Source of the DNA: Craspedostauros australis
Lineage: Eukaryota
Direction of reading: 5' to 3'
Length of the DNA stretch: 64,000 nt
Assembly (NCBI GenBank): GCA_030167865.1
Contig: JALAGF010003586.1
Coordinates: 62,001 to 126,000, forward strand
Of the stretch, positions 1-64,000 are shown piece after piece. A program made the translations under genes and the position numbers. Within the stretch, counting starts at the first letter, position 1, and every line of letters starts with the position of its first letter. A model generated the notes under the pieces. It was given only the letters and a program-made list of their open reading frames with translations, did not search any database and was not told where the DNA came from.

Positions 1-453
1 CGGCATCAGCGACATCAGGAGAAGAGTCTCAAGCCCAATGGCGATACTACTACTGGTGCTACTGCTGATGTTTGCGTGATGGCCGATGATCCAGTCAAAT
101 CAAGTCCATGCTGATGTCCGTGTTGACGATGGGCAAGTTGCGTCTGACGCGCTAGTAGCCCCAACAGCTACTGCTTCTTCTTTGTCTGCGTGCGCGTTTG
201 CCAAAGAGAGTTCGATGCAGGAGAGACAGCACCCTTGATGGCTTACCCTTGCGAGGACTGCACAGCGAAGGCATCGGCAGTGGCGAGGAAGGCAGCGAGG
301 GCGGTTGCTGTGAGGAGCTTCATGGTGGACAGTTACGGATTGCTGATGTGATGGATTATTTGTATGGTGTTCGAGTATCGCTACGACCACGCACAGCAAG
401 ACCGCGTGTTGCTGTTGTTGCGGCTACTGCTCTGTTGTTAGGGGTGAGCGAAG

Positions 454-1275
454 GTGACAGCGCAGTCCTCTTCTTGTTCTGTTGCGCTTCGTGACAAACG
501 GCCGCTGTTGCGGCTATCGTGCTGTCGCCTCTCTCTGCTCGTGCTGTTTCTCACAGTGCTGCTACTACTGCCACTACCACTGTTGCTGCCATCGTCTGTC
601 GGTCGGTTCCTCACAACCACAGAACAACCAACAGACCGAACGCAACAACGAGACGAAGCACGCAAACACGAGAACGACGATGGCCGCGTCGAGTCGCTCG
701 ACATTCTCGACCTGGGTTGATGGCTCGTGACCAATCCGATTCACAACAAGACGCTTCGTGACCATGCAAACTCGTTGACATGCGTGGCCCACAGCGAGCG
801 AAAGCGTTCTGTTCTGCTTGATGGGCAGCGAAGAAGACGGATGGTAGGACAGGCCGCTGACGTTGGTATCATGTTGTGCGTTTCCTACCAGCATCCACGT
901 GGATTCTACGCAAAACTGATGGGTTGTGTATTCGAACGAATCGACTGGCGTGACTCACAATCCAAGACAGCATCACAAACCGCCAAATGGGACGGGCGAT
1001 TTGGATGGGACCAAAGGACGTTGTCGCCTGGATGAATGGCTGCACGCCCATCAAAGACGGTTCGGAAGAGATCAGGATCAACGCCAACATCGGGGACATC
1101 AGCCTTCTTGAACATCCGCAATCCAAGATCAACCCTCTCTCTCTCTCTGCCTCTTTCTCCTTGTGGGTGGACATCGTCAACAGCAACGACAACGACAGCA
1201 ACATCGCAGACATCAAACATAGGATCTGACAGCTGCATCCGCTGCGCACGACCAAATCTGCACTACCTATTCTGA
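454..1275 (+). pseudogene. Possible decayed type-II membrane protein gene (interrupted reading frame)
   Basis: ORFs 454-720, 727-1035 and 1036-1275 are in the same frame and separated only by TGA codons. The first has a Leu-rich hydrophobic anchor (LLVLFLTVLLLLPLPLLL). No family recognised, so this could be chance. Confidence 0.2.
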
Positions 1276-1383
1276 CATCACACATCAAGAGTACTTGCTC
1301 AGCAGAGAATAGGGCAGATACTTACGCGCGCACCTCAGTTCAACACATCAAATCACCTCGCAACAAAAGCAACAACGACAACA

Positions 1384-2752
1384 ATGAAGATCGTTCGCCT
1401 CGTCCAACTCTTCACGCTGCTCAGCGCAGTCCATGTGGCGGATGCATTCCAACCACAGCAATTCCAGAACCGGCTGACGCGTGCAGCAGCGCAGCGTCAG
1501 CCCACCGTGGCGCTCTTCATGTCATCCCAGTGGGATGATGAGGAGGACACGACCAAGGAGACAACCAAGGACGCACCCAAGGACGCAACCAAGGTCAAGC
1601 GTTCTTCCTTCGATGATGCCGGTCAGCAGATCCGCGACGAGGAGGATCAGGAATCTCTGGACAGCATGGGCGACTATGACAGGAATCCGTCCGTACGTTT
1701 ACTCCAGACTGTCAGCACTATGATCTGTGGAGCTTTTGCACTATGGTTTTGTGCTGCGCTGTTGTGTTTGTTATTCGTTGCCTCAATCGTTGTACATTCA
1801 TGCAAGCACGGCTCATCTCAATTCTCTCACTTTTGTTTCGTCGCTTCTTCACGCTGCCGATGGTGCACATCGTCAATCAACTTCACGACCAACCGAACCA
1901 ATGAACGAATGGGTGGATCAATCAATCGATCAATTGAATGAATGAATGAACTGGATAAATGAACTGGATGGATGGATGGATGGATGACATGCAAATCTTG
2001 GACGAAAACCTACACACGCATGCAACGAACGAATGACATCAATGTCCAACCGACATCCATATCAAACCAATGCACTTCACAACACAACACATGCAAAACG
2101 ACAGTACAAACGAGACAACGTCGACCGCATAAGAGACGCAATCCGCGCACGTGCAGACGAGATGGGCATCGAAAAGTCGGAAGAGGCATCGCCCGAGGCA
2201 ATCGCTGCGGCCGCAGAAAAGGCCCGCGCCGACATTGAGGCGCGACGCGGCAGCGTCTTCGATCTCGATCTCACGCAGATCAGCGACGACACATCCGCCG
2301 TCGATAATGACGATGATGAGACGCCCAGCATGTTCTACGATGCCGAAGCGATGCTGTCGGAGGAACAGCAGGCCGAGGCCGATCCCACGGGACAGCTGCC
2401 CATCATGGAGCAGGTCAAGGTGGAGTGGGCCGGTTCGGAATGGCCCGATTTCTTTACGTCGATGAAGCAGATGGTCATCCTCTTTGCGGTCATCTTCATC
2501 ACGGGAGGTCTCATCGTCACATGGGATAACTTCCTCCGCGAGACCTACACGGATATCGGCTTCGTGCCGCGTCAGGAAGACGTCATGAAGGGCATGGATA
2601 ATATGGTGCTGCCAGAAGGTTGGTTGAATGGTATGAGCGAGCAGGATGTCATCAATTTTCAGAATGAGATTGCTGCGGCCGCAGGTGGTGCATCGTCCGC
2701 CCTGCCAGACATTTCGTCGTCGGAGAGCTTCTTTGATGGATCTTCGTACTAA
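1384..2752 (+). CDS. secE: Plastid-targeted preprotein translocase subunit SecE; exons 1384-1692 and 2105-2752
   Basis: Signal peptide ending VADA-F (ASAF-type plastid motif). Intron GTACGT(1693)...ACAG(2104) joins the frames. C-terminus QVKVEWAGSEWPDFFTSMKQ-[TM helix]-D matches the SecE E..v.WP motif followed by a TM helix. Confidence 0.75.
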
Positions 2753-3107
2753 GCATGCAATGGGTACGAGCTATGGGAGGCGTATTATTTGGAATTCACC
2801 ACAGCGTGGTACGATCTGGTACAGTGCGATGCGCCAGATTGCATGAGCCAGAATCATCCGTGGTGTTGTGCTCCCACGGTATCAAAGGTAACAGCAACCA
2901 AAGACGAGAAGGCAACAATACGGGCACTAATCAGCAGGCAGAAGGTACCGAGAACAGCGACAGCAACGGCATAGCGTTTACATTGAACAACATTGCAATA
3001 GTCCACTAGAGAGAATAGCGCGAGTCTTCGCAACTGCATTCAATCCCGCAATATGCCAAGTTGAAGGAAGCCTCACCAATCCTGCTGTTTCGCGTTGAGA
3101 CTGCGGC

Positions 3108-4289
3108 TCACAACTCGCCCGATGTGGCGCCACCCGCAGACGCCGATTGGCCACCACCAGTGCCAGTACTCCTCGTAGAATGCCTGGATGCTGACTCCAA
3201 CGCTTGAAATTGGCGGAACGCCGTTTCCAACAGAATCCCGCCACCGCGCAGATCATCGCGCTGCTTGTCCTGCCCCAGCTCCCAAAAGAAGATGCCCGCC
3301 AACTTGTCACGCGTTGCATACAGCACCTTCTTGCGCACAGTGAGGGAATCGTCGAATGCATGCTGCTGCCAAGGAGACTGAATTTCTTTGACTGTCTTTG
3401 GTTGCAGCTCGTCGACGATCTCGGCAAAGGTCTTGACCTGCCCTGGCATCTGCACATGCCGACCGTACGCTGGGATGCCCAAGACGATCTTGTCGGATGG
3501 GCAGCCGGATTCCATCAATCCTCGGACCGCTCTGACAACCGCCGGGATGTACGCATGACCTTGCGAGTGCTGGACCATGTCGTACGTCATCAAATGGATG
3601 CGATCGAGGCCGTCGTAAACATCCTTCGACAGGTGCATGCCAGGTCGCAACGCGATGCTGACGAGGAGACCATGCGAATGCAGCACCTCAACTGCCTCCT
3701 TGAGGAAGGTCTCCACCAAGGCGTACACCTGCTGGTGGGATGGCTGCTTCGCATTCTTGTCTGCCAAGACGCAATCAAAGTCGACGCCATCGATGCCCTG
3801 CTTTTCACTGAGCGAAACCAGCTGCGACCACAACGTGGCGCGTTTGGTTGGATCCCGCGCGACGTCCACGAACCAATCTTGCCGACCGGCTCCTCCCAGG
3901 CTCACCCAAACGTTCAGCTTGTGCGTTGATGCGTCTTCTTCGCTGCCTGTGTCGCTACGGCGACTGCTGTCACTGTCACTATCTCCGTCATCATCTTGTG
4001 GAGATGTCACACGCGACGACTCTTCCTTGTAAGATCTGGCCTGGCCCGCCTGCTCGAAGTGATGATCCTCCAAACAGCAGCCCCCAAGCATCCCGCCTTT
4101 ACTCGGCGCCAAGCTGAAGAGGATGAGATCCGTGAGGTACGGCGCTGTGTTGTTGACGTTGATGTACGATCGGTATTCCGGAAGATACGCGGCTATGACA
4201 GGTCGCTGTGCATTGCAAAAGAAAGCGGGCGGCCCGCGCAGCCAGGAACATGCAATGATCGCCGTCGCAATGATCGCTGTTCGGTTCAT
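3108..4289 (-). CDS. GH18 chitinase-like protein, secretory, catalytic Glu absent
   Basis: Signal peptide. GH18 motifs VSLGGA, IDGVDFDCV, IHLMTYDM, KIVLGIPAYGR and AGIFFWELGQD. C-terminus ...SGEL. Single exon. Confidence 0.88.
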   Translation of the reverse strand: MNRTAIIATAIIACSWLRGPPAFFCNAQRPVIAAYLPEYRSYINVNNTAPYLTDLILFSLAPSKGGMLGGCCLEDHHFEQAGQARSYKEESSRVTSPQDDDGDSDSDSSRRSDTGSEEDASTHKLNVWVSLGGAGRQDWFVDVARDPTKRATLWSQLVSLSEKQGIDGVDFDCVLADKNAKQPSHQQVYALVETFLKEAVEVLHSHGLLVSIALRPGMHLSKDVYDGLDRIHLMTYDMVQHSQGHAYIPAVVRAVRGLMESGCPSDKIVLGIPAYGRHVQMPGQVKTFAEIVDELQPKTVKEIQSPWQQHAFDDSLTVRKKVLYATRDKLAGIFFWELGQDKQRDDLRGGGILLETAFRQFQALESASRHSTRSTGTGGGQSASAGGATSGEL

Positions 4290-5397
4290 GACGATGCTCT
4301 TGCGTCTCCGTCCGTTGATCTTGTTGTTGGAAGTAATGAATGTCCCACCTATGATATTATATGCTCCAGTCTATACCTTTCTCTACTTTACGTACTCACG
4401 ACTAGCTCGTATTCTATTCCAAAGATCATCGCATTGTGTCTGCAATGTTCATGACCTTCATGTTGTGGTGACAAGTTGCAAAACAGTGGCAAGACAAGAC
4501 GCGAAAGAATCATCCTCAAACAAATCCAGATCAAGGATACTTTTTGAGTGTTTCGGGAGGTGCGGTGAAATAGATATTCGAAATCAGGCTCGCTCGCAAT
4601 ACACATGAAAACGAGCCAGCCGAAAAGCTCCAGCAAACGTTTCGCATGCGAGATGCTCGCCAACGCCAAAAACGCTACCCACAAAAGGCCCAGAATGCCA
4701 GCGTGGTGTGTGAGATTCGTGAGTGTATTTTTGGCGTTGGACATTGGGGCTGTTGCTGCTTCTTCGTCTTCTTCATGAATCGTGTGACTGTTGTTGGTTG
4801 TTGTTGGGAAAGTTGATGTCACATGCCTGCATGCAGCCTTCACGATGTGCGAAGAGCACTGGTTGATGTGGAAAGCATCACAGAGAGCATCTTCGCGGTG
4901 GACACCAGAACACAACGAGACGAATCATTGTGTGTGTGTGAGAGAGAGAGCTACTTTACGCGTACTAAGACGTTACGAGGAACAATACCCACAGTAGCGA
5001 CACCAAAGGCAGAGAGAGAGAGAGAGAGAGAGCAATGGAGAAGACAACAGTAGAAGCGAAGTGCCGACGTTGACAACAATCACGTGAATTCTCATGCAGA
5101 AGTAAGAGTCGAAGCACTCTGTACATACTGGAGACAGCAGAGATTGTACTCTCCATCGTTCTCAAGTGGAGCTCCGCACTGCGAAGCGGAACAGAAGAGT
5201 AATCTCGACCATACCAATACCAAGATCAAGATCAAGATCACTATTGACGACACGCAAGCAAACGCATCATTTCAATCAAGGCAAACAAACAACAGCATTC
5301 CGATCCACTCTGCTCAACTCTTCTCCACTCGACGAGTACCCCACATTAAAAAGGTGTGTCTCTTTTAGATCACTCATCAGCATTCCAAACAAGTCTC

Positions 5398-6636
5398 ATG
5401 ACTTCGCACACAGCCCAAACAATCCGATCGCATACTCCCGCAACCATGGACCATTCCTCTTCGTCATTGCAAGCATCTACGCGTTGCCGACCAGATCGGC
5501 AGCAACAACAGCAACAACAACAAAAGGAGCGCCATTCATCCTGCACAACTGCATCGTCGACGATCGAAGGAGCAGACGACGACGACGAAGAAGTTCTCAC
5601 GAACACATCCGACCACGAATGCCCCATCAACGATCTCTCCGCACGGCATCTCTCCGTCATTGCTTTGCCCAATCGACGAGGTGACGCGGTCCTTTGCAAG
5701 AACATACAGGAGATTCAAGAACGGATGGCCCGGCTTTCGGCCCAAGATCTTCCCGCCTTGCCATTTGATGAGGTTGCGGTGGTCGATACCAACATGGATC
5801 GCGACGACGAACATGAAGAGGTGTACGAGTACATCGAGGTCTCGGACAATGAGGGGTACCAGGGAGATGGGGATCAATACGACTACTACTGTGACGATGC
5901 CGCTGAGCATGATGACACTCATGACAACGGCATCAGCAGCAATAACAACAGCAATAACAACAGCAATTGGGATGGGGAAGAGCATGAATACTACGACGGG
6001 GACGATGGTGATTGCTCATCTTACATAGAAGAGATCGTTACATGCGCGGCCGGTGCTGCTACTGCTGCTCGTGCCGCAACTCCTATCCCCTCCGCCGAGT
6101 CGATGATGAAATCGAATGATGACGAGTACACCTACGAGTCGCTCGCGGAAACGGATGGCTTCGATGTCCATGCCACCTTCCCACCCACCTTCTTCTCTCC
6201 CAAAACAAGATGTAGCGTCAACGGCGGAACAACGCCGACAAACGGAAGCGCTCCCGTCTGCGCTGTCTGCAAGACAACACCGCGATCGCAATACACCTTC
6301 GTGAGCCTCAACACCGCGAGCGACGTGGAGACGGATACCGAGCTCAGCTTCACGCCAAAGAGCGACACCAACGACGACGCCGTCTCGCGGGCATCCGAAG
6401 CATCGGATTCTGTGGAGATTTGCATCCGCAAGTACAAGCCAAGGCCGTCCTTTGATCGTGAGGAAGACGCACGTGTCTTGAGGGTCCTGCCCGCTGACAT
6501 TCTGCCATGGGAGTACCTCATCGACACGCCGTGCAAGGTCGCATCGTCGTCGTCGTCGCCGCCGCCAAGATCGTCACCATTCGGGGTAAAGGATGCGTTT
6601 CCCAGCATGCCACTGCTGGCTCATACTTCCAGTTAA
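5398..6636 (+). CDS. Hypothetical acidic, low-complexity protein
   Basis: ORF of about 412 codons, rich in D/E/S with poly-Q and poly-N runs and EYxYE-type repeats. No recognisable domain. Confidence 0.6.
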   Translation: MTSHTAQTIRSHTPATMDHSSSSLQASTRCRPDRQQQQQQQQKERHSSCTTASSTIEGADDDDEEVLTNTSDHECPINDLSARHLSVIALPNRRGDAVLCKNIQEIQERMARLSAQDLPALPFDEVAVVDTNMDRDDEHEEVYEYIEVSDNEGYQGDGDQYDYYCDDAAEHDDTHDNGISSNNNSNNNSNWDGEEHEYYDGDDGDCSSYIEEIVTCAAGAATAARAATPIPSAESMMKSNDDEYTYESLAETDGFDVHATFPPTFFSPKTRCSVNGGTTPTNGSAPVCAVCKTTPRSQYTFVSLNTASDVETDTELSFTPKSDTNDDAVSRASEASDSVEICIRKYKPRPSFDREEDARVLRVLPADILPWEYLIDTPCKVASSSSSPPPRSSPFGVKDAFPSMPLLAHTSS

Positions 6637-7112
6637 ATGCATGAACGAACGGACGGATGCGCATGTATGAGAAGAGTTGCTCTACTCCGCACAAGTTCCA
6701 TGCATGCTGCGTCGATGTTCATCAATCTCCAAACAATCATTACTGCTTTGCTACCAAGCATATCTTCTATTATACAACAGCAATAACAGCAATTCAGGAA
6801 TCAAAGGTAGCATGTCGTAGTGACACCACCAATAGTTTTAGCAAAGTAATCGATTGCCTCATAATACCATGCTTGCTATGATACATTATCCTCGTGTAAT
6901 AGAAAAGATGCCGTCTTCACATCCCTTCTTGCCGCGAGCCCTGGAGATGATGACACGGACGCAGTACTGAAATTGTGGTACTCTAGGATTGCTTTGTCGC
7001 CGCCAAACAGTGCAAAAGCAAGCAACGACACTCGCACGAAACACAAAACGATGATCCACAGTACACACAAGGCACAAACACAAACCACCTGAAACCAAAC
7101 CCTTCTGTCACC

Positions 7113-7516
7113 ATGGTCTTCAGCGCTCAAATTCAGCGGACATTGTGAGTTCAAGATGCAGCATACGTATAGCAGTGCAGGCAACGGATGGAACGACACG
7201 AAACACACACACATACATACAACACATCATTCTCACAATCTCTTCGTCTCTTCTTGTGCTTTGCATCCGCAGACGCGTGGCAACCAACGTTGTGGCGGCC
7301 GGTGGGGGACTGTACGCCATCTTCCTCGCCGATTATGAATTCGTAGGATTCGAAGGTCGACCGCATGTCTTCACCAACATCCAAAGAGACTCTCGCAAGT
7401 ACTTGGACGGTCTCATCTACGGCATTGATCATGGCAAGATCGAGAAGGAGGTTCAGCAGCAACAACAACTGCAAGAACAGCAGCAGCAGCAGAGCAAAAC
7501 AGGGCGAGACGACTGA
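7113..7516 (+). CDS. Small single-pass membrane protein, possibly mitochondrial; exons 7113-7144 and 7273-7516
   Basis: ATG 7113, intron GTGAGT(7145)...CAG(7272). Spliced product MVFSAQIQRTLRVATNVVAAGGGLYAIFLADYEFVGFEGRPHVFTNIQR..., with a Gln-rich tail. Confidence 0.65.
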
Positions 7517-7961
7517 ACGACGCCACAAAAATGCACTTGGCTTGGAGACAAGAAGCATGCATGTAATACTGATAGACGCATACAGTCTTGCTTCGCAATA
7601 CGCATATTCCGCTACCATACCATATCGCACTCAATACTGACTTCTGAAGTGATGAAAAATGAAACTTGATGCTCTACTCTCCACAGAGAGGCACTATTAT
7701 GAGAACAATACAAGAGCTTGGAAGAAACAGGATGGACGTCACTCTTGTGAATACTGTTGGTACCTGCATTGTCCGCAATAGAATACATCTCGCAGGGCAT
7801 CTGACCTTCCGTCCTTGTGTTTGGCTGTTCCAGAGCATCGCTCTCGGAAGTCACGACGCAACCGGACCGAATTGGATTGAAATCAACTCAATCTCATTGC
7901 GCTAACATGACGCAAGTGGAGGCGATGATGGCCATCTTTCCATTGCCTTGCCATGCAATGC

Positions 7962-8345
7962 TCATTTCTTGTCCTTGTTATCCTGAATGAACTCAATGTA
8001 CTTGGCCAGATTCATGACGTGCTGCTTGTCGAATTCGTATCGCTTCTTGGCAATCAACCTCTGCTTCTTCATCCACTTCTTCTCATGTCGTTCGTTCCAA
8101 AGATGAAGATCGAGCAGGGCATGGCCATCGGCACGCTGCGAATCCTTGAATCGGCGTACCACCACACTCGGATCATCGTACTTGACGTTGCCCTCCTTGT
8201 CGACCTTGCGTCGCACGATCTCCTGCCAGTACGATCGCGCTTGCACCAGCTGCTGGCTCGATTGCTGCAGCAAGGGAGCGGTGCCGCATCGCACGAGTTG
8301 CGTCGACGACATCCGCAGTCCTTGTTGCATCAGTTGGTTGTTCAT
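7962..8345 (-). CDS. Mitochondrial ribosomal protein bS21-like
   Basis: N-terminus free of acidic residues, as in a mitochondrial presequence. Basic C-terminal HEKKWMKKQRL resembles the bS21/MRP21 (Y/H)EKP..KRxR motif. Confidence 0.6.
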   Translation of the reverse strand: MNNQLMQQGLRMSSTQLVRCGTAPLLQQSSQQLVQARSYWQEIVRRKVDKEGNVKYDDPSVVVRRFKDSQRADGHALLDLHLWNERHEKKWMKKQRLIAKKRYEFDKQHVMNLAKYIEFIQDNKDKK

Positions 8346-9264
8346 GATGGTTTCTGACTGAGGAGCTAACCGAATACCAGAGTGATGGATCGGGTGATCG
8401 GACGGTAGTTGCAGTCACGCAGCACAATCAACAAAGATGTGATGAAGGTGGTGATGGTGATGTCTCACGCCTCTTCCTTGCTCCGTGTTGTTGCTGCGTG
8501 TTGTGTGTTGTGTGTTGTTGCAGCTCCGTTTTTGCTGTCCGCGCTGAAGCGGACAGACGAAGGCGCTGATAGGATTTTAGTCGACTCAGTCACATGTCGC
8601 CATACTTTTCTCCTGGCGCGTGGCGCACACGTTGGCGCAAAATCCTTTGTTGTTGGTGCGGTCGCCATCGTTGTTCGTGTTGCGCGCAGTCTTTGTCGTC
8701 GCTTTCCTTTGCCGTTGCCGTTGTCGTCGTTGCGACTGTTGTTGCGTCACTGGCACAAGCACACGGTAGGTCTTTGCACAACCACTCGACGCACATTGGC
8801 ATCTGTCTTTCACGTGAGTGCACGCAAGATGGGTCGCACGAACGGCAGGTCACGATATTGCATCCATGAAGAAGGGTATTCGAGCCACGGGCGTTCGTTG
8901 ACGGCATGATTCGTGCTGGTTGCGTCGTCATCCAGTGTTGGTCGATGCCGGCCATGTTTTGCTTGGGTCGGCGCTGAGGTACTGGGGAAGCTCCTCTGTA
9001 TTTTCGTATTGCAAGCAACTCAATTTCCGTATTCTATCGAGACAAACTGCGTATTCCATCGGAAACCAACACTCACCTGATGAAATCGTCCACACAACAA
9101 CACCAACAACAAACGATGATGACGATGGCGCCTCCTCGATGATGCTGTCTCGACAACAACGGCAACAACACCAACAAACGACGACGACGACGACGGCAAC
9201 CAACTCCACCACTCAACTCCAATCTGTTATTGCACGACAGTTCCACAAAAACAAAGACACAATC

Positions 9265-9894
9265 ATGTTCTCTTCTTTCAGCCGAACAGCCGCACGACGC
9301 GTTGCCACATCCGCGCGCGCATTTGCCACAGATGCCGCACACAAGCCCGTCATTGACCTGCACGGAATCAACGCCCGTTACGCCAATGCCACTTACGTCG
9401 CTGCCTCCAAGATCAACATGCTGGACACTGTCGAGGCCGAGCTCAACGGTCTGGCCAAGGCCGCCGGAGAGTCCAAGGCCTTCGCTGGCTTCCTCGAGAA
9501 TCCATTGATCCCACGCGAGGAAAAGATGGCCAACATCCAGCAGCTGTTGGACGGAAGCAAGGTCTCCACCATCACCGTCAACCTCTGCACCACTTTGGCC
9601 GGAAACGCCAAGCTCGCAGAACTTCCAAAGGTCGTCGAGCAGTACGCCTTGTTGATGAAGGCCAAGCGCGGACAGGTTGATGCCACCATCATCAGCGCCG
9701 ACAAACTCTCCAAGAAGCAGACCGACGAGATCGGCGCCGCCATCAAGGCCACCTCGAAAGACGCCAAGGAAGTCGTCATCAACACCGAGGTCGACCCATC
9801 CATCATCGGAGGCATTCAGGTGCAGATCGGAGATCAGTTCTTGGACCTTTCCGTCAAGTCCCGCATCGAGGAGATCGGCCGAACTCCACTCTAG
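9265..9894 (+). CDS. ATP5O: Mitochondrial ATP synthase OSCP (delta/O) subunit
   Basis: Presequence MFSSFSRTAARRVA. Motifs HGINARYANATY, FLENP, and VDPSIIGGIQVQIGDQFLDLSV. Confidence 0.95.
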   Translation: MFSSFSRTAARRVATSARAFATDAAHKPVIDLHGINARYANATYVAASKINMLDTVEAELNGLAKAAGESKAFAGFLENPLIPREEKMANIQQLLDGSKVSTITVNLCTTLAGNAKLAELPKVVEQYALLMKAKRGQVDATIISADKLSKKQTDEIGAAIKATSKDAKEVVINTEVDPSIIGGIQVQIGDQFLDLSVKSRIEEIGRTPL

Positions 9895-10371
9895 ACCGGC
9901 TTGGTCTTGGAACCGCAACACTCCTGCGGGTTGGCTGTTGATTGACTGACTGACTGATTGACTGCGTCGCTGTTGTAGTGTGGCTGCGCCACCGCACTGC
10001 TTGCGTGGGTATGGCTTGCTGGTCTGAGTGCGCCGATGAATAGGGGCAGCTACAATGAATGCTGATCTGTGGAGTGCTCTGCAGAGTTCCCTGTGGACAT
10101 TCACCAGCATCGCAAACCAGCAGGTGGAACCATGCAACAATACATCATTCTCAATCAATAAACGCAACACTCTAAACAAACGTCCTCAACACATGCACCA
10201 CCAAACCCCATATCAGCCTTGCATTCTCCACTGTGCATTCCTGTCATGTTTCGCTTTGCTCATCATGCTATTGTGTCAGTATTCCTGCATCTCTTTCTCT
10301 ATTTCTTTGAAGATGGATCCATACCGCATCCTCCTGTATTGCGATCGTCCCAGATCATCCTCGTCAGTCGA

Positions 10372-11034
10372 TCACTGCTGCTTCTCCTCTTTCTGCTTCT
10401 CGTCTGATTGATTTTCTTCTTTCTGTTGCTGCTCGGCTCTGGCTTTGTCTTCTGCTCTTTTGTCTTCCTGGAATTCCAACAACTGTTCCTTGGCACGCAC
10501 GATTTTGGATTGCAAATAGAAGCTCCCGCCCTTGCTCACATCATTGGCCTCGAAATACCGATCGAATTGCTGTGCATACGTATCATGCAGAGTGGATTAG
10601 AATATGATACACATGGTGTGTAAAGTGTCATGCAATGTGAAGTGGAATGGAGCATGATAGATAACGTCGGTCAGAGAGATGGTTTACGCAACACAAATAC
10701 GAACACAATCACGGCTTGAATCGAATTGAATTACAATTTCAGATCACAAGGTAACACACTCAACACTCTCATTGCACTCAACACCCACCTTGTGAATGGC
10801 CTCCGGCGTCGCTTCGGCTTCGGCGAGATTGAGCACCTGCAGAGCCTCGCTGCGCGTGATGCGCTTTCCAAACACCGGATTGGTCTTGGCGGCGGATTCG
10901 GCAGCGTGTACGCCGGATTTGCGCGCATTCTGCAGGGCCTGTGCGTACGCTGCCGGAAGTGCTCGTGCCAAGCTTGCTGCTATTGGCACGATGACTTGCG
11001 CCAGTATTCTCGCGAATGGTCCGAGCGGCGCCAT
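10372..11034 (-). CDS. PAM16: Mitochondrial import motor subunit Pam16/Tim16; exons 11034-10789 and 10569-10372
   Basis: Exon 1 ...AYAQALQNA...ITRSEALQVLNL...PEAIHK splices in frame (GT...CAG) to QFDRYFEANDVSKGGSFYLQSKIVRAKE, the Pam16 signature GGSFYLQSK. Confidence 0.92.
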
Positions 11035-12250
11035 TGTGGTTGTTTTCTCCAACGAGGTGTTGATGTGTGCTTGGAAATCGAGCGAAATCGAGCTCGATCA
11101 GTCAATCGCGATCAATCGGACCTGTTATGTCTCGTGCTTCTGAAGCTCTTGTCTTGTGTAATATTTGCTATTGTGCTTCTTGTTCCTTTCTTGTGCGAGT
11201 ACGTCTCGGCTCTGATCGACTGATTCTCTTGAATCGATGTGAATTGCCACATCAATGTCGGTCGGCATGTGGCGATGTTGCGATTGTTGTCACTGTGCTG
11301 ATTGTGAGCAGGCAGTTGTGGCGCAACAAAATGTGCGTTGTGGTGGGGTTTGGGGCTGTTTGTTCCACCATCGCCGTGGTTGGTCTCGTTTTGTTCGTTC
11401 CTTCTCGATTTGTCATCGAATCGATTCGATGGATTGCGACGATTTTTGCAATGTAGAAATAAGACAGCGTGTCAGACTGAAGATATGACAAACAATATGA
11501 CGTCAGATGCTTCAAACAGAACCTACTCGTGACCCAGAATCGAGTCACGACTAGGACTCCATCTCCAACCAAAACAGTCGTCTCGAAGAAAGCCGCGATT
11601 CCAATGATTCCGACGTTTCTGTTGCAGATCTGCGTTGATGTCATCCACATCATCCAACATCAACAGAGGAACATGTGCGCCGATGATTGCGCAGAAGGAG
11701 GAAAGAGAATGCGAGACAGAGCAGAGCAGAGCAGAGCCGACCGACCGACCGCCAGGACACACAAAGACAACAGAAAGCGCACCAGCACAGCATCCATCAG
11801 ACAAGAGGGATAGTACTTGTTGTGATAATCTGAGCTCTGCATCCGGTTGCTCCTCTCGATACTCCATCTCGACATTGAATGTCACGACGGAACATCGAAT
11901 TCAATCAATCATTCATTTACGAGCTACTCAACTCATTGACTCGCCATCAAAGCCAAGCTAATCTCAGCTAAGCAGAGGCGAACGCACCGCCTCACACCCC
12001 CATTGTGTCATCAACATTCGCAGAAGAAGGACAGCCGTCATCGACAAGGGACGAAAGACACGCACAATAGACCCGACAAAGCGCCAATAGATCCCTCAAG
12101 CCATCTTTGCATTGGACTGCGAACGAGTATCGAGCAACGGTTGGATCGGGACTGCTCGAGAGACGCAGTAGAGCATCATTCCAGGCACTTTCCCGGCAGT
12201 TGTGCCAGAAACTTGCTTCCACAATGACACCATCCGCATCACAACGAACG

Positions 12251-14453
12251 ATGAAGGCGACTTCCACAATTACCCTGTTGTTGCTCCTCGTCGCCATCAC
12301 TCTCATGGCACCGCTGTTACCTGCCAAGGCGCTGTCTTTGGACGTCATTGAACGCAATCCCCTCACTCTCTGGTCCGGTCGTTCCGGGGAATCGGCATTG
12401 GCGCAGGTGCAGTACTTGGCCAGCAAGGTGGCCGAATCCACCGCTGGCGAGGAAGGTGGCACCATCTACCGTCAGGACCGCGTCACCGTGACCGGAGAAG
12501 GCGGCGATGTCTTCAAGGTCAACAACGAGACCAAGGATAGCCAGGTGTGGAATGCGTTGGCCAGCTTGGAGAATGATAGTGAGTGATGCGATGGCACAGC
12601 ATGGCACGCGATGGCACATACCTTCCTGCACCGAATGCGAAGAAGAGAATGACAGCCTGCGGCACACCCAGCACCGAATGCAGTGCTGTACTACATGACA
12701 CTTTGTTGTGCTTGCACTTACGGTTTGTGACAACTCAATCATACTCGTGCCTCACAACTTTCATTTCTTCTCAATCGGGTTCAAACCAACACTTTCGATG
12801 CAAATGCGCAGTTCAATTGTTGGACAAGTACACCGGTGACAGGCCGCAATTGACGCCATTGGAGTTGACCATGCTCACGATTTCCGTCTTCGCAGCAGGA
12901 TCCGGACCATACGTGTTGGGTGGAAAGCTTACGGAATTCTTGGCGCCCACAGCAGCAGCTTGTACGTGATAATGGAATGTCATGAGGCGCTCCAATGCGA
13001 TGAGATACAATGCAATGCACTGCAATACGATGCAACGCGGAGAAATGGATTGCTATCTTTGTTGAATCCAGTTTTGGTGCACTTCAGTGTTGTTGGCAAC
13101 AACGAATTTGACTTTCAATGCACATCATCTGACAGCTCTGGCTTGCATTAGTACGATGCTGTCTTAAACGATGATGCTATGACTTCTCCAACTCACCCAT
13201 ATTCACAATCTCAACCTCAACCCATATGCATTGACGTCCACACTCATGTGGTATCATCATCATCATCATCACCATTCATGTATCAATCCAACACGCTGGC
13301 AACAGTTTCGGCCGCCATTGGCATCGGTGCTGAATACATGGGGCGCGTTGCCGTTGCAGATGGCAAAGAGATTGCAGCAGCAACGTTGCAATGTGCGGCG
13401 GAGGCAGAAGCCTTGCTTGCCAACGCAGAACGTGCCAAAGCCATCACCCCGCTCTGTGTTGGCATTGGCGCAACGGCAACAACTTTCGCATTGCTCGTGC
13501 CGGTCATCCTCAGCAGCATGCCGGGCGGCGTCATCAACGAGCTCTACCTCTGCTGTCCCATCGTCTCCGTCCTCGCTGCCGCAGTGGCGAGTTTGGCATT
13601 GCAAGAGACTCGATTCTTTTCCCGCAGCGCAACAACGGTGGGCAACCGTCGTTTTGCCAAATCGGGAATCGTCGGCAGAACGTGGCGCAGCACATCGGAG
13701 CAAGTGGTCAGCAAGTCCATGAACGGCAGGAAAAAATGGCGATCCTTCTGTCTCAGCGTGCTGCCATCTCCCATCCTCGGCTCCATCATCCCGGGCGCAT
13801 CCTTCGCCACGAAGGCCATCATCGTCTCCGCCCTCGCCGCCGCGCAATCCGCCTACTTCTTGGCCCAGTGCGAGTACTGCCTGGCGCGTTCCGCGGACGC
13901 CGTCGCCGTCAAGGCGCGCAGCGCTGCCGTTTGCGACGCCTACGCCAACCAAGGTGCGCGATCGGCCGCCATCCTGCCATTCACATCGGCACTGTCGGGA
14001 TTGTGCGCAGCCGCCACGGCGGCCATCGTCGAGATTCCATTCCTCGAGACGTTGGCGGCCAGCGGGACCTTCGTCGGTTTGGCATCCCAGATGGTCGTCG
14101 TAACGATCTTCCCCTTCTTTTCGTCGCTGTTTGCATCGGCGGCTTCCGTCTCCAAGGCGCGGTGCGAAGTGCAGGCCGAGGCGGCCGCGCAGGCGGCATC
14201 GACGTTAGCGTTGGAGTACAACAGTAGCGATGAAGACGACCCCGTCCTGCATCCCTTCCGCGGTGTGATAGAACTGATCCAATTGACGTTCACCACTTCC
14301 ATCGTGGAACCGTTGCAGCGCATAAGGAAACGAATCCGGGTGTGGGGAACGTTGCGGAGGATCTTTCGGAGAAATCAGGATGGCGGCAACAGTGATGCTG
14401 AGAAGGATGACGGCACTCCGTCCAATCTCGAGCTACAGTATCAGAGAAGCTAA
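12251..14453 (+). CDS. Ala-rich multi-pass membrane protein with signal peptide, function unknown; exons 12251-12578, 12812-12961, 13306-14453
   Basis: Two phase-1 GT-AG introns join three open frames. N-terminal signal peptide. Several hydrophobic segments and a partial internal duplication. Confidence 0.7.
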
Positions 14454-14708
14454 ACGCAAGTATTACAAGCAAGCAAGAATTATTATGCCATGTGTACCGT
14501 ACTCTGTAGTATTGCCAAGATGCTACAATACCACTTCGTATTATACATTATCGCGTTATGCTGTGCTGCACTGTACTGCACTGCGATACGATAGCTGCAG
14601 AGGAGACTTATGCCACGACGAACAGAACGGAGTCGATGTGCGTGCATCCTTTCCGCATGATAACATGATCACCAAGGCTGTAAATCATCCACCCATCACA
14701 CAATCTTC

Positions 14709-16370
14709 CTACAATCCCAACCAATTCCCCAAGAAGACCCTGGAATTCCACATGGCGTGCACCATGATGGTGGTGAAGAGATTGCCGCTCTTGGTGTAGA
14801 GGAGATTCCACGTCCATCCCAGCACGAACAACGGCAGAGCGCTGGTGGGCGACAGATGATGCGCCGAAAAGATGACGGCATTCAACAGCACGGCCCACTT
14901 GAATTTCATTTGCAGCACCAAGGCGGGCAGCAGGAATCCGCGGTACAGCACCTCCTCCCACCACGGCGCCGATAAGCACGGCGCGATGTAGCCGATGACG
15001 GAGGCGGCAATGTCGTTGTACTCCGGGTTCGTGAGCTGGCTGACGACGGAATCGGAGGCCTGCTCCAAGATGGGCAGCGGAAGGATCCATTGGTTGACAA
15101 TGTCGGCGATGTTGAAGAACCAGCTGGAGACGAAGTATCCGCCGATGGTCCACCACAGCCACTGCGTGTCATTGCCCTTCGGTTGGACGAGTCCGTCGGA
15201 GCGTTTCATCTTGTTGGTGTACCATTTGTCAAAGAAGGATTGTGGACGCGGCAGGATGCGCAGGATCAACGCTCCCACACCGACCCAGGACAAGTGTCCG
15301 AAGAGGATGCACAAAGCGCGGTGCATCGGCACGGTGATGGGGAAGTAGTTGCCAAGGACGTAGAACGTGTCTTCCCACCAGATGCTGAACCGTCCGGTCC
15401 AGAAGTAGGCGATGAACAAACCCGCCATGGCCCAGAAGGATGTGAATTGCGAGTATTTGGATTCGTATATGCTCTTCCATGGTGCCTGTCGCACCTTGGG
15501 GCTGGACAGGAGGTTGGGCAGGACGGCTGGGTCGTGCGTGCCCTTGACGATCTTTTGCTGGCGACGGATGGCGATGTACATTGCCAAGGATCCCATGCCG
15601 ACCAGTCTGCTCGTGTGTACCGCGTACCGTGTATCGTATTGCGTCGTTTGATGTGTCGAGATGCGGGAAATGAATCCAAGAAATGGGTGTCATGTGGAGA
15701 AAATGAGAAGAATTGTGAGTTCCCACACTGCCATTGCATTCGTTACCGCAGATGGTACACGGCACCAACATCATCATCATCATCATCAGCAGCAGCATAA
15801 ACGACATCCCATCACGCTCTCGTGCCAACGTATGTAGGAGCATAGTACGTACGAATCCAAGCCGATACTTTGAAAGTGCCCCCGCTGATTGGGTATCAGC
15901 TGAAACGGAAAGGCGATGGAGGTCTGCGTCAGCACCATGAGATGAAAGACGTAGAGCAACCCCAGCACCGCGAACTGCACGGGCGTGCGCATCGTGACGG
16001 TCCATGTCGGCATCCAATCCAACGCCCAGGTGGGACGCTCAGCGTCGGGACCGGACAGGAAGTGGAGTATCCTCCGTTGCAACGCCGATGGTTGCTTATC
16101 CCTGCTGCTGCCATCATGGTCGGCGGATGCCGATGCCTGATCCAGCAACGATGTCGCGGGGCGTGCAGGCGCACATCTGCGCAAGTTCTGTGATTGGAAT
16201 GGGTTGATTGAACAAGCGGTGGCTTGATTTATCTGCGTTGGATGATGGATGGATGGTGTGCTCGCCCGTCGCGACAGTGATGTGGTTGAGAACGACGATG
16301 CGCAATGGTGCTGTCCAAGGTTGTGGATCACTCCAAGGCAAGCTGCTGCCACAATGGCCGATCGAATCAT
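14709..16370 (-). CDS. CPBP/Abi (CAAX type II-like) intramembrane metalloprotease, probably plastid; exons 16370-15853 and 15606-14709
   Basis: CPBP motifs APWWEEVLYRG, FSAHH and HAMWN. Signal peptide ending CASS-F. Intron GTACGT...CAG restores the frame. An upstream in-frame ATG at 16508 is an alternative start. Confidence 0.88.
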
Positions 16371-17349
16371 CGAGACACCCAAACGTGAGGATGCGCCTGA
16401 TTCTGTGCTTGCGGATCGCTTCGGCCGTCTCGATCGTTTGGATCTTATGGACCTTGTCGATCTTATGGACCTTGTAGACGCCCAGGCCTGTCGCTGAGCT
16501 GATCCCATTCTCCTTGCGCTTGCGCTTATGCTTGTTCTCGCGTCTCTAGTGGCTCTTGCGTTTCTTGGACAACAGTTGCCAAGATCCTGGAAGTTGGGAC
16601 GGGATGGAGATGGAGGAGGAGGTGCGAAGTGGATGGCTCCTCCGTTCTCTCTCTCTCTCTCCTCCTGTGCCCACCGCCAAATAGCGGCTGCAGGTGATCT
16701 TCACACGACAACGCTTTGTCTGTTGGCGTGATGCCGAGGCTCAGATGGATTTGTGAAGATCGATTACTCGTGACTTGTCAGTGACTCGGACAACAACCCA
16801 TGAAACGGGACTTATACGTGAATGAAAACTCAACTGACCACACGAATGACGTCGGCGAACACGGACGCTGTTTGACTGGAACGACCGCTTAGAAAGGCTT
16901 CTGGCGAACACGACAACGCACACACAACCACCAAAAGACCAAAAATGACGACAACGCAAACTCATTCATCCTTCTTCTCCTTCCTCCTCTTCTCTCTTTT
17001 GCGTGTTGTGTTTGGTTGTGTGTGTCTTGAGATCCCCTCCCGACGCTAACTAACTCTCAGACAACTCTCTTTTGGTCGTTCCCGTGGTTGTGTTCACCTC
17101 ATTCAGGAGTTGCTGTCTCTCCTCCCGTCAGCATCATCATCACCTTCTCCTCCTCACATCATCGATCAAATCGACGACTTCGCATCGTCTTGTTGGATCG
17201 TACAATTGTGATTGCCGTTGCAACTGAGTGGTAGTGCGGATACACTGAGCAGAAGTTCCTGGTCTCACAAAACCGAGCCATCCATCCAACCATTCAACCA
17301 TCCATCCAACCATCCAACCACCCATCCCATTCATCGACCCCACGCTACA

Positions 17350-18821
17350 ATGGCCAACTTCATCAACCAGCAGCAACTGGAGACCTTCCTCAAGGCGGTC
17401 GCCAATGACAAGCGCAGCGGCATTGCGGCAGCCAGCACCGTCGGCATCGTGACCTCCATCCAGCTCTTCACCGATTGGGATCCTCTCGGTCGTTGTTTCA
17501 CCTTCTTCAAGCAACTGCGTGCGCAGGTAAGCAACGACAACAAGAACAAGGGTGCAGTGCTGTATTGCGTTGCATTGCATTGGAGGAATGGAGACAACCG
17601 TTGTTGAATGCAGGATGCTGCACACCGTATCTACAACATGTATAGACTCTGCATCAAAATCAACTCACGCACACTTCCCATTTGACCACATCAATTTGCC
17701 TCCAACTTCACCGCACCTCCACTTTCTACGCGCTGCGCTAAACAAAACTGAACTGAACTGAACTGCATACACCACGCTCCTATGCACCATGCTTCACCGA
17801 TCATTGACAGAACAAGCGCCTCTCTTGTGCCGGTGACGTCAACGAGGGCATCAGCGGATACGAGGACATCCACTCCAAGGATGCCGAGACCCGTTCCTCC
17901 AACTACAAGACCTTGGTCAACGCCTACTACGACCTCGCCACCGTCTTCTACGAGTGGGGCTGGGGCCCCTGCTTCCACTTCCACTACCGATTCTCCTTCG
18001 AGAAGTTCTGGGAAGCCACGCGCCGCCACGAGTACCAGCTCGCCGCCAAGATCGACGCCAAGCGCAACTCCCACCTCCTCGACGTCGGATGCGGCATCGG
18101 CGGACCCATGCGCAACATCGCCCGCTTCCTCAGCTGCAGGATCACCGGACTCACGCTGAACCCATACCAGGTGGCGCGCGGCAACGAGATCACCTCGCAA
18201 GATCCCACCGTCGTCGGCAAGTGCACGTCCGTGCAGGGTGACTTCATGGAGCTGCCATTCGACAAGAACAGCTTCGATGGTGCCTACGCCATCGAGGCCA
18301 CATGCCACGCCCCCAACCGCACCGACTGCTACAAGCAAGTCTACGACGCACTCAAGCCAGGCGCCCGTTTCGTCCTCTACGAATGGTGCATGACCGACAA
18401 GTACGACGCCAACAACGAGGATCACCAGCGCATGAAGAAGGATATTGAGATCGGAAACGGACTGCCGGACATCGCCACCACCAAGGACTGCTACGACGCC
18501 ATGAAGGCCGCCGGATTCGAAATGATCGAGGCCTACGACTACGCCGAGGGTTACGAACGCCAAGGACTCGCCAAGCCATGGATGACACCGCTCCTTCCAA
18601 GCTGGAACCCATTCTCGCAGCGCTTCCAGTTCAACTGGTTGGGCAGCCGCGTCACCAACGTTGCCATCTTCCTCATGGAGCTTCTCTTCATCGCACCCAA
18701 GGGCACCGTCAAGACCCAGAAAGCGCTGCAGGCCGGAGCCTTCGCCCTGCGCGATGCTGGTTGCGAGCACATCTTCACCACCGCCTACCTCATGGTCGGA
18801 CGCAAGCCGCTCAAGGCCTAA
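17350..18821 (+). CDS. SMT: Sterol C24-methyltransferase; exons 17350-17526 and 17811-18821
   Basis: SMT signatures YYDLATVFYEWGWGPCFHF, LDVGCGIGGPMRNIARF, YAIEATCHAP, YEWCMTD and IEIGNGLP. Intron GTAAGC...ACAG. Confidence 0.93.
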
Positions 18822-19459
18822 AATCTTCGTTCAATGTCGAATAATACGTATGCATGTAGGTCGTATGGTAGCAATAAAAGCCAAACAATAAAATGAATGG
18901 CCGACACCACAAAGTCGAAGTCAAACGACAATGAAAACGTCACTCGCAGCAACAAGAAGGAACAGTGCAGCCGTCATAACATACAGATTCCAGAGAGAGA
19001 GCAATGGAGGACGAATTGGCGACGACTGCGATCATGAACACGATGCGAGCACGCTGCGGTAAATCTGATCGTTGGTTGCTCGGAGTCTGCAGAGGTCTAA
19101 TTTTTCATCCACAACAAGAAAAAACTGTATTTATACGTGATTAAAAGGAATCACAGAAGTCGTGTTCGCACATGTTCCGTTGTGCTCGTGTCATTGCTTT
19201 CGTGTTGTCATCACTGTTGTTTCCGTTTGCGCGTTCCTTGTGCGGGACTGGTCTGTGAAAATGAGTTTCTGCCGTTTGCATCCAACAAAAACAGGCTTCT
19301 CTGGCGGTTTGACAGATCACCACAAACGAGAACGGTTCACAAAGAAGCAGACACCGGTCAGGGGTCATACTCCCGAGTGTCTACTTGTATTACGACTATA
19401 CGTCTTGGTTTGGTGGAGTGTGAAGACCATCAACAACATTAGCAGCAACAGAAGTCACC

Positions 19460-21567
19460 ATGACGCAAGAGCCCGGGCCAACGGCGAGCGGCGGCGACGG
19501 GAAGGACATTGAGACAGGTCCCGTTGGTGTCAGCTCGGCGGCTTCTCCGACATCCGTGGCCAACGGTGCGGCAAGGATGCCGTCCTCGCTGTCATCCCTT
19601 CACCATGACAGCAGCAGCATCATCAACAGCAACGTGAATGGCAACACCTCCGGAAGGTCCAGCCAGAACAGCGTCCGCATCGCCCCGTCCTCCGACTTCA
19701 TCACGCACGAGGTCTCCAACCACGCCGATGCTGATGATATCACGCCCAACAACAACATGAATGCCGATCATGCGACCTCCGAACTGCAAAATCGCATACG
19801 ACAGCGACGTGCCCAGCAACGCAAGCAGCAGCGCCAGAGTGGAAGGGTCAAGACATCCTCCATGAAGTCGCTATCCGCTGCTTGGCCCCGATTGGTCGCA
19901 CGCGGCTTGCCGTACGGCCAAAGTCCCAACGAATTCACCGTCAAGAACAACAATCGAAATCGAGGCGTCTATCAGCTCTACCTGCTCAATTGGTTCCACG
20001 TTCTGCTGCGGTGGCAGATCTACTTCAGTCTCCCGCTGCTCCTCGCGTCATGGACGACCTGCATCCTCATTTTCGCGGGAGTTTACATCGCCGTCGATGA
20101 ACGCAACAAGGACATTGATTGCGGATTGGGCGATCCCGGTGTACCCATCACGTGGGGCGCGGCATTCGCATTTTCGTTGGAGACCTGCACGACGGTCGGA
20201 TGTAAGTTGGTATCGAGCGTGGTGGTGTTGCTGAGAGTATGGCGTTGGTATTGTCGCTTGGGGCGTGAACTGGCGGACAGATGGCAGAGTCACACCAGAA
20301 GATTCATGCGCTACCCGCACAGAATGATCTGCATCGAATCTCACACAGTCATCATGAACAAAACGATGTTCTCTTGTACCTGATGTGCTTGCACATGCTC
20401 TATTTGCACTGTGCGACCAATCGATCAAACTGGGACCGGCGCTCGTTCACAATCGTGTCCAATGCAACGAATCCAATGCATGCATACATGCACGATTGTG
20501 CGCGACTATGATGGCACCATGTACATGCGACAGATGGTCTGCCTGGATCGACCAACGCTTTCTTCGAGGCCAACTGTCCGTCCGTTCAACTTGCGATCTA
20601 CGCACAAATGACATGGAGCATGATGTTCAACGCGTTCATTTTCGCCTTCTTCTTCGTCGCGCTGTCCAAGAGTGAATCTCGGAGCAGCCAGGTCGTGTTC
20701 AGCGACAGGATGGTCATTCATACGGAGAGCCAGGATAATCGCATCTACGCGAAGGTCAGAGTGTTTGATTTGGATTCCTCGCACGGTGTCGTCGAGGCGC
20801 ACATCCGCATCTACGCTTTCACGAAGGACTTCAAGTTGGAACCGCTGCGAGTCAATTACCCAGACGATGACATGGGCGCGACGCTAGTGCCCAGCTTGCC
20901 AATCAGAGTCATCCATCAAATCGATCATCACAGCGTGCTATCTCCGCGACGCCGCATGCCGTTCGTTGCGGACGCTAGAGGATTGCTGTGCCGATCCGCC
21001 GATTCGGAGGCCTGCAACCGCGAGGAGATCATTTGCCCCATCTGCGGAGAATCGTACGGCACCTACGATCGGCTCCGAGCGCACGTGGCCTACACGGCAA
21101 AGACGGAAGAGGATTATGATGTCAACTTCCCTCGCCACCTGTCCCACAGACACTTGCGCATTCCAGAAATTCGACAGCTCACGCTGAACGAGGTCAAGCA
21201 ACACATCGAATCCAACATCTCCGAAGTCGTCGTCGTTGTGGAGGGTATCGACCCGCAGGCATCCGGAACGTTCCAGGCCCTACAATCCTACAAGTACGAT
21301 GACATCGTCTGGGAAGGCAAATTCAGAAAGTGCCTCTCGGTGGACAACGACAAATTCACCGTGAACATGGAGAAGCTCCACATGATCGACGTTCCCGACC
21401 ATCACAAGCATCTGAATGAAGTCGTTGTGGAGGAGGAGAGCAATTATTTGGGCACGAAGGAGGGAGATAGCTTCCCCATTGGCATGATCACGACGGAATC
21501 GCCTGGTGCGGCAGCTGCCATGGCAGCAATGGCGTCCGAACGTGACGGCTCCAGCAAACGGAAGTGA
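19460..21567 (+). CDS. Inward-rectifier K+ channel (Kir/IRK); exons 19460-20201 and 20534-21567
   Basis: Splicing (GTAAGT at 20202...CAG 20533) rebuilds FAFSLETCTTVGYGLP, containing the TVGYG filter. Also M1/M2 helices, VVFSD, VIHQIDHHSVL, EVVVVVEGID and QALQSY...IVWEGKF. Confidence 0.93.
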
Positions 21568-22002
21568 CGTGGAACATGAATGTACTGATTCTTTCTGTGG
21601 TAGAATAGTGCTATTATATGAGTACGCTCATGCTGTATCCACCAGAAAGTGAAATGAAATGAAGTGATGATGTCGCGGGTGCTGAAGGTGCTGAGTACAG
21701 CATTGTTCTGACAAGAACGTACTGCTAAGATCATGTAGAGTACAAATCAAGTAAGCCGTGGCCAATTCGGAAGATGCCAGCCATTAAGGTACATCGATGT
21801 GGACAGTAGAATAGTGTAGGTAATAAAGCGCTTGCACCATGATCAAATTGGATTGTATTGTTGCTTGCCGTGCATTAGTTATATTTTAGCTGTTGTTGCT
21901 GCTGTTGTCGCTGTTGCATGGGTGAATGCGTTTTGATGCCGGGATACGTGCTTCCGGGTGAGACTCCAAAAGCAAGATCACATTCATAGCTGGTCTCTGT
22001 CT

Positions 22003-23670
22003 CTATTGCTTCGTCCTTGATCTTCCACCATCATGATCACCACCTCCATTAGCTTGTTGCTGCTGCTGCTTCGCTTTCATCTGATCATCGCTGACACCCA
22101 ACACATCCTTGACCAATTCAAAGGTCCCAAAGCCGATGGCCGAAAAGGCGCCGCTGAAGACCATGCGCGATCCCGCTCCCGTCCACAAGCCGCGCACGCC
22201 CACTTCATCGACGACATGCAGCAAGCAGCTGGAGACACCGGCCGGACACGTTCCTGTCGCCAATCGCGTCTTGATCATGTCGATCGGTGTCATGGCGCCG
22301 GACGCCAACGTCCCGGCCACCGCTCCAGCCGCGAACAATCCCAAACGACGTCGCGTCGATGTGGCGCCATCGTCCGATTCATACCGCTTGCCCCATTGTC
22401 GTTTCAGTTCTTCGTACAGCACGAATCTTAGCATGGCGGAAGGGATATTGCGCAAGAGGGTTGCCTTGTATCCGCTGTACAAGCCACGGATGCCCTTTTC
22501 TTGGACCACACTCGTGATGGTGGCCATCATATTCTTTTCGGCGTTGGCTTGCAATTGCTGTTTGATGAATTCCTTTGGAACAAATACGGCAGATGAGATC
22601 ATGTTACCGCAGGCTGCCGCCGTGCCGTGGATCCCAAGTCGCTGGACAATGGGCGCATTGTCATAGTCTGGCACGGCTCGTTGCAATGCCGTCTTGACGC
22701 TTTCGTAGGCGCCAAAATACAGGGCGGATGAAGGGATTGCGCCCACCGCGGCAGGGATAATGCCCTTGTAGGCCTTGGAAATGTGCCAACGATTGCCGGA
22801 TTTGATGAGGGAGAGGAATGCGTGACGAACGGAGGAATACATGGATGGGTTGGATTGACGCAGGCTGCAGAATTCCGAATGACGAGGAGCATCCACGTTA
22901 TCACGGTTGACGGTGGCATTGACAATGGAGTGAGAATGAGAGTGGGAACAAGGTGAGATAAATGGATGGGTGAGCACAAACAGAGTATAGTTGAGCACGC
23001 GCTTTGCACTCGACAGAGTCCTGCATCATCCTATTCTCTAGTATTCCTATCAAAGCCGCATCTGCATCGGTGCATGAAGAGTCCATGGCCTGTTTGGCAG
23101 ACGCCAACGAATGACTCACGTCTTGGCACTATCGATGGGATACAACGCAGAGGTTCCGGTGGCCCCCGCAAGACCACCGGCCAACGCCACTCTGGCGTAG
23201 TAGGAAAATGGTTGCGCGATCGGAACGACGACCCTTGTGGATGCCAAGGGTATTCTCCGGCTGCTGGTGCTGGCTCTTCTGTTTGTCTGCTTGGAGAACA
23301 GGGCCGTTGCTGCGATGGGAACGCGTCGCGCACAGGTTGCACGAGTTGGTGTGTTGCTGTCATTGGACAGACACGGTGATCTGCTTCTCCACTGCTGTTC
23401 CTGCGGATTTCTCCATTGTGAATTGGATGACACCTGCATCGGGACATCGATGGATGGGTGCAAAGCGCCGCTGAACGGTGAACGCCATTGTTGTTGATGA
23501 CTGTTGTCGAAAGTCACACCAGCGCCGCCGCCGAACGAAGTTGCCGCAACTTGGAGGCTGCTGTTGCGCGCAAATACGGATGCCGTCAGTAGAATGCAGA
23601 CAACCCGAGCCAATCTGCCATTTGGGCGCGAATTCGCCATCGGTATCGTCTCCGGCGCCGTGGATGTCAT
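22003..23670 (-). CDS. Mitochondrial carrier family protein (SAM-carrier-like) with long N-terminal extension; exons 23670-23120 and 22864-22003
   Basis: Three carrier signatures: YPIDSAKTLRQ (across the intron), VPKEFIKQQLQ and TPIDMIKTRL. Also GLYSGYKATLLRNIP. The start codon is uncertain (23670 or 23640). Confidence 0.88.
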
Positions 23671-25819
23671 TTGGGTTGGTTCTTCGCTGCTGTCTGTCTT
23701 CGTCTTTGCGTTCCCGTTCCTGTTCGGTTGTTTCGCGCAGGTTGGATGACTGTGCCTCGCTCCGATGTCTCCGATGGGAATAAAGGTCGGAGGGGATGAA
23801 TCTTGCGTCTGCTCCCCTTGCTTCAAATGTCGCGTCCGACAATCACCTTACAACACAGATGGACCGATGACCATCAACACCTTCCTCTCTTCGTGTTGAT
23901 CTTCGATCATCCAATTCCTCCTTGTCTTCCTCCTCTCTCTCTCGTGTCTTCATTTGGCCTGTCGCATTGCCCTCGTTGCGCCTCGGCTCTACTTTCCGCT
24001 CTTGCCCCTCGTGTCGGTGCCATTTCTCACGACACCATTCTTCGCCTGCTGGCCCATCAGCAGTGATCGATTTGATTGGTGCGAGACAGGCGATCGACTT
24101 CAAACAAAAGAGCCACGCGCTTCGATGATGTTCTGTAGTTGGGTGGATTCCTCCGGAACTTCGCCGATGAAATGTCACCCATGTCGGATCGGTGGGATCG
24201 AATCCGTCATCTGCCTCTATATTCGCAAGTTAGAGTGGAGTATCGTTGTACGACTCTGGCAGACGGCATTCCACATGATGGCTGTCTCTTGACAGAGAGG
24301 AATGATGAGGTTGTTGTCCAACTTCACCGTATAGTATGTACGGTGCGAGCTACAACAGGCTGGATCGGCTGAAGCAGTGTGCACAATGTCAGACATGAGC
24401 GGCAGCACAGTAGAGTAGCAATCCTATCCGACTCCACACCCAAGATCAAGACCCAAGACCAACATCGCATCATCATCGACCAAGACCAAAATCTCAGCCG
24501 CGTCTTCCGTTCTTTCATGTGGATGCGGATGCGCACGTGCGTGTGAAGCGGTCAAGGGTGGATTATCCCAACTGCATCAACAAATGTGCGTCTTTTCTTC
24601 TCGCACAGCCAAGCGCAGATAGAGAGACGATCAATTGATTCATTCTCTTGGGAGCTTCCACCCGCGAATCTCCGTCGTTGATTCCCAGACATTGCTCATC
24701 GAAGTGTCTTGATGTTGGCGACCCGCGTGGGCGTTTGTGCGCGGATTCATAAATTCCAACTAGATTCTGTCAGGAACTTTCCCAACCGGCATAAAGGTCC
24801 ACACACAAGACGTCCAGCGCGATCGTGATTGGCACAAATGTGCGTATCGGAGACTCACTCGTGACGAGCGCAAGATCCACATCAAGGAGGAGATGCCTTC
24901 CAATTTATTGGATCCACATCTGGAACAAGACCGAATCAAACAGGATGAGATCGTTCCTTGTCAAACTGGCACGTCGCTGTTTCTCACCGTTCCGTCACTT
25001 TGTGATCAAGCAGTTTTTGATAGCGACGCAAAAATGGCCCCATGTCCGGGCCATACAAAGTGAGACGCCGTGCGTGAGTCATTCCCAGTTAGAGCATGCC
25101 ATGGTCAATCCGTCCGGATGCTGTTTTAGATGAAGCAACTTAGTCTCCATCGTCTACGGCATAACTCCAGCATCGCGCTATGATTGGAGTATTCCTTAGA
25201 ATGGCCCAACTCTCGGAGAGGGATGTTGATCTTGTTGGTTAGCCGGTGGGAGGTTCGTTTGGGTGGTCCGAAGCAGATTTGATCCTCATTGGCATTATTG
25301 CGCGGCATCGCGAAGCCTGCGTGGAAGTCGATGCATTGAGCATCGTGGTAGAAGAAGGCATCGCAAGGGTCGGCAGGTAGAGGAGAAAGATGGATACAAT
25401 TGGCAGCCGGGTGGATGGCCTCTGCCAGAATTGTGGATCCAGAGATCTCACAATTTCCAAACTCGACCAATCTGGAAGCAAGCAAAGCAACACGCAACTA
25501 CGAGTCCATACTCCACCCTGAAACCACCATACATTCAGTAAGTTCCACAATCACCATCACGCCAACGCTATGACATGGCATGATCTCATGGTGGATACAT
25601 CCTTTCCGCTGCTGCAACCCAACATGATTTGGTCATGCCATCACAGTACTCTACGAGCATTGCGAACTTCTAATACTCAACCATTCCCTACTCTGCTCTG
25701 TTCTGCTCTACTCTGCTCTACAACGATTGGAATACGAACATCTGTGCACCTGGCCATCACACCAACTACCCTCCTCTCCCCTACCCTACACCACCAGCAC
25801 GAGCACTCGCAGCAACACC

Positions 25820-27016
25820 ATGTCCAAGTTCACAGCAACCACTTCCGCCACCAACGCCGCAGCGTTTGCCAGCATTCTGCTGTTGGCACTCGCCGGGTTG
25901 CAAGGCGCCGACGCCCACGGTCTCATGAACAACCCACCTGCTCGCAACCAGTACTGCGGTGTCATCACCAAGCCACACGAGGTGGACAATGGGGTCGCTG
26001 AGTATCCAGAGTGCGGCACAGCGTTCAACTACTTGGGGCCAGATAAGAAGACGAAGGGCTACGAGTTCATGAGCGTCCTGACCCACGATGTCGGATTGGC
26101 GGGCGTCTCCGCACTTCCCAATCACGTTTGCGGCTTTGACGCGGAGACCTTCCAGTTTGGAGCAACGCCTTGGGATGCTCCCATGAATTGGCCCACCACC
26201 ACCATCTCACCCGGTCGTCTCGAGATCGAGTGGGACATCTTCTGGGGCCCACACTTTGATGACACCGAGGAGTTCCGCTACTGGATCACCAAGGAGGACT
26301 TCGTGTTTGACGAGACGCGCGAGTTGACATGGGATGACTTTGACAGCGACGCATTCTGCGTCCTCTTCTACGATGATGCCAACCCAACCGCCAACCCGGA
26401 CGTCACGTCGAACAAGGGCGAAACCTGGTTCCGCACATACTGCGACATCCCCGACCGCCCAGGGCGCCATGTCATCTACGGCGAGTGGGGTCGCAACCAG
26501 TTCACCTACGAACGCTTCCATGGATGCATCGATGTCGTGATCGAGGGAGGAAGCAACCCAACCCCCACGCCGCCATCCCCAACTCAAGCACCAGCACCAT
26601 CTCCAACTCAAGCACCAGTGCCATCTCCGACCGAAGCACCTGTCACCTCCGAAAACGACCCAACCGTCTCGCCAACATTCACACCATCCACATCCCCAGT
26701 CTCCCCGCCCACCGCCCACCAGGCCGGCGATTGCACCGTCACCGTGCGCGACGGCAACAACCAATGGTTCGGTGGATTGGACGTCGGCTTCACGGGAAGC
26801 ACTGCCGTGCTCAACTTCGCAGGCACCGGATTGGACCTTGCCTCCATCCCCAACGATAAGCTCCAGGGTGTGTTCCATAACGTCGTGAAGTCCGGCAGCA
26901 CCATGGAGATCACCAATCCTGGCTGGGTGTCTCTGAACACCCTCGGCTTCATCGGCTTCGGCGGACCCAATGCCGGCCTGGCCAACTTTGTGGCCCCGAC
27001 CTGCATCACCTTCTAA
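25820..27016 (+). CDS. Secreted AA10 lytic polysaccharide monooxygenase + P/T linker + CBM2-like C-terminal module
   Basis: 32-aa signal peptide ending ADA, then His1 (HGLMNNPPARNQYCG). Second His in WGPHF, followed by YWITK, LTWDDFD and GRHVIYGEWGR...ERFHGCIDV. PSPTQAP linker repeats. Intronless. Confidence 0.92.
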   Translation: MSKFTATTSATNAAAFASILLLALAGLQGADAHGLMNNPPARNQYCGVITKPHEVDNGVAEYPECGTAFNYLGPDKKTKGYEFMSVLTHDVGLAGVSALPNHVCGFDAETFQFGATPWDAPMNWPTTTISPGRLEIEWDIFWGPHFDDTEEFRYWITKEDFVFDETRELTWDDFDSDAFCVLFYDDANPTANPDVTSNKGETWFRTYCDIPDRPGRHVIYGEWGRNQFTYERFHGCIDVVIEGGSNPTPTPPSPTQAPAPSPTQAPVPSPTEAPVTSENDPTVSPTFTPSTSPVSPPTAHQAGDCTVTVRDGNNQWFGGLDVGFTGSTAVLNFAGTGLDLASIPNDKLQGVFHNVVKSGSTMEITNPGWVSLNTLGFIGFGGPNAGLANFVAPTCITF

Positions 27017-27052
27017 AATGGATAGGCGCAGCGCAATCCGACTGACTCCGTG

Positions 27053-27062
27053 TCTCTCTCTC

Positions 27063-27100
<38 letters not shown>
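27053..27100. repeat. (TC)n/(GA)n microsatellite that forms a perfect 22-bp palindrome
   Basis: TCTCTCTCTCT|AGAGAGAGAGA at 27053-27074, followed by more (GA)n. Confidence 0.85.
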
Positions 27101-27890
27101 CGAAGCATGCGCAACAACACAAACCTACATACGCACAGAAAGATACAATTAGAGACGCACAATGGCACAACGGCGGCGGATCATGCACACAGACAGAAAA
27201 AGAAACTACATACGTACTATATACTATTGCACGAGTATAACACTATCATGCGATAACACACAAATAAAAAGAAACAAATTGCACCATGTCGTTCTGCACA
27301 CTTGGTAAGGTACATGTACGTACGGGTGTTCCTTCACTTTGCTCTATCTTCGAATGGATACCATGGATCAGACAAGGTGATCAAATGGTTCGGAATGCAA
27401 TACCGACGCACGCCAGACGGAGGAATGTTGATGGAAGGAGATTCGGCACTCCTGAAGACTTGTTTCTCCCTTTCGCGCGTCGAACTGCCGCTCCAACCAC
27501 CGTGACACATCGCCAACCAACAACACCGATGATGCAACTCGTGACTGCATTGCGCGAATTTCTCACCCGTCTCCGCCAAATCCTCTCCGGCTGTTCTGTT
27601 CTTTCGTCATTCGTTGCATAGTACCTTGACAAGAAACACGTTGTTGCGCGCAAAATGAGCAGAGCCCAAGTGCAACACATGCAGAGGCAAAGGACACAAG
27701 AAAGCCAGTTCAAAGTTTGTCGCTGCAGACGACGATTGTTGCAGTCGTAATCGCAACCACAATCGCAACCGTCACATTTGGGTGTCGAGGAGCAGAGTAC
27801 TCCGCCTCCAATTAGCGCAGTTCCGTCGACAGTTCACCTCAGGGTTGTGCATTCTCAAAGGAGGAGAACCGGATTGCGAGGATCGCCAAC

Positions 27891-30800
27891 ATGCCAGGTT
27901 CCAACCCCAACGGACATGATGAGGAGACGACGCCTCTCGTGAAGGAAGCATCGACGACGGCAACGGCCGCAGATGCGAAGGAGACGATCGGAGGCACGAC
28001 GCCCGTGCTGAACGGATTCAAGGTGTACAAGGCCATGTCCAAGTGCTGCGGCTGCAAGAGCACGCCCAGCACCAGCGACAGCGGCAGTTCGACCATCGAG
28101 GAAGATGCCTGGAGCTACTTTGAGAAGATCCGGCTGCCGCGCCGCGTCCCGGTGTCCACGACGGCCGATGGCAAGGTCCGCTACCGCAAGGCAGATCCTG
28201 GCACGCCGGGATCCGTGCTGTACCCGGCATGGACCACCAAGATCGAGGATCTGTCCGACTTTGGCACGGGCATCGCCGTCTACTTCATGACGCTGCGGGC
28301 CACGGCGATCATGTGCTTCATCGCAGGTCTCATGTACATTCCCAGCCTGGTGTACTACGGATCTGACGAGTACGGTGCGTCGGATGGCAGCTACGCCGAC
28401 AATTTCCTGCTGCAGTCCTCCATGCTTTGCCCTGCGGCGGAATGGGTGCCTTGCCCCACCTGCACACCGGAGGAATGGTTCGACAACATGGATCGCATCG
28501 CCACCATCGTCAGCAGGGACGAGGATGGCACGGTCACGGGATCCTCCGCGCTCTACTTCGTGCTGCAGACCACCTGCGCGCCGTTGCGATGGCAGGAGGG
28601 TGCCAACCACCTCCTCGTCGTCGTCTTCCTCTTCCTGGGATTGCTGTGGCTGGGACATTACCAAAAGAACATGGAGCTCAAGGCGGATGAGGACATCCTC
28701 TCGGCCTCCGATTACAGCATCCAGATTGACAACCCGCCGCAGATGTCGGAGCAGACAGGACCGTTGACCTACGACCCCAAGGATCCCAAGGTCTGGAGGG
28801 ACTTCTTCCAGCAGTTCGGGCATGTGGTCTACATCACCATCGCGCTCAACAATCACGACCTGTGTCTGGCGCTGGCCAAGCGTCGTTCCCTGCTGCAGAA
28901 GCTGGGGTACAGCAACCCGCATGCGAACGACGGCATCGCAGCGGACGGGGACGAATCCGCGGTCTATGTTGGAGCAGGCTCTGGCGGACGCGCCAAGTTC
29001 GTGCTGCCATCAGCGGATTCCCGCACGGCCCGCAAGCACCCCGAGGCGTACAAGCAGCTCGTGGAGCTCACGGAGGAATGCAAGGTCCTGGTGCAGAAGT
29101 CCTACGAGATCTCAGCAGTCTTTGTCACGTTCGATAAGGAGAGTGCCCAACGCGCTGCGCTCAAGGCACTCCTCGTGGGGCAGGTCTACGTCAACTCCAA
29201 CGACACCTCCGTGTTGGCACCGGAGCACGTCTTCCAAGAGTCCATGGTGCTGGATGTCATGGAGGCGAACGAACCATCCGCCATTCGCTGGCAGGATCTC
29301 GATGAAACCATGCTCATCAAGTTGAAGGAGCGCTCCCTTAGCTTCATTCTCACGGTCATGATCATCGGCGCCGGCTTTTGGTTTGTGGAATTGTCGTTCG
29401 AGTACTCCGTCCAGAGGGCCGCCATCGTCATCACCCTCCTCAACATCATCGTACCGCACATCTTCAAGGCCGTCAACATGCTGGAGAGTCATCAGACCGA
29501 GGGCAGCTACCAGGCCAGTCTCTACACCAAGATCTGCGTCTTCCGTTGGATCAACACCGCCATCGTCACGCTCCTCATCAAGCCCAGCACCGCCACGCTC
29601 ACCAACTCCACGCAGGGACTCATCACGGCCATCTACACCATCCTCAAGGCCGAGCTCATGATCGCGCCCATCGTGCACGTTCTGGATATCGGTCACAACA
29701 TCCGAAGGCACCTTGTGTCGCGTCTCGTCGGCAAGTCCGCAGCGAACCCGGATTCCCTCACTCATTCCTCCATGATCTACATGCACTTCACGGGATCCAA
29801 GCAGAACCTGGGCGAAAAGTACACCAACCTCACCAAGACCCTCTTCATCGCCTTCCTGTACTCCGTGATCTTCCCCGCCGGTTACTTCCTTGCCGCCGCC
29901 GCCCTCTACATGACCTACGTCACGGACAAGTTCCTCCTCGTGCGATCGTGGGGACCCATGGCAGAGGTGAGCGACCAGGTGGCCCACATCAGCCGGCGCT
30001 TCTTCCTGCCGCTCTGCCTGGTCACGCTGTGCCTCACGTCGCAGTTCTTCTGGTCGTCGTATCCATTCGATGATGTGTGCGATGCCGACGCCATCGTATC
30101 CGCGCCCGGCACGCCAGGATACCCCAACGGCAGCGCCTCCGGATACCTCGGTACACACGATGTCTTGCCATTGAGCGTCTACAACGCAGGCACGGAAGGT
30201 CTTTACAATGAAAATGATTTCACCCAGATCACTGTTGAGCAGGGCACCGAACTGAAGCAATTCTGCGATCAGGATTACCTGCACCACATGACGGAATTCT
30301 TGGACACCTTCCGTTCCGGAGACGGCAAACACGAAGATGATTGGATGTCGCGCAGTCAACTGATCTTCGCGCATATCTTTGGATTGTCGAGCGTCGTCGT
30401 CTTCTTCGGCTTCATCATTTGGCGCGCCTCGCTGGATGTTCGCCCATGGATGAACGAGTTGTTGTATGGTGGATTCGTAAGTACTCCATTCGATTGCGAG
30501 CAATGCTGTTTCCTCTCTGTTTGGTGTGATGACGATGATGATGCTTCGAACGGATTGAACCACCCATGTATTATGGTATGCCAGAATGCATCCGCCAAGG
30601 CAACTCATACCTCACCTCTGCTTGTCTTCAACTTGATTATTTTTCTCTCGCCGCGTTGCGCAGTCCACGGACGAAGTAGATTCCGGCGAAAGTTACTGCG
30701 ATCAGACCAAGATCAGTGCCTACGTCCCCAGCATCGTCAGCAAGGAGTTTCTGTACCCGTTGTTGGCCTGCGACGTGCGTGACATGGACACCAAGCACAT

Positions 30801-30978
30801 TGGCTGGGTCGATCCATTCCGCAGCCATGACTTCTACAACATGGCGCACGATGTCGACGCGCTGAGGTCGGCAGCTGCCAGCGAACAATCTGGAAGCGAT
30901 GTGACGACAGCCGAAGACACGGAACCCGTGCTGAGCGTCATCAGTTACTTTCCCAGCAACACGAAGAAGACGACCTAG
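27891..30978 (+). CDS. OSCA/TMEM63 (CSC1)-like mechanosensitive/osmosensitive channel; exons 27891-30476 and 30664-30978
   Basis: About 10-11 TM segments. Motifs GTGIAVYF, SDYSIQIDNPP, AVFVTF, EANEPSAIRWQDL and DKFLLVRSW. Intron GTAAGT(30477)...CAG(30663) links to the ORF ending at 30978. Confidence 0.78.
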
Positions 30979-31338
30979 GCGGATGGACATGGTCGTTGAG
31001 AGGAGTGGTGATTGCTGTCTTCAAAACGATGGCATTTCATTCATGATGAATGATTGATTGACCAATTGCATTCGACTCTCACCAGCCACATACCATACCT
31101 GTACATGCACAGAAATGCATGGAACCAGATGAAAACAGAGACGACCTGGGCATGAATACATCGCCAAGGGAAGGAGCGTACAGTATTGGACTTGCGCCAA
31201 CGACACTGTGTCGGTGGCATTCATGTTAAAGTTGCTTACTCACAGCCATAGGGCTTCATGTTATTTCAAAACAGCGGTTTAGAGTATGAGTATTAGTGGT
31301 CTCTGTTTGTGACACTTCTTGGAATGGCCTACAACTGT

Positions 31339-32616
31339 TTAGAAATCGTCGTCGTCATCATCCCAATCAGTGTCATCACCATTGTCTCCCCATCCGTCAT
31401 CATCATCATCGCCAACTTCGGTATCATCGCCGTGATCAAAATCATCATCAAAGTCGTCATCATCGTCCAAATCATCATCATTCAATCGCACGCGACGCCT
31501 CGCGACGAAGGTCCCGATCTGCTTGCCAAACTCCGGCCGTCCTCTTCGCGTTGGCTTGAGCTCGTAGATCTTGCCGACCAGCTTCAACACCGATCGGTCC
31601 GCCATCTTGCGTTCCCACGTGCCCTTGTACCCATACATCCGCGCCTTGTTTTCGCCGATCAAGAAGGCACGTGCTGTGAATTGCATCTTGCGATATCCCA
31701 ATTTGGTGACGTAAAAGCGGTAAGGTTGGATCAAGGTCTTTGTGTGGTCCTGGATGGATTTGATCTTGACGACGCGATGTTTGGACTCGAATTCGATGGT
31801 TGCTACGGATGCGATGGTACGGCCATCGTCGTCGTCCTTGCCGTTGCGTCGTGGGCGACGGCCTTGCGATTGAGACGGCAAAGTGATTTGCTGATCCAAA
31901 CGCCACAATCCATCCACTTCGGCGGGATCCACATGCTTGGGACGCAGCACGCTGTAGGCTAATTTTCCAGATCCAGCCAACGTCTTCCAAGCTGCATCTG
32001 ACGTGACCTTGACGGACTGCTTTGCCATTCGCGTCGTCCAGTGGCTCTTCGGTTTGGATGGTCGCCGTCCCCGCTGCCGTTGCTGCGATTGTCTCGGAGG
32101 CCCAGTGAGGCGATGGTCGTACGTATTCTTTGGACCTGTGTAACTCGGCGGATCTCTTCGCTTTTTTGGAGAGTAATCATCATCCTCGTCGTAGGCGTAT
32201 TCCAAATCGTCTTCATCTTCCGCTTCGTCGTACTCGTCACCATCTTCGAAATCACCATCTTCTTCTTCGTCTTCTTCAAAATCGTAGTCGTCATGGGGAT
32301 CGTCAGCGACGACGCTGCCCCAAGAGGCATCGTCACTTTTCCCACCACCGCGTATCCTCAGGAATGCTGGGGACAACATCGCATGAGCAACGAAGGATGG
32401 TTTGTTACCGACATCATTCCGATGAAGACTTTGCAGATGCTGAAACCTGCTGGGCTGGATGCTTGCTGGCTGTCGACAAGAGCGATGCTGTCTCGTTGTG
32501 GGAGAAATGCTTGCCCATGATGTTGATTGCAACAACACCAGCAGCAACGAAGCAAAGGCGAGCGATCTCCGTCCTGATCTGTGCGTCCGTGGATTCGTCG
32601 TGGAGAGCACCATCAT
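31339..32616 (-). CDS. Secretory-pathway hypothetical protein with acidic tracts and a beta-rich core
   Basis: Signal-like LAFASLLLVLLQSTSWAS, then LRIRGG, D/E tracts, a GLWRL...YKGTWER core and a poly-D tail. Confidence 0.7.
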   Translation of the reverse strand: MMVLSTTNPRTHRSGRRSLAFASLLLVLLQSTSWASISPTTRQHRSCRQPASIQPSRFQHLQSLHRNDVGNKPSFVAHAMLSPAFLRIRGGGKSDDASWGSVVADDPHDDYDFEEDEEEDGDFEDGDEYDEAEDEDDLEYAYDEDDDYSPKKRRDPPSYTGPKNTYDHRLTGPPRQSQQRQRGRRPSKPKSHWTTRMAKQSVKVTSDAAWKTLAGSGKLAYSVLRPKHVDPAEVDGLWRLDQQITLPSQSQGRRPRRNGKDDDDGRTIASVATIEFESKHRVVKIKSIQDHTKTLIQPYRFYVTKLGYRKMQFTARAFLIGENKARMYGYKGTWERKMADRSVLKLVGKIYELKPTRRGRPEFGKQIGTFVARRRVRLNDDDLDDDDDFDDDFDHGDDTEVGDDDDDGWGDNGDDTDWDDDDDDF

Positions 32617-33284
32617 GGTCTCTGAAATGATCGCTGTGGTGGTCGGTGAGGTGCAATGGTGGCTCTTGTGGCGACAGGGTGTGATGGTGTGGATCGTCAC
32701 CTTGTTGGGTTGGTGGCACTTGTGGCAACGATTGGTGGGTGGGTGATAGGGGACGTTTGGGTGTGCCTTGTTGATGCGTTCAGGGAGATTCCTCCGTTTC
32801 GGCAACACAAAATGAGAACCCCAATCGTGATGTCTCATGACACGTGTCAAGGCAACTGCGTTTCAGGGCCCCACAACTACAGTATATCAAAATAGGGTGA
32901 GTACTATGTAACAATGTATAGATACTTCCGAGCCTTACAAGATGGTACTGAAGAGAATGCCAACGAATCAGTCATGGTAAGAGGAATTGTCCACGACTAA
33001 AAGACACAAGCAAACGGGACGAGGAAACACGAAGGCTTTCTGATGTCTCTCTCGTGTTGTCACGCTGAAGTGCCGCGGAGGGGTCATGGAAGAGCGAAAG
33101 ATGTCGCGCACGACAGGCAGCCAAACCAAAACAAGCAAAACAAGCGACACTGGCAGCAGAGAGCAACACACCTCGACCCAAGACAGCAAGAAAGCAAGAC
33201 AAGAAGAGCAAGACACAAACAACACTCCATCATACGAGCACTCCACACAACCAGCTACACTGATCAACTGTTCGAATTGAAACC

Positions 33285-34496
33285 ATGGCGTCGAGACGAC
33301 TGATGAAGGTACGAGAATGCAAGGGTGTGTGACATGGCATCGCGTCCGTGGATGTTGTTGGTTCTGGTGCGCGCGTTTGGCGGCAACCCCCACTGCGGAG
33401 ATCCTGCTCTTCCTGTTGGGTCGTCATCTTGGTCGCCGGCGGGAAATTCTTTCGGGTTCCTCGTGGTGCGGCGATGGGCGTTGTGGCGGGGAGTACGCAG
33501 CCATGCTCATATCATCGTGCTGTGTTGCGTTGTGTTGCGTCCTCAGCGTTGTATGCGACGTTGCATCCAACAGATTCTTGCCGGAGTCTCACCATCACCA
33601 TGATCATCATCCTTTTCCCTGCTGTGCTTGCAAATGTGTATGCATCTTGGTGATCCACCCGCACGCTGCTCATGGCGCGAATCCAACATGGTTCCTTCGC
33701 TTTCGGGTTGGTTCGACTCGGTGATGTCTCGATCTGCGTCCGTGGTGGCGCACGAATCCGATGATCGTCCACATCCTCGTTCACATCGTTGTCCACATGG
33801 TCATCCAAACGACCGACGATCCCATTGACTCTTGTGCGTACATACGTGGATGCGTGGATGGTCCAAACGTCCCATCGGTCGATTGCTTGATCGATTGCTT
33901 GATCGATGGTTCCTGTTCTTCCTGCTTCCGTCATGCGGCATCGCGAACCGTTGCGTTTCCCGCTCCACGCGCCATCCCGCCACTTTCATGGACATTCGAC
34001 GCGACGCGATCTGATACGATGCGACGTTGCTGTGTTCCGCTTGCAATCTCCGTCATCGAACCTGCCGCAACAGGAACGATCCAAACTGGAGGCCGCCCCG
34101 TTGGAATTCTGCCCAGTGATCTCGCTGTCTGGCGACGATCTGTTTCAGTGGGAATGCCACGTGCTTGGACCCGTCGAATCTCCATACGCTGGAGGCACCT
34201 TCGTTCTGAAGCTCGAATTCCCGGCTCAGTATCCATTCAAAGCACCTACCATCAGATTCGCCACCAAGGTGTACCATCCATCCGTCAACCTGCAGTCGGG
34301 GGAGGTCTGCGCGGCCATCGTGGGGACGTGGAGCCCGACCCTGGATGCCAAGCATTGCCTGCAGGTGGTGTACTCCATGCTGCAATCGCCAGACTCCGAC
34401 CATCCGTTGGAGGATGACATCGCTCAGCAGATCCAGACGGATCCGAAAGCATTCGAAAAGATGGCGAAGAAGTACACAAAGGATTTCGCCAAGTAA
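33285..34496 (+). CDS. Ubiquitin-conjugating enzyme E2; exons 33285-33308 and 34074-34496
   Basis: Micro-exon MASRRLMK (donor GTACGA at 33309) splices to ERSKLE...GPVESPYAGGTF...YPFKAP..FATKVYHPSV...GEVC, which carries the catalytic Cys. Confidence 0.92.
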
Positions 34497-35217
34497 AGCC
34501 CCGTCGCTCAATCAATGTTCGTTGGATTTGATGGCACGATTCAATTCAATCGCAGAGAGGAGCAGAGAGTATGCACATTGGCACTACTATCTGTCCAACA
34601 GTTCGATGAGATGGCAGGCGGTGATTGTTTTGCTTCGAATGGCACGAACAAGCGGAGTCTGTCTCATTACCAGATTGGAATGAGTCAATGGACGAACAGC
34701 TGGGTCTATCCGTACTCATAGGTATGTTGATAAGTCAACGACCACGCCCTCACTGATTCGCGCCGGGAACACAACGTGCGAGTCCAGCATCCTCAGTCGC
34801 AGTTTCATCAAGTCAAAAGCGAATCACATCGCATCGATCGATGACACCCGTGGCATGTACAGTCTATGGTAGAGTAGAAAGCAACGCAACAGACGGATAG
34901 AAGTAACGACGCATTTTACCATAAAGTAGATCTTCCAAGAAGGGGGAGAGAGAACGAGTTGATCGGCGCTGACACTGAGGCTGTGTCCAGGTCGTACGTT
35001 GACGGCGCCGTGTCCGCACTGTGGATTCCACAATCGTACGCGAATAGCATCGCACAAGCATCACGTCATGACTTTGCGAGAGGTTATTGCAGCCACTGCT
35101 GCTGCTTCTTCTCCTCCTGCAACGCTGGACGAGCTATGCAATGGTATTGAAACAGAATGCTTCGCCAGTCCTCCCCCAGCACTCCACCATGCACAGCTCG
35201 CTCTCATGAATACTCTC

Positions 35218-35856
35218 CTAAGCCACGTTGTTGGCTTCATCCGTCAGCTGCCACGCATCCTCGATATCCACGTCGATGATCTCCGGAATGCGCTGCACCA
35301 AGTACGACGTCACGCGATCCAAAACCGTCTCGCGCTGATGCCAGAATCGGCCCTTCAACCGCAAGATGACGATGGGACCGTCCATCTCGACAAAGTCGAC
35401 GCCGCCCGTGATGCCGACGCCGCGATTCTCGGCCGTGTAGCCGAACAACGTTCCGATCTCCTCGCGGCAGGCGCTCAGCACGCCCTTGACCGTGTCCTCG
35501 TCCAGCGGTAGCTGACTACCGGCCGGCACCCAGATGGCCTCGGCGTCGTTGATGATCTCCGGTGGTTCCAGCGACGCGCCGACGCGGGCCTTGTCCTCCT
35601 GCGTGTCCTCCTCCTTGGCATAGTCGGTGGAGTCGATGGACTCCAGGTCGTCCTCGTCCTCCAAGTAATCAAAGTTGGACCAGTCGCTCAATCGCAAGGT
35701 CGTCGTTGTCGCCATGCTGCCAGCACATGTAGCGCTGCTGCGCGAAGCTGATCGCTGAGCGGCCAACGTCGTTGCGGACGGCATCCACGCGTTGGCGCTG
35801 TCCAGCATGGCGCAGCTTGCGATCAGCAGCATCGATGGGATGGATCTGGCGGGCAT
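35218..35856 (-). CDS. Plastid-targeted NifU C-terminal-domain-like protein lacking CxxC
   Basis: Signal peptide ending SANA-W. GGVDFVEMDGPIVILRLKGRFWH...LVQRIPEIIDV follows the NFU fold pattern. Confidence 0.75.
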   Translation of the reverse strand: MPARSIPSMLLIASCAMLDSANAWMPSATTLAAQRSASRSSATCAGSMATTTTLRLSDWSNFDYLEDEDDLESIDSTDYAKEEDTQEDKARVGASLEPPEIINDAEAIWVPAGSQLPLDEDTVKGVLSACREEIGTLFGYTAENRGVGITGGVDFVEMDGPIVILRLKGRFWHQRETVLDRVTSYLVQRIPEIIDVDIEDAWQLTDEANNVA

Positions 35857-36453
35857 GGTGATGGATATTATGCGATAGAATATTATGTAATGTAATACGT
35901 ATGATGTGAGAGCAGCTCAGTCGAGTGATTGATCGATCGATTGACTTGGTGGTTGATGTGCACTTTGACAGTTGAGGTGGTTGTGTTGTGACTTCAACTT
36001 CGAACAGCTGCGTGGTGGGTTGTGGATCCATCGAAGGACGTCATCATCACGAAATGGAAAGATCTGCGTGACGTTTGTGACGCGATTTGGTTCTTCGGCG
36101 ACACAGACGCTCTACCCTTCTCACGCTACGAATCATCGCAATCGGCAGACATGGCTTCGTGTGACCTTGTCGTGTCGCACAAGATCTCGCCGCAGAGTGT
36201 TAACCAATACTCTACTCTGTGTAGGTAGCGATTATATGACATGAACTACTGATGCAAGCTTATTGCTAGCATTCCCAAATTCTTACTCTTCAACTGTCTG
36301 CCCGGAAATCGTTTCCGATGCATCAGCACTCTGCAGAGTGCGATTGTGCCAGAGCACCAACCAATGTGAACCTTCCCCCATCGTGCGTCTTGTGTGATGT
36401 CCTCCGCCACCGATTTCCACAATACGCCCGGCTTGACATCACTGCGTTGCTCT

Positions 36454-38273
36454 CTACGATAGGTGAGAGTCTGATTTCGGACTGCCATCCTTGCGCGAAC
36501 TATCTCTATGCCTGGCAACCTCCGCACATTCTACGCTGTCATCGTCTTCCGTAATGTCTGCATCCTCCTCCTCGTCGTCGTGACAACTGCAGTGATACTG
36601 CCGTTGTTCCAAATGAGAATGCGCGCGCTCGTTGCCAAACGCAAGCGCATCCGACGATTGTTCCCTGACGATGCGCTTGACACCTCGAAAGGTATTGCGT
36701 TGCGACTGATCGGACGTAACGAAGAGGTTGGAATCCATCTCCATGGATAGCTGCGTTCGCGCCGTTCCCGTGCGCGGGCCTGTTATTTGCGCCAACATGG
36801 ACAACGATGAAGAGTCATCGACTGCTGCTGCTACTTTGGATGACGCGCTGGGGGTTGCGTTAGATTTGGGTTTGGGGTCAAGCCAAACCACCTTGCCGTC
36901 TGCCGTGATGCGTGCGACATTGGAAATGAGGTTCTTCGGTCGTCGAGCCGAGGGTCTGAATCGTGAGCCATACGGAGGGGTGGAGACGTTTCGATCGCTT
37001 GGTGATAACGTGCTCAAAGTACAGCGAAGAAGGTACCAGCAGCTCTCGTCTGGATACTTCGATCTCCATTGCTGATAGCGCGGCGTGATGAAGACGATGA
37101 AGTTGAGCATGCCTTGCAACGGGAAGAAGAGGAACGGCAGGAGGATGGGGATGAACCTCGACATCTCGCCTCTGTGACCGTCCACCTCCACTACGTTGGC
37201 CAAGACTTGATGAAACAGAGGCCAAATCCAGGTGTTGAAGTACGCCCTGTTGTCCGAATGCAAGAACGAATGCGAGTATGTATGAGAGAGTTGGGCAGAG
37301 CAGGATAGAGTGCCGTGCACAATCGGATCATGTGATGAGATGAGATATGTAATACAATAGATCGGTGAAAAGAGAGCAGATGGCGGAGAGGATGGGCATG
37401 GTGAGAACATCGTGCGGATACAACTACGCATACTTGCGAAGTCAACGTGGGTAAGATGTTCTCAGCGATTTCCCATCGCTTGATTTTCGGTTCTGCTTCC
37501 AGGCGCGAACCTTTACGAGCAGGACTGACTCACAATGCGTACCGCGTGCACTGCCATGAGACGTTGCGCAGATGCTGGGAGTGCCGCAGGTTCGTGGCAT
37601 GCGATAGAGAACGGTTCATCGTCTTGTCGATGCAGTCCTTGACGGTCCTGTAGAGCAGCCAAGTGCACCCGAATCCGATCAAGCTGACCACGTTGACCAC
37701 CAAGGCTTGCAGGATGGCGAGGAGGTTGCTGTCACCGCGGATGCATTCCACATCCTCGTGCAGGTGGCAGTCCGGCGGGTAGGAAACCATGAGGCATAGC
37801 CCTGACGCGCTTTCCGGATTGAACGCCTCCCTCGTGAGGCCATACAAAGGCAGCGGAAGGCTGAGCACGAAGGCCATGGTGTGGATGATGGGCTCGATGC
37901 GCTTCGACAGTTGCTCGTCCGTGTACTGATATCGTATCTGCAGGACGAAGTTGATGGACAGAAACGCGTTGTATATGGCGACCATGGTCCACAGCACGTT
38001 GAGCATGAAGCCGACGACAGAGCACGAGGCGTCATTGCCGATGGCCACGGGATTCGTCGTCTTGTCGGATGGAAGCATGAGGAAGTGCACGGTGTTGGAT
38101 GCGCTCATGAGGATGTCTGCCGCAGAGAGCATGACCAAGGTGCGGTGATACACCTTGCTCAAGTCCCTGCGCGCCAGCATTATGATCAGCGCGGAACCGC
38201 ATATCGACAGCAGGCTCGATGCGTTGAAGGCGACCAGAAGGAGGATGTATTGTGCGTTGCTGAAGTCTCTCAT
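36454..38273 (-). CDS. 7TM receptor-like protein (cAMP-receptor/Git3-like GPCR); exons 38273-37534 and 37246-36454
   Basis: SLLSICGS...YHRTLVMLSAADI, GNDASCSVVGF, IEPIIH, C...YPPDC...CIRG, and FFPLQGMLNFIVFITPR. Intron GTGAGT...CAG restores the frame. Confidence 0.82.
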
Positions 38274-38341
38274 TGTGATGGTTGGACTGCGGCCATGAAA
38301 AGCGGCGATGTACGACTATTGTGTTGATATGGTAGAGCAGC

Positions 38342-38372
38342 TCGTAGTGTAGTCGTAGTGTAGTCGTAGTGT
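38342..38372. repeat. Short tandem repeat of TCGTAGTGTAG (~3 copies) upstream of the GPCR start
   Basis: ctcgtagtgtagtcgtagtgtagtcgtagtgt. Confidence 0.6.
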
Positions 38373-41300
38373 CGTCGTTGGGTCGAGTTGTGTGAGTGGG
38401 TGTGTGGACTGCGGACAAAATTGTCGTCGATGGATGCTATCTCTTCTCGTGCAACGGCCGTGGCAGTGATGTAACTTACCATTCACCATGCTTCGGCGGA
38501 GCGCCACGCCATTGCCGCTCACTGTGGAGCCATGCACCTGCTGATGACCAAACCTGCAGAAATGCTCCTTCCCAAGGGAGATGGCCTTGTGGAAACCGTC
38601 GAAGTCTCGGTGCCAACTTCAACCGCTGATGCTGCAGACAAACAACTATTGATCCTCGAAGCGGAATACGGGAGCGGCCAAAGAAACGCAGAAGGCAAGC
38701 CTGACATCCCATCTTAAGTGTATCCGTACTACCGATGGTTTGGTGAGCAGACGCGCATCGCTTTCCTGTCTTGACTCGTCGCGTGCCGATTCATCCAATT
38801 CCACCAAATCAACAATTTCATGTGATGTATACCGTATTGTATCGTCGTCTTGGGGCATCACAGATCGGTCAGCAGCAGCATCTTCTTCTCCTGTGTTCCC
38901 CCGCTGTTCGTCGAGGAGACATTCACGGGCACTGGACCCTCCATGGAATCGGCACAAAGAAGTGCAGCCAACAACGAAAGGCAATTTGCAGTTTCGCCTC
39001 CCACCTTTTGCCCGTGAGAAAACGACTTTTGTGACTTCGCATCTTTGTGATCGTGATTGTGCAACCGGATAAATGGAGCATGTCGCTGAGACAGGTCTTG
39101 GACAGAAATGAGCGATACTGCATGGTGTTCGTGTGTCTGTGTGTGAGGGTTTGTACTGACCATGTGAAGAAGCGCATTATGCACGACCCGAAAGATACCA
39201 TTTGGGTTTTGGCGCGCCAACAAAGAACAAGAAGAAAAGGTCATCTGTCGCAAATTGCAAAATCGTCTCCTCGTGACAGAGATCCCAACCTTCTGCCGGC
39301 CACGAATACTCATCGCCCTTGTTCTGAGACGCCTCACCATACGGGCTGCTCGCACGAGCAGAGCGGACGCTTATTTTTCCTATCACGACACTATGCTGGA
39401 TTGCGCCAGTTTGATTCCTTCGACGATGATAATTTCAGGACGAGCGAGGATTGGGAGGACATCACCTGAAGCAGGGCGTCCATTCTCGTCCTCTGTACAA
39501 CTACACTTTCCCTATCTAATCGTACGTGTATTGCATGCCCCGGCAACAGCGACAGAACCTCCACCGAGGCTTTGCAGCAGACACTCTGGACGTATTCCAT
39601 TGCGGAGCATCTCTCTCTCTCTCTCTCGTGCGGATAGAGCCGATGGCCGAAGAGTGGATGAAAGGGGACCGCTCACAGCTCGTAGCATGTCCATGCGAAT
39701 GTACCAGACAATACGGACATGCAGTTAGCATCTGCCTCTCTCTCTCTCTCTCTCACTCTCTTTCCATTTGCTAGTGCTGTTGCTCGTATGGTTTGGCACC
39801 CTCGCACGACGACAAATCCGAGACACCGTCAGCCTCATCACTCGCGTTGGCCAGATAGAAGCGCGGTATTGCATTTTACCAGCTGCGAATACGAACAAGA
39901 AAACAAGGGACGAACAACTGAAAATGGATTCGAGAAGGCTCCGTTCATGCGAGATGATGTGCTTGGATGTGCGGTACGAATGCTCCAACATGCTCGCGAA
40001 TGGAGAGCAGAGAATAGGGCGAAGTATGACAGTGAATCTTCACTCGCACACCAAACACACAACAAGTGTATGTAATCGTAAACGCAGTCCACCTCGAGAT
40101 CTTTCATCTTGATCTTTGGATGTCTACCCCTCTCCGGCCGAAGCGCGTCACGTCTCTGTGCAAAATCCAGATGCATGCCCCAGCCATTGCCTAGACCACC
40201 CCCAGTGATTCCAGAGACAGCAGGGAAAGTGATAGTGGAATGGATCGTACCGACGCCACTCCAAAACTCATACTCGCACGCTGCATTGTGATGTGTTGTG
40301 ACATGGCGTGGTGTGGCGTCCACGCGGGAGTGTGTTTGACCGTGGACCCTTTGCATCAGGTTGACCGAAATCGGTGACCAAATTGATCAATCAGAGACGC
40401 TCAGAGGCAAGTCCGTGTCGTAACCTGGTGGCGCCTCATGTCTCATCTGATTCGCTCGTCGTCGTTGCATCCCCACCACCTTTCTCATTCGCTCGCTGAT
40501 CGTATCCAAGAGTATCTGCGATCGCTTGCCATGCCGCAGTCACGAATACGGATTCTGTGCCAACGTCCTGGCACCGCAGTGCTCATCAATGCAAGGGTGC
40601 GAAATGGAGGATGGCGGATGAGCTATTGGGCTTCATCCTCGCGCATGAGGGAAGGAACAAAGCGAAAGGAGCCATAGGGAGAGAGAAGTTCTCTCCTCTG
40701 CATGGCTGGGGAAGAGATCAGGTATAATACATAGAATATCATATTCGTACGCTCGTACCTGAAGTGAATGTGGATGTGGATGTGAACCTGCGTAGGTGGA
40801 CATGGATTCACGTGCACGTTCACGTTCACGTTCGTGTCCGCTGCGTGTATCCACAAACGGGACCGCGATTTGGTCAGCGGACATGCGTTGCCCCCGATCA
40901 AAAGAGGCGATCCAAGAGAAGCACAAGAGGGGGAAGACAACACAGCGGGCAGATCGCAGCCCGCAGGTCGCATAGTAGCTCGCACACGAAGAGATGAGAG
41001 GATGTCCCTCCGAGTGACGGGAATGGAAATTTGGGATGATACGAGACGAGCGGATGCGGGTGAATGCAGTGACGCGGTTGGTCTTCGTCACGTACAATCC
41101 CTGTCGAGATGAACCGAGGCCAGGAGCCGATTTGCCGGTGCCAACGCCGTATCCATGTGCGTGCATACGGCACGAGCGCGGTGTTGGCCTGGTCTGGCAA
41201 GAGCATAGCACATGGGAGCTCGTGGAGGCCTGCGTTCCTGGCCAGTATCACTGACCTGCACACTGTACAACTCACACAAATACCATACGAGGTACAGTAT

Positions 41301-43153
41301 CACGAGCAGATGGATACCCGCGTTGGATGCAGACGGTGTTAGTTGATACTCCACATCCGCGGTTCGACATTCGCGCTCGACAACATTGATGGAGACTTGG
41401 GGAGAGCGAAACAGTCTGTTGGCGCTTTTTGCTCGAATCCGTTCACCCCAACTCCACCAGAAATCCCAACTTCGATTCCAGTCGGATGCTCCTCCCACAA
41501 CGACTCCATCCGCGCCACGAGCCCAACTCCAACTCCTCCCTCATACTCGTACCATGGCTCGCCATTGAGTAGTGGCACGTGCGGGCAGGACGCTGCTATG
41601 GGTACTAGCCGGGCTGGTATGAATAGAAACAACTCGCGCAATGCTTCACCAGAGCAGCAACACCCGCCCAACAAGGAAGGGCCACTCTGCATGAGCATGT
41701 TTGGAGCTGCGCACGTCAGCGCATCGCCACGACCCAGCAAAAGCGCAAAGGGACACGAAGGAAGCGCAACGCTGCCACAGGCGCCCATCATAGCGACACT
41801 CGTTGTTCGCGCTCCTACGGCATCTTCGCTCTTGTGTCCCGTAAGAAAACCGAAAGTGTCGAAACGAGAGCCATTTGACACGGCCTTGTGCGCGTTTGCG
41901 CCCTGCCGGAGATTAATAAAGGCACGAATCACGAGTTGAGTTACTGTTGGTCCCGCCTCATTTATGCATTCATCATCGGTTGTGAACCGTGAACCTGCAT
42001 TTTCGCCGACATTCACTCGCGAAGGGCACGACTGTGGGTCATTGAGCGTGTCGTTCGGTGCTGTCACAAGACACGTCACTGGGAATCGCTCCAAGACTGC
42101 CCTCGTCAATTTGGATCATGGATGGAACGTCGGCTTCAACGTTGGGACCGATTCGGTGACTTTCCCACAAAATCGTTTTCCATCACAGCTTCTGTGTTGC
42201 TTGATAAAAGGTTGGTCCACGAGCACGAGCAGCATCCTCACACGGAGTAGCAATTCACGCTCGTGCTGGTACACCACCGATACAAAGAGCGACGAAGGAA
42301 CGCCACGCCAACACGCACGACACTGAAGCATCAGCAAGGAGCACAGGTGCGAATCAGCGACACGCAGATAGCACGAAAAAGTCATCTCTCGAAACACGAA
42401 GACGCCGCTCCGAACCGGGTGCGTCCAACATCCAACCCCTGTGTGGAAGAAACAGGCAGAAAGAACCGAGAGCACAGAGGCCTTTGCCATCCAGATGAGG
42501 AACAGGCACCCACACAGTAATGCATTGACTGCGTGAACCGTCGTGGTATTGCTCGCACGTGAGGAACGTCTCGGAGATCGATTGTTTGTGTCTGCTGCTC
42601 AGCAAAGCGGACCACAGACTATTCGGCTCCCAGGGAGAGGCGGTCTCTCTTTTGTGGGACAACGAAACGGCAACAGAAACAACCAACCAGAACGGCACCG
42701 AAAGCATCCTCGCAGGCTCCGTCCGTCGCCGCTGCCACAGAGGGCGTCACCTCCACTTCGCTCATTTCCATTGTCTTCCTCGGCATCACAAGAGGTGTGA
42801 ACAGCAGGAAATCGTTGCTCCTCGCCATCAGCAACTGCACTACTAACATTCAGAGCAGCAGTGGCAGAAGCAGAAACAGAAACAGGACCAGAAGCAGCAT
42901 AACTCTCCAGGAGGTCCCAGAGGTGCAGTGTCCATCCGACTTCCATCCGACTTCCACCTTCCAAAACAAAGCAAAGGAAGCCAAGCCAAGTCGCGGAGGC
43001 ATCAAGGCGCGGCATCGTCGATCGCCCATCATCTTGCCTCGGCATCGCCTACAATCGATTCGAATCATCTGATCCGTGGACGAACTCCAACGATCCCTTG
43101 GTGCGATACGTGTAGAAGACGTGGTTGCCAACGTCACCGCAGCAGTCGATGAG

Positions 43154-45265
43154 ATGGCAAGCAGCAGCATACCCACGATAGTGTGCGATGTGGAGCACGT
43201 TGTGGTGTCCAACCTCGACATCATTCGGGAGGAGCACAACAGCCCATCCCCTTCGTATGCCTCGGATGATGTCTCCTCCATCGGAATGGGATCCATCGGG
43301 GAATCAGAGGCACCACCGTCCGTGCACTCCTACCCGTACATTCCACAAGACCGTTACGTGACGGGCAGCCACCATCACGGGAGCATACGCCGCTCGCATC
43401 GTCGAGGTGCGTCCATGGAGACCTGCAACTATGTTGCCGAGTATGATGGAGGCATCCCGAGAGGGATCACCGCATACAACAGATCTCGACGCCATGGAGG
43501 CATGTCATGCCATAGCTCATCGAAGCGCAGCGTGATCGAAGGCGACAGGTGGGAGCAGTACAGCGTCGATGGTTCTGCCGCAACGAACGATTCAAGGCCC
43601 GTAATCCCGCGCCGTAGCATGAGCTCAGGAATCAGGAAAGACGTTGCGCTGGCCCCGAGCAGATGCTCGAACGACGCACGGTTGCAGCACTACTCGAACA
43701 ATCTCCAGCAGCAGCAACAGCAGCAGCAGCAACAACAACACAACTTTCAGCACCAGAACCAGTACCAGCAGCAACAATACCATCACAATCACCAACAGCA
43801 CTCGTCACAATCACATTCCCAAGCTGGATCTCAATCCCAATCGCAGTACCCCCATTGCCACAGCAATCGGGGACCTTCGGCCGGCGGATACGATCGGTAC
43901 CATCCTGGTAATAGCTTGCAACCGAGACCGAATGGAAATGGCCGGCCGGATAGGATGATGCGCGGTCAGGCTGCTGCCACTGAGCAACCGAGATATACCA
44001 ATCGGGCAGGCTCGATGTCTCAGAGAAGCGCCAGCGGAAGGAGCAGTTGCAGTGGGGGCCAGGGCGACCAAGGTTTCCCCGGACCTGGCAGGATGGCAAC
44101 ACCTTCGCAGGCATCGCCTATGATGCACCGACGGTATTCCTCGGGACGATCGCGCCCACAGACTCCGACCGATGCTGCGGGAAGGACAGTCATCTCTGCG
44201 CCAGCCCCAAGGCACGGCCATGCGAGTCCCCACTCATACGGTTACCCAAACATTGGTACACAGTCACGACCACAGCCACAGCCCCAGCCACAACCGCAAC
44301 TACCTACACATACACATACACATACACACGGTCCCTCCAACGCACAGGTGCACTCACGGTTGCAGCCGCAGCAGCAGCATGGGAACAGCTGCGCATTCCC
44401 GCGGCAGTCACCGATCACATCATCGCATTGTCAACGCACCAGCGGGCCACCCACGATGAGACCATCGCCATCAGAGGTATCAGTCACACGTCAAGACTCG
44501 GAGCAACCCGAAGCACCTAACGGCGCGGACGTTCGTAGGTCGACCATGCACCTGCAAACGTTGGTCTCACCAACCTCGCTGTCGAAACAAAAGCGTGGCA
44601 GGCATTCGTTCGATGCTTCGCTCAAGTGGGACACAGGTGAGCGGCAGCATCGGCACCCTTATCAGTTCCGGCATCGACGATTCCTGGAACCATGTCGCAG
44701 CAGCTCGTCTCCAACCAGAAGCTACAGCGAAGAGGGCTACGGACCCAAGGACCTCATTAACTCCCAGCCGCCGAAACCGGTTCGCCGATCCATGCCGCAC
44801 CTGCCACCGCGTCCCCCACCGCCGCCGCCGCTCACGCCAGTGACGAGACCGCCACCAATCTCAATGCTTTCTCCCGAGCCGCAGTCCATGACGGTGACGT
44901 CCGTGTCCACCACCTCATCCTCGCCTGCCGAGGCTCCGAAGAGACCCGTCGAGGTGGAGATCGCACCCGGTATCTGGATGGAGCTGCGCGGGGCGAACGA
45001 AACTTGGGAGGCAGTGTCGACCGGGCAATACTGCCCTGCTACATGCCTCGACTGCAATACATCGCTCCTGTGCGTGATGGACGCCCAATCCATCCTCTGC
45101 CCAACCTGCAAGGTGGTGTCACCCATCCTGGAGGACCCAACCGGGGTGAGAAATGGACAAACGTTGCGCGGCGTGGGCTTGGGCTTCACTCCCGACCAGC
45201 TGATACAATGGCAGTCCGATCTCGCAAGAGGAGTCGATGTGCGGCGAACAATCTTGGGCTCCTAA
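43154..45265 (+). CDS. Disordered Q/H/P/S-rich protein with a C-terminal LSD1-type (CxxC...CxxC) zinc-finger-like domain
   Basis: ORF of about 703 codons from the first ATG. C-terminus VEIAPG..LRGANETW...CLDC...LLCVMDAQSILCPTC...GVGLG. Confidence 0.72.
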   Translation: MASSSIPTIVCDVEHVVVSNLDIIREEHNSPSPSYASDDVSSIGMGSIGESEAPPSVHSYPYIPQDRYVTGSHHHGSIRRSHRRGASMETCNYVAEYDGGIPRGITAYNRSRRHGGMSCHSSSKRSVIEGDRWEQYSVDGSAATNDSRPVIPRRSMSSGIRKDVALAPSRCSNDARLQHYSNNLQQQQQQQQQQQHNFQHQNQYQQQQYHHNHQQHSSQSHSQAGSQSQSQYPHCHSNRGPSAGGYDRYHPGNSLQPRPNGNGRPDRMMRGQAAATEQPRYTNRAGSMSQRSASGRSSCSGGQGDQGFPGPGRMATPSQASPMMHRRYSSGRSRPQTPTDAAGRTVISAPAPRHGHASPHSYGYPNIGTQSRPQPQPQPQPQLPTHTHTHTHGPSNAQVHSRLQPQQQHGNSCAFPRQSPITSSHCQRTSGPPTMRPSPSEVSVTRQDSEQPEAPNGADVRRSTMHLQTLVSPTSLSKQKRGRHSFDASLKWDTGERQHRHPYQFRHRRFLEPCRSSSSPTRSYSEEGYGPKDLINSQPPKPVRRSMPHLPPRPPPPPPLTPVTRPPPISMLSPEPQSMTVTSVSTTSSSPAEAPKRPVEVEIAPGIWMELRGANETWEAVSTGQYCPATCLDCNTSLLCVMDAQSILCPTCKVVSPILEDPTGVRNGQTLRGVGLGFTPDQLIQWQSDLARGVDVRRTILGS

Positions 45266-45772
45266 ACATGATGATCCACTCTGTTGGAGCAGTTTAGAAA
45301 CGCTGGATCTTGGAAGAACTTCATAATCATTGCCGACATCAAACGTGGATGTTGGGTTACGAACGGGACGCCGCACACAGGCGCAAACAGCCTTGCTGGT
45401 CAGTCCACCTTCGTCGAAAGGACGGCGCTCCGAGACGAGCGTACGTTCTTATAATACAATACAATACAATTACCTACAGTTACAGTTACAGATACATAAT
45501 ACTCATAATACATGCATGGCGTTGTGTCAATACACATAGCATTGCACTTACAGAATAAACACAAGAAACCATAGAGCACCATAGAGAGAGAGAGAGAGTA
45601 ACGCCTGTCACTGCGAATATTAGCTAGTCTTGATTGCATTGTTGCGACTGGTATGCGGATGGGAGTTCCTTGAATCCGCCATCCTGTGTCTCGTGGATTG
45701 ATGGCTCAACTGCCGCGAAGAAAGGTTGACGTCTCATCGTCCGGGTGAAGCGTTCACAGCAGACTCCTGAAT

Positions 45773-47696
45773 CTACACACCAAATCCTTCCATTCGGAAT
45801 CTGGAGGCCAACTCGTCTTGGCTGTGACGTTTGGAATGGAATCAAGTTCAATGTTGTTCAAGAAGCGCATGAGAGAGCAGGCAGGTGGTGAAAGAGTCTG
45901 TCAGCGTGATGTTATACCACATGCATGCGCGAGACCAGGATGCTCTCATCGCATCGTATCGCATACATCTTCTCCCAAAAACGGAGCACGGGCACATCAA
46001 ACCATCGCTTTGCGTTTGTGCTTACTTACCTGATGTAGCATCCCATCACAGTCCTGGGGGCAGCTACGCTGGATTCAAACGCGCGCCTCGCATGCAGGCA
46101 TCTCTGTCGTACGAGCATGTTGATTTCAAGTTTCGATATCGAGATCATGGAATGTCGTGTCGCGTAGAAAATAGATATGTAAAAGGAACGAACAGTGAGT
46201 GGCTGAGCAGAAGCAAGCAACGCCGGCAACAAGCAAATGCGGTTGACGATGCACCGGACTACCATACGAGTACAAGAGCACATCATGAGCTGATCCTTGG
46301 CCACCATCGACCACATCAAAGGGATGGAACTTACCTGATTCGCAACGACCACTGTGTCGCCAACGTCCAGACGCATTTGCAGTTGAAACTCCTTCGATGT
46401 GAGCAGCGCATCCCAGGCGTCGTGTGCTTCCTCCAGCTCTCTGTAGAACTTGTCGGCGTCGGCCATGCGGTTGGCCGGCGGGATGTCAGGCAACCGATCC
46501 AAATCGTTGTGCCGGATCCTTCGGATGCAACCGTGCGGCGAGACGTCGATGACGGGTCCGCTGGCCTCCGTGTGCCAGCCGGTCGCATCGTCCTTGCTGC
46601 GGTACGTGCGTTCCGTGGTGCTGAGGATTCGGAACGCTTCGGGATCGGTCGCTTTCAGCGCATGCGCGGCGGCAATGCCATCGCACAGCACGGTCTCTCC
46701 TCCGTTCTCGGCCGGCTGGACCATGGTGAAGATCTGCAAGCCCGGCGGATCTCCAAAGTACGTCATGTCCGTGTGCAGCGGAATTCCTGACATGCCGTAC
46801 GCCGAATCGGCCTGGCTGGTTCCATCAGCCTGGCCCTTGGAGGACGTGGCCCAAACGCCACCGTACATGGTGTGCATGGGCCCGTCGGTTGCGTCCGGCA
46901 GAACGACTTTGGACGCGTCGTAGTCGTCCGATGCGCCTCGGCGCTTGTGGTACGCCCAGAGACTAGTGTCGGCGTTGGACTTGACGCTGCCACCACCCAG
47001 CGCGGCTCCCAGCACGGCGATGCCAGCGCCGTCGACATCGGGATCCAGCATGGTGTTGGTGATCAGCACGATGCCGTATCGGTAAAGCGCTGCCAATGCA
47101 CGTCGCATTCCATCTTCCGACGACACGGCGTCGTCGTACTCGATGGACAGTTCCGGAGAAGAGCGCACGGACTCCTCCGTCAGGTTCTTCCAAGGCGTTT
47201 GGTCGGGATGGAAGACGCCCTTCGTTTGGGCGATCGCCTGCTCCAGGAGGTATCGGTCATGCGTCGTGGCGGAGCCGTCCGTCCATGAGAGGCGCACCAT
47301 TTGATCAGCGGGCATGATGTCGGCAGACACGACGGACGCCGTCTTGGCTGCATCATTCATGGTGGATCTTCGTGACTTGCGATAGTTGAGGACAACGTTG
47401 CCGCTGATCGCATCCACCGGCACGTCGGTGCGTTGGTGGGTGATGGGGTCGAACTTGCTTGCCGCCGCCGCACGCAGGAAGTTGGTGGGCAGCATACGGA
47501 CATCATCGAGCAAGCTCTCCATTCCGTGTTCGCCACCTTGCGTTGGCAGCTCGGCCATGGAGTTGAGGAGACGGAGCTGGCCAGCATGGTGTGCGCTCAA
47601 GGTTGCGCGACCTCCGTGCATGATGGATCGCACGAACGGACGCGTATGGGCCCTGCAGGCCGATCGTGCGGCTATCGCTGCGGCTTGGTTCATCAT
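45773..47696 (-). CDS. Mitochondrial trimethyllysine dioxygenase / gamma-butyrobetaine hydroxylase family (TauD fold); exons 47696-46335, 46103-46030, 45821-45773
   Basis: Presequence-like N-terminus. Motifs AY...IPLHTDMTYFGDPPGLQIF, GGETVLCDG and VVVANQ|RCLHARRAF...RTVMGCYIS|QDELASRFR, with two GTAAGT...CAG introns. Confidence 0.87.
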
Positions 47697-49668
47697 GGTG
47701 AGTGTTGTCAAGTATCGTCTTACTATACTACTATGATACGTATGAGCTATACGCACAGTGGTGTCGGAGCGGAAGTGGTTGTATTATAGAACACGTACGA
47801 GAAATGTGGAGTGCAGATCGCGTGGTAGTGGATTTTATGATCTCAGAGTCAAGGGGGCTGCTGGACGGGCTTCCAACAGGTCGCATGGGGAGGGTACTCG
47901 GGTGTATCGTGTTCTTTCATACTGCTGTTCTTGTTTTGCTGTTCTGGTTCGTTGATGGATGTTGTCTGGATTTGTCTCCTCACCTGCCCAACCGCCCCGG
48001 AAGCACTTGTACTAACGTAAGTGTTCTGTGACTGTCTCGGTACGAACCTGGGACGTGCACAACCGCGTTGTGCCATGGCGCGTGGATGTGGTTGTTTGGT
48101 GGGGCTTGGCCACGCTGGGAGTTGGGTAGGCCTGTCCATTTCAGGTTCGTTCCGCAAAGGAAGATCTTCGAGTATGACATTTCTTCTGCATAAGTAATTT
48201 AACGTCAATGTAACGTAATTCTCAATGAGAACATCATCCCCAGCACACAACACAACGGGGCGTTCAGCAAAACGTCCCAAACGCTTCCCCGTATGCGTTC
48301 TCTCTTGTTCTTGCTCACGTCATTTCCACGAACAACGAACAAGAAGCCCCAACGACGAATGGACAGACCATACTTCTGAATTTGAAACCAAGGGCATATG
48401 TCGCCTCTTCGATACTTCTTTGAAGATTCCATGCGTACTACACTCACAGTATAAAGATAGTCGTGGCCGACACGCGAAATGGAGTTAATTCGTCGATTTC
48501 TTGGCGAGACATTGGGGTTCTGTCAAAAACATGGCGTAAATTCGCATTTGCGACGCTGGAGAAGAAAAGGCAAGCCAGTTGGTGGGAAGAAAAGGACGGA
48601 CGAGGAAGAACACAGACACGCTGCGCTCGCGAGAAACCACGACCAAACAGCGGCGGTCGTGCGATCACGAGTTTTGCGGTGTTTTGCGACAACACAGTGG
48701 TCCATCGTGTCGTATCCGTGTTGTTTCTTGTCGTGTCGTTGCATGTCGTTGCATGTCGTTGCATGTCATGTCGCTCTTCGCGTTGTGACTGTGATGCCAG
48801 TTTCCGCGGCGTTCTGCCTTGTGGCATGTGGTGTCACGGAGCAAACCGGCTCGTGTGTGCAGCGTGAGCGCGGCTTCTTGTTTTTGCGCCTTTTCTTTGT
48901 TCTTGGCTGGTTTCTCTGGTGCATTCCTCTCTTCCCTTCATGTGTGTGTGTGTGTGTTGAGGAGAGCAGAGCAGAGCAGAAACTCTTTGCTGTTTTGCTG
49001 GATCACCTCATCCCTGTCGCCCTGTGAAGCCATCGACCAGCTAACCGTTCCACCTTCTTTCATTCTCCCGCCAACCCGCCTTCGCTTCCATCTCCATGCC
49101 ATCGCTGCTGCTCCTTCAGCCGTGGAAAGAGCACCGCAATACCAACAGAGAGAGAGTGTGTGTGTGAAGTTGGTGGGAACTAAGCCTTGAGTGGAGGGAG
49201 AAGAATCTTTCTTGCCCTGTTTTTTTTTTCTTGATTTTCTCATCCATCCTTCTTCTGCCTGCTTGATCCGGAGAATACGCAGCGCAGAATAGCAGCAGCT
49301 GAGGCATCGCGCTGGTTGATCGTCCGTGTTGCGGAACGACGTGGACACTGGGCCACTCAGCACGGCTTGGAGCAGAGGGAAGCGCAGGCTCGCACACAGA
49401 CACACAGCAGAGAGAGCGCAGACACAATAATACACACAATAATACACGACTCGTGCAGAAAACGAGCACCCTCCAGAGGAAGGAACCAAGAATACTCGTA
49501 CGGGCGCAAGCGGAAGCAGAAGCGTGGCGGCGAAGCAACAGAAATACAGGTGTGAAACAAGGGAGAGCAAACGAGCATCAACAGGTGCCAAAGCATCGCA
49601 CAGAACAGCACGCAGAACAGCACGCAGTACAGAAGACAGAGCTCAGAGCACGGAGTAGCTCACGAACC

Positions 49669-51864
49669 ATGGGACAGACTTGCACCAAACCCACCTGCTA
49701 CTCTGTGGAGCAGGATGCCGGGGAAGGCTCGCGGGCCGATTCCCCTGATCCAGTCATGTACGATATCATGCGAAAGTCCATCCAGGCCACGCACGAAGTC
49801 CGCAGGCGCCCGTCTCTCAGGGATGACAGCGGAAGCAGCTGCGAAAGCCACAGCAACAGCAGCCCCCATCGCGACTACTCGCATCACGCAGCAGCGCAGC
49901 ACTCGCGAGGCAGCAAAGCCTCGAAACGAGGTCTCACGGGACAATGCCACCTGCTCTACAAGAATTCAGGCTCGTCGCCCGTGTCCAAGTTCGAATCGGG
50001 CAGCGGGGACTATCATCAAACCAATCAGGGTTGCAACTCGGACATTGCGCCGTGGGCTGATGCTTCTGGCGCTGGCGGGACGGGAGGAGGATCGTACGCC
50101 GCAGACGGGCGCAAGAGAAATCACGATGGAAGCAGCGAGGACCTGGTTGCACCGTATCCCACCAGATTACTCACGAGGCGGCGTTCACAACGCGGCATGG
50201 AGGAGGGTGGTGGCACGCACATTTACGCCATTCGCTATCCGGAGTCATCGACCCTCACGGTCGTATCACATGAGCAAGCCCCGACATCGACGCCAACGCG
50301 TGGTCAGGAACAGTGCCCGCCAAGACGGTCGGCATCGCAACACAAAGCTGCTGCTCAATCATCGTCGGCGGCGTCGTCGTCGTCCGGTAACAGACATTCT
50401 TCCGCAAGCACCAAGCATGCCAGTCGTTCTCATTCATCTTCATCATCCTCCGCCCGGAAAGCGTCAACCACAAAAACATCCAGAGCGGCGGCATCGTCGT
50501 CGTCAACCACGACAGCAACCCCCGCCATGCCAGCGACATCCATGTTCTCGCCGGCACCGGTCATGGAAGGTGGGGACATTTTCACGTCGGAGGCCTTGGC
50601 ACCAAGCCCCTCCTTCAAAGGTACGTTCATTCATGCACTCGTCCATCCATTCGTCCATCCACTCGATCCTGCTAGAATTTAGCATGCGGCCTTTGCTGAC
50701 TTTTGCAAAGTGCCCCCCGAGAATCTGCCAGTTACGAATGTTCAATGACAAATGCGCAATGCAACGAAATACAATGCAATGCAATATCTGACACCCATTT
50801 CCGCGTACGCCACGATTAATCACCCATCTCTCCATTCACTTCATTGCTTTGCACGATGCGCGCATCCCGTATCACGTATCATTCATTCGTTCATTTACGC
50901 ACAAACGCGACCACGACGGTAACGACTCCACAAAAACACCAACGATGATGACACGGCGATGATAATGGCAACCGTACACTCCCTTGGCGTTGATCCTTTC
51001 ACAGTATTGGATTGGGTGACCGTGTCGCATGATCATAAGATTTACGTTGCGGATGTCGGTCTGTCTTCATTTGAATGCGATCACATTGTCAGAGTGACGG
51101 AAGATGTTTGTCGCGGACAGTACGCAGCATACACATACGCCAAGCAAACGCTGGGATGTCGGGAGTTCCCAACCCTGGCCCACACATGCTTTCATCCAGT
51201 TCACACCATCGTTCATGCTATTGGACAGCGTCTGAACGGCAGGCATCTGCAGCTGGATGATCGCGAACCGCACGTCGTCAAGTACGACATCACGCGCAAG
51301 GAAAGGCAGAAGCTGGACATGCACACTGACAAGAGCGAATGGACCTTCCTCATTGCCTTGTCCAACGGCTGTGGCGTGGATTACGAAGGCGGCGGCACCT
51401 ACTTCGAGTGCTTGGATTCCACGGTGCACATCCAACGCGGTCACGCCCTCATCTTCCCCGGCAAGCTGCGTCATTGCGGGCAAAAGATAACAAGCGGGCT
51501 GCGATTCCTCCTGGTCGGCTTCCTCGTTGACAAGGCGGCAAATCCAATCACTGGCGTGACTGCGACGGGAGGCACGGCGACATCCACCACGGCTTCATCG
51601 GCAACAGCAACAACGATTACTACGGCGGCGGGTGATTCCACGAAGGCATCTTCGACGAATGCCAGCAAGGTGATATCGATCGCGTCATCGTCGTCAACGT
51701 CACCAGCAACTGCGGGAACCACAACGAGAACGCTCGGATCGACACGAAAGTCAAACGCCTCGTCGAGCGGCTTGGGTGGTGCACAGCACCAACCCAGCAA
51801 CATGAGACTTGCGTCCAATGTCATTGTGTCCACCCTGACGAGCGGTATTTCGTGCTCCAAATAG
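49669..51864 (+). CDS. 2OG-Fe(II) oxygenase (prolyl/lysyl-hydroxylase-like) with disordered N-terminus; exons 49669-50620 and 51005-51864
   Basis: VVKYD...LDMHTD, DYEGGGTYF, HALIFPGKLRHCG and GLRFLLVGF give the HxD...H...R set. The N-terminus is MGQTC. Intron GTACGT...ACAG. Confidence 0.83.
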
Positions 51865-52914
51865 ATGTTCCAAAGAATTATTGTGAGCTGATACGCTCCC
51901 ACGAGATCGTATCACCAAATGAATGCATCAACGAACAACAGAGTACGAAGGCACCAGCCACGCACAAAACATAAAACATACCATAATGCTCGGACCGCAC
52001 CATGCGTGCAGCTGAAGGAATTGAGCGATGGATAGAGAACTCACGAATCCAGATCGCATCAAATTGAGAATGAATGAGTGGGTGGGTGGATGAATGAATG
52101 AAAGAAAAAAGAAACAACATGTAAATCGTGCCATACACGTGCCATACAACAGTGAGACTTCCATAAAGAGTAACAGAAACAGTAACAGTATTTCCAACTG
52201 AGCAGATCATCTCCAACTTCTCTGCAGAGAGAGAGAGAGAGACTCACCAAATACTCTCGAGAACTTGTCGTACAGGTATGCCGTCATTTTGGCAATTGCA
52301 CCATGGTGATCAGCGCCGTATCCGCACTCTGTCTACCTACACTTCTGCGAACTACATGACAACACCTCGACACAGCACCACAGCGAGCATCAACCCAATC
52401 CCGTGATAACCGAATCTCGTGAGTCGACCAAACCGATCAAAATCTGACGCAGTCGTGGACTTGTCGATTCGCGCCGACATGACTCGGAGCTTCTGACCAA
52501 TCAAAACGGCTTAGAATACGTCAGCAAATTGATGTGGAAAGAGAAGCCAAGCTGAAAGAAGCGAACATTCGGGAATGTTCTGCGCTGTGTCGAAAACGAA
52601 CCTTCGTGCGCGATCCGCAGAGGAAGAAACAAGAACCGCACGAAATGACATCCCTTCGAATTGCGCAGTCATCGCCTTTCTTCGGTGTCAGGTATCATCA
52701 TCAGCTTCTTGATGGACGTCATCACATCGCAGCGCTGCAGACAACACGACGCACACCCACCATCGATCATTTCAATCTCCTTTCCTCCCATAATTCCAAA
52801 CAGCGCAACAGCCGAAGCCACACCAAAGCAACGGCCAAGCACCAAACAAGCAAACCGAATCAACACAAATTACTCACAAACCTCCTCGTGGCAGAAACAA
52901 CCATAACGTCAACG

Positions 52915-55008
52915 ATGTTAGACGCCATCAACCCAGCCGGTTCATCGAGGACGGGCAGTACTCGTTCATCGCACGTCATGACGGTGGTGGTCATGGTAAT
53001 GGCGCTGGCGCTGGTCAGCGTCGAAGCGTTCCACCCAGCTCTGCCGTCCGTATCCAGATCTCCGCTGTCCAGGACGGCACCCAAGGCAGCAGCCAAGGCC
53101 ACATCCACGCAACGATACCTCTACGTCGACCCTGACGACGTCAAGTCAGGCGTGGGCACCATCATTGACAAGACAGCGACCTTGGATGCAGACAGCAAGA
53201 AGGAGACCGCAGAAGATGGCGATGTCTTGGAGGCGGCCACCCCTGAGACCGTCGTCGAGACTGCGGTGAACGGCGAGAGCATCGCTGCTGCGAACAATGA
53301 TGAGGACGAGGAAGAGAGATTCCTCAACATGATCAACAGCGAGGTGGCATTGAAGAAGTTCTTGGGCCAGACTGTCAAGACCGCTCGGGACATACCATTC
53401 GACATCCTCTTCGATCGAACACTCGACACGGTTGAGGATATTGTCAACATCGTCCGTCGTAAGCCCTTCGACTACGACTGGATCGCCAAGGAAGAACTGG
53501 AGAAGTGCCGCGACAAGACCGTCGTCGTGTTGGGCAGCGGCTGGGCTTCGCACGCCCTCATCAAGGCAGCCGACACGTACTCAATGAACCTCATCGTTGT
53601 CTCCCCAGTCAACCACTTCGTCTTCACGCCGATGCTGGCGTCGGCCGCAGTCGGAAGCGTGGAGCACACCAGCATGACCGAAGCCGTGCGCGCCTCCAAT
53701 CCGATGGTGGAATACCTCGAAGGTAAGGCCACGGACATTGATGTGGAGGGCAAGAAGGTCACCGTCCAGCTCAATTCCTTGCTGAAGAACACGGAAGACG
53801 CGGATGCGTCCCACAACAAGGACCCAGAACCAATCGAGATCGACTACGATGCCTTGATCGTGTCGGTGGGAACGCGGGTGAGGAAGTCCATCACGCCCGG
53901 TGCGGAAAAGTACTGTCACTACCTCAAGACCTCCAAGGACGCCCGCGACTTGAGGAGAGCCATTGGTGAAGTCCTGGAGTACGGATCGAGGCCCGATGTT
54001 TCCTCATCCGGAAAACTCAACAGCGATCCATCCGCAGAAGACCCCACCAAGAAGGAAGAACGCCGTCGCCGGCTGCGATTCTGCATCGTCGGTGGTGGCC
54101 CCAGCGGCGTCGAACTGTCCGGTGAGCTGAGCGACTTCTTCGCGGATGTCTGCCATCCGAAGAAGGGAACCTATCCCAAACTGAAGGATGAAATCGAGGT
54201 CCTGCTCGTGCACGGCGAGGACAGTCTGGTGACGCAGTTCGATAAGAACCTGCGCGACCACGCTTTCGAATCGCTGCAAAAGCGCGGCGTCAAGGTGATG
54301 TTGAATACCTTCACGACAGAGGTCGGGGAGGACTACGTGATTCTGATGGACAGGTACACAGGGATCAAGGAGCGTGTTCCGGTCGGCCTCACAGTATGGG
54401 CGGCTGGAATTGAGCCGGTCGCATTCTCCGAGAAGATGCTGGAGCAGCTGCCAGAATCCGCCCGTGGGATCGGTGGCAGGATCAACGTCGACAAGTGGAT
54501 GCGTCCGCCGATGCCTAACGATGAACTGATGGGCTCCATCATGGTGATGGGCGATGCAGCAGCCTTCATGGACATCGACCATGGCGACCCCAAGAAGAAC
54601 TCGTACCTACCCCAAACGGCTCAAGTCGCCGGTCAGCAGGGTGCGTACATGGCACGCTTGCTCAACCGCAAGTACAACCTCACGATGACGCCGCCCGTGT
54701 TGCAATCGGCAGCATCCAGCAACTCAACAAGCGACGCCCTCGACAACTGGCTGCGTTTGAGAGGCATGGAGGAGGCATCAGGCTTCAATTTTTTGAATCT
54801 TGGAATGCTGGCGTACGTCGGAGGTGGCGATGCGTTGTCGCAGATTCAGATTGGAGATGTCCCGCTCTTCGCCTACTTCGGCAGTGCGGGATTCGTCCTG
54901 TGGCGATCTGTCTACCTCGTCAAGCAGGTCGCAACGCGCAACCGTATCCTGGTAGCGTTCGATTGGTTGAAGACCGCTGTCTTTGGTCGTGACGTCACGA
55001 GGTTGTAG
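52915..55008 (+). CDS. Plastid-targeted type II NAD(P)H:quinone oxidoreductase (NDH-2)
   Basis: Signal peptide ending VEA-F-HP. Motifs VVVLGSGWA, SPVNHFVFTPML, IVGGGPSGVELSGEL, WAAG, MGDAA and PQTAQVAGQQG; C-terminus FGRDVTRL. Alternative start ATG at 52978. Confidence 0.92.
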   Translation: MLDAINPAGSSRTGSTRSSHVMTVVVMVMALALVSVEAFHPALPSVSRSPLSRTAPKAAAKATSTQRYLYVDPDDVKSGVGTIIDKTATLDADSKKETAEDGDVLEAATPETVVETAVNGESIAAANNDEDEEERFLNMINSEVALKKFLGQTVKTARDIPFDILFDRTLDTVEDIVNIVRRKPFDYDWIAKEELEKCRDKTVVVLGSGWASHALIKAADTYSMNLIVVSPVNHFVFTPMLASAAVGSVEHTSMTEAVRASNPMVEYLEGKATDIDVEGKKVTVQLNSLLKNTEDADASHNKDPEPIEIDYDALIVSVGTRVRKSITPGAEKYCHYLKTSKDARDLRRAIGEVLEYGSRPDVSSSGKLNSDPSAEDPTKKEERRRRLRFCIVGGGPSGVELSGELSDFFADVCHPKKGTYPKLKDEIEVLLVHGEDSLVTQFDKNLRDHAFESLQKRGVKVMLNTFTTEVGEDYVILMDRYTGIKERVPVGLTVWAAGIEPVAFSEKMLEQLPESARGIGGRINVDKWMRPPMPNDELMGSIMVMGDAAAFMDIDHGDPKKNSYLPQTAQVAGQQGAYMARLLNRKYNLTMTPPVLQSAASSNSTSDALDNWLRLRGMEEASGFNFLNLGMLAYVGGGDALSQIQIGDVPLFAYFGSAGFVLWRSVYLVKQVATRNRILVAFDWLKTAVFGRDVTRL

Positions 55009-55454
55009 GCGCAACACACAAGTGCGCGCACCATACCAACACGGAATACATGAACTCTCTTGGAGAGATGCGCGCAAGCTGGTCACTCTATCCGCCAGAT
55101 CAGCAACACCCCCCAATACGCAGACCACTCACACTCAATAGGATACACTGAAATACATAGAATACCAACATACCCATGATCTATTCTCCGAGTAGTTGAA
55201 GTGCAGAGACAAGGCTACAGATCAACGCAGAGGCTTGCGCAGATTTGATTTTTGCGATGACGCTTCCTCCATCTTCCTGTTTCTTCCTTTTTATTGTGCT
55301 CTTGCTTTCACACATGATTGTATTTCATGGACAGCACTAATATGTGTGCCCCCCGCATGTAGTGCTATTCTACGGGCACAAATCCAGCATATCTGCTATG
55401 ACGCAACAACTATTGCGAACAAAAGATCTATCAGTTTCTCGACTACAAATATGT

Positions 55455-58400
55455 TCACGCGAATGGGGTCGATGCAATCGTCTTCAGCTTCGCCCTGATC
55501 TTGCCCTGCCTCTGCTTCTCCGCTTCCAACGTCCGCCATATTGGACTGTTGCCTGTTGTGGGTGTGGAGCTGCGATGTGTTTGCTGCTGTCGCGGGGACG
55601 CCGTATCTATCGGTCGAGGTGACGGCGACGGCGACCGCGATGCAGCTCTGGATTGTGGTAAGTCCGCCAAGGAAGCAGCATCTTTGTCTGCATTTCTGGA
55701 TTTGATGACCATCCTTTTCGTTGGTGAATGGATCGAAGTTGACGGCCTAGCTGGAGAAAGGCGCCCATCATGGGAGACCTGTCTCGTGGCTTGCGGTGGA
55801 GTTGGACGCCATGGACCAGCGGTAGCATCCGCGCCAGGTCCATGACTTGATACTCTCATGGGGCTCAACTTTCTCTTTGATGGAGACTTTCTGTGTCTGG
55901 ACAAATTGACGGGTGACAACAGCGTCAGCTGGAACTCTTCGTTCGATGCTTCATCTGTCGATGTTGATCGTAGCGGAGGTGGCGGTGTGTGTATCGCTTG
56001 TTGCTGCGAACGTTCTTGAGGAGGAGGAGGAGGAGGAGGAGGCGGCGGCGGTGGATGTGGAGGTGACATGGCACTCCTATCCGTGTCTTGCTTTGGCGTT
56101 GAAGCCATTGTATTAGGCTTGGATGGCATCTCACGCGTCTTTGTTGGAGATGTCGATTGCTTGCGTGATGATCTGTGGTCGGAGCCTTGTGTTTTCTTCT
56201 TGTGCCTTGAGGCACGTAAATCACTCGCGGTCGTCCCACCTGGCTTTGATTGTCTTTTCTTTTCGTTTGGCGAAGCCGGGGCCTCCGTATGAGATGAGCC
56301 ATGTCTCGCAGACCGTTTGGTCGATGAGCTGTCGTGCTGGCTCCTCGATATTCTTGCTGTCCTCGCTGTACTACGAGCAGTATGCTGGGTTGTTGTGTGT
56401 TCATCGCCGCCTGCCTTGGACTTCTTCGTTGGCGACTTCTTCCTGTGTCTTGAGTGCTTCAAACTGACAGAAGATGGACTTCTGATGTCATCATCTTGCC
56501 TCTGAATTGCATTTTGCTTGCCTGGCTCCTTATGGGACCTACTACTCGTGGTATGGTGTGTCTTGCGAGCAGTCACAGATGGTGATCCGACGGAATGACG
56601 CCTTGGCTGCCTTGGAATGTGCACAATCCGACTTTTGGTTGTGGACAACTTGCTGTCGATGACGTGCGTGGTCGCAGCAGCGGCGGCAGTAGCACCATAG
56701 TCTTGTTCTCCGCTCGACATTCGTCTCATTGCGAACCGATGTCGTGGGAGAGAGTAGGAGACAGACTCTGAATGTGACGTTGCCGTGAACGCGGATTTCG
56801 ACGATGTGCGAGAGGATGAAGATGTGGTTTCATCGTAAAGCAACATATCACCGACGAGGCCGTGTGTTCTCTTCCACGGCGACAGCGATCTGTATGTGCG
56901 ATCTCTACGCCCGGACGCTGTCCCCTGCTGTACTGTTGATGACGCTTGTTCGACGCCGCTGCGATTTCCCGCTCGCACTGTTCTGTCACGATGGATCATG
57001 GGTGGCTTTGCAAACGCCTGCCTGTATTGCTGGGATGTTTTTGGTGGCGAATGATTCGTAGCTGGTATGTGCCGTAGTTGCTGCTGTTGTTCTTGTTGTT
57101 CCTGTTGCTTCTGCTGTGTGTCTGAAGCCGTGCCTCTCTCATCTGCACATGACTGCGCCGAGTCTGCTTCGTCGGTTCCCAGATATGGTATGGACAGCTT
57201 CTGCAGGACGAGATGTTTCGTCATCGAAGATGATCGAGTAGAGGGGGAGAAGCCGGCACCTGTCGATGGTGTGCTAGTGGATTCTGTTGTGAGCTGTGCG
57301 TCCTCATCTGTTTCAGTAGAAGCGCGCTGATTGTGTCTGCTGCTGCGACTTTTGGAGTGTCTTGTGTGGTACACTCGCATCTGCGTCTCAGCCTGTCGTC
57401 GTTGAGAAGCCTCCTTCGGTGATGGACGGGAGCTGCCTCCGGAATGTCGCACTCGAGGACTGGCGCTGCGCACCTTTCTCGATGAATGCGAGTGCGAAGG
57501 CGATTGAAACGAGCCGTCGTCCTCCCAAGTCTGCCCATGCTCTGAACGGTATCTCTTCTTTTCGTGTCTGCTTGACTTGTTGCGTGGACTTTCACCGTGA
57601 CGAGGCGAAATCAAGCCTTCACCCCTCTCCCCATTGCTAGCATGTACATTTTCATGAGCCGGGGTGTTCGTGTGCTCGATGATCGTCTTGGGCGACAAAG
57701 GTGGCTCAATTTGCTTCGCAGAATGACGCAGGCGCCGTGACGGCGACTGCCGGTTGGACGGTTTCGGGCTAATGTTCATACCACCTGGGCTGGAAGATGC
57801 TGCCGTCATCTTCCTTCCTCTTGGCGATGGTGGGACGTACGACACAGAACCACTCGATCCATGCATCGATTCAACCAGGTCCACAAGGATGCCCGTGTAA
57901 GTGGATCTCGCTGGGCGTGCATGAACCTTCTTCACGTGAATCGCGCTTGACAGAGAAATGAATTGGTCGAGCTTGATCCCACGCCGCTGCGTTGATTCGT
58001 GCTCGTGATCGCCACCGCCAGTACCAATGTCAGTACCAATGTCAGTACCACTGCTGCTTTTGGTATTGATTTTGGCCGCAGCATCACCGATCTTGCCGGT
58101 GAATATCCTATCCTTCTTCACTCCTCTCTCAGGACTCGCATGGTCTCGCACGGCAAATCGGTTCGATGACACGGTGTATTCCTTTGCGGCTGTCTTGGTC
58201 CCCTTATTTACATCTCGCGGCTTCAGTGCGATGATGCGTTGGGGGGTCACAGAGCGTACGTTTGCCTTCTTGAGTGCCCCGCGTTCTCGATGTTGGTCAG
58301 TCCGTGCATCTGTTTTGCTTTCATTGCCAGACGTTGCCTTGGTCCGATTGGCCGTTGCGATCGTCTCCTTCGACTGGCTGTTAGGGCCATGCAACGATGA

Positions 58401-61400
58401 CGGGATCAATGTCGGCGGCGGTGGCGGTGATGATTGAGATGAAGATGAGAAGGACGTCGATCCCGAAATCGCATGAAAACTCGGGCCAAGAGACACGGTT
58501 CCTTCTGAATACACCAGCGATGATGTGGATGCCGCTCCATGGGGTGGGTGCTGCCGGCCGTGACCAATTTGCAATGGCCTGTTCCGCCGTTGGTTCACGA
58601 ATGCAGAATTCTCACTTTGGAACTCAGCCCGACGTCGGTCGTTGTCGTTGTTGGCGCTGCTGCTATCGTCGTTCGAAGACGACAGATTCTTCGGAGGTGT
58701 ATCATCAAGGAAGTTCTGGCCGAGCAAGGACCCTCCGCTGATGGTCCCATCATCTCCTATTCCAAACGAATCAGACGTTGACGACGAACGTCCCGAATAT
58801 GCCGAGTGCATCGACTTTCTATGAGCCGAAATGGTGGAATCGACCAAGGGGACCATGACGATATTCCTTTGAACACTTGGACTGTTGTTGTTGTTGTTGT
58901 TGTTGTTGTCGGGAGCCTTGGGCTCACCGTCAATGATCTTTTTCGACTGCATCGTCGCACTGAGCGCAGCGCGCACCAAGGTGGATTGCCATTCTCGGAA
59001 GGAGCCGCTGGCCGTGCGCTGCACGCCCAGAGGGGTCGCACCGGCTGAATTCTCCCCAGTTTCTTCCAATTCGGATGGCGGTGCGTATTGCTTTGACGAC
59101 GACGATGCAGACGAGGAGGATGGCGACAAATTGAGGAGGTTCTTTCCAGCTTCCCATGAATCCTCCGAGATGGATAGGCTTTCTGCCTTCGTCGCGCGCG
59201 GACGAGGAAGCTTCTGCGTTTGTGCGCGAGTTGGTTTCGACGCCGAGCCATGCTGTGCTGAGTGCCGATTGCGTTGTTTGCGTTGGATCTGCGCCTGTAC
59301 CTGTGTTTGTGCTTGCGCTTTTGCCTGTGCTCTGGATCCTTGTTTTGTGTTGCTTCTCTCAGCTGTCTTGTCTGATGTCGTCTTGGCGTCTTTGCGGGTC
59401 TTATCATTGGTTTGTGAGGTCGATTTGGACTCTTTCGCATGAATGTCTCCGATCGCCGATCCCTCTTTGGCAACATTGAGCTGCGTGAAGGAGTCATCGT
59501 TGCCGTCCTTGGTCGTACTCTTTGTCGCCTCCGAATTCCGTTGCAGTATTCCTGATTCTGCTTTCTCTCTCGACCGCTGCTTGGATGCGAATGAGAAAGA
59601 TCTTGGCTTCTTGATGGTTTCGTCGGGTGCCGAGCTCCTCTTCTGATTCGCTGCAGATGCCTTGGGCTTCCGAAGGAAGAAGATCTTTGAAAGCGACGAA
59701 TGAAGCCTTGACTTGTGAGAATGTCGTTTAGGTGGAGGGGGCGGAGAGAGCGACACAGACTCCTGCCGGGCCACTGCGGTCTTTTGCTGCTGCCGGCCTC
59801 GAGTCGCAGTTCGTTTCGCAGCCTGTGGAAGTGGCTTTGATGAAGCTTTTGGTGGCATTGGTCCTATCTTCGCTGTTGTGGTTGATTTCGCCTTTGCTGT
59901 TGCTGCTGTCTTCGATCTTTTCGACTCCGACGATACCTTGGTGGACGGAACAGGCGTAGGCGATGTGGCTGTGGATGTCCTCGGCGAGTTGGCCAACCGC
60001 CTCCTTGACGAAGGCTTCTGTGGCGGCTGCAAGTCTGCCTCAGCACTGCCTGCCTTTCCGGTACTTGCTTCAGTGACTTGCTGTCGATTCTCGTCGTCTC
60101 TCTTGTCATGCTTTGGATACGACGCAACGGCGAGTGACGGAAGGGTTGGTATGGAAACAGATATTGAGGAAGCGAACGTCATGTCTGAGTTTATGTTCGA
60201 TGCGAGAGAGGACGATGGACTTCGAATCTGCGTCTGCATGTGCTGCTGTATGGTGTACTTTGCTGATCGCGATGACACGGACGATACGGATGATTTGATG
60301 CCAGATGAAGATGACGATGAGGTATGTGACTGTTCTCGACGATTCTTCTTGTGAAATAGTACTGTCGATGGTGGACTGTGGAATGACATTGATTGTAGTG
60401 CTGTTGATCCTGACGCAGATACAGATGCGGCTGCAGAACTCGATGTTGCTGCTGCTGCTGCTGCTGCTGAGAGATTGATGTCAGGTGTGCTTGTTGGACT
60501 TGCGGCTGTCTTCGTAACTGGAAGCATGTCCTCCTTTCGATGGGAAGGTGACGGGTCGTACTTCAATAGAATGGGTCGGCCTCCATCTTGTTGTTGGTTA
60601 GGTGAGTCAGAACGGTTGTTGCTGTTTGGCTCCTGTTGTCGTTTCGTGTCACTCGTCGTTGCCGGAAGGGCAGGCTGCGATGCTTTCGTTTCCTTACTTG
60701 GAGATGTTGTTCGTTTTGCATCGGTGGATGGATGATGACTTAGATCCGCACTCGGCGTGCGCGATTCGGAGCTCTGATTCGTCCGTTCCTCGGCCACCGT
60801 GACATGTTCTCTTGCATCTTCACTCTCTCCATCGCGTGCGTGCGAGTCTACTGTATCGGTCGATTTTGGTGCGGAACTTGACGAGAATGATGGCGCTGAT
60901 AGCGATGGCAGTGATCGCGATGCCAACGGAGACGACGGCGGTGACGCTTGCGCCGATGAAAGATGCGGCAACGCGAAACTTCTGCTGCTATCGTTGAGAT
61001 GCAAAATCTCGAACGACTCTGTGTCGACAGGAATGTGCGAAGACCCCTGCACAACCATCAAGGGTTCTTGGCTGTGGTTGAACGAGATCGATCGCGAGGA
61101 AGCACCGGATGCGGAGTTGGTCGTTTGCAGAGCTTGGCGTTGCCGTTGCAATTCTTGCGGCGATGGCAGGACGAGTTGGAAGCAAGATCTGGAGCTGTGA
61201 AAGACGGTGCCTTTCCTTTCAAGTTTGCTCCTGTTCCTGGTTTGAGCGCCGTCATCGCCGTCATCGCCGCTGTTGTGGATTCGATCGCTCCTTTCGGTTT
61301 GAATTCTGCTTTCAATTTCAATTCCGGTTGCCTCGTGACCATGTGATGGCTGGGAGCGTTTTGCTGGTGATAGATGCAGCTTGCCAGAAGTATAAAGGTT

Positions 61401-61868
61401 ACTCACGGAGTTTGGCGGACTCAAGGAGGCCGATGACAGTTCGTCCCATCGATTGTGTTCCGCCAGCTGATGATGTTGCGGTTGCGTGGATCCAAATCTA
61501 AATTGCGGTTGCTTTGCCCTACGATCTCCCGACGAACCAGTCTGATGGCCGTGTTGCGCATGATGATCATCGTGGTCCTCGCGAGTGGAAGTTGACTGCG
61601 CCTTTCGGGGACTCTGTACGCCACCCTCAAGTTTGGTTTTATGCTTCTGTTTGGGCTGCCGCCGCCCCCGAAAGCTCCACGTTGGTCTTCTCGAAATCCG
61701 TTGCCGTCTAGTCGGGCTCGAGTTGGCTGCGGTTTGCGCCGACGATGGCGTCGATGCGGAAGCTGATGTGTGTGCCGAAGCAGATGGTTCCGCATGAGAC
61801 GTCGGTGGCGATGACGATGAGACCGAAGACGACGTTGCTTCGTTGCTCCTTTTCCTGAAGGAGTTCAT
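55455..61868 (-). CDS. Very large (~2137 aa) intronless, intrinsically disordered S/R/T/P-rich hypothetical protein
   Basis: A 6.4-kb stop-free frame is far too long for chance. Low complexity, with poly-P, poly-A and poly-N runs and no recognisable domain. Confidence 0.75.
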   Translation of the reverse strand: MNSFRKRSNEATSSSVSSSSPPTSHAEPSASAHTSASASTPSSAQTAANSSPTRRQRISRRPTWSFRGRRQPKQKHKTKLEGGVQSPRKAQSTSTREDHDDHHAQHGHQTGSSGDRRAKQPQFRFGSTQPQHHQLAEHNRWDELSSASLSPPNSVSNLYTSGKLHLSPAKRSQPSHGHEATGIEIESRIQTERSDRIHNSGDDGDDGAQTRNRSKLERKGTVFHSSRSCFQLVLPSPQELQRQRQALQTTNSASGASSRSISFNHSQEPLMVVQGSSHIPVDTESFEILHLNDSSRSFALPHLSSAQASPPSSPLASRSLPSLSAPSFSSSSAPKSTDTVDSHARDGESEDAREHVTVAEERTNQSSESRTPSADLSHHPSTDAKRTTSPSKETKASQPALPATTSDTKRQQEPNSNNRSDSPNQQQDGGRPILLKYDPSPSHRKEDMLPVTKTAASPTSTPDINLSAAAAAAATSSSAAASVSASGSTALQSMSFHSPPSTVLFHKKNRREQSHTSSSSSSGIKSSVSSVSSRSAKYTIQQHMQTQIRSPSSSLASNINSDMTFASSISVSIPTLPSLAVASYPKHDKRDDENRQQVTEASTGKAGSAEADLQPPQKPSSRRRLANSPRTSTATSPTPVPSTKVSSESKRSKTAATAKAKSTTTAKIGPMPPKASSKPLPQAAKRTATRGRQQQKTAVARQESVSLSPPPPPKRHSHKSRLHSSLSKIFFLRKPKASAANQKRSSAPDETIKKPRSFSFASKQRSREKAESGILQRNSEATKSTTKDGNDDSFTQLNVAKEGSAIGDIHAKESKSTSQTNDKTRKDAKTTSDKTAERSNTKQGSRAQAKAQAQTQVQAQIQRKQRNRHSAQHGSASKPTRAQTQKLPRPRATKAESLSISEDSWEAGKNLLNLSPSSSSASSSSKQYAPPSELEETGENSAGATPLGVQRTASGSFREWQSTLVRAALSATMQSKKIIDGEPKAPDNNNNNNNNSPSVQRNIVMVPLVDSTISAHRKSMHSAYSGRSSSTSDSFGIGDDGTISGGSLLGQNFLDDTPPKNLSSSNDDSSSANNDNDRRRAEFQSENSAFVNQRRNRPLQIGHGRQHPPHGAASTSSLVYSEGTVSLGPSFHAISGSTSFSSSSQSSPPPPPTLIPSSLHGPNSQSKETIATANRTKATSGNESKTDARTDQHRERGALKKANVRSVTPQRIIALKPRDVNKGTKTAAKEYTVSSNRFAVRDHASPERGVKKDRIFTGKIGDAAAKINTKSSSGTDIGTDIGTGGGDHEHESTQRRGIKLDQFISLSSAIHVKKVHARPARSTYTGILVDLVESMHGSSGSVSYVPPSPRGRKMTAASSSPGGMNISPKPSNRQSPSRRLRHSAKQIEPPLSPKTIIEHTNTPAHENVHASNGERGEGLISPRHGESPRNKSSRHEKKRYRSEHGQTWEDDGSFQSPSHSHSSRKVRSASPRVRHSGGSSRPSPKEASQRRQAETQMRVYHTRHSKSRSSRHNQRASTETDEDAQLTTESTSTPSTGAGFSPSTRSSSMTKHLVLQKLSIPYLGTDEADSAQSCADERGTASDTQQKQQEQQEQQQQLRHIPATNHSPPKTSQQYRQAFAKPPMIHRDRTVRAGNRSGVEQASSTVQQGTASGRRDRTYRSLSPWKRTHGLVGDMLLYDETTSSSSRTSSKSAFTATSHSESVSYSLPRHRFAMRRMSSGEQDYGATAAAAATTHVIDSKLSTTKSRIVHIPRQPRRHSVGSPSVTARKTHHTTSSRSHKEPGKQNAIQRQDDDIRSPSSVSLKHSRHRKKSPTKKSKAGGDEHTTTQHTARSTARTARISRSQHDSSSTKRSARHGSSHTEAPASPNEKKRQSKPGGTTASDLRASRHKKKTQGSDHRSSRKQSTSPTKTREMPSKPNTMASTPKQDTDRSAMSPPHPPPPPPPPPPPPQERSQQQAIHTPPPPLRSTSTDEASNEEFQLTLLSPVNLSRHRKSPSKRKLSPMRVSSHGPGADATAGPWRPTPPQATRQVSHDGRLSPARPSTSIHSPTKRMVIKSRNADKDAASLADLPQSRAASRSPSPSPRPIDTASPRQQQTHRSSTPTTGNSPIWRTLEAEKQRQGKIRAKLKTIASTPFA

Positions 61869-64000
61869 CACTGGAACCTGCGTTGGCACATGTATCGGTA
61901 TGGTAGAGAGAGTGTGATGTGAGATGCTTTGAACTCAACTCTCTCTTGGTCTTTGGAAGTCTGTCTCACGATTGGATGTGCGTGCTCTACTCGAATGTGC
62001 CAGAGTGTGCAGAATCGATTTGTGCCCCCGACAGACTGGTATTGGATTTGTGGTCGGCACTGTCTTCGTCGATGTTGTCGTGATGGTGTGAGTTGTTCTC
62101 TCTCTCTCTCTCTCTCTTGGCTCAGGCACAAGTATTGTTACGAGTACATAGATTCGAGATCGCTTAGTATCTGCACTGTGCATGCCGCTTGCGAGCCCAG
62201 GATGATTGGATCAGTGTGCGTACGAGATAGAACGGGCATACGGCATCTGTTCTTTGAGTTGTCAGTCCATTCCATGCACCGTGTTGGACAACAATAGACA
62301 GCTCTTTGCTTCCTTCCTTCGTTCCTTCCTCCAACTCCTCACCTCGACTCGCCTCACAGTCGTAGTCGTAGTTGTTGGTTCCGTTTCCACAGGTGCGTTG
62401 CTGTCCATTTTGCTGCGCGCAATCCTTTCCCTCCCTCGGGGATGAAGTTGTGGCGGCCTTTATCTTTTGTGGGGGAGCATCACACGACCATCAAGAACCA
62501 TCCACCACCGCCTCCATCTGGGAGGATCGCAGCCTGCGATGCGGAGGCAAGGTTAATTTTTGGTCGGTGTGACAAAATCCGTGTTTGTCAATGTTGCTTC
62601 TTCGTTGCGAACCCAGGCCAAAACCTCGGTGGAAATTGTTTGTGTGTTTTGGTTGTCATCGTGGCGGGAGGTGTCTGCAAGATATACCGTCTTTTAACGT
62701 TCAATCAGAACCCTTCCATCCACTTTAGACTGACTCGAATGAACAGGAGTCATCGATCCCAACAAACTACCAACGCGAGGACAGATGACCATGCGACATG
62801 GGAGGATTCGCAACGAGGGCACAGCGTGACACACGTGTGACTATCACAAACAACAGGGAACAGAAACTGACAGCAAGACGGAAAACAACAGCGCCAAGAA
62901 AGAAGCGAGAGGCGCGTGTCCAAGACCTCGCACACATCTGGGAATTTCCAAGCACAAATCCGCTCCGCCGTGCGCAAACGCACACAACAAACGAGACAGA
63001 AGCACGGGCAACGCAACACGACCTGTTACACTTGCCCCTCGCACAAGAAACGGCCGCGACATCTCCGGAGAACAAAGCAGAAAGGACCTTCTGGACGATC
63101 CGATCGATCTCTCTGCGCGAAAGTGACTGGTGCTGAGCCTCCTCCCGTGTCTCTCGTTTGCGTTTGTTACGTGCAGCAGTCCTTCGTGGTCGCGAACATC
63201 GTCTCCGTCGTCGAACCCGTACGCGACCTGTCGAACCCTTCCCCGTTACCAACACCACCGCCATCGTCACATTCTTCACATCGCCCGATGCAACCGAGAA
63301 AGCGTGGTGAGGAGAGAACTTGCCGTGCGGACCACCATCAAGATCAGAAGCAACACCTTGGGCAGATAGAGGGATAGAGAGACAGAGAGAGTGGCTGAAG
63401 GTGAAGCTGTAACCGCGTCAGGCGCATTCCATCATTCGCGGGCGAAGGAGAAAAGCGACCCCGACAGGAAGAATCACATCACGTGACAGTGCGACATCAC
63501 ATCGAGAGCTGCTTGAGCAGAGACGCGTTTCTTGCATCTTCCTGACTGCTGTGTCAGCCCGCATCCAACACAAGATCTTCCACAAAGGCCCGAGAATCGG
63601 AGTGCCGGCCACTGCCACACGCACTCGTACCTCGCATCTCCTGACATCCTCTGGAGCCCACTGATACATCCTCGTACAGTGGAATTGAAGCTAGAGAGAC
63701 TCGCAGCTGGATCGTTCGTCTCGACAGTCAGCCAAACGCGGAGCACCAGGATCAGGTCAAACGCACCCACACACGCACATACCATACCATACATGCATAC
63801 AAGTGTAGGCACGGGTGTGAACGAAAGAGCATTCCTCTCATCTCCACCGCATAGGACTTTTATAGCGTCAGTGGGAGTAGTGAAGGTCGCAGCAGAATTG
63901 GCTTTGACAAAGAGGAGGAAGCCAAATATAATACGAGCTAAGAACAGCAACAAAGCAGCACCGCAAAGCAGCACAACAAAGCAACAACAGCAGGGACAAA

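Follow-up and report, generated by a model that had tools for sequence, protein, structure and literature searches.

What is an AA10 gene doing on a diatom chromosome, where did it come from, and on which polysaccharide would its product act? LPMOs open up crystalline cellulose and chitin, and to our knowledge the characterised AA10s are almost all bacterial. The gene in question lies in a 64-kb stretch of DNA, hereafter the window, whose coordinates count from its first base. We refer to the protein encoded at 25820..27016 on the forward strand (+) as the window LPMO.

The ORF list, the sequence and its translation define this locus as a complete, intronless coding sequence, stop codon included, for a predicted secreted LPMO of 398 residues. 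It opens with the earliest ATG in frame (25820), ends with TAA (27014-27016) and has no internal stop codon. When the window was translated in six frames, this ORF was the only one to yield an AA10 match. From its N-terminus the protein falls into a signal peptide, an AA10 domain, a 60-residue linker rich in Pro/Thr/Ser and a 97-residue C-terminal domain, here called X. The predicted signal peptide covers residues 1-32 (25820..25915, +), as judged from hydrophobicity and alignment to mature chains. Its hydrophobic core lies at about residues 13-28, with 9-residue Kyte-Doolittle means above 2 for segments starting at residues 13-20. Signal-peptide cleavage follows an A-x-A rule, and His33, the counterpart of the first residue in 9i1u_A and 6rw7_A, both crystallised as mature chains, is preceded by this core and by ADA. 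Taken together, these features predict cleavage at ADA/H.

The AA10 (LPMO_10) catalytic domain spans residues 33-241 (25916..26542, +), as delimited by Pfam and PDB chain matches. A sequence-only reading of the locus had called an AA10 LPMO here and proposed a profile search as a check; PF03067 indeed matched residues 33-239 with all 183 positions of the profile (E 3.9e-30; score 106.3 bits, cut-off 23). The best solved relative was Cellvibrio cbp33/10B (9i1u_A; E 1.8e-72, 247.9 bits, residues 33-241 against 1-205), and TtAA10A (6rw7_A) matched residues 33-247 at E 9.1e-50, whereas the chitin-active or CBP21-like solved AA10s were far weaker, with E of at least 3e-7 (CbpD 3.3e-7, 5fjq 3.7e-6, others weaker still). 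The nearest relatives are thus of the Cellvibrio/Teredinibacter type and not CBP21-like, as had been proposed from the motifs. Beyond these two, all solved relatives were bacterial or viral.

The residues expected at a copper site are in place. His33 (codon CAC, 25916..25918, +), Gly143 and His145 (Gly143-Pro144-His145, 26246..26254, +; codon CAC of His145 at 26252, in WGPHF) and Phe233 (codon at 26516, in E231-R-F233-H-G-C236, 26510..26527, +) align with His1, Gly105, His107 and Phe195 of mature 6rw7_A. The TtAA10A report describes His1, His107 and Phe195 as the copper site, with Gly105 axial (PMC6767633). By this alignment, His33 would be the N-terminal brace histidine after the predicted cleavage, His145 the second brace histidine, and Gly143 and Phe233 the axial residues; both histidines and the phenylalanine are those first picked out from the sequence. 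Across an alignment of 28 sequences (A1), H33 is nearly invariant, and G143, H145, E231, R232, F233, H234 and C236 are invariant. All six cysteines of AA10 are retained, and neither ERFHGC nor EWGRN is altered. FMSVLTH, HVCGFDAET, WGPHFDDTEE, RELTWDDF and GRHVIYGEWGRNQFTYERF were all found as previously listed; the exception was YITK, which is the TtAA10A form and reads WITK in the window. The window LPMO departs from the family at 13 of 139 conserved columns, including R93L (R in 27/27 others) and W44Q, whereas most bacterial members depart at 1-4% of columns. Altogether, these data support an AA10 LPMO whose histidine brace is intact and which, from its sequence, would be expected to bind copper, to be catalytically active and to be secreted.

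The linker (60 residues; 26543..26722, +) was delimited by composition: 38 of its 60 residues are Pro (18), Thr (11) or Ser (9). It includes three tandem 24-nt repeats (26573..26644, +; repeat family D1, copies 100, 88 and 71% identical) that encode PSPTQAPA, PSPTQAPV and PSPTEAPV. Domain X (residues 302-398; 26723..27013, +), bracketed by Cys305 and Cys395, was delimited by homology and had been missed by the sequence-only reading. X gave no match in Pfam, even at E up to 10, and none in NCBIfam. Of the 120 LPMO relatives listed, 26 have a homologous C-terminal domain. X is also rare, since an exhaustive search of 1.84 billion representatives found it in 31 clusters. Cys305 is present in 56/56 copies and Cys395 in 54/56, and six columns are aromatic (316, 317, 333, 352, 369 and 377). 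Neither a second AA10 nor a second X was found within the window, and the 830,686 bases of retrieved loci contained no further X.

The partners of X vary. It occurs with AA10 in many proteins, at the end of a GH18 protein (P0262) and joined to a weakly GH45-like fragment (P0250, E 0.13). It is also found on non-enzymes, with VWD, with Big_2 or as tandem X-X, and in the vWD/GDPH-type proteins P0264 and P0270, a type connected with diatom adhesion (PMC7335047). We considered whether X could be a CBM2 and rejected this assignment: MAFFT overlays CBM2 on X, but a profile comparison by hhalign (X from 58 copies, CBM2 from 52) gave a probability of 0.18% (E 0.33). No protein was found to carry both X and CBM2, and no known CBM family, including CBM10 and CBM2 as appended modules, was found in the window LPMO. 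Among solved structures, the sole match of the X profile covered 20 residues (residues 108-127 of 4jcw/4js7, "cellulose binding protein") at E 1.2, which is a lead only. These two entries are presumably bacterial expansins, and the match lies where their second domain begins. The C-terminal position of X behind a linker, its conserved terminal cysteines, its six aromatic columns and its joining to AA10, GH18 and the GH45-like fragment suggest that it is probably a carbohydrate-binding module.

The window is diatom DNA. It contains no Ns, and each of the two genes flanking the LPMO (MCF and OSCA-like) needs a GT-AG intron, so that within the assembly the gene stands between intron-bearing eukaryotic genes, as had been described. 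The OSCA identity of the one neighbour is weakly supported: its RSN1_7TM match reaches 22.4 bits, below the cut-off of 28.7. Genes around the LPMO include Mito_carr, IRK, OSCP, a sterol methyltransferase and E2; for the NDH2 neighbour, all 15 organism-named matches among the 120 listed came from diatoms (best identity 59%). Calling the region "intron-rich" was an overstatement, for the window is rich in long single-exon frames (2159, 988, 841 and 730 aa), and the lack of introns, pointed out earlier, is not diagnostic in this window. The LPMO gene is flanked by non-coding, AT-richer sequence with a (CT)n/(GA)n microsatellite. No repeat or mobile-element borders were found around it, and tblastn searches for a plasmid or phage vector gave 0 matches in either collection. 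Its GC3 is 0.734, and its RSCU correlation with pooled host genes is 0.69, within the host genes' own range (0.58-0.86); the corresponding correlations of two X-bearing bacterial homologues are -0.01 (L012) and -0.35 (L004). A gene cluster or redox partner was considered and rejected, since Pfam analysis of the 20 + 79 other frames gave housekeeping genes and one GH18. The latter, a GH18-like ORF at 3108-4370, lies 21 kb from the LPMO gene, is the only other carbohydrate-active match among the 99 frames, and shows neither an X domain nor any sign of co-regulation. What had been presented as a polysaccharide-degrading "system" is therefore one gene.

The search for relatives of the window LPMO returned 398 matches, of which the best 120 were listed. 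No organism-named diatom protein was among these 120, although named diatom proteomes are present in that database. In a collection of bacterial and archaeal genomes, all 166 confirmed relatives were bacterial. The ML phylogeny suggested as a check placed the gene among bacterial sequences, in line with its description as bacterial-type: in an unrooted IQ-TREE tree of 70 rows, the window LPMO fell in a 24-row starred set with X-bearing bacterial proteins (99/98), the nearest of which were P0005 and P0003. Together with six eukaryote-like sequences it formed a clade (98/93; 98% of 200 bootstrap trees), and FastTree agreed (94). Only P0085, an MMETSP transcript, is labelled eukaryotic, while P0002, P0004, P0012, P0019 and P0023 are termed eukaryote-like by architecture alone; we infer that all six are eukaryotic. 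The seven rows share the loss of PKD-like and GbpA_2 modules, which in the bacterial relatives stand where the window LPMO has its linker. The window LPMO is 64% identical to P0005 over AA10 and 52% over X; with the eukaryote-like P0002 it shares 63% identity. In the tree of X domains, the window X pairs with those of P0003 and P0005 (91). The X and AA10 trees agree, and both modules therefore seem to have arrived together. Placement among bacterial sequences on an unrooted tree supports derivation of the window LPMO from bacteria by gene transfer. The transfer is probably old, because codon usage has become host-like. This usage and the clade with six other eukaryote-like sequences speak against the private, recent event implied by the earlier statement that "this alga acquired" the enzyme.

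The explanation that we favour, and judge fairly probable, is that the gene truly belongs to the diatom nuclear genome and encodes a secreted LPMO of two modules; it would descend from an old bacterial transfer, and X would serve as a substrate-holding module. The ancestor would have been an AA10-PKD-like-GbpA_2-X gene of Gammaproteobacteria-like organisms. After an old transfer to a diatom, its codon usage would have come to resemble that of the host, and the PKD-like and GbpA_2 modules would have been lost, with the repeat-bearing linker in their place. In the present protein, cleavage of the signal peptide after Ala32 would make His33 the N-terminus. One copper ion would be held by the amino group and imidazole of His33 and the imidazole of His145, with Phe233 and Gly143 at its axial positions. 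The reduced copper, with O2 or H2O2, would add a hydroxyl group to C1 (possibly also C4) of a chain exposed on the surface of a crystalline beta-1,4 polysaccharide; the hydroxylated chain would then break. The 60-residue linker would join the catalytic domain to the disulfide-bracketed X of 97 residues, and X would keep the enzyme on its substrate.

Two other histories can be set against an old transfer shared with the eukaryote-like sequences. The gene could be a bacterial contaminant or the product of a chimeric misassembly, to which its lack of introns and the bacterial origin of its closest full-domain matches would lend themselves; this is extremely improbable, because the flanking genes carry GT-AG introns, Ns are absent over the 64 kb, and GC3 and RSCU are host-like, unlike those of X-bearing bacterial homologues. 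Its architecture, without PKD or GbpA_2 and with a PT linker containing 24-nt repeats, is likewise unlike that of every bacterial relative seen, and recurs in other eukaryote-like sequences; the gene itself stands between AT-richer flanks with the microsatellite. A more serious competitor, though one that we doubt, is that the window lineage obtained AA10-X independently of the other eukaryote-like sequences, through repeated transfers out of one bacterial group. The AU test retains a clade of the window LPMO with P0003 and P0005 (p 0.414, lnL difference 3.96), and the protein is about equally near to bacterial P0005 and eukaryote-like P0002. P0259, a fragment with a PT linker and X, has its AA10 part in a different starred bacterial group (99), which implies at least two origins of the eukaryote-like architecture on that tree, so that more than one event may lie behind this history. 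The lack of organism-named diatom proteins among the 120 listed matches points the same way. On the other side, the best tree unites the seven rows with the support given above, the loss of PKD-like and GbpA_2 modules is common to all seven, host-like codon usage argues against a recent event, and P0259 is possibly not eukaryotic.

As to substrate, homology points to cellulose and diatom biology to chitin. On sequence grounds we lean slightly towards cellulose as the natural substrate. For TtAA10A, cellulose is reported as the sole substrate, with no product on alpha- and beta-chitin (PMC6767633); CjLPMO10B is classed as cellulose-active in two reports (PMC6771041, PMC4817175). Many relatives of the window LPMO carry a CBM2 or CBM10. 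Gly143 occupies the position at which the chitin-type copper geometry has Ala, as does Gly105 of TtAA10A, and Ala versus Gly at this position is linked to that geometry (PMC6767633). A weak argument comes from the L2 stretch, which in the window LPMO (YEFMSVL) is mostly hydrophobic, in contrast to the polar Y(W)EPQSVE given as the chitin-type motif (PMC6771041). An active enzyme whose natural substrate is chitin, with X binding chitin, is possible but clearly less probable. Such an enzyme would either act on the chitin that the diatom itself forms, as fibres or in association with the wall, in its remodelling or recycling, or attack chitin of other organisms. It would fit the treatment of diatom PF03067 sequences as chitin-related and expressed in the ocean (PMC10134812) and the LPMO10 domains in Thalassiosira rotula GH18 "chitinases" (bioRxiv 10.64898/2026.07.09.737548). 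The fusion of X to the end of GH18 in P0262, the GH18-like ORF in the window, the presence in bacterial relatives of GbpA_2, which takes its name from a GlcNAc-binding protein, and the position of CjLPMO10B in that half of the AA10 tree where chitin activity prevails (PMC6771041) can be read likewise. Against chitin stand the cellulose activity of the two closest characterised relatives, Gly143, the L2 stretch for what it is worth, the CBM2 or CBM10 of many clade members, and the distance of the GH18 ORF, which lacks X and signs of co-regulation. That both polysaccharides, or another one, are the natural substrate seems rather unlikely. It is very unlikely that catalysis has been lost and that the protein is surface-binding, adhesive or copper-binding. 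The 13 changed columns, R93L and W44Q among them, and the occurrence of X in P0264 and P0270, of the type linked to diatom adhesion (PMC7335047), could suggest such a loss, but H33, H145, F233, G143, ERFHGC and EWGRN are all intact, the six AA10 cysteines are kept, and there are no stops or frameshifts.

A broader interpretation of X is speculative, and we consider it improbable as a whole. X would be a new carbohydrate-binding family, brought into diatoms with a cellulose-specific bacterial LPMO and then shuffled into diatom surface or adhesive proteins (tandem X-X, vWD/GDPH-type, RXL-tailed). Because diatoms are not known to synthesise cellulose, the enzyme would then be directed at cellulose from other organisms. 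It might attack oomycete parasites, whose walls contain beta-1,4-glucan, or other algae with cellulose walls, and the use could be defence, competition or feeding.

If the cellulose branch is indeed represented in diatoms by an AA10, a major group of marine primary producers would have oxidative tools for polysaccharides that they are not known to make, which would matter for how diatoms interact with parasites and bacteria and for the turnover of carbon in the sea. X is shared by bacterial LPMOs and eukaryote-like proteins, including those of the vWD/GDPH type; if it binds polysaccharide, it would represent a CBM family not described before and would mark the shuffling of domains that followed the transfer. 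The finding itself is modest, because diatoms have often received genes from bacteria and PF03067 has already been published from this group. The diatom LPMO gene is real and is probably the product of a fairly ordinary, old transfer.

Diatom PF03067 proteins have been reported as 1,232 Tara Oceans Bacillariophyta sequences (PMC10134812) and as LPMO10 domains in several Thalassiosira rotula transcripts (bioRxiv 10.64898/2026.07.09.737548), which the earlier view of stramenopile LPMOs as mainly AA15/AA17 leaves out of account. In the available portions of both papers, these proteins are Pfam hits only, read as chitin-related and in some cases fused to GH18 or CBM14, and no subfamily, phylogeny or X-type domain is given. 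The main text of a diatom HGT survey (10.1101/2020.01.24.918219) does not contain the terms chitin, LPMO, lytic, cellulose or polysaccharide; the family may already figure in its gene lists. The Vibrio cholerae GbpA family likewise has AA10 followed by accessory modules, and its GbpA_2 is common to the bacterial relatives of the window LPMO. Assignment to GbpA itself (NCBIfam NF009690) was rejected: the window LPMO scores 55 bits and its bacterial relatives 104-114, against a cut-off of 481, and X has no GbpA match.

The closest characterised systems share the catalytic core. Cellvibrio japonicus LPMO10B (cbp33/10B, 9i1u) has the same N-terminal His, GPHF and ERFHGC, but is bacterial and carries CBM10 where the window LPMO has X (PMC4817175); the PT linker of the window LPMO is eukaryotic in style, and its codons are host-like. 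TtAA10A (6rw7), from the shipworm symbiont Teredinibacter turnerae and crystallised as the catalytic domain alone, has the copper residues in common with the window LPMO and acts only on cellulose, with C1/C4 oxidation (PMC6767633). Its second copper site (Glu5, Asp101, His165) is not kept, the window LPMO having N37, D139 and W203. Also close are the bacterial AA10-PKD-like-GbpA_2-X proteins (P0005, P0003, P0018 of Silanimonas algicola, L012 of a Granulosicoccaceae MAG and L004 of a Betaproteobacteria MAG), on which our literature search found no study. The L012 gene adjoins an Lhr helicase and an amidase, and L004 is too short; neither is informative on substrate. These proteins are longer (about 540-640 aa, with about 200 residues between AA10 and X) and have bacterial codon usage, but they share both modules with the window LPMO, form the only bacterial group found with both AA10 and X, and are its nearest bacterial neighbours in both trees.

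The LPMO gene occupies positions 25820-27016 of the forward strand as one open frame of 398 codons, from the first in-frame ATG to a TAA stop. Pfam places LPMO_10 (PF03067) on residues 33-239 with the profile covered from end to end, at 106.3 bits (cut-off 23; E 3.9e-30). A PDB sequence search with the protein matched nine distinct solved sequences at E ≤0.01, headed by Cellvibrio japonicus LPMO10B (CjLPMO10B; 9i1u_A, "cbp33/10B"; E 1.8e-72, residues 33-241 against 1-205) and Teredinibacter turnerae TtAA10A (6rw7_A; E 9.1e-50); the remaining matches, including CbpD, 5fjq and fusolin, had E values of 3.3e-7 or weaker. Residues H33, G143, H145 and F233 correspond, in the ungapped part of the alignment, to His1, Gly105, His107 and Phe195 of TtAA10A, in which the two histidines form the brace and Gly105 and Phe195 are the axial residues (PMC6767633). 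The sequence-only reading had located the codons of both histidines correctly (25916 and 26252), but the motif YITK that it gave for this protein is the TtAA10A form, and the window reads WITK. Residues 1-32 include a hydrophobic stretch and finish with ADA, after which a signal peptide would be cleaved. Of 139 columns conserved in the family, the protein deviates from the consensus at 13. As the copper site is intact, we take it to be an active LPMO, judging from its residues.

Behind the catalytic domain come a linker of 60 residues, 38 of them Pro, Thr or Ser, and a C-terminal domain of 97 residues (302-398, hereafter X), both absent from the earlier description. Three tandem 24-nt repeats in the linker, at 26573-26644 (+), encode PSPTQAPA, PSPTQAPV and PSPTEAPV and indicate that the repeats grew recently. 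At 27046-27096, starting 30 nt past the stop codon, lies a palindromic (CT)n/(GA)n microsatellite. Domain X had no match in Pfam, even at E up to 10, or in NCBIfam, and its profile had a sole match in the PDB, of 20 residues, to 4jcw/4js7 (E 1.2). A comparison with CBM2 gave no detectable relation (hhalign probability 0.18%). When 1.84 billion cluster representatives were searched exhaustively with phmmer, X turned up in 31 proteins at E ≤1e-3 and in 19 at E ≤1e-10. In 58 aligned copies the cysteines that bracket the domain (Cys305 and Cys395 here) are almost invariant (56/56 and 54/56), and at six columns at least 55 of the copies have an aromatic residue.

A Pfam scan of the X-bearing representatives took in 27 of the 31. 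It found AA10 in three, GbpA_2 in two, and a GH18 end (P0262), Big_2 and VWD in one each; two had sub-cut-off family matches only, two were of low complexity and were set aside, and 16 had no family at all. The N-terminal fragment of P0250 weakly resembles the end of GH45 cellulases (E 0.13). Short basic tails, RRNLR or RRMLR, follow X in P0012, P0023/P0258, P0248, P0249, P0257 and P0261, but not in the window protein; they presumably resemble the RXL motifs at which diatom wall proteins are processed. X is present twice in P0242 and P0243, as a tandem pair without an enzyme domain, and also occurs in vWD/GDPHF-type proteins (P0264, P0270). The vWD/GDPH domain has been called diatom-specific and linked to adhesion (PMC7335047). 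The distribution of X suggests that the module was reused in surface or adhesive proteins.

The DNA around the gene is that of a diatom. An NDH2-type gene at 52483-55008 had 493 relatives, and among the best 120 all 15 organism-named rows were diatoms, with Fragilaria crotonensis (59%) followed by Mayamaea, Seminavis, Nitzschia, Cylindrotheca, Thalassiosira, Skeletonema and Cyclostephanos; the top unnamed match was 66% identical. Housekeeping genes identified with Pfam on the forward strand, encoding the ATP synthase OSCP subunit (8902-9891), a sterol methyltransferase (17808-18818) and a ubiquitin-conjugating (E2) enzyme (33903-34493), confirm an ordinary eukaryotic neighbourhood. In other frames Pfam recognised a mitochondrial carrier, an IRK-type channel, TauD and an Rce1-like protease. 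The carrier gene, immediately upstream, requires an intron, since its first Mito_carr repeat begins at the end of one frame, which reads into GTGAGT at 23119, and resumes in another; with a CAG acceptor at 22865 the intron would be 255 nt long. The downstream gene, at 27891-30978 (+), has a phase 0 intron of 187 nt (GTAAGT at 30477 to CAG at 30663) followed by 104 more codons; its earlier naming as OSCA is not borne out, the RSN1_7TM match (22.4 bits) being under the Pfam cut-off of 28.7. The LPMO gene is thus intronless between two intron-bearing genes, as had been noticed, but this is unremarkable here because many frames of the window run uninterrupted for 700-2100 codons. An uninterrupted frame of 2159 codons at 55455-61934 (-) has no Pfam family at E ≤0.001. 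The window contains zero N, and a repeat search of the gene's surroundings found no mobile-element-like border. Codon usage of the LPMO gene is host-like: its GC3 is 0.734 and its RSCU correlation with pooled host genes 0.69, within the range of eleven host frames (0.58-0.86), against -0.01 and -0.35 for X-bearing bacterial homologues from a Granulosicoccaceae MAG (L012) and a Betaproteobacteria MAG (L004). Given intron-bearing eukaryotic neighbours, no N and host-like codons, contamination is very improbable.

A protein database search gave 398 matches. The 120 best are mostly of about 540 aa, with AA10 and GbpA_2 and often CBM2 or CBM10, and 26 of them carry a C-terminal X (phmmer). Bacteria supply the organism names among them (Silanimonas algicola, Hahella, Gilvimarinus, Steroidobacter, Acidobacteriota and others), and a single row, P0085, is a transcript from MMETSP. 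In a collection of bacterial and archaeal genomes, 166 relatives were confirmed and 78 loci retained, only two of which (L012 and L004) carry X, and the X-bearing bacterial layout is AA10, PKD-like, GbpA_2 and X. The layout of the window protein (AA10, Pro-rich linker, X) recurs in P0002, P0004, P0012, P0019 and P0023. These five are called eukaryote-like from layout, RRNLR-type tails and the occurrence of X alongside vWD/GDPHF; P0085 alone has a eukaryotic label. Where X would stand, at residues ~290-500, P0085 has three Cys-rich repeats (CCGWGGSC...-type), each roughly 50 residues long, which had no Pfam match at E ≤0.1.

FastTree analysis of 187 AA10 domains (12 exact duplicates merged beforehand; P0019 a partial row) united the window protein with these six (94), adjoining P0003 and P0005. 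With IQ-TREE on 70 selected rows, the same seven grouped with 98/93 support inside a 24-row set (99/98) that includes X-bearing bacterial proteins, separate from a 46-row set (99/98) of Cellvibrionaceae, Steroidobacter and other rows. The tree of X, poorly resolved, joins the window copy to X of P0002 (88) and this pair to X of P0003, P0005 and P0244 (91), and on this grouping AA10 and X appear to share one source. In AA10 the window protein is 64% identical to bacterial P0005 and 63% to P0002; in X it is 52% identical to P0005. The trees are unrooted, and we argue for transfer from bacteria to a eukaryote because the more distant relatives seen were without exception bacterial or viral. Grouping the window protein with P0003 and P0005 in place of the eukaryote-like rows was not rejected by the AU test (p 0.414). 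Two fragments, P0259 and P0245, likewise join AA10 to X through a long PT/ST linker; the best BLASTP matches of their AA10 parts are other bacterial rows, outside the clade of the window protein. As P0259 falls in a different starred group (99) with Cellvibrionaceae rows, the AA10-linker-X layout needs two origins on that tree, and there may be several AA10-X lineages rather than one.

Pfam counts of PF03067 in diatoms have already been published (1,232 Tara sequences; PMC10134812). Our literature search, which returned PMC12703677 on CBM2 among others, found no description of a diatom AA10 of this subgroup, of its bacterial origin or of X, and the main text of a diatom HGT survey does not mention chitin, LPMO, lytic, cellulose or polysaccharide. 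What may be new is X.

Cellulose, a little more likely than not, is the substrate that we favour. A chitin substrate is less probable, although diatom PF03067 sequences have been interpreted as chitin-related (PMC10134812; bioRxiv 10.64898/2026.07.09.737548), X is found on a GH18, and a GH18 chitinase-like frame without X lies 21 kb away at 3108-4370 (-) (PF00704, E 2.1e-27; closest solved relative at only E 2.5e-8). Against chitin, many listed relatives have CBM2 or CBM10, and homology to TtAA10A and CjLPMO10B points to cellulose. Of thirteen substrates, two chitins among them, only cellulose yielded products with TtAA10A (PMC6767633), and CjLPMO10B is classed as cellulose-active though placed among chitin-active AA10s (PMC6771041). 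TtAA10A has another copper site (Glu5, Asp101, His165) that is not conserved in the window protein, which has N37, D139 and W203 at these positions; the two enzymes share the glycine (Gly143 here) that in TtAA10A is linked to cellulose-type copper geometry.
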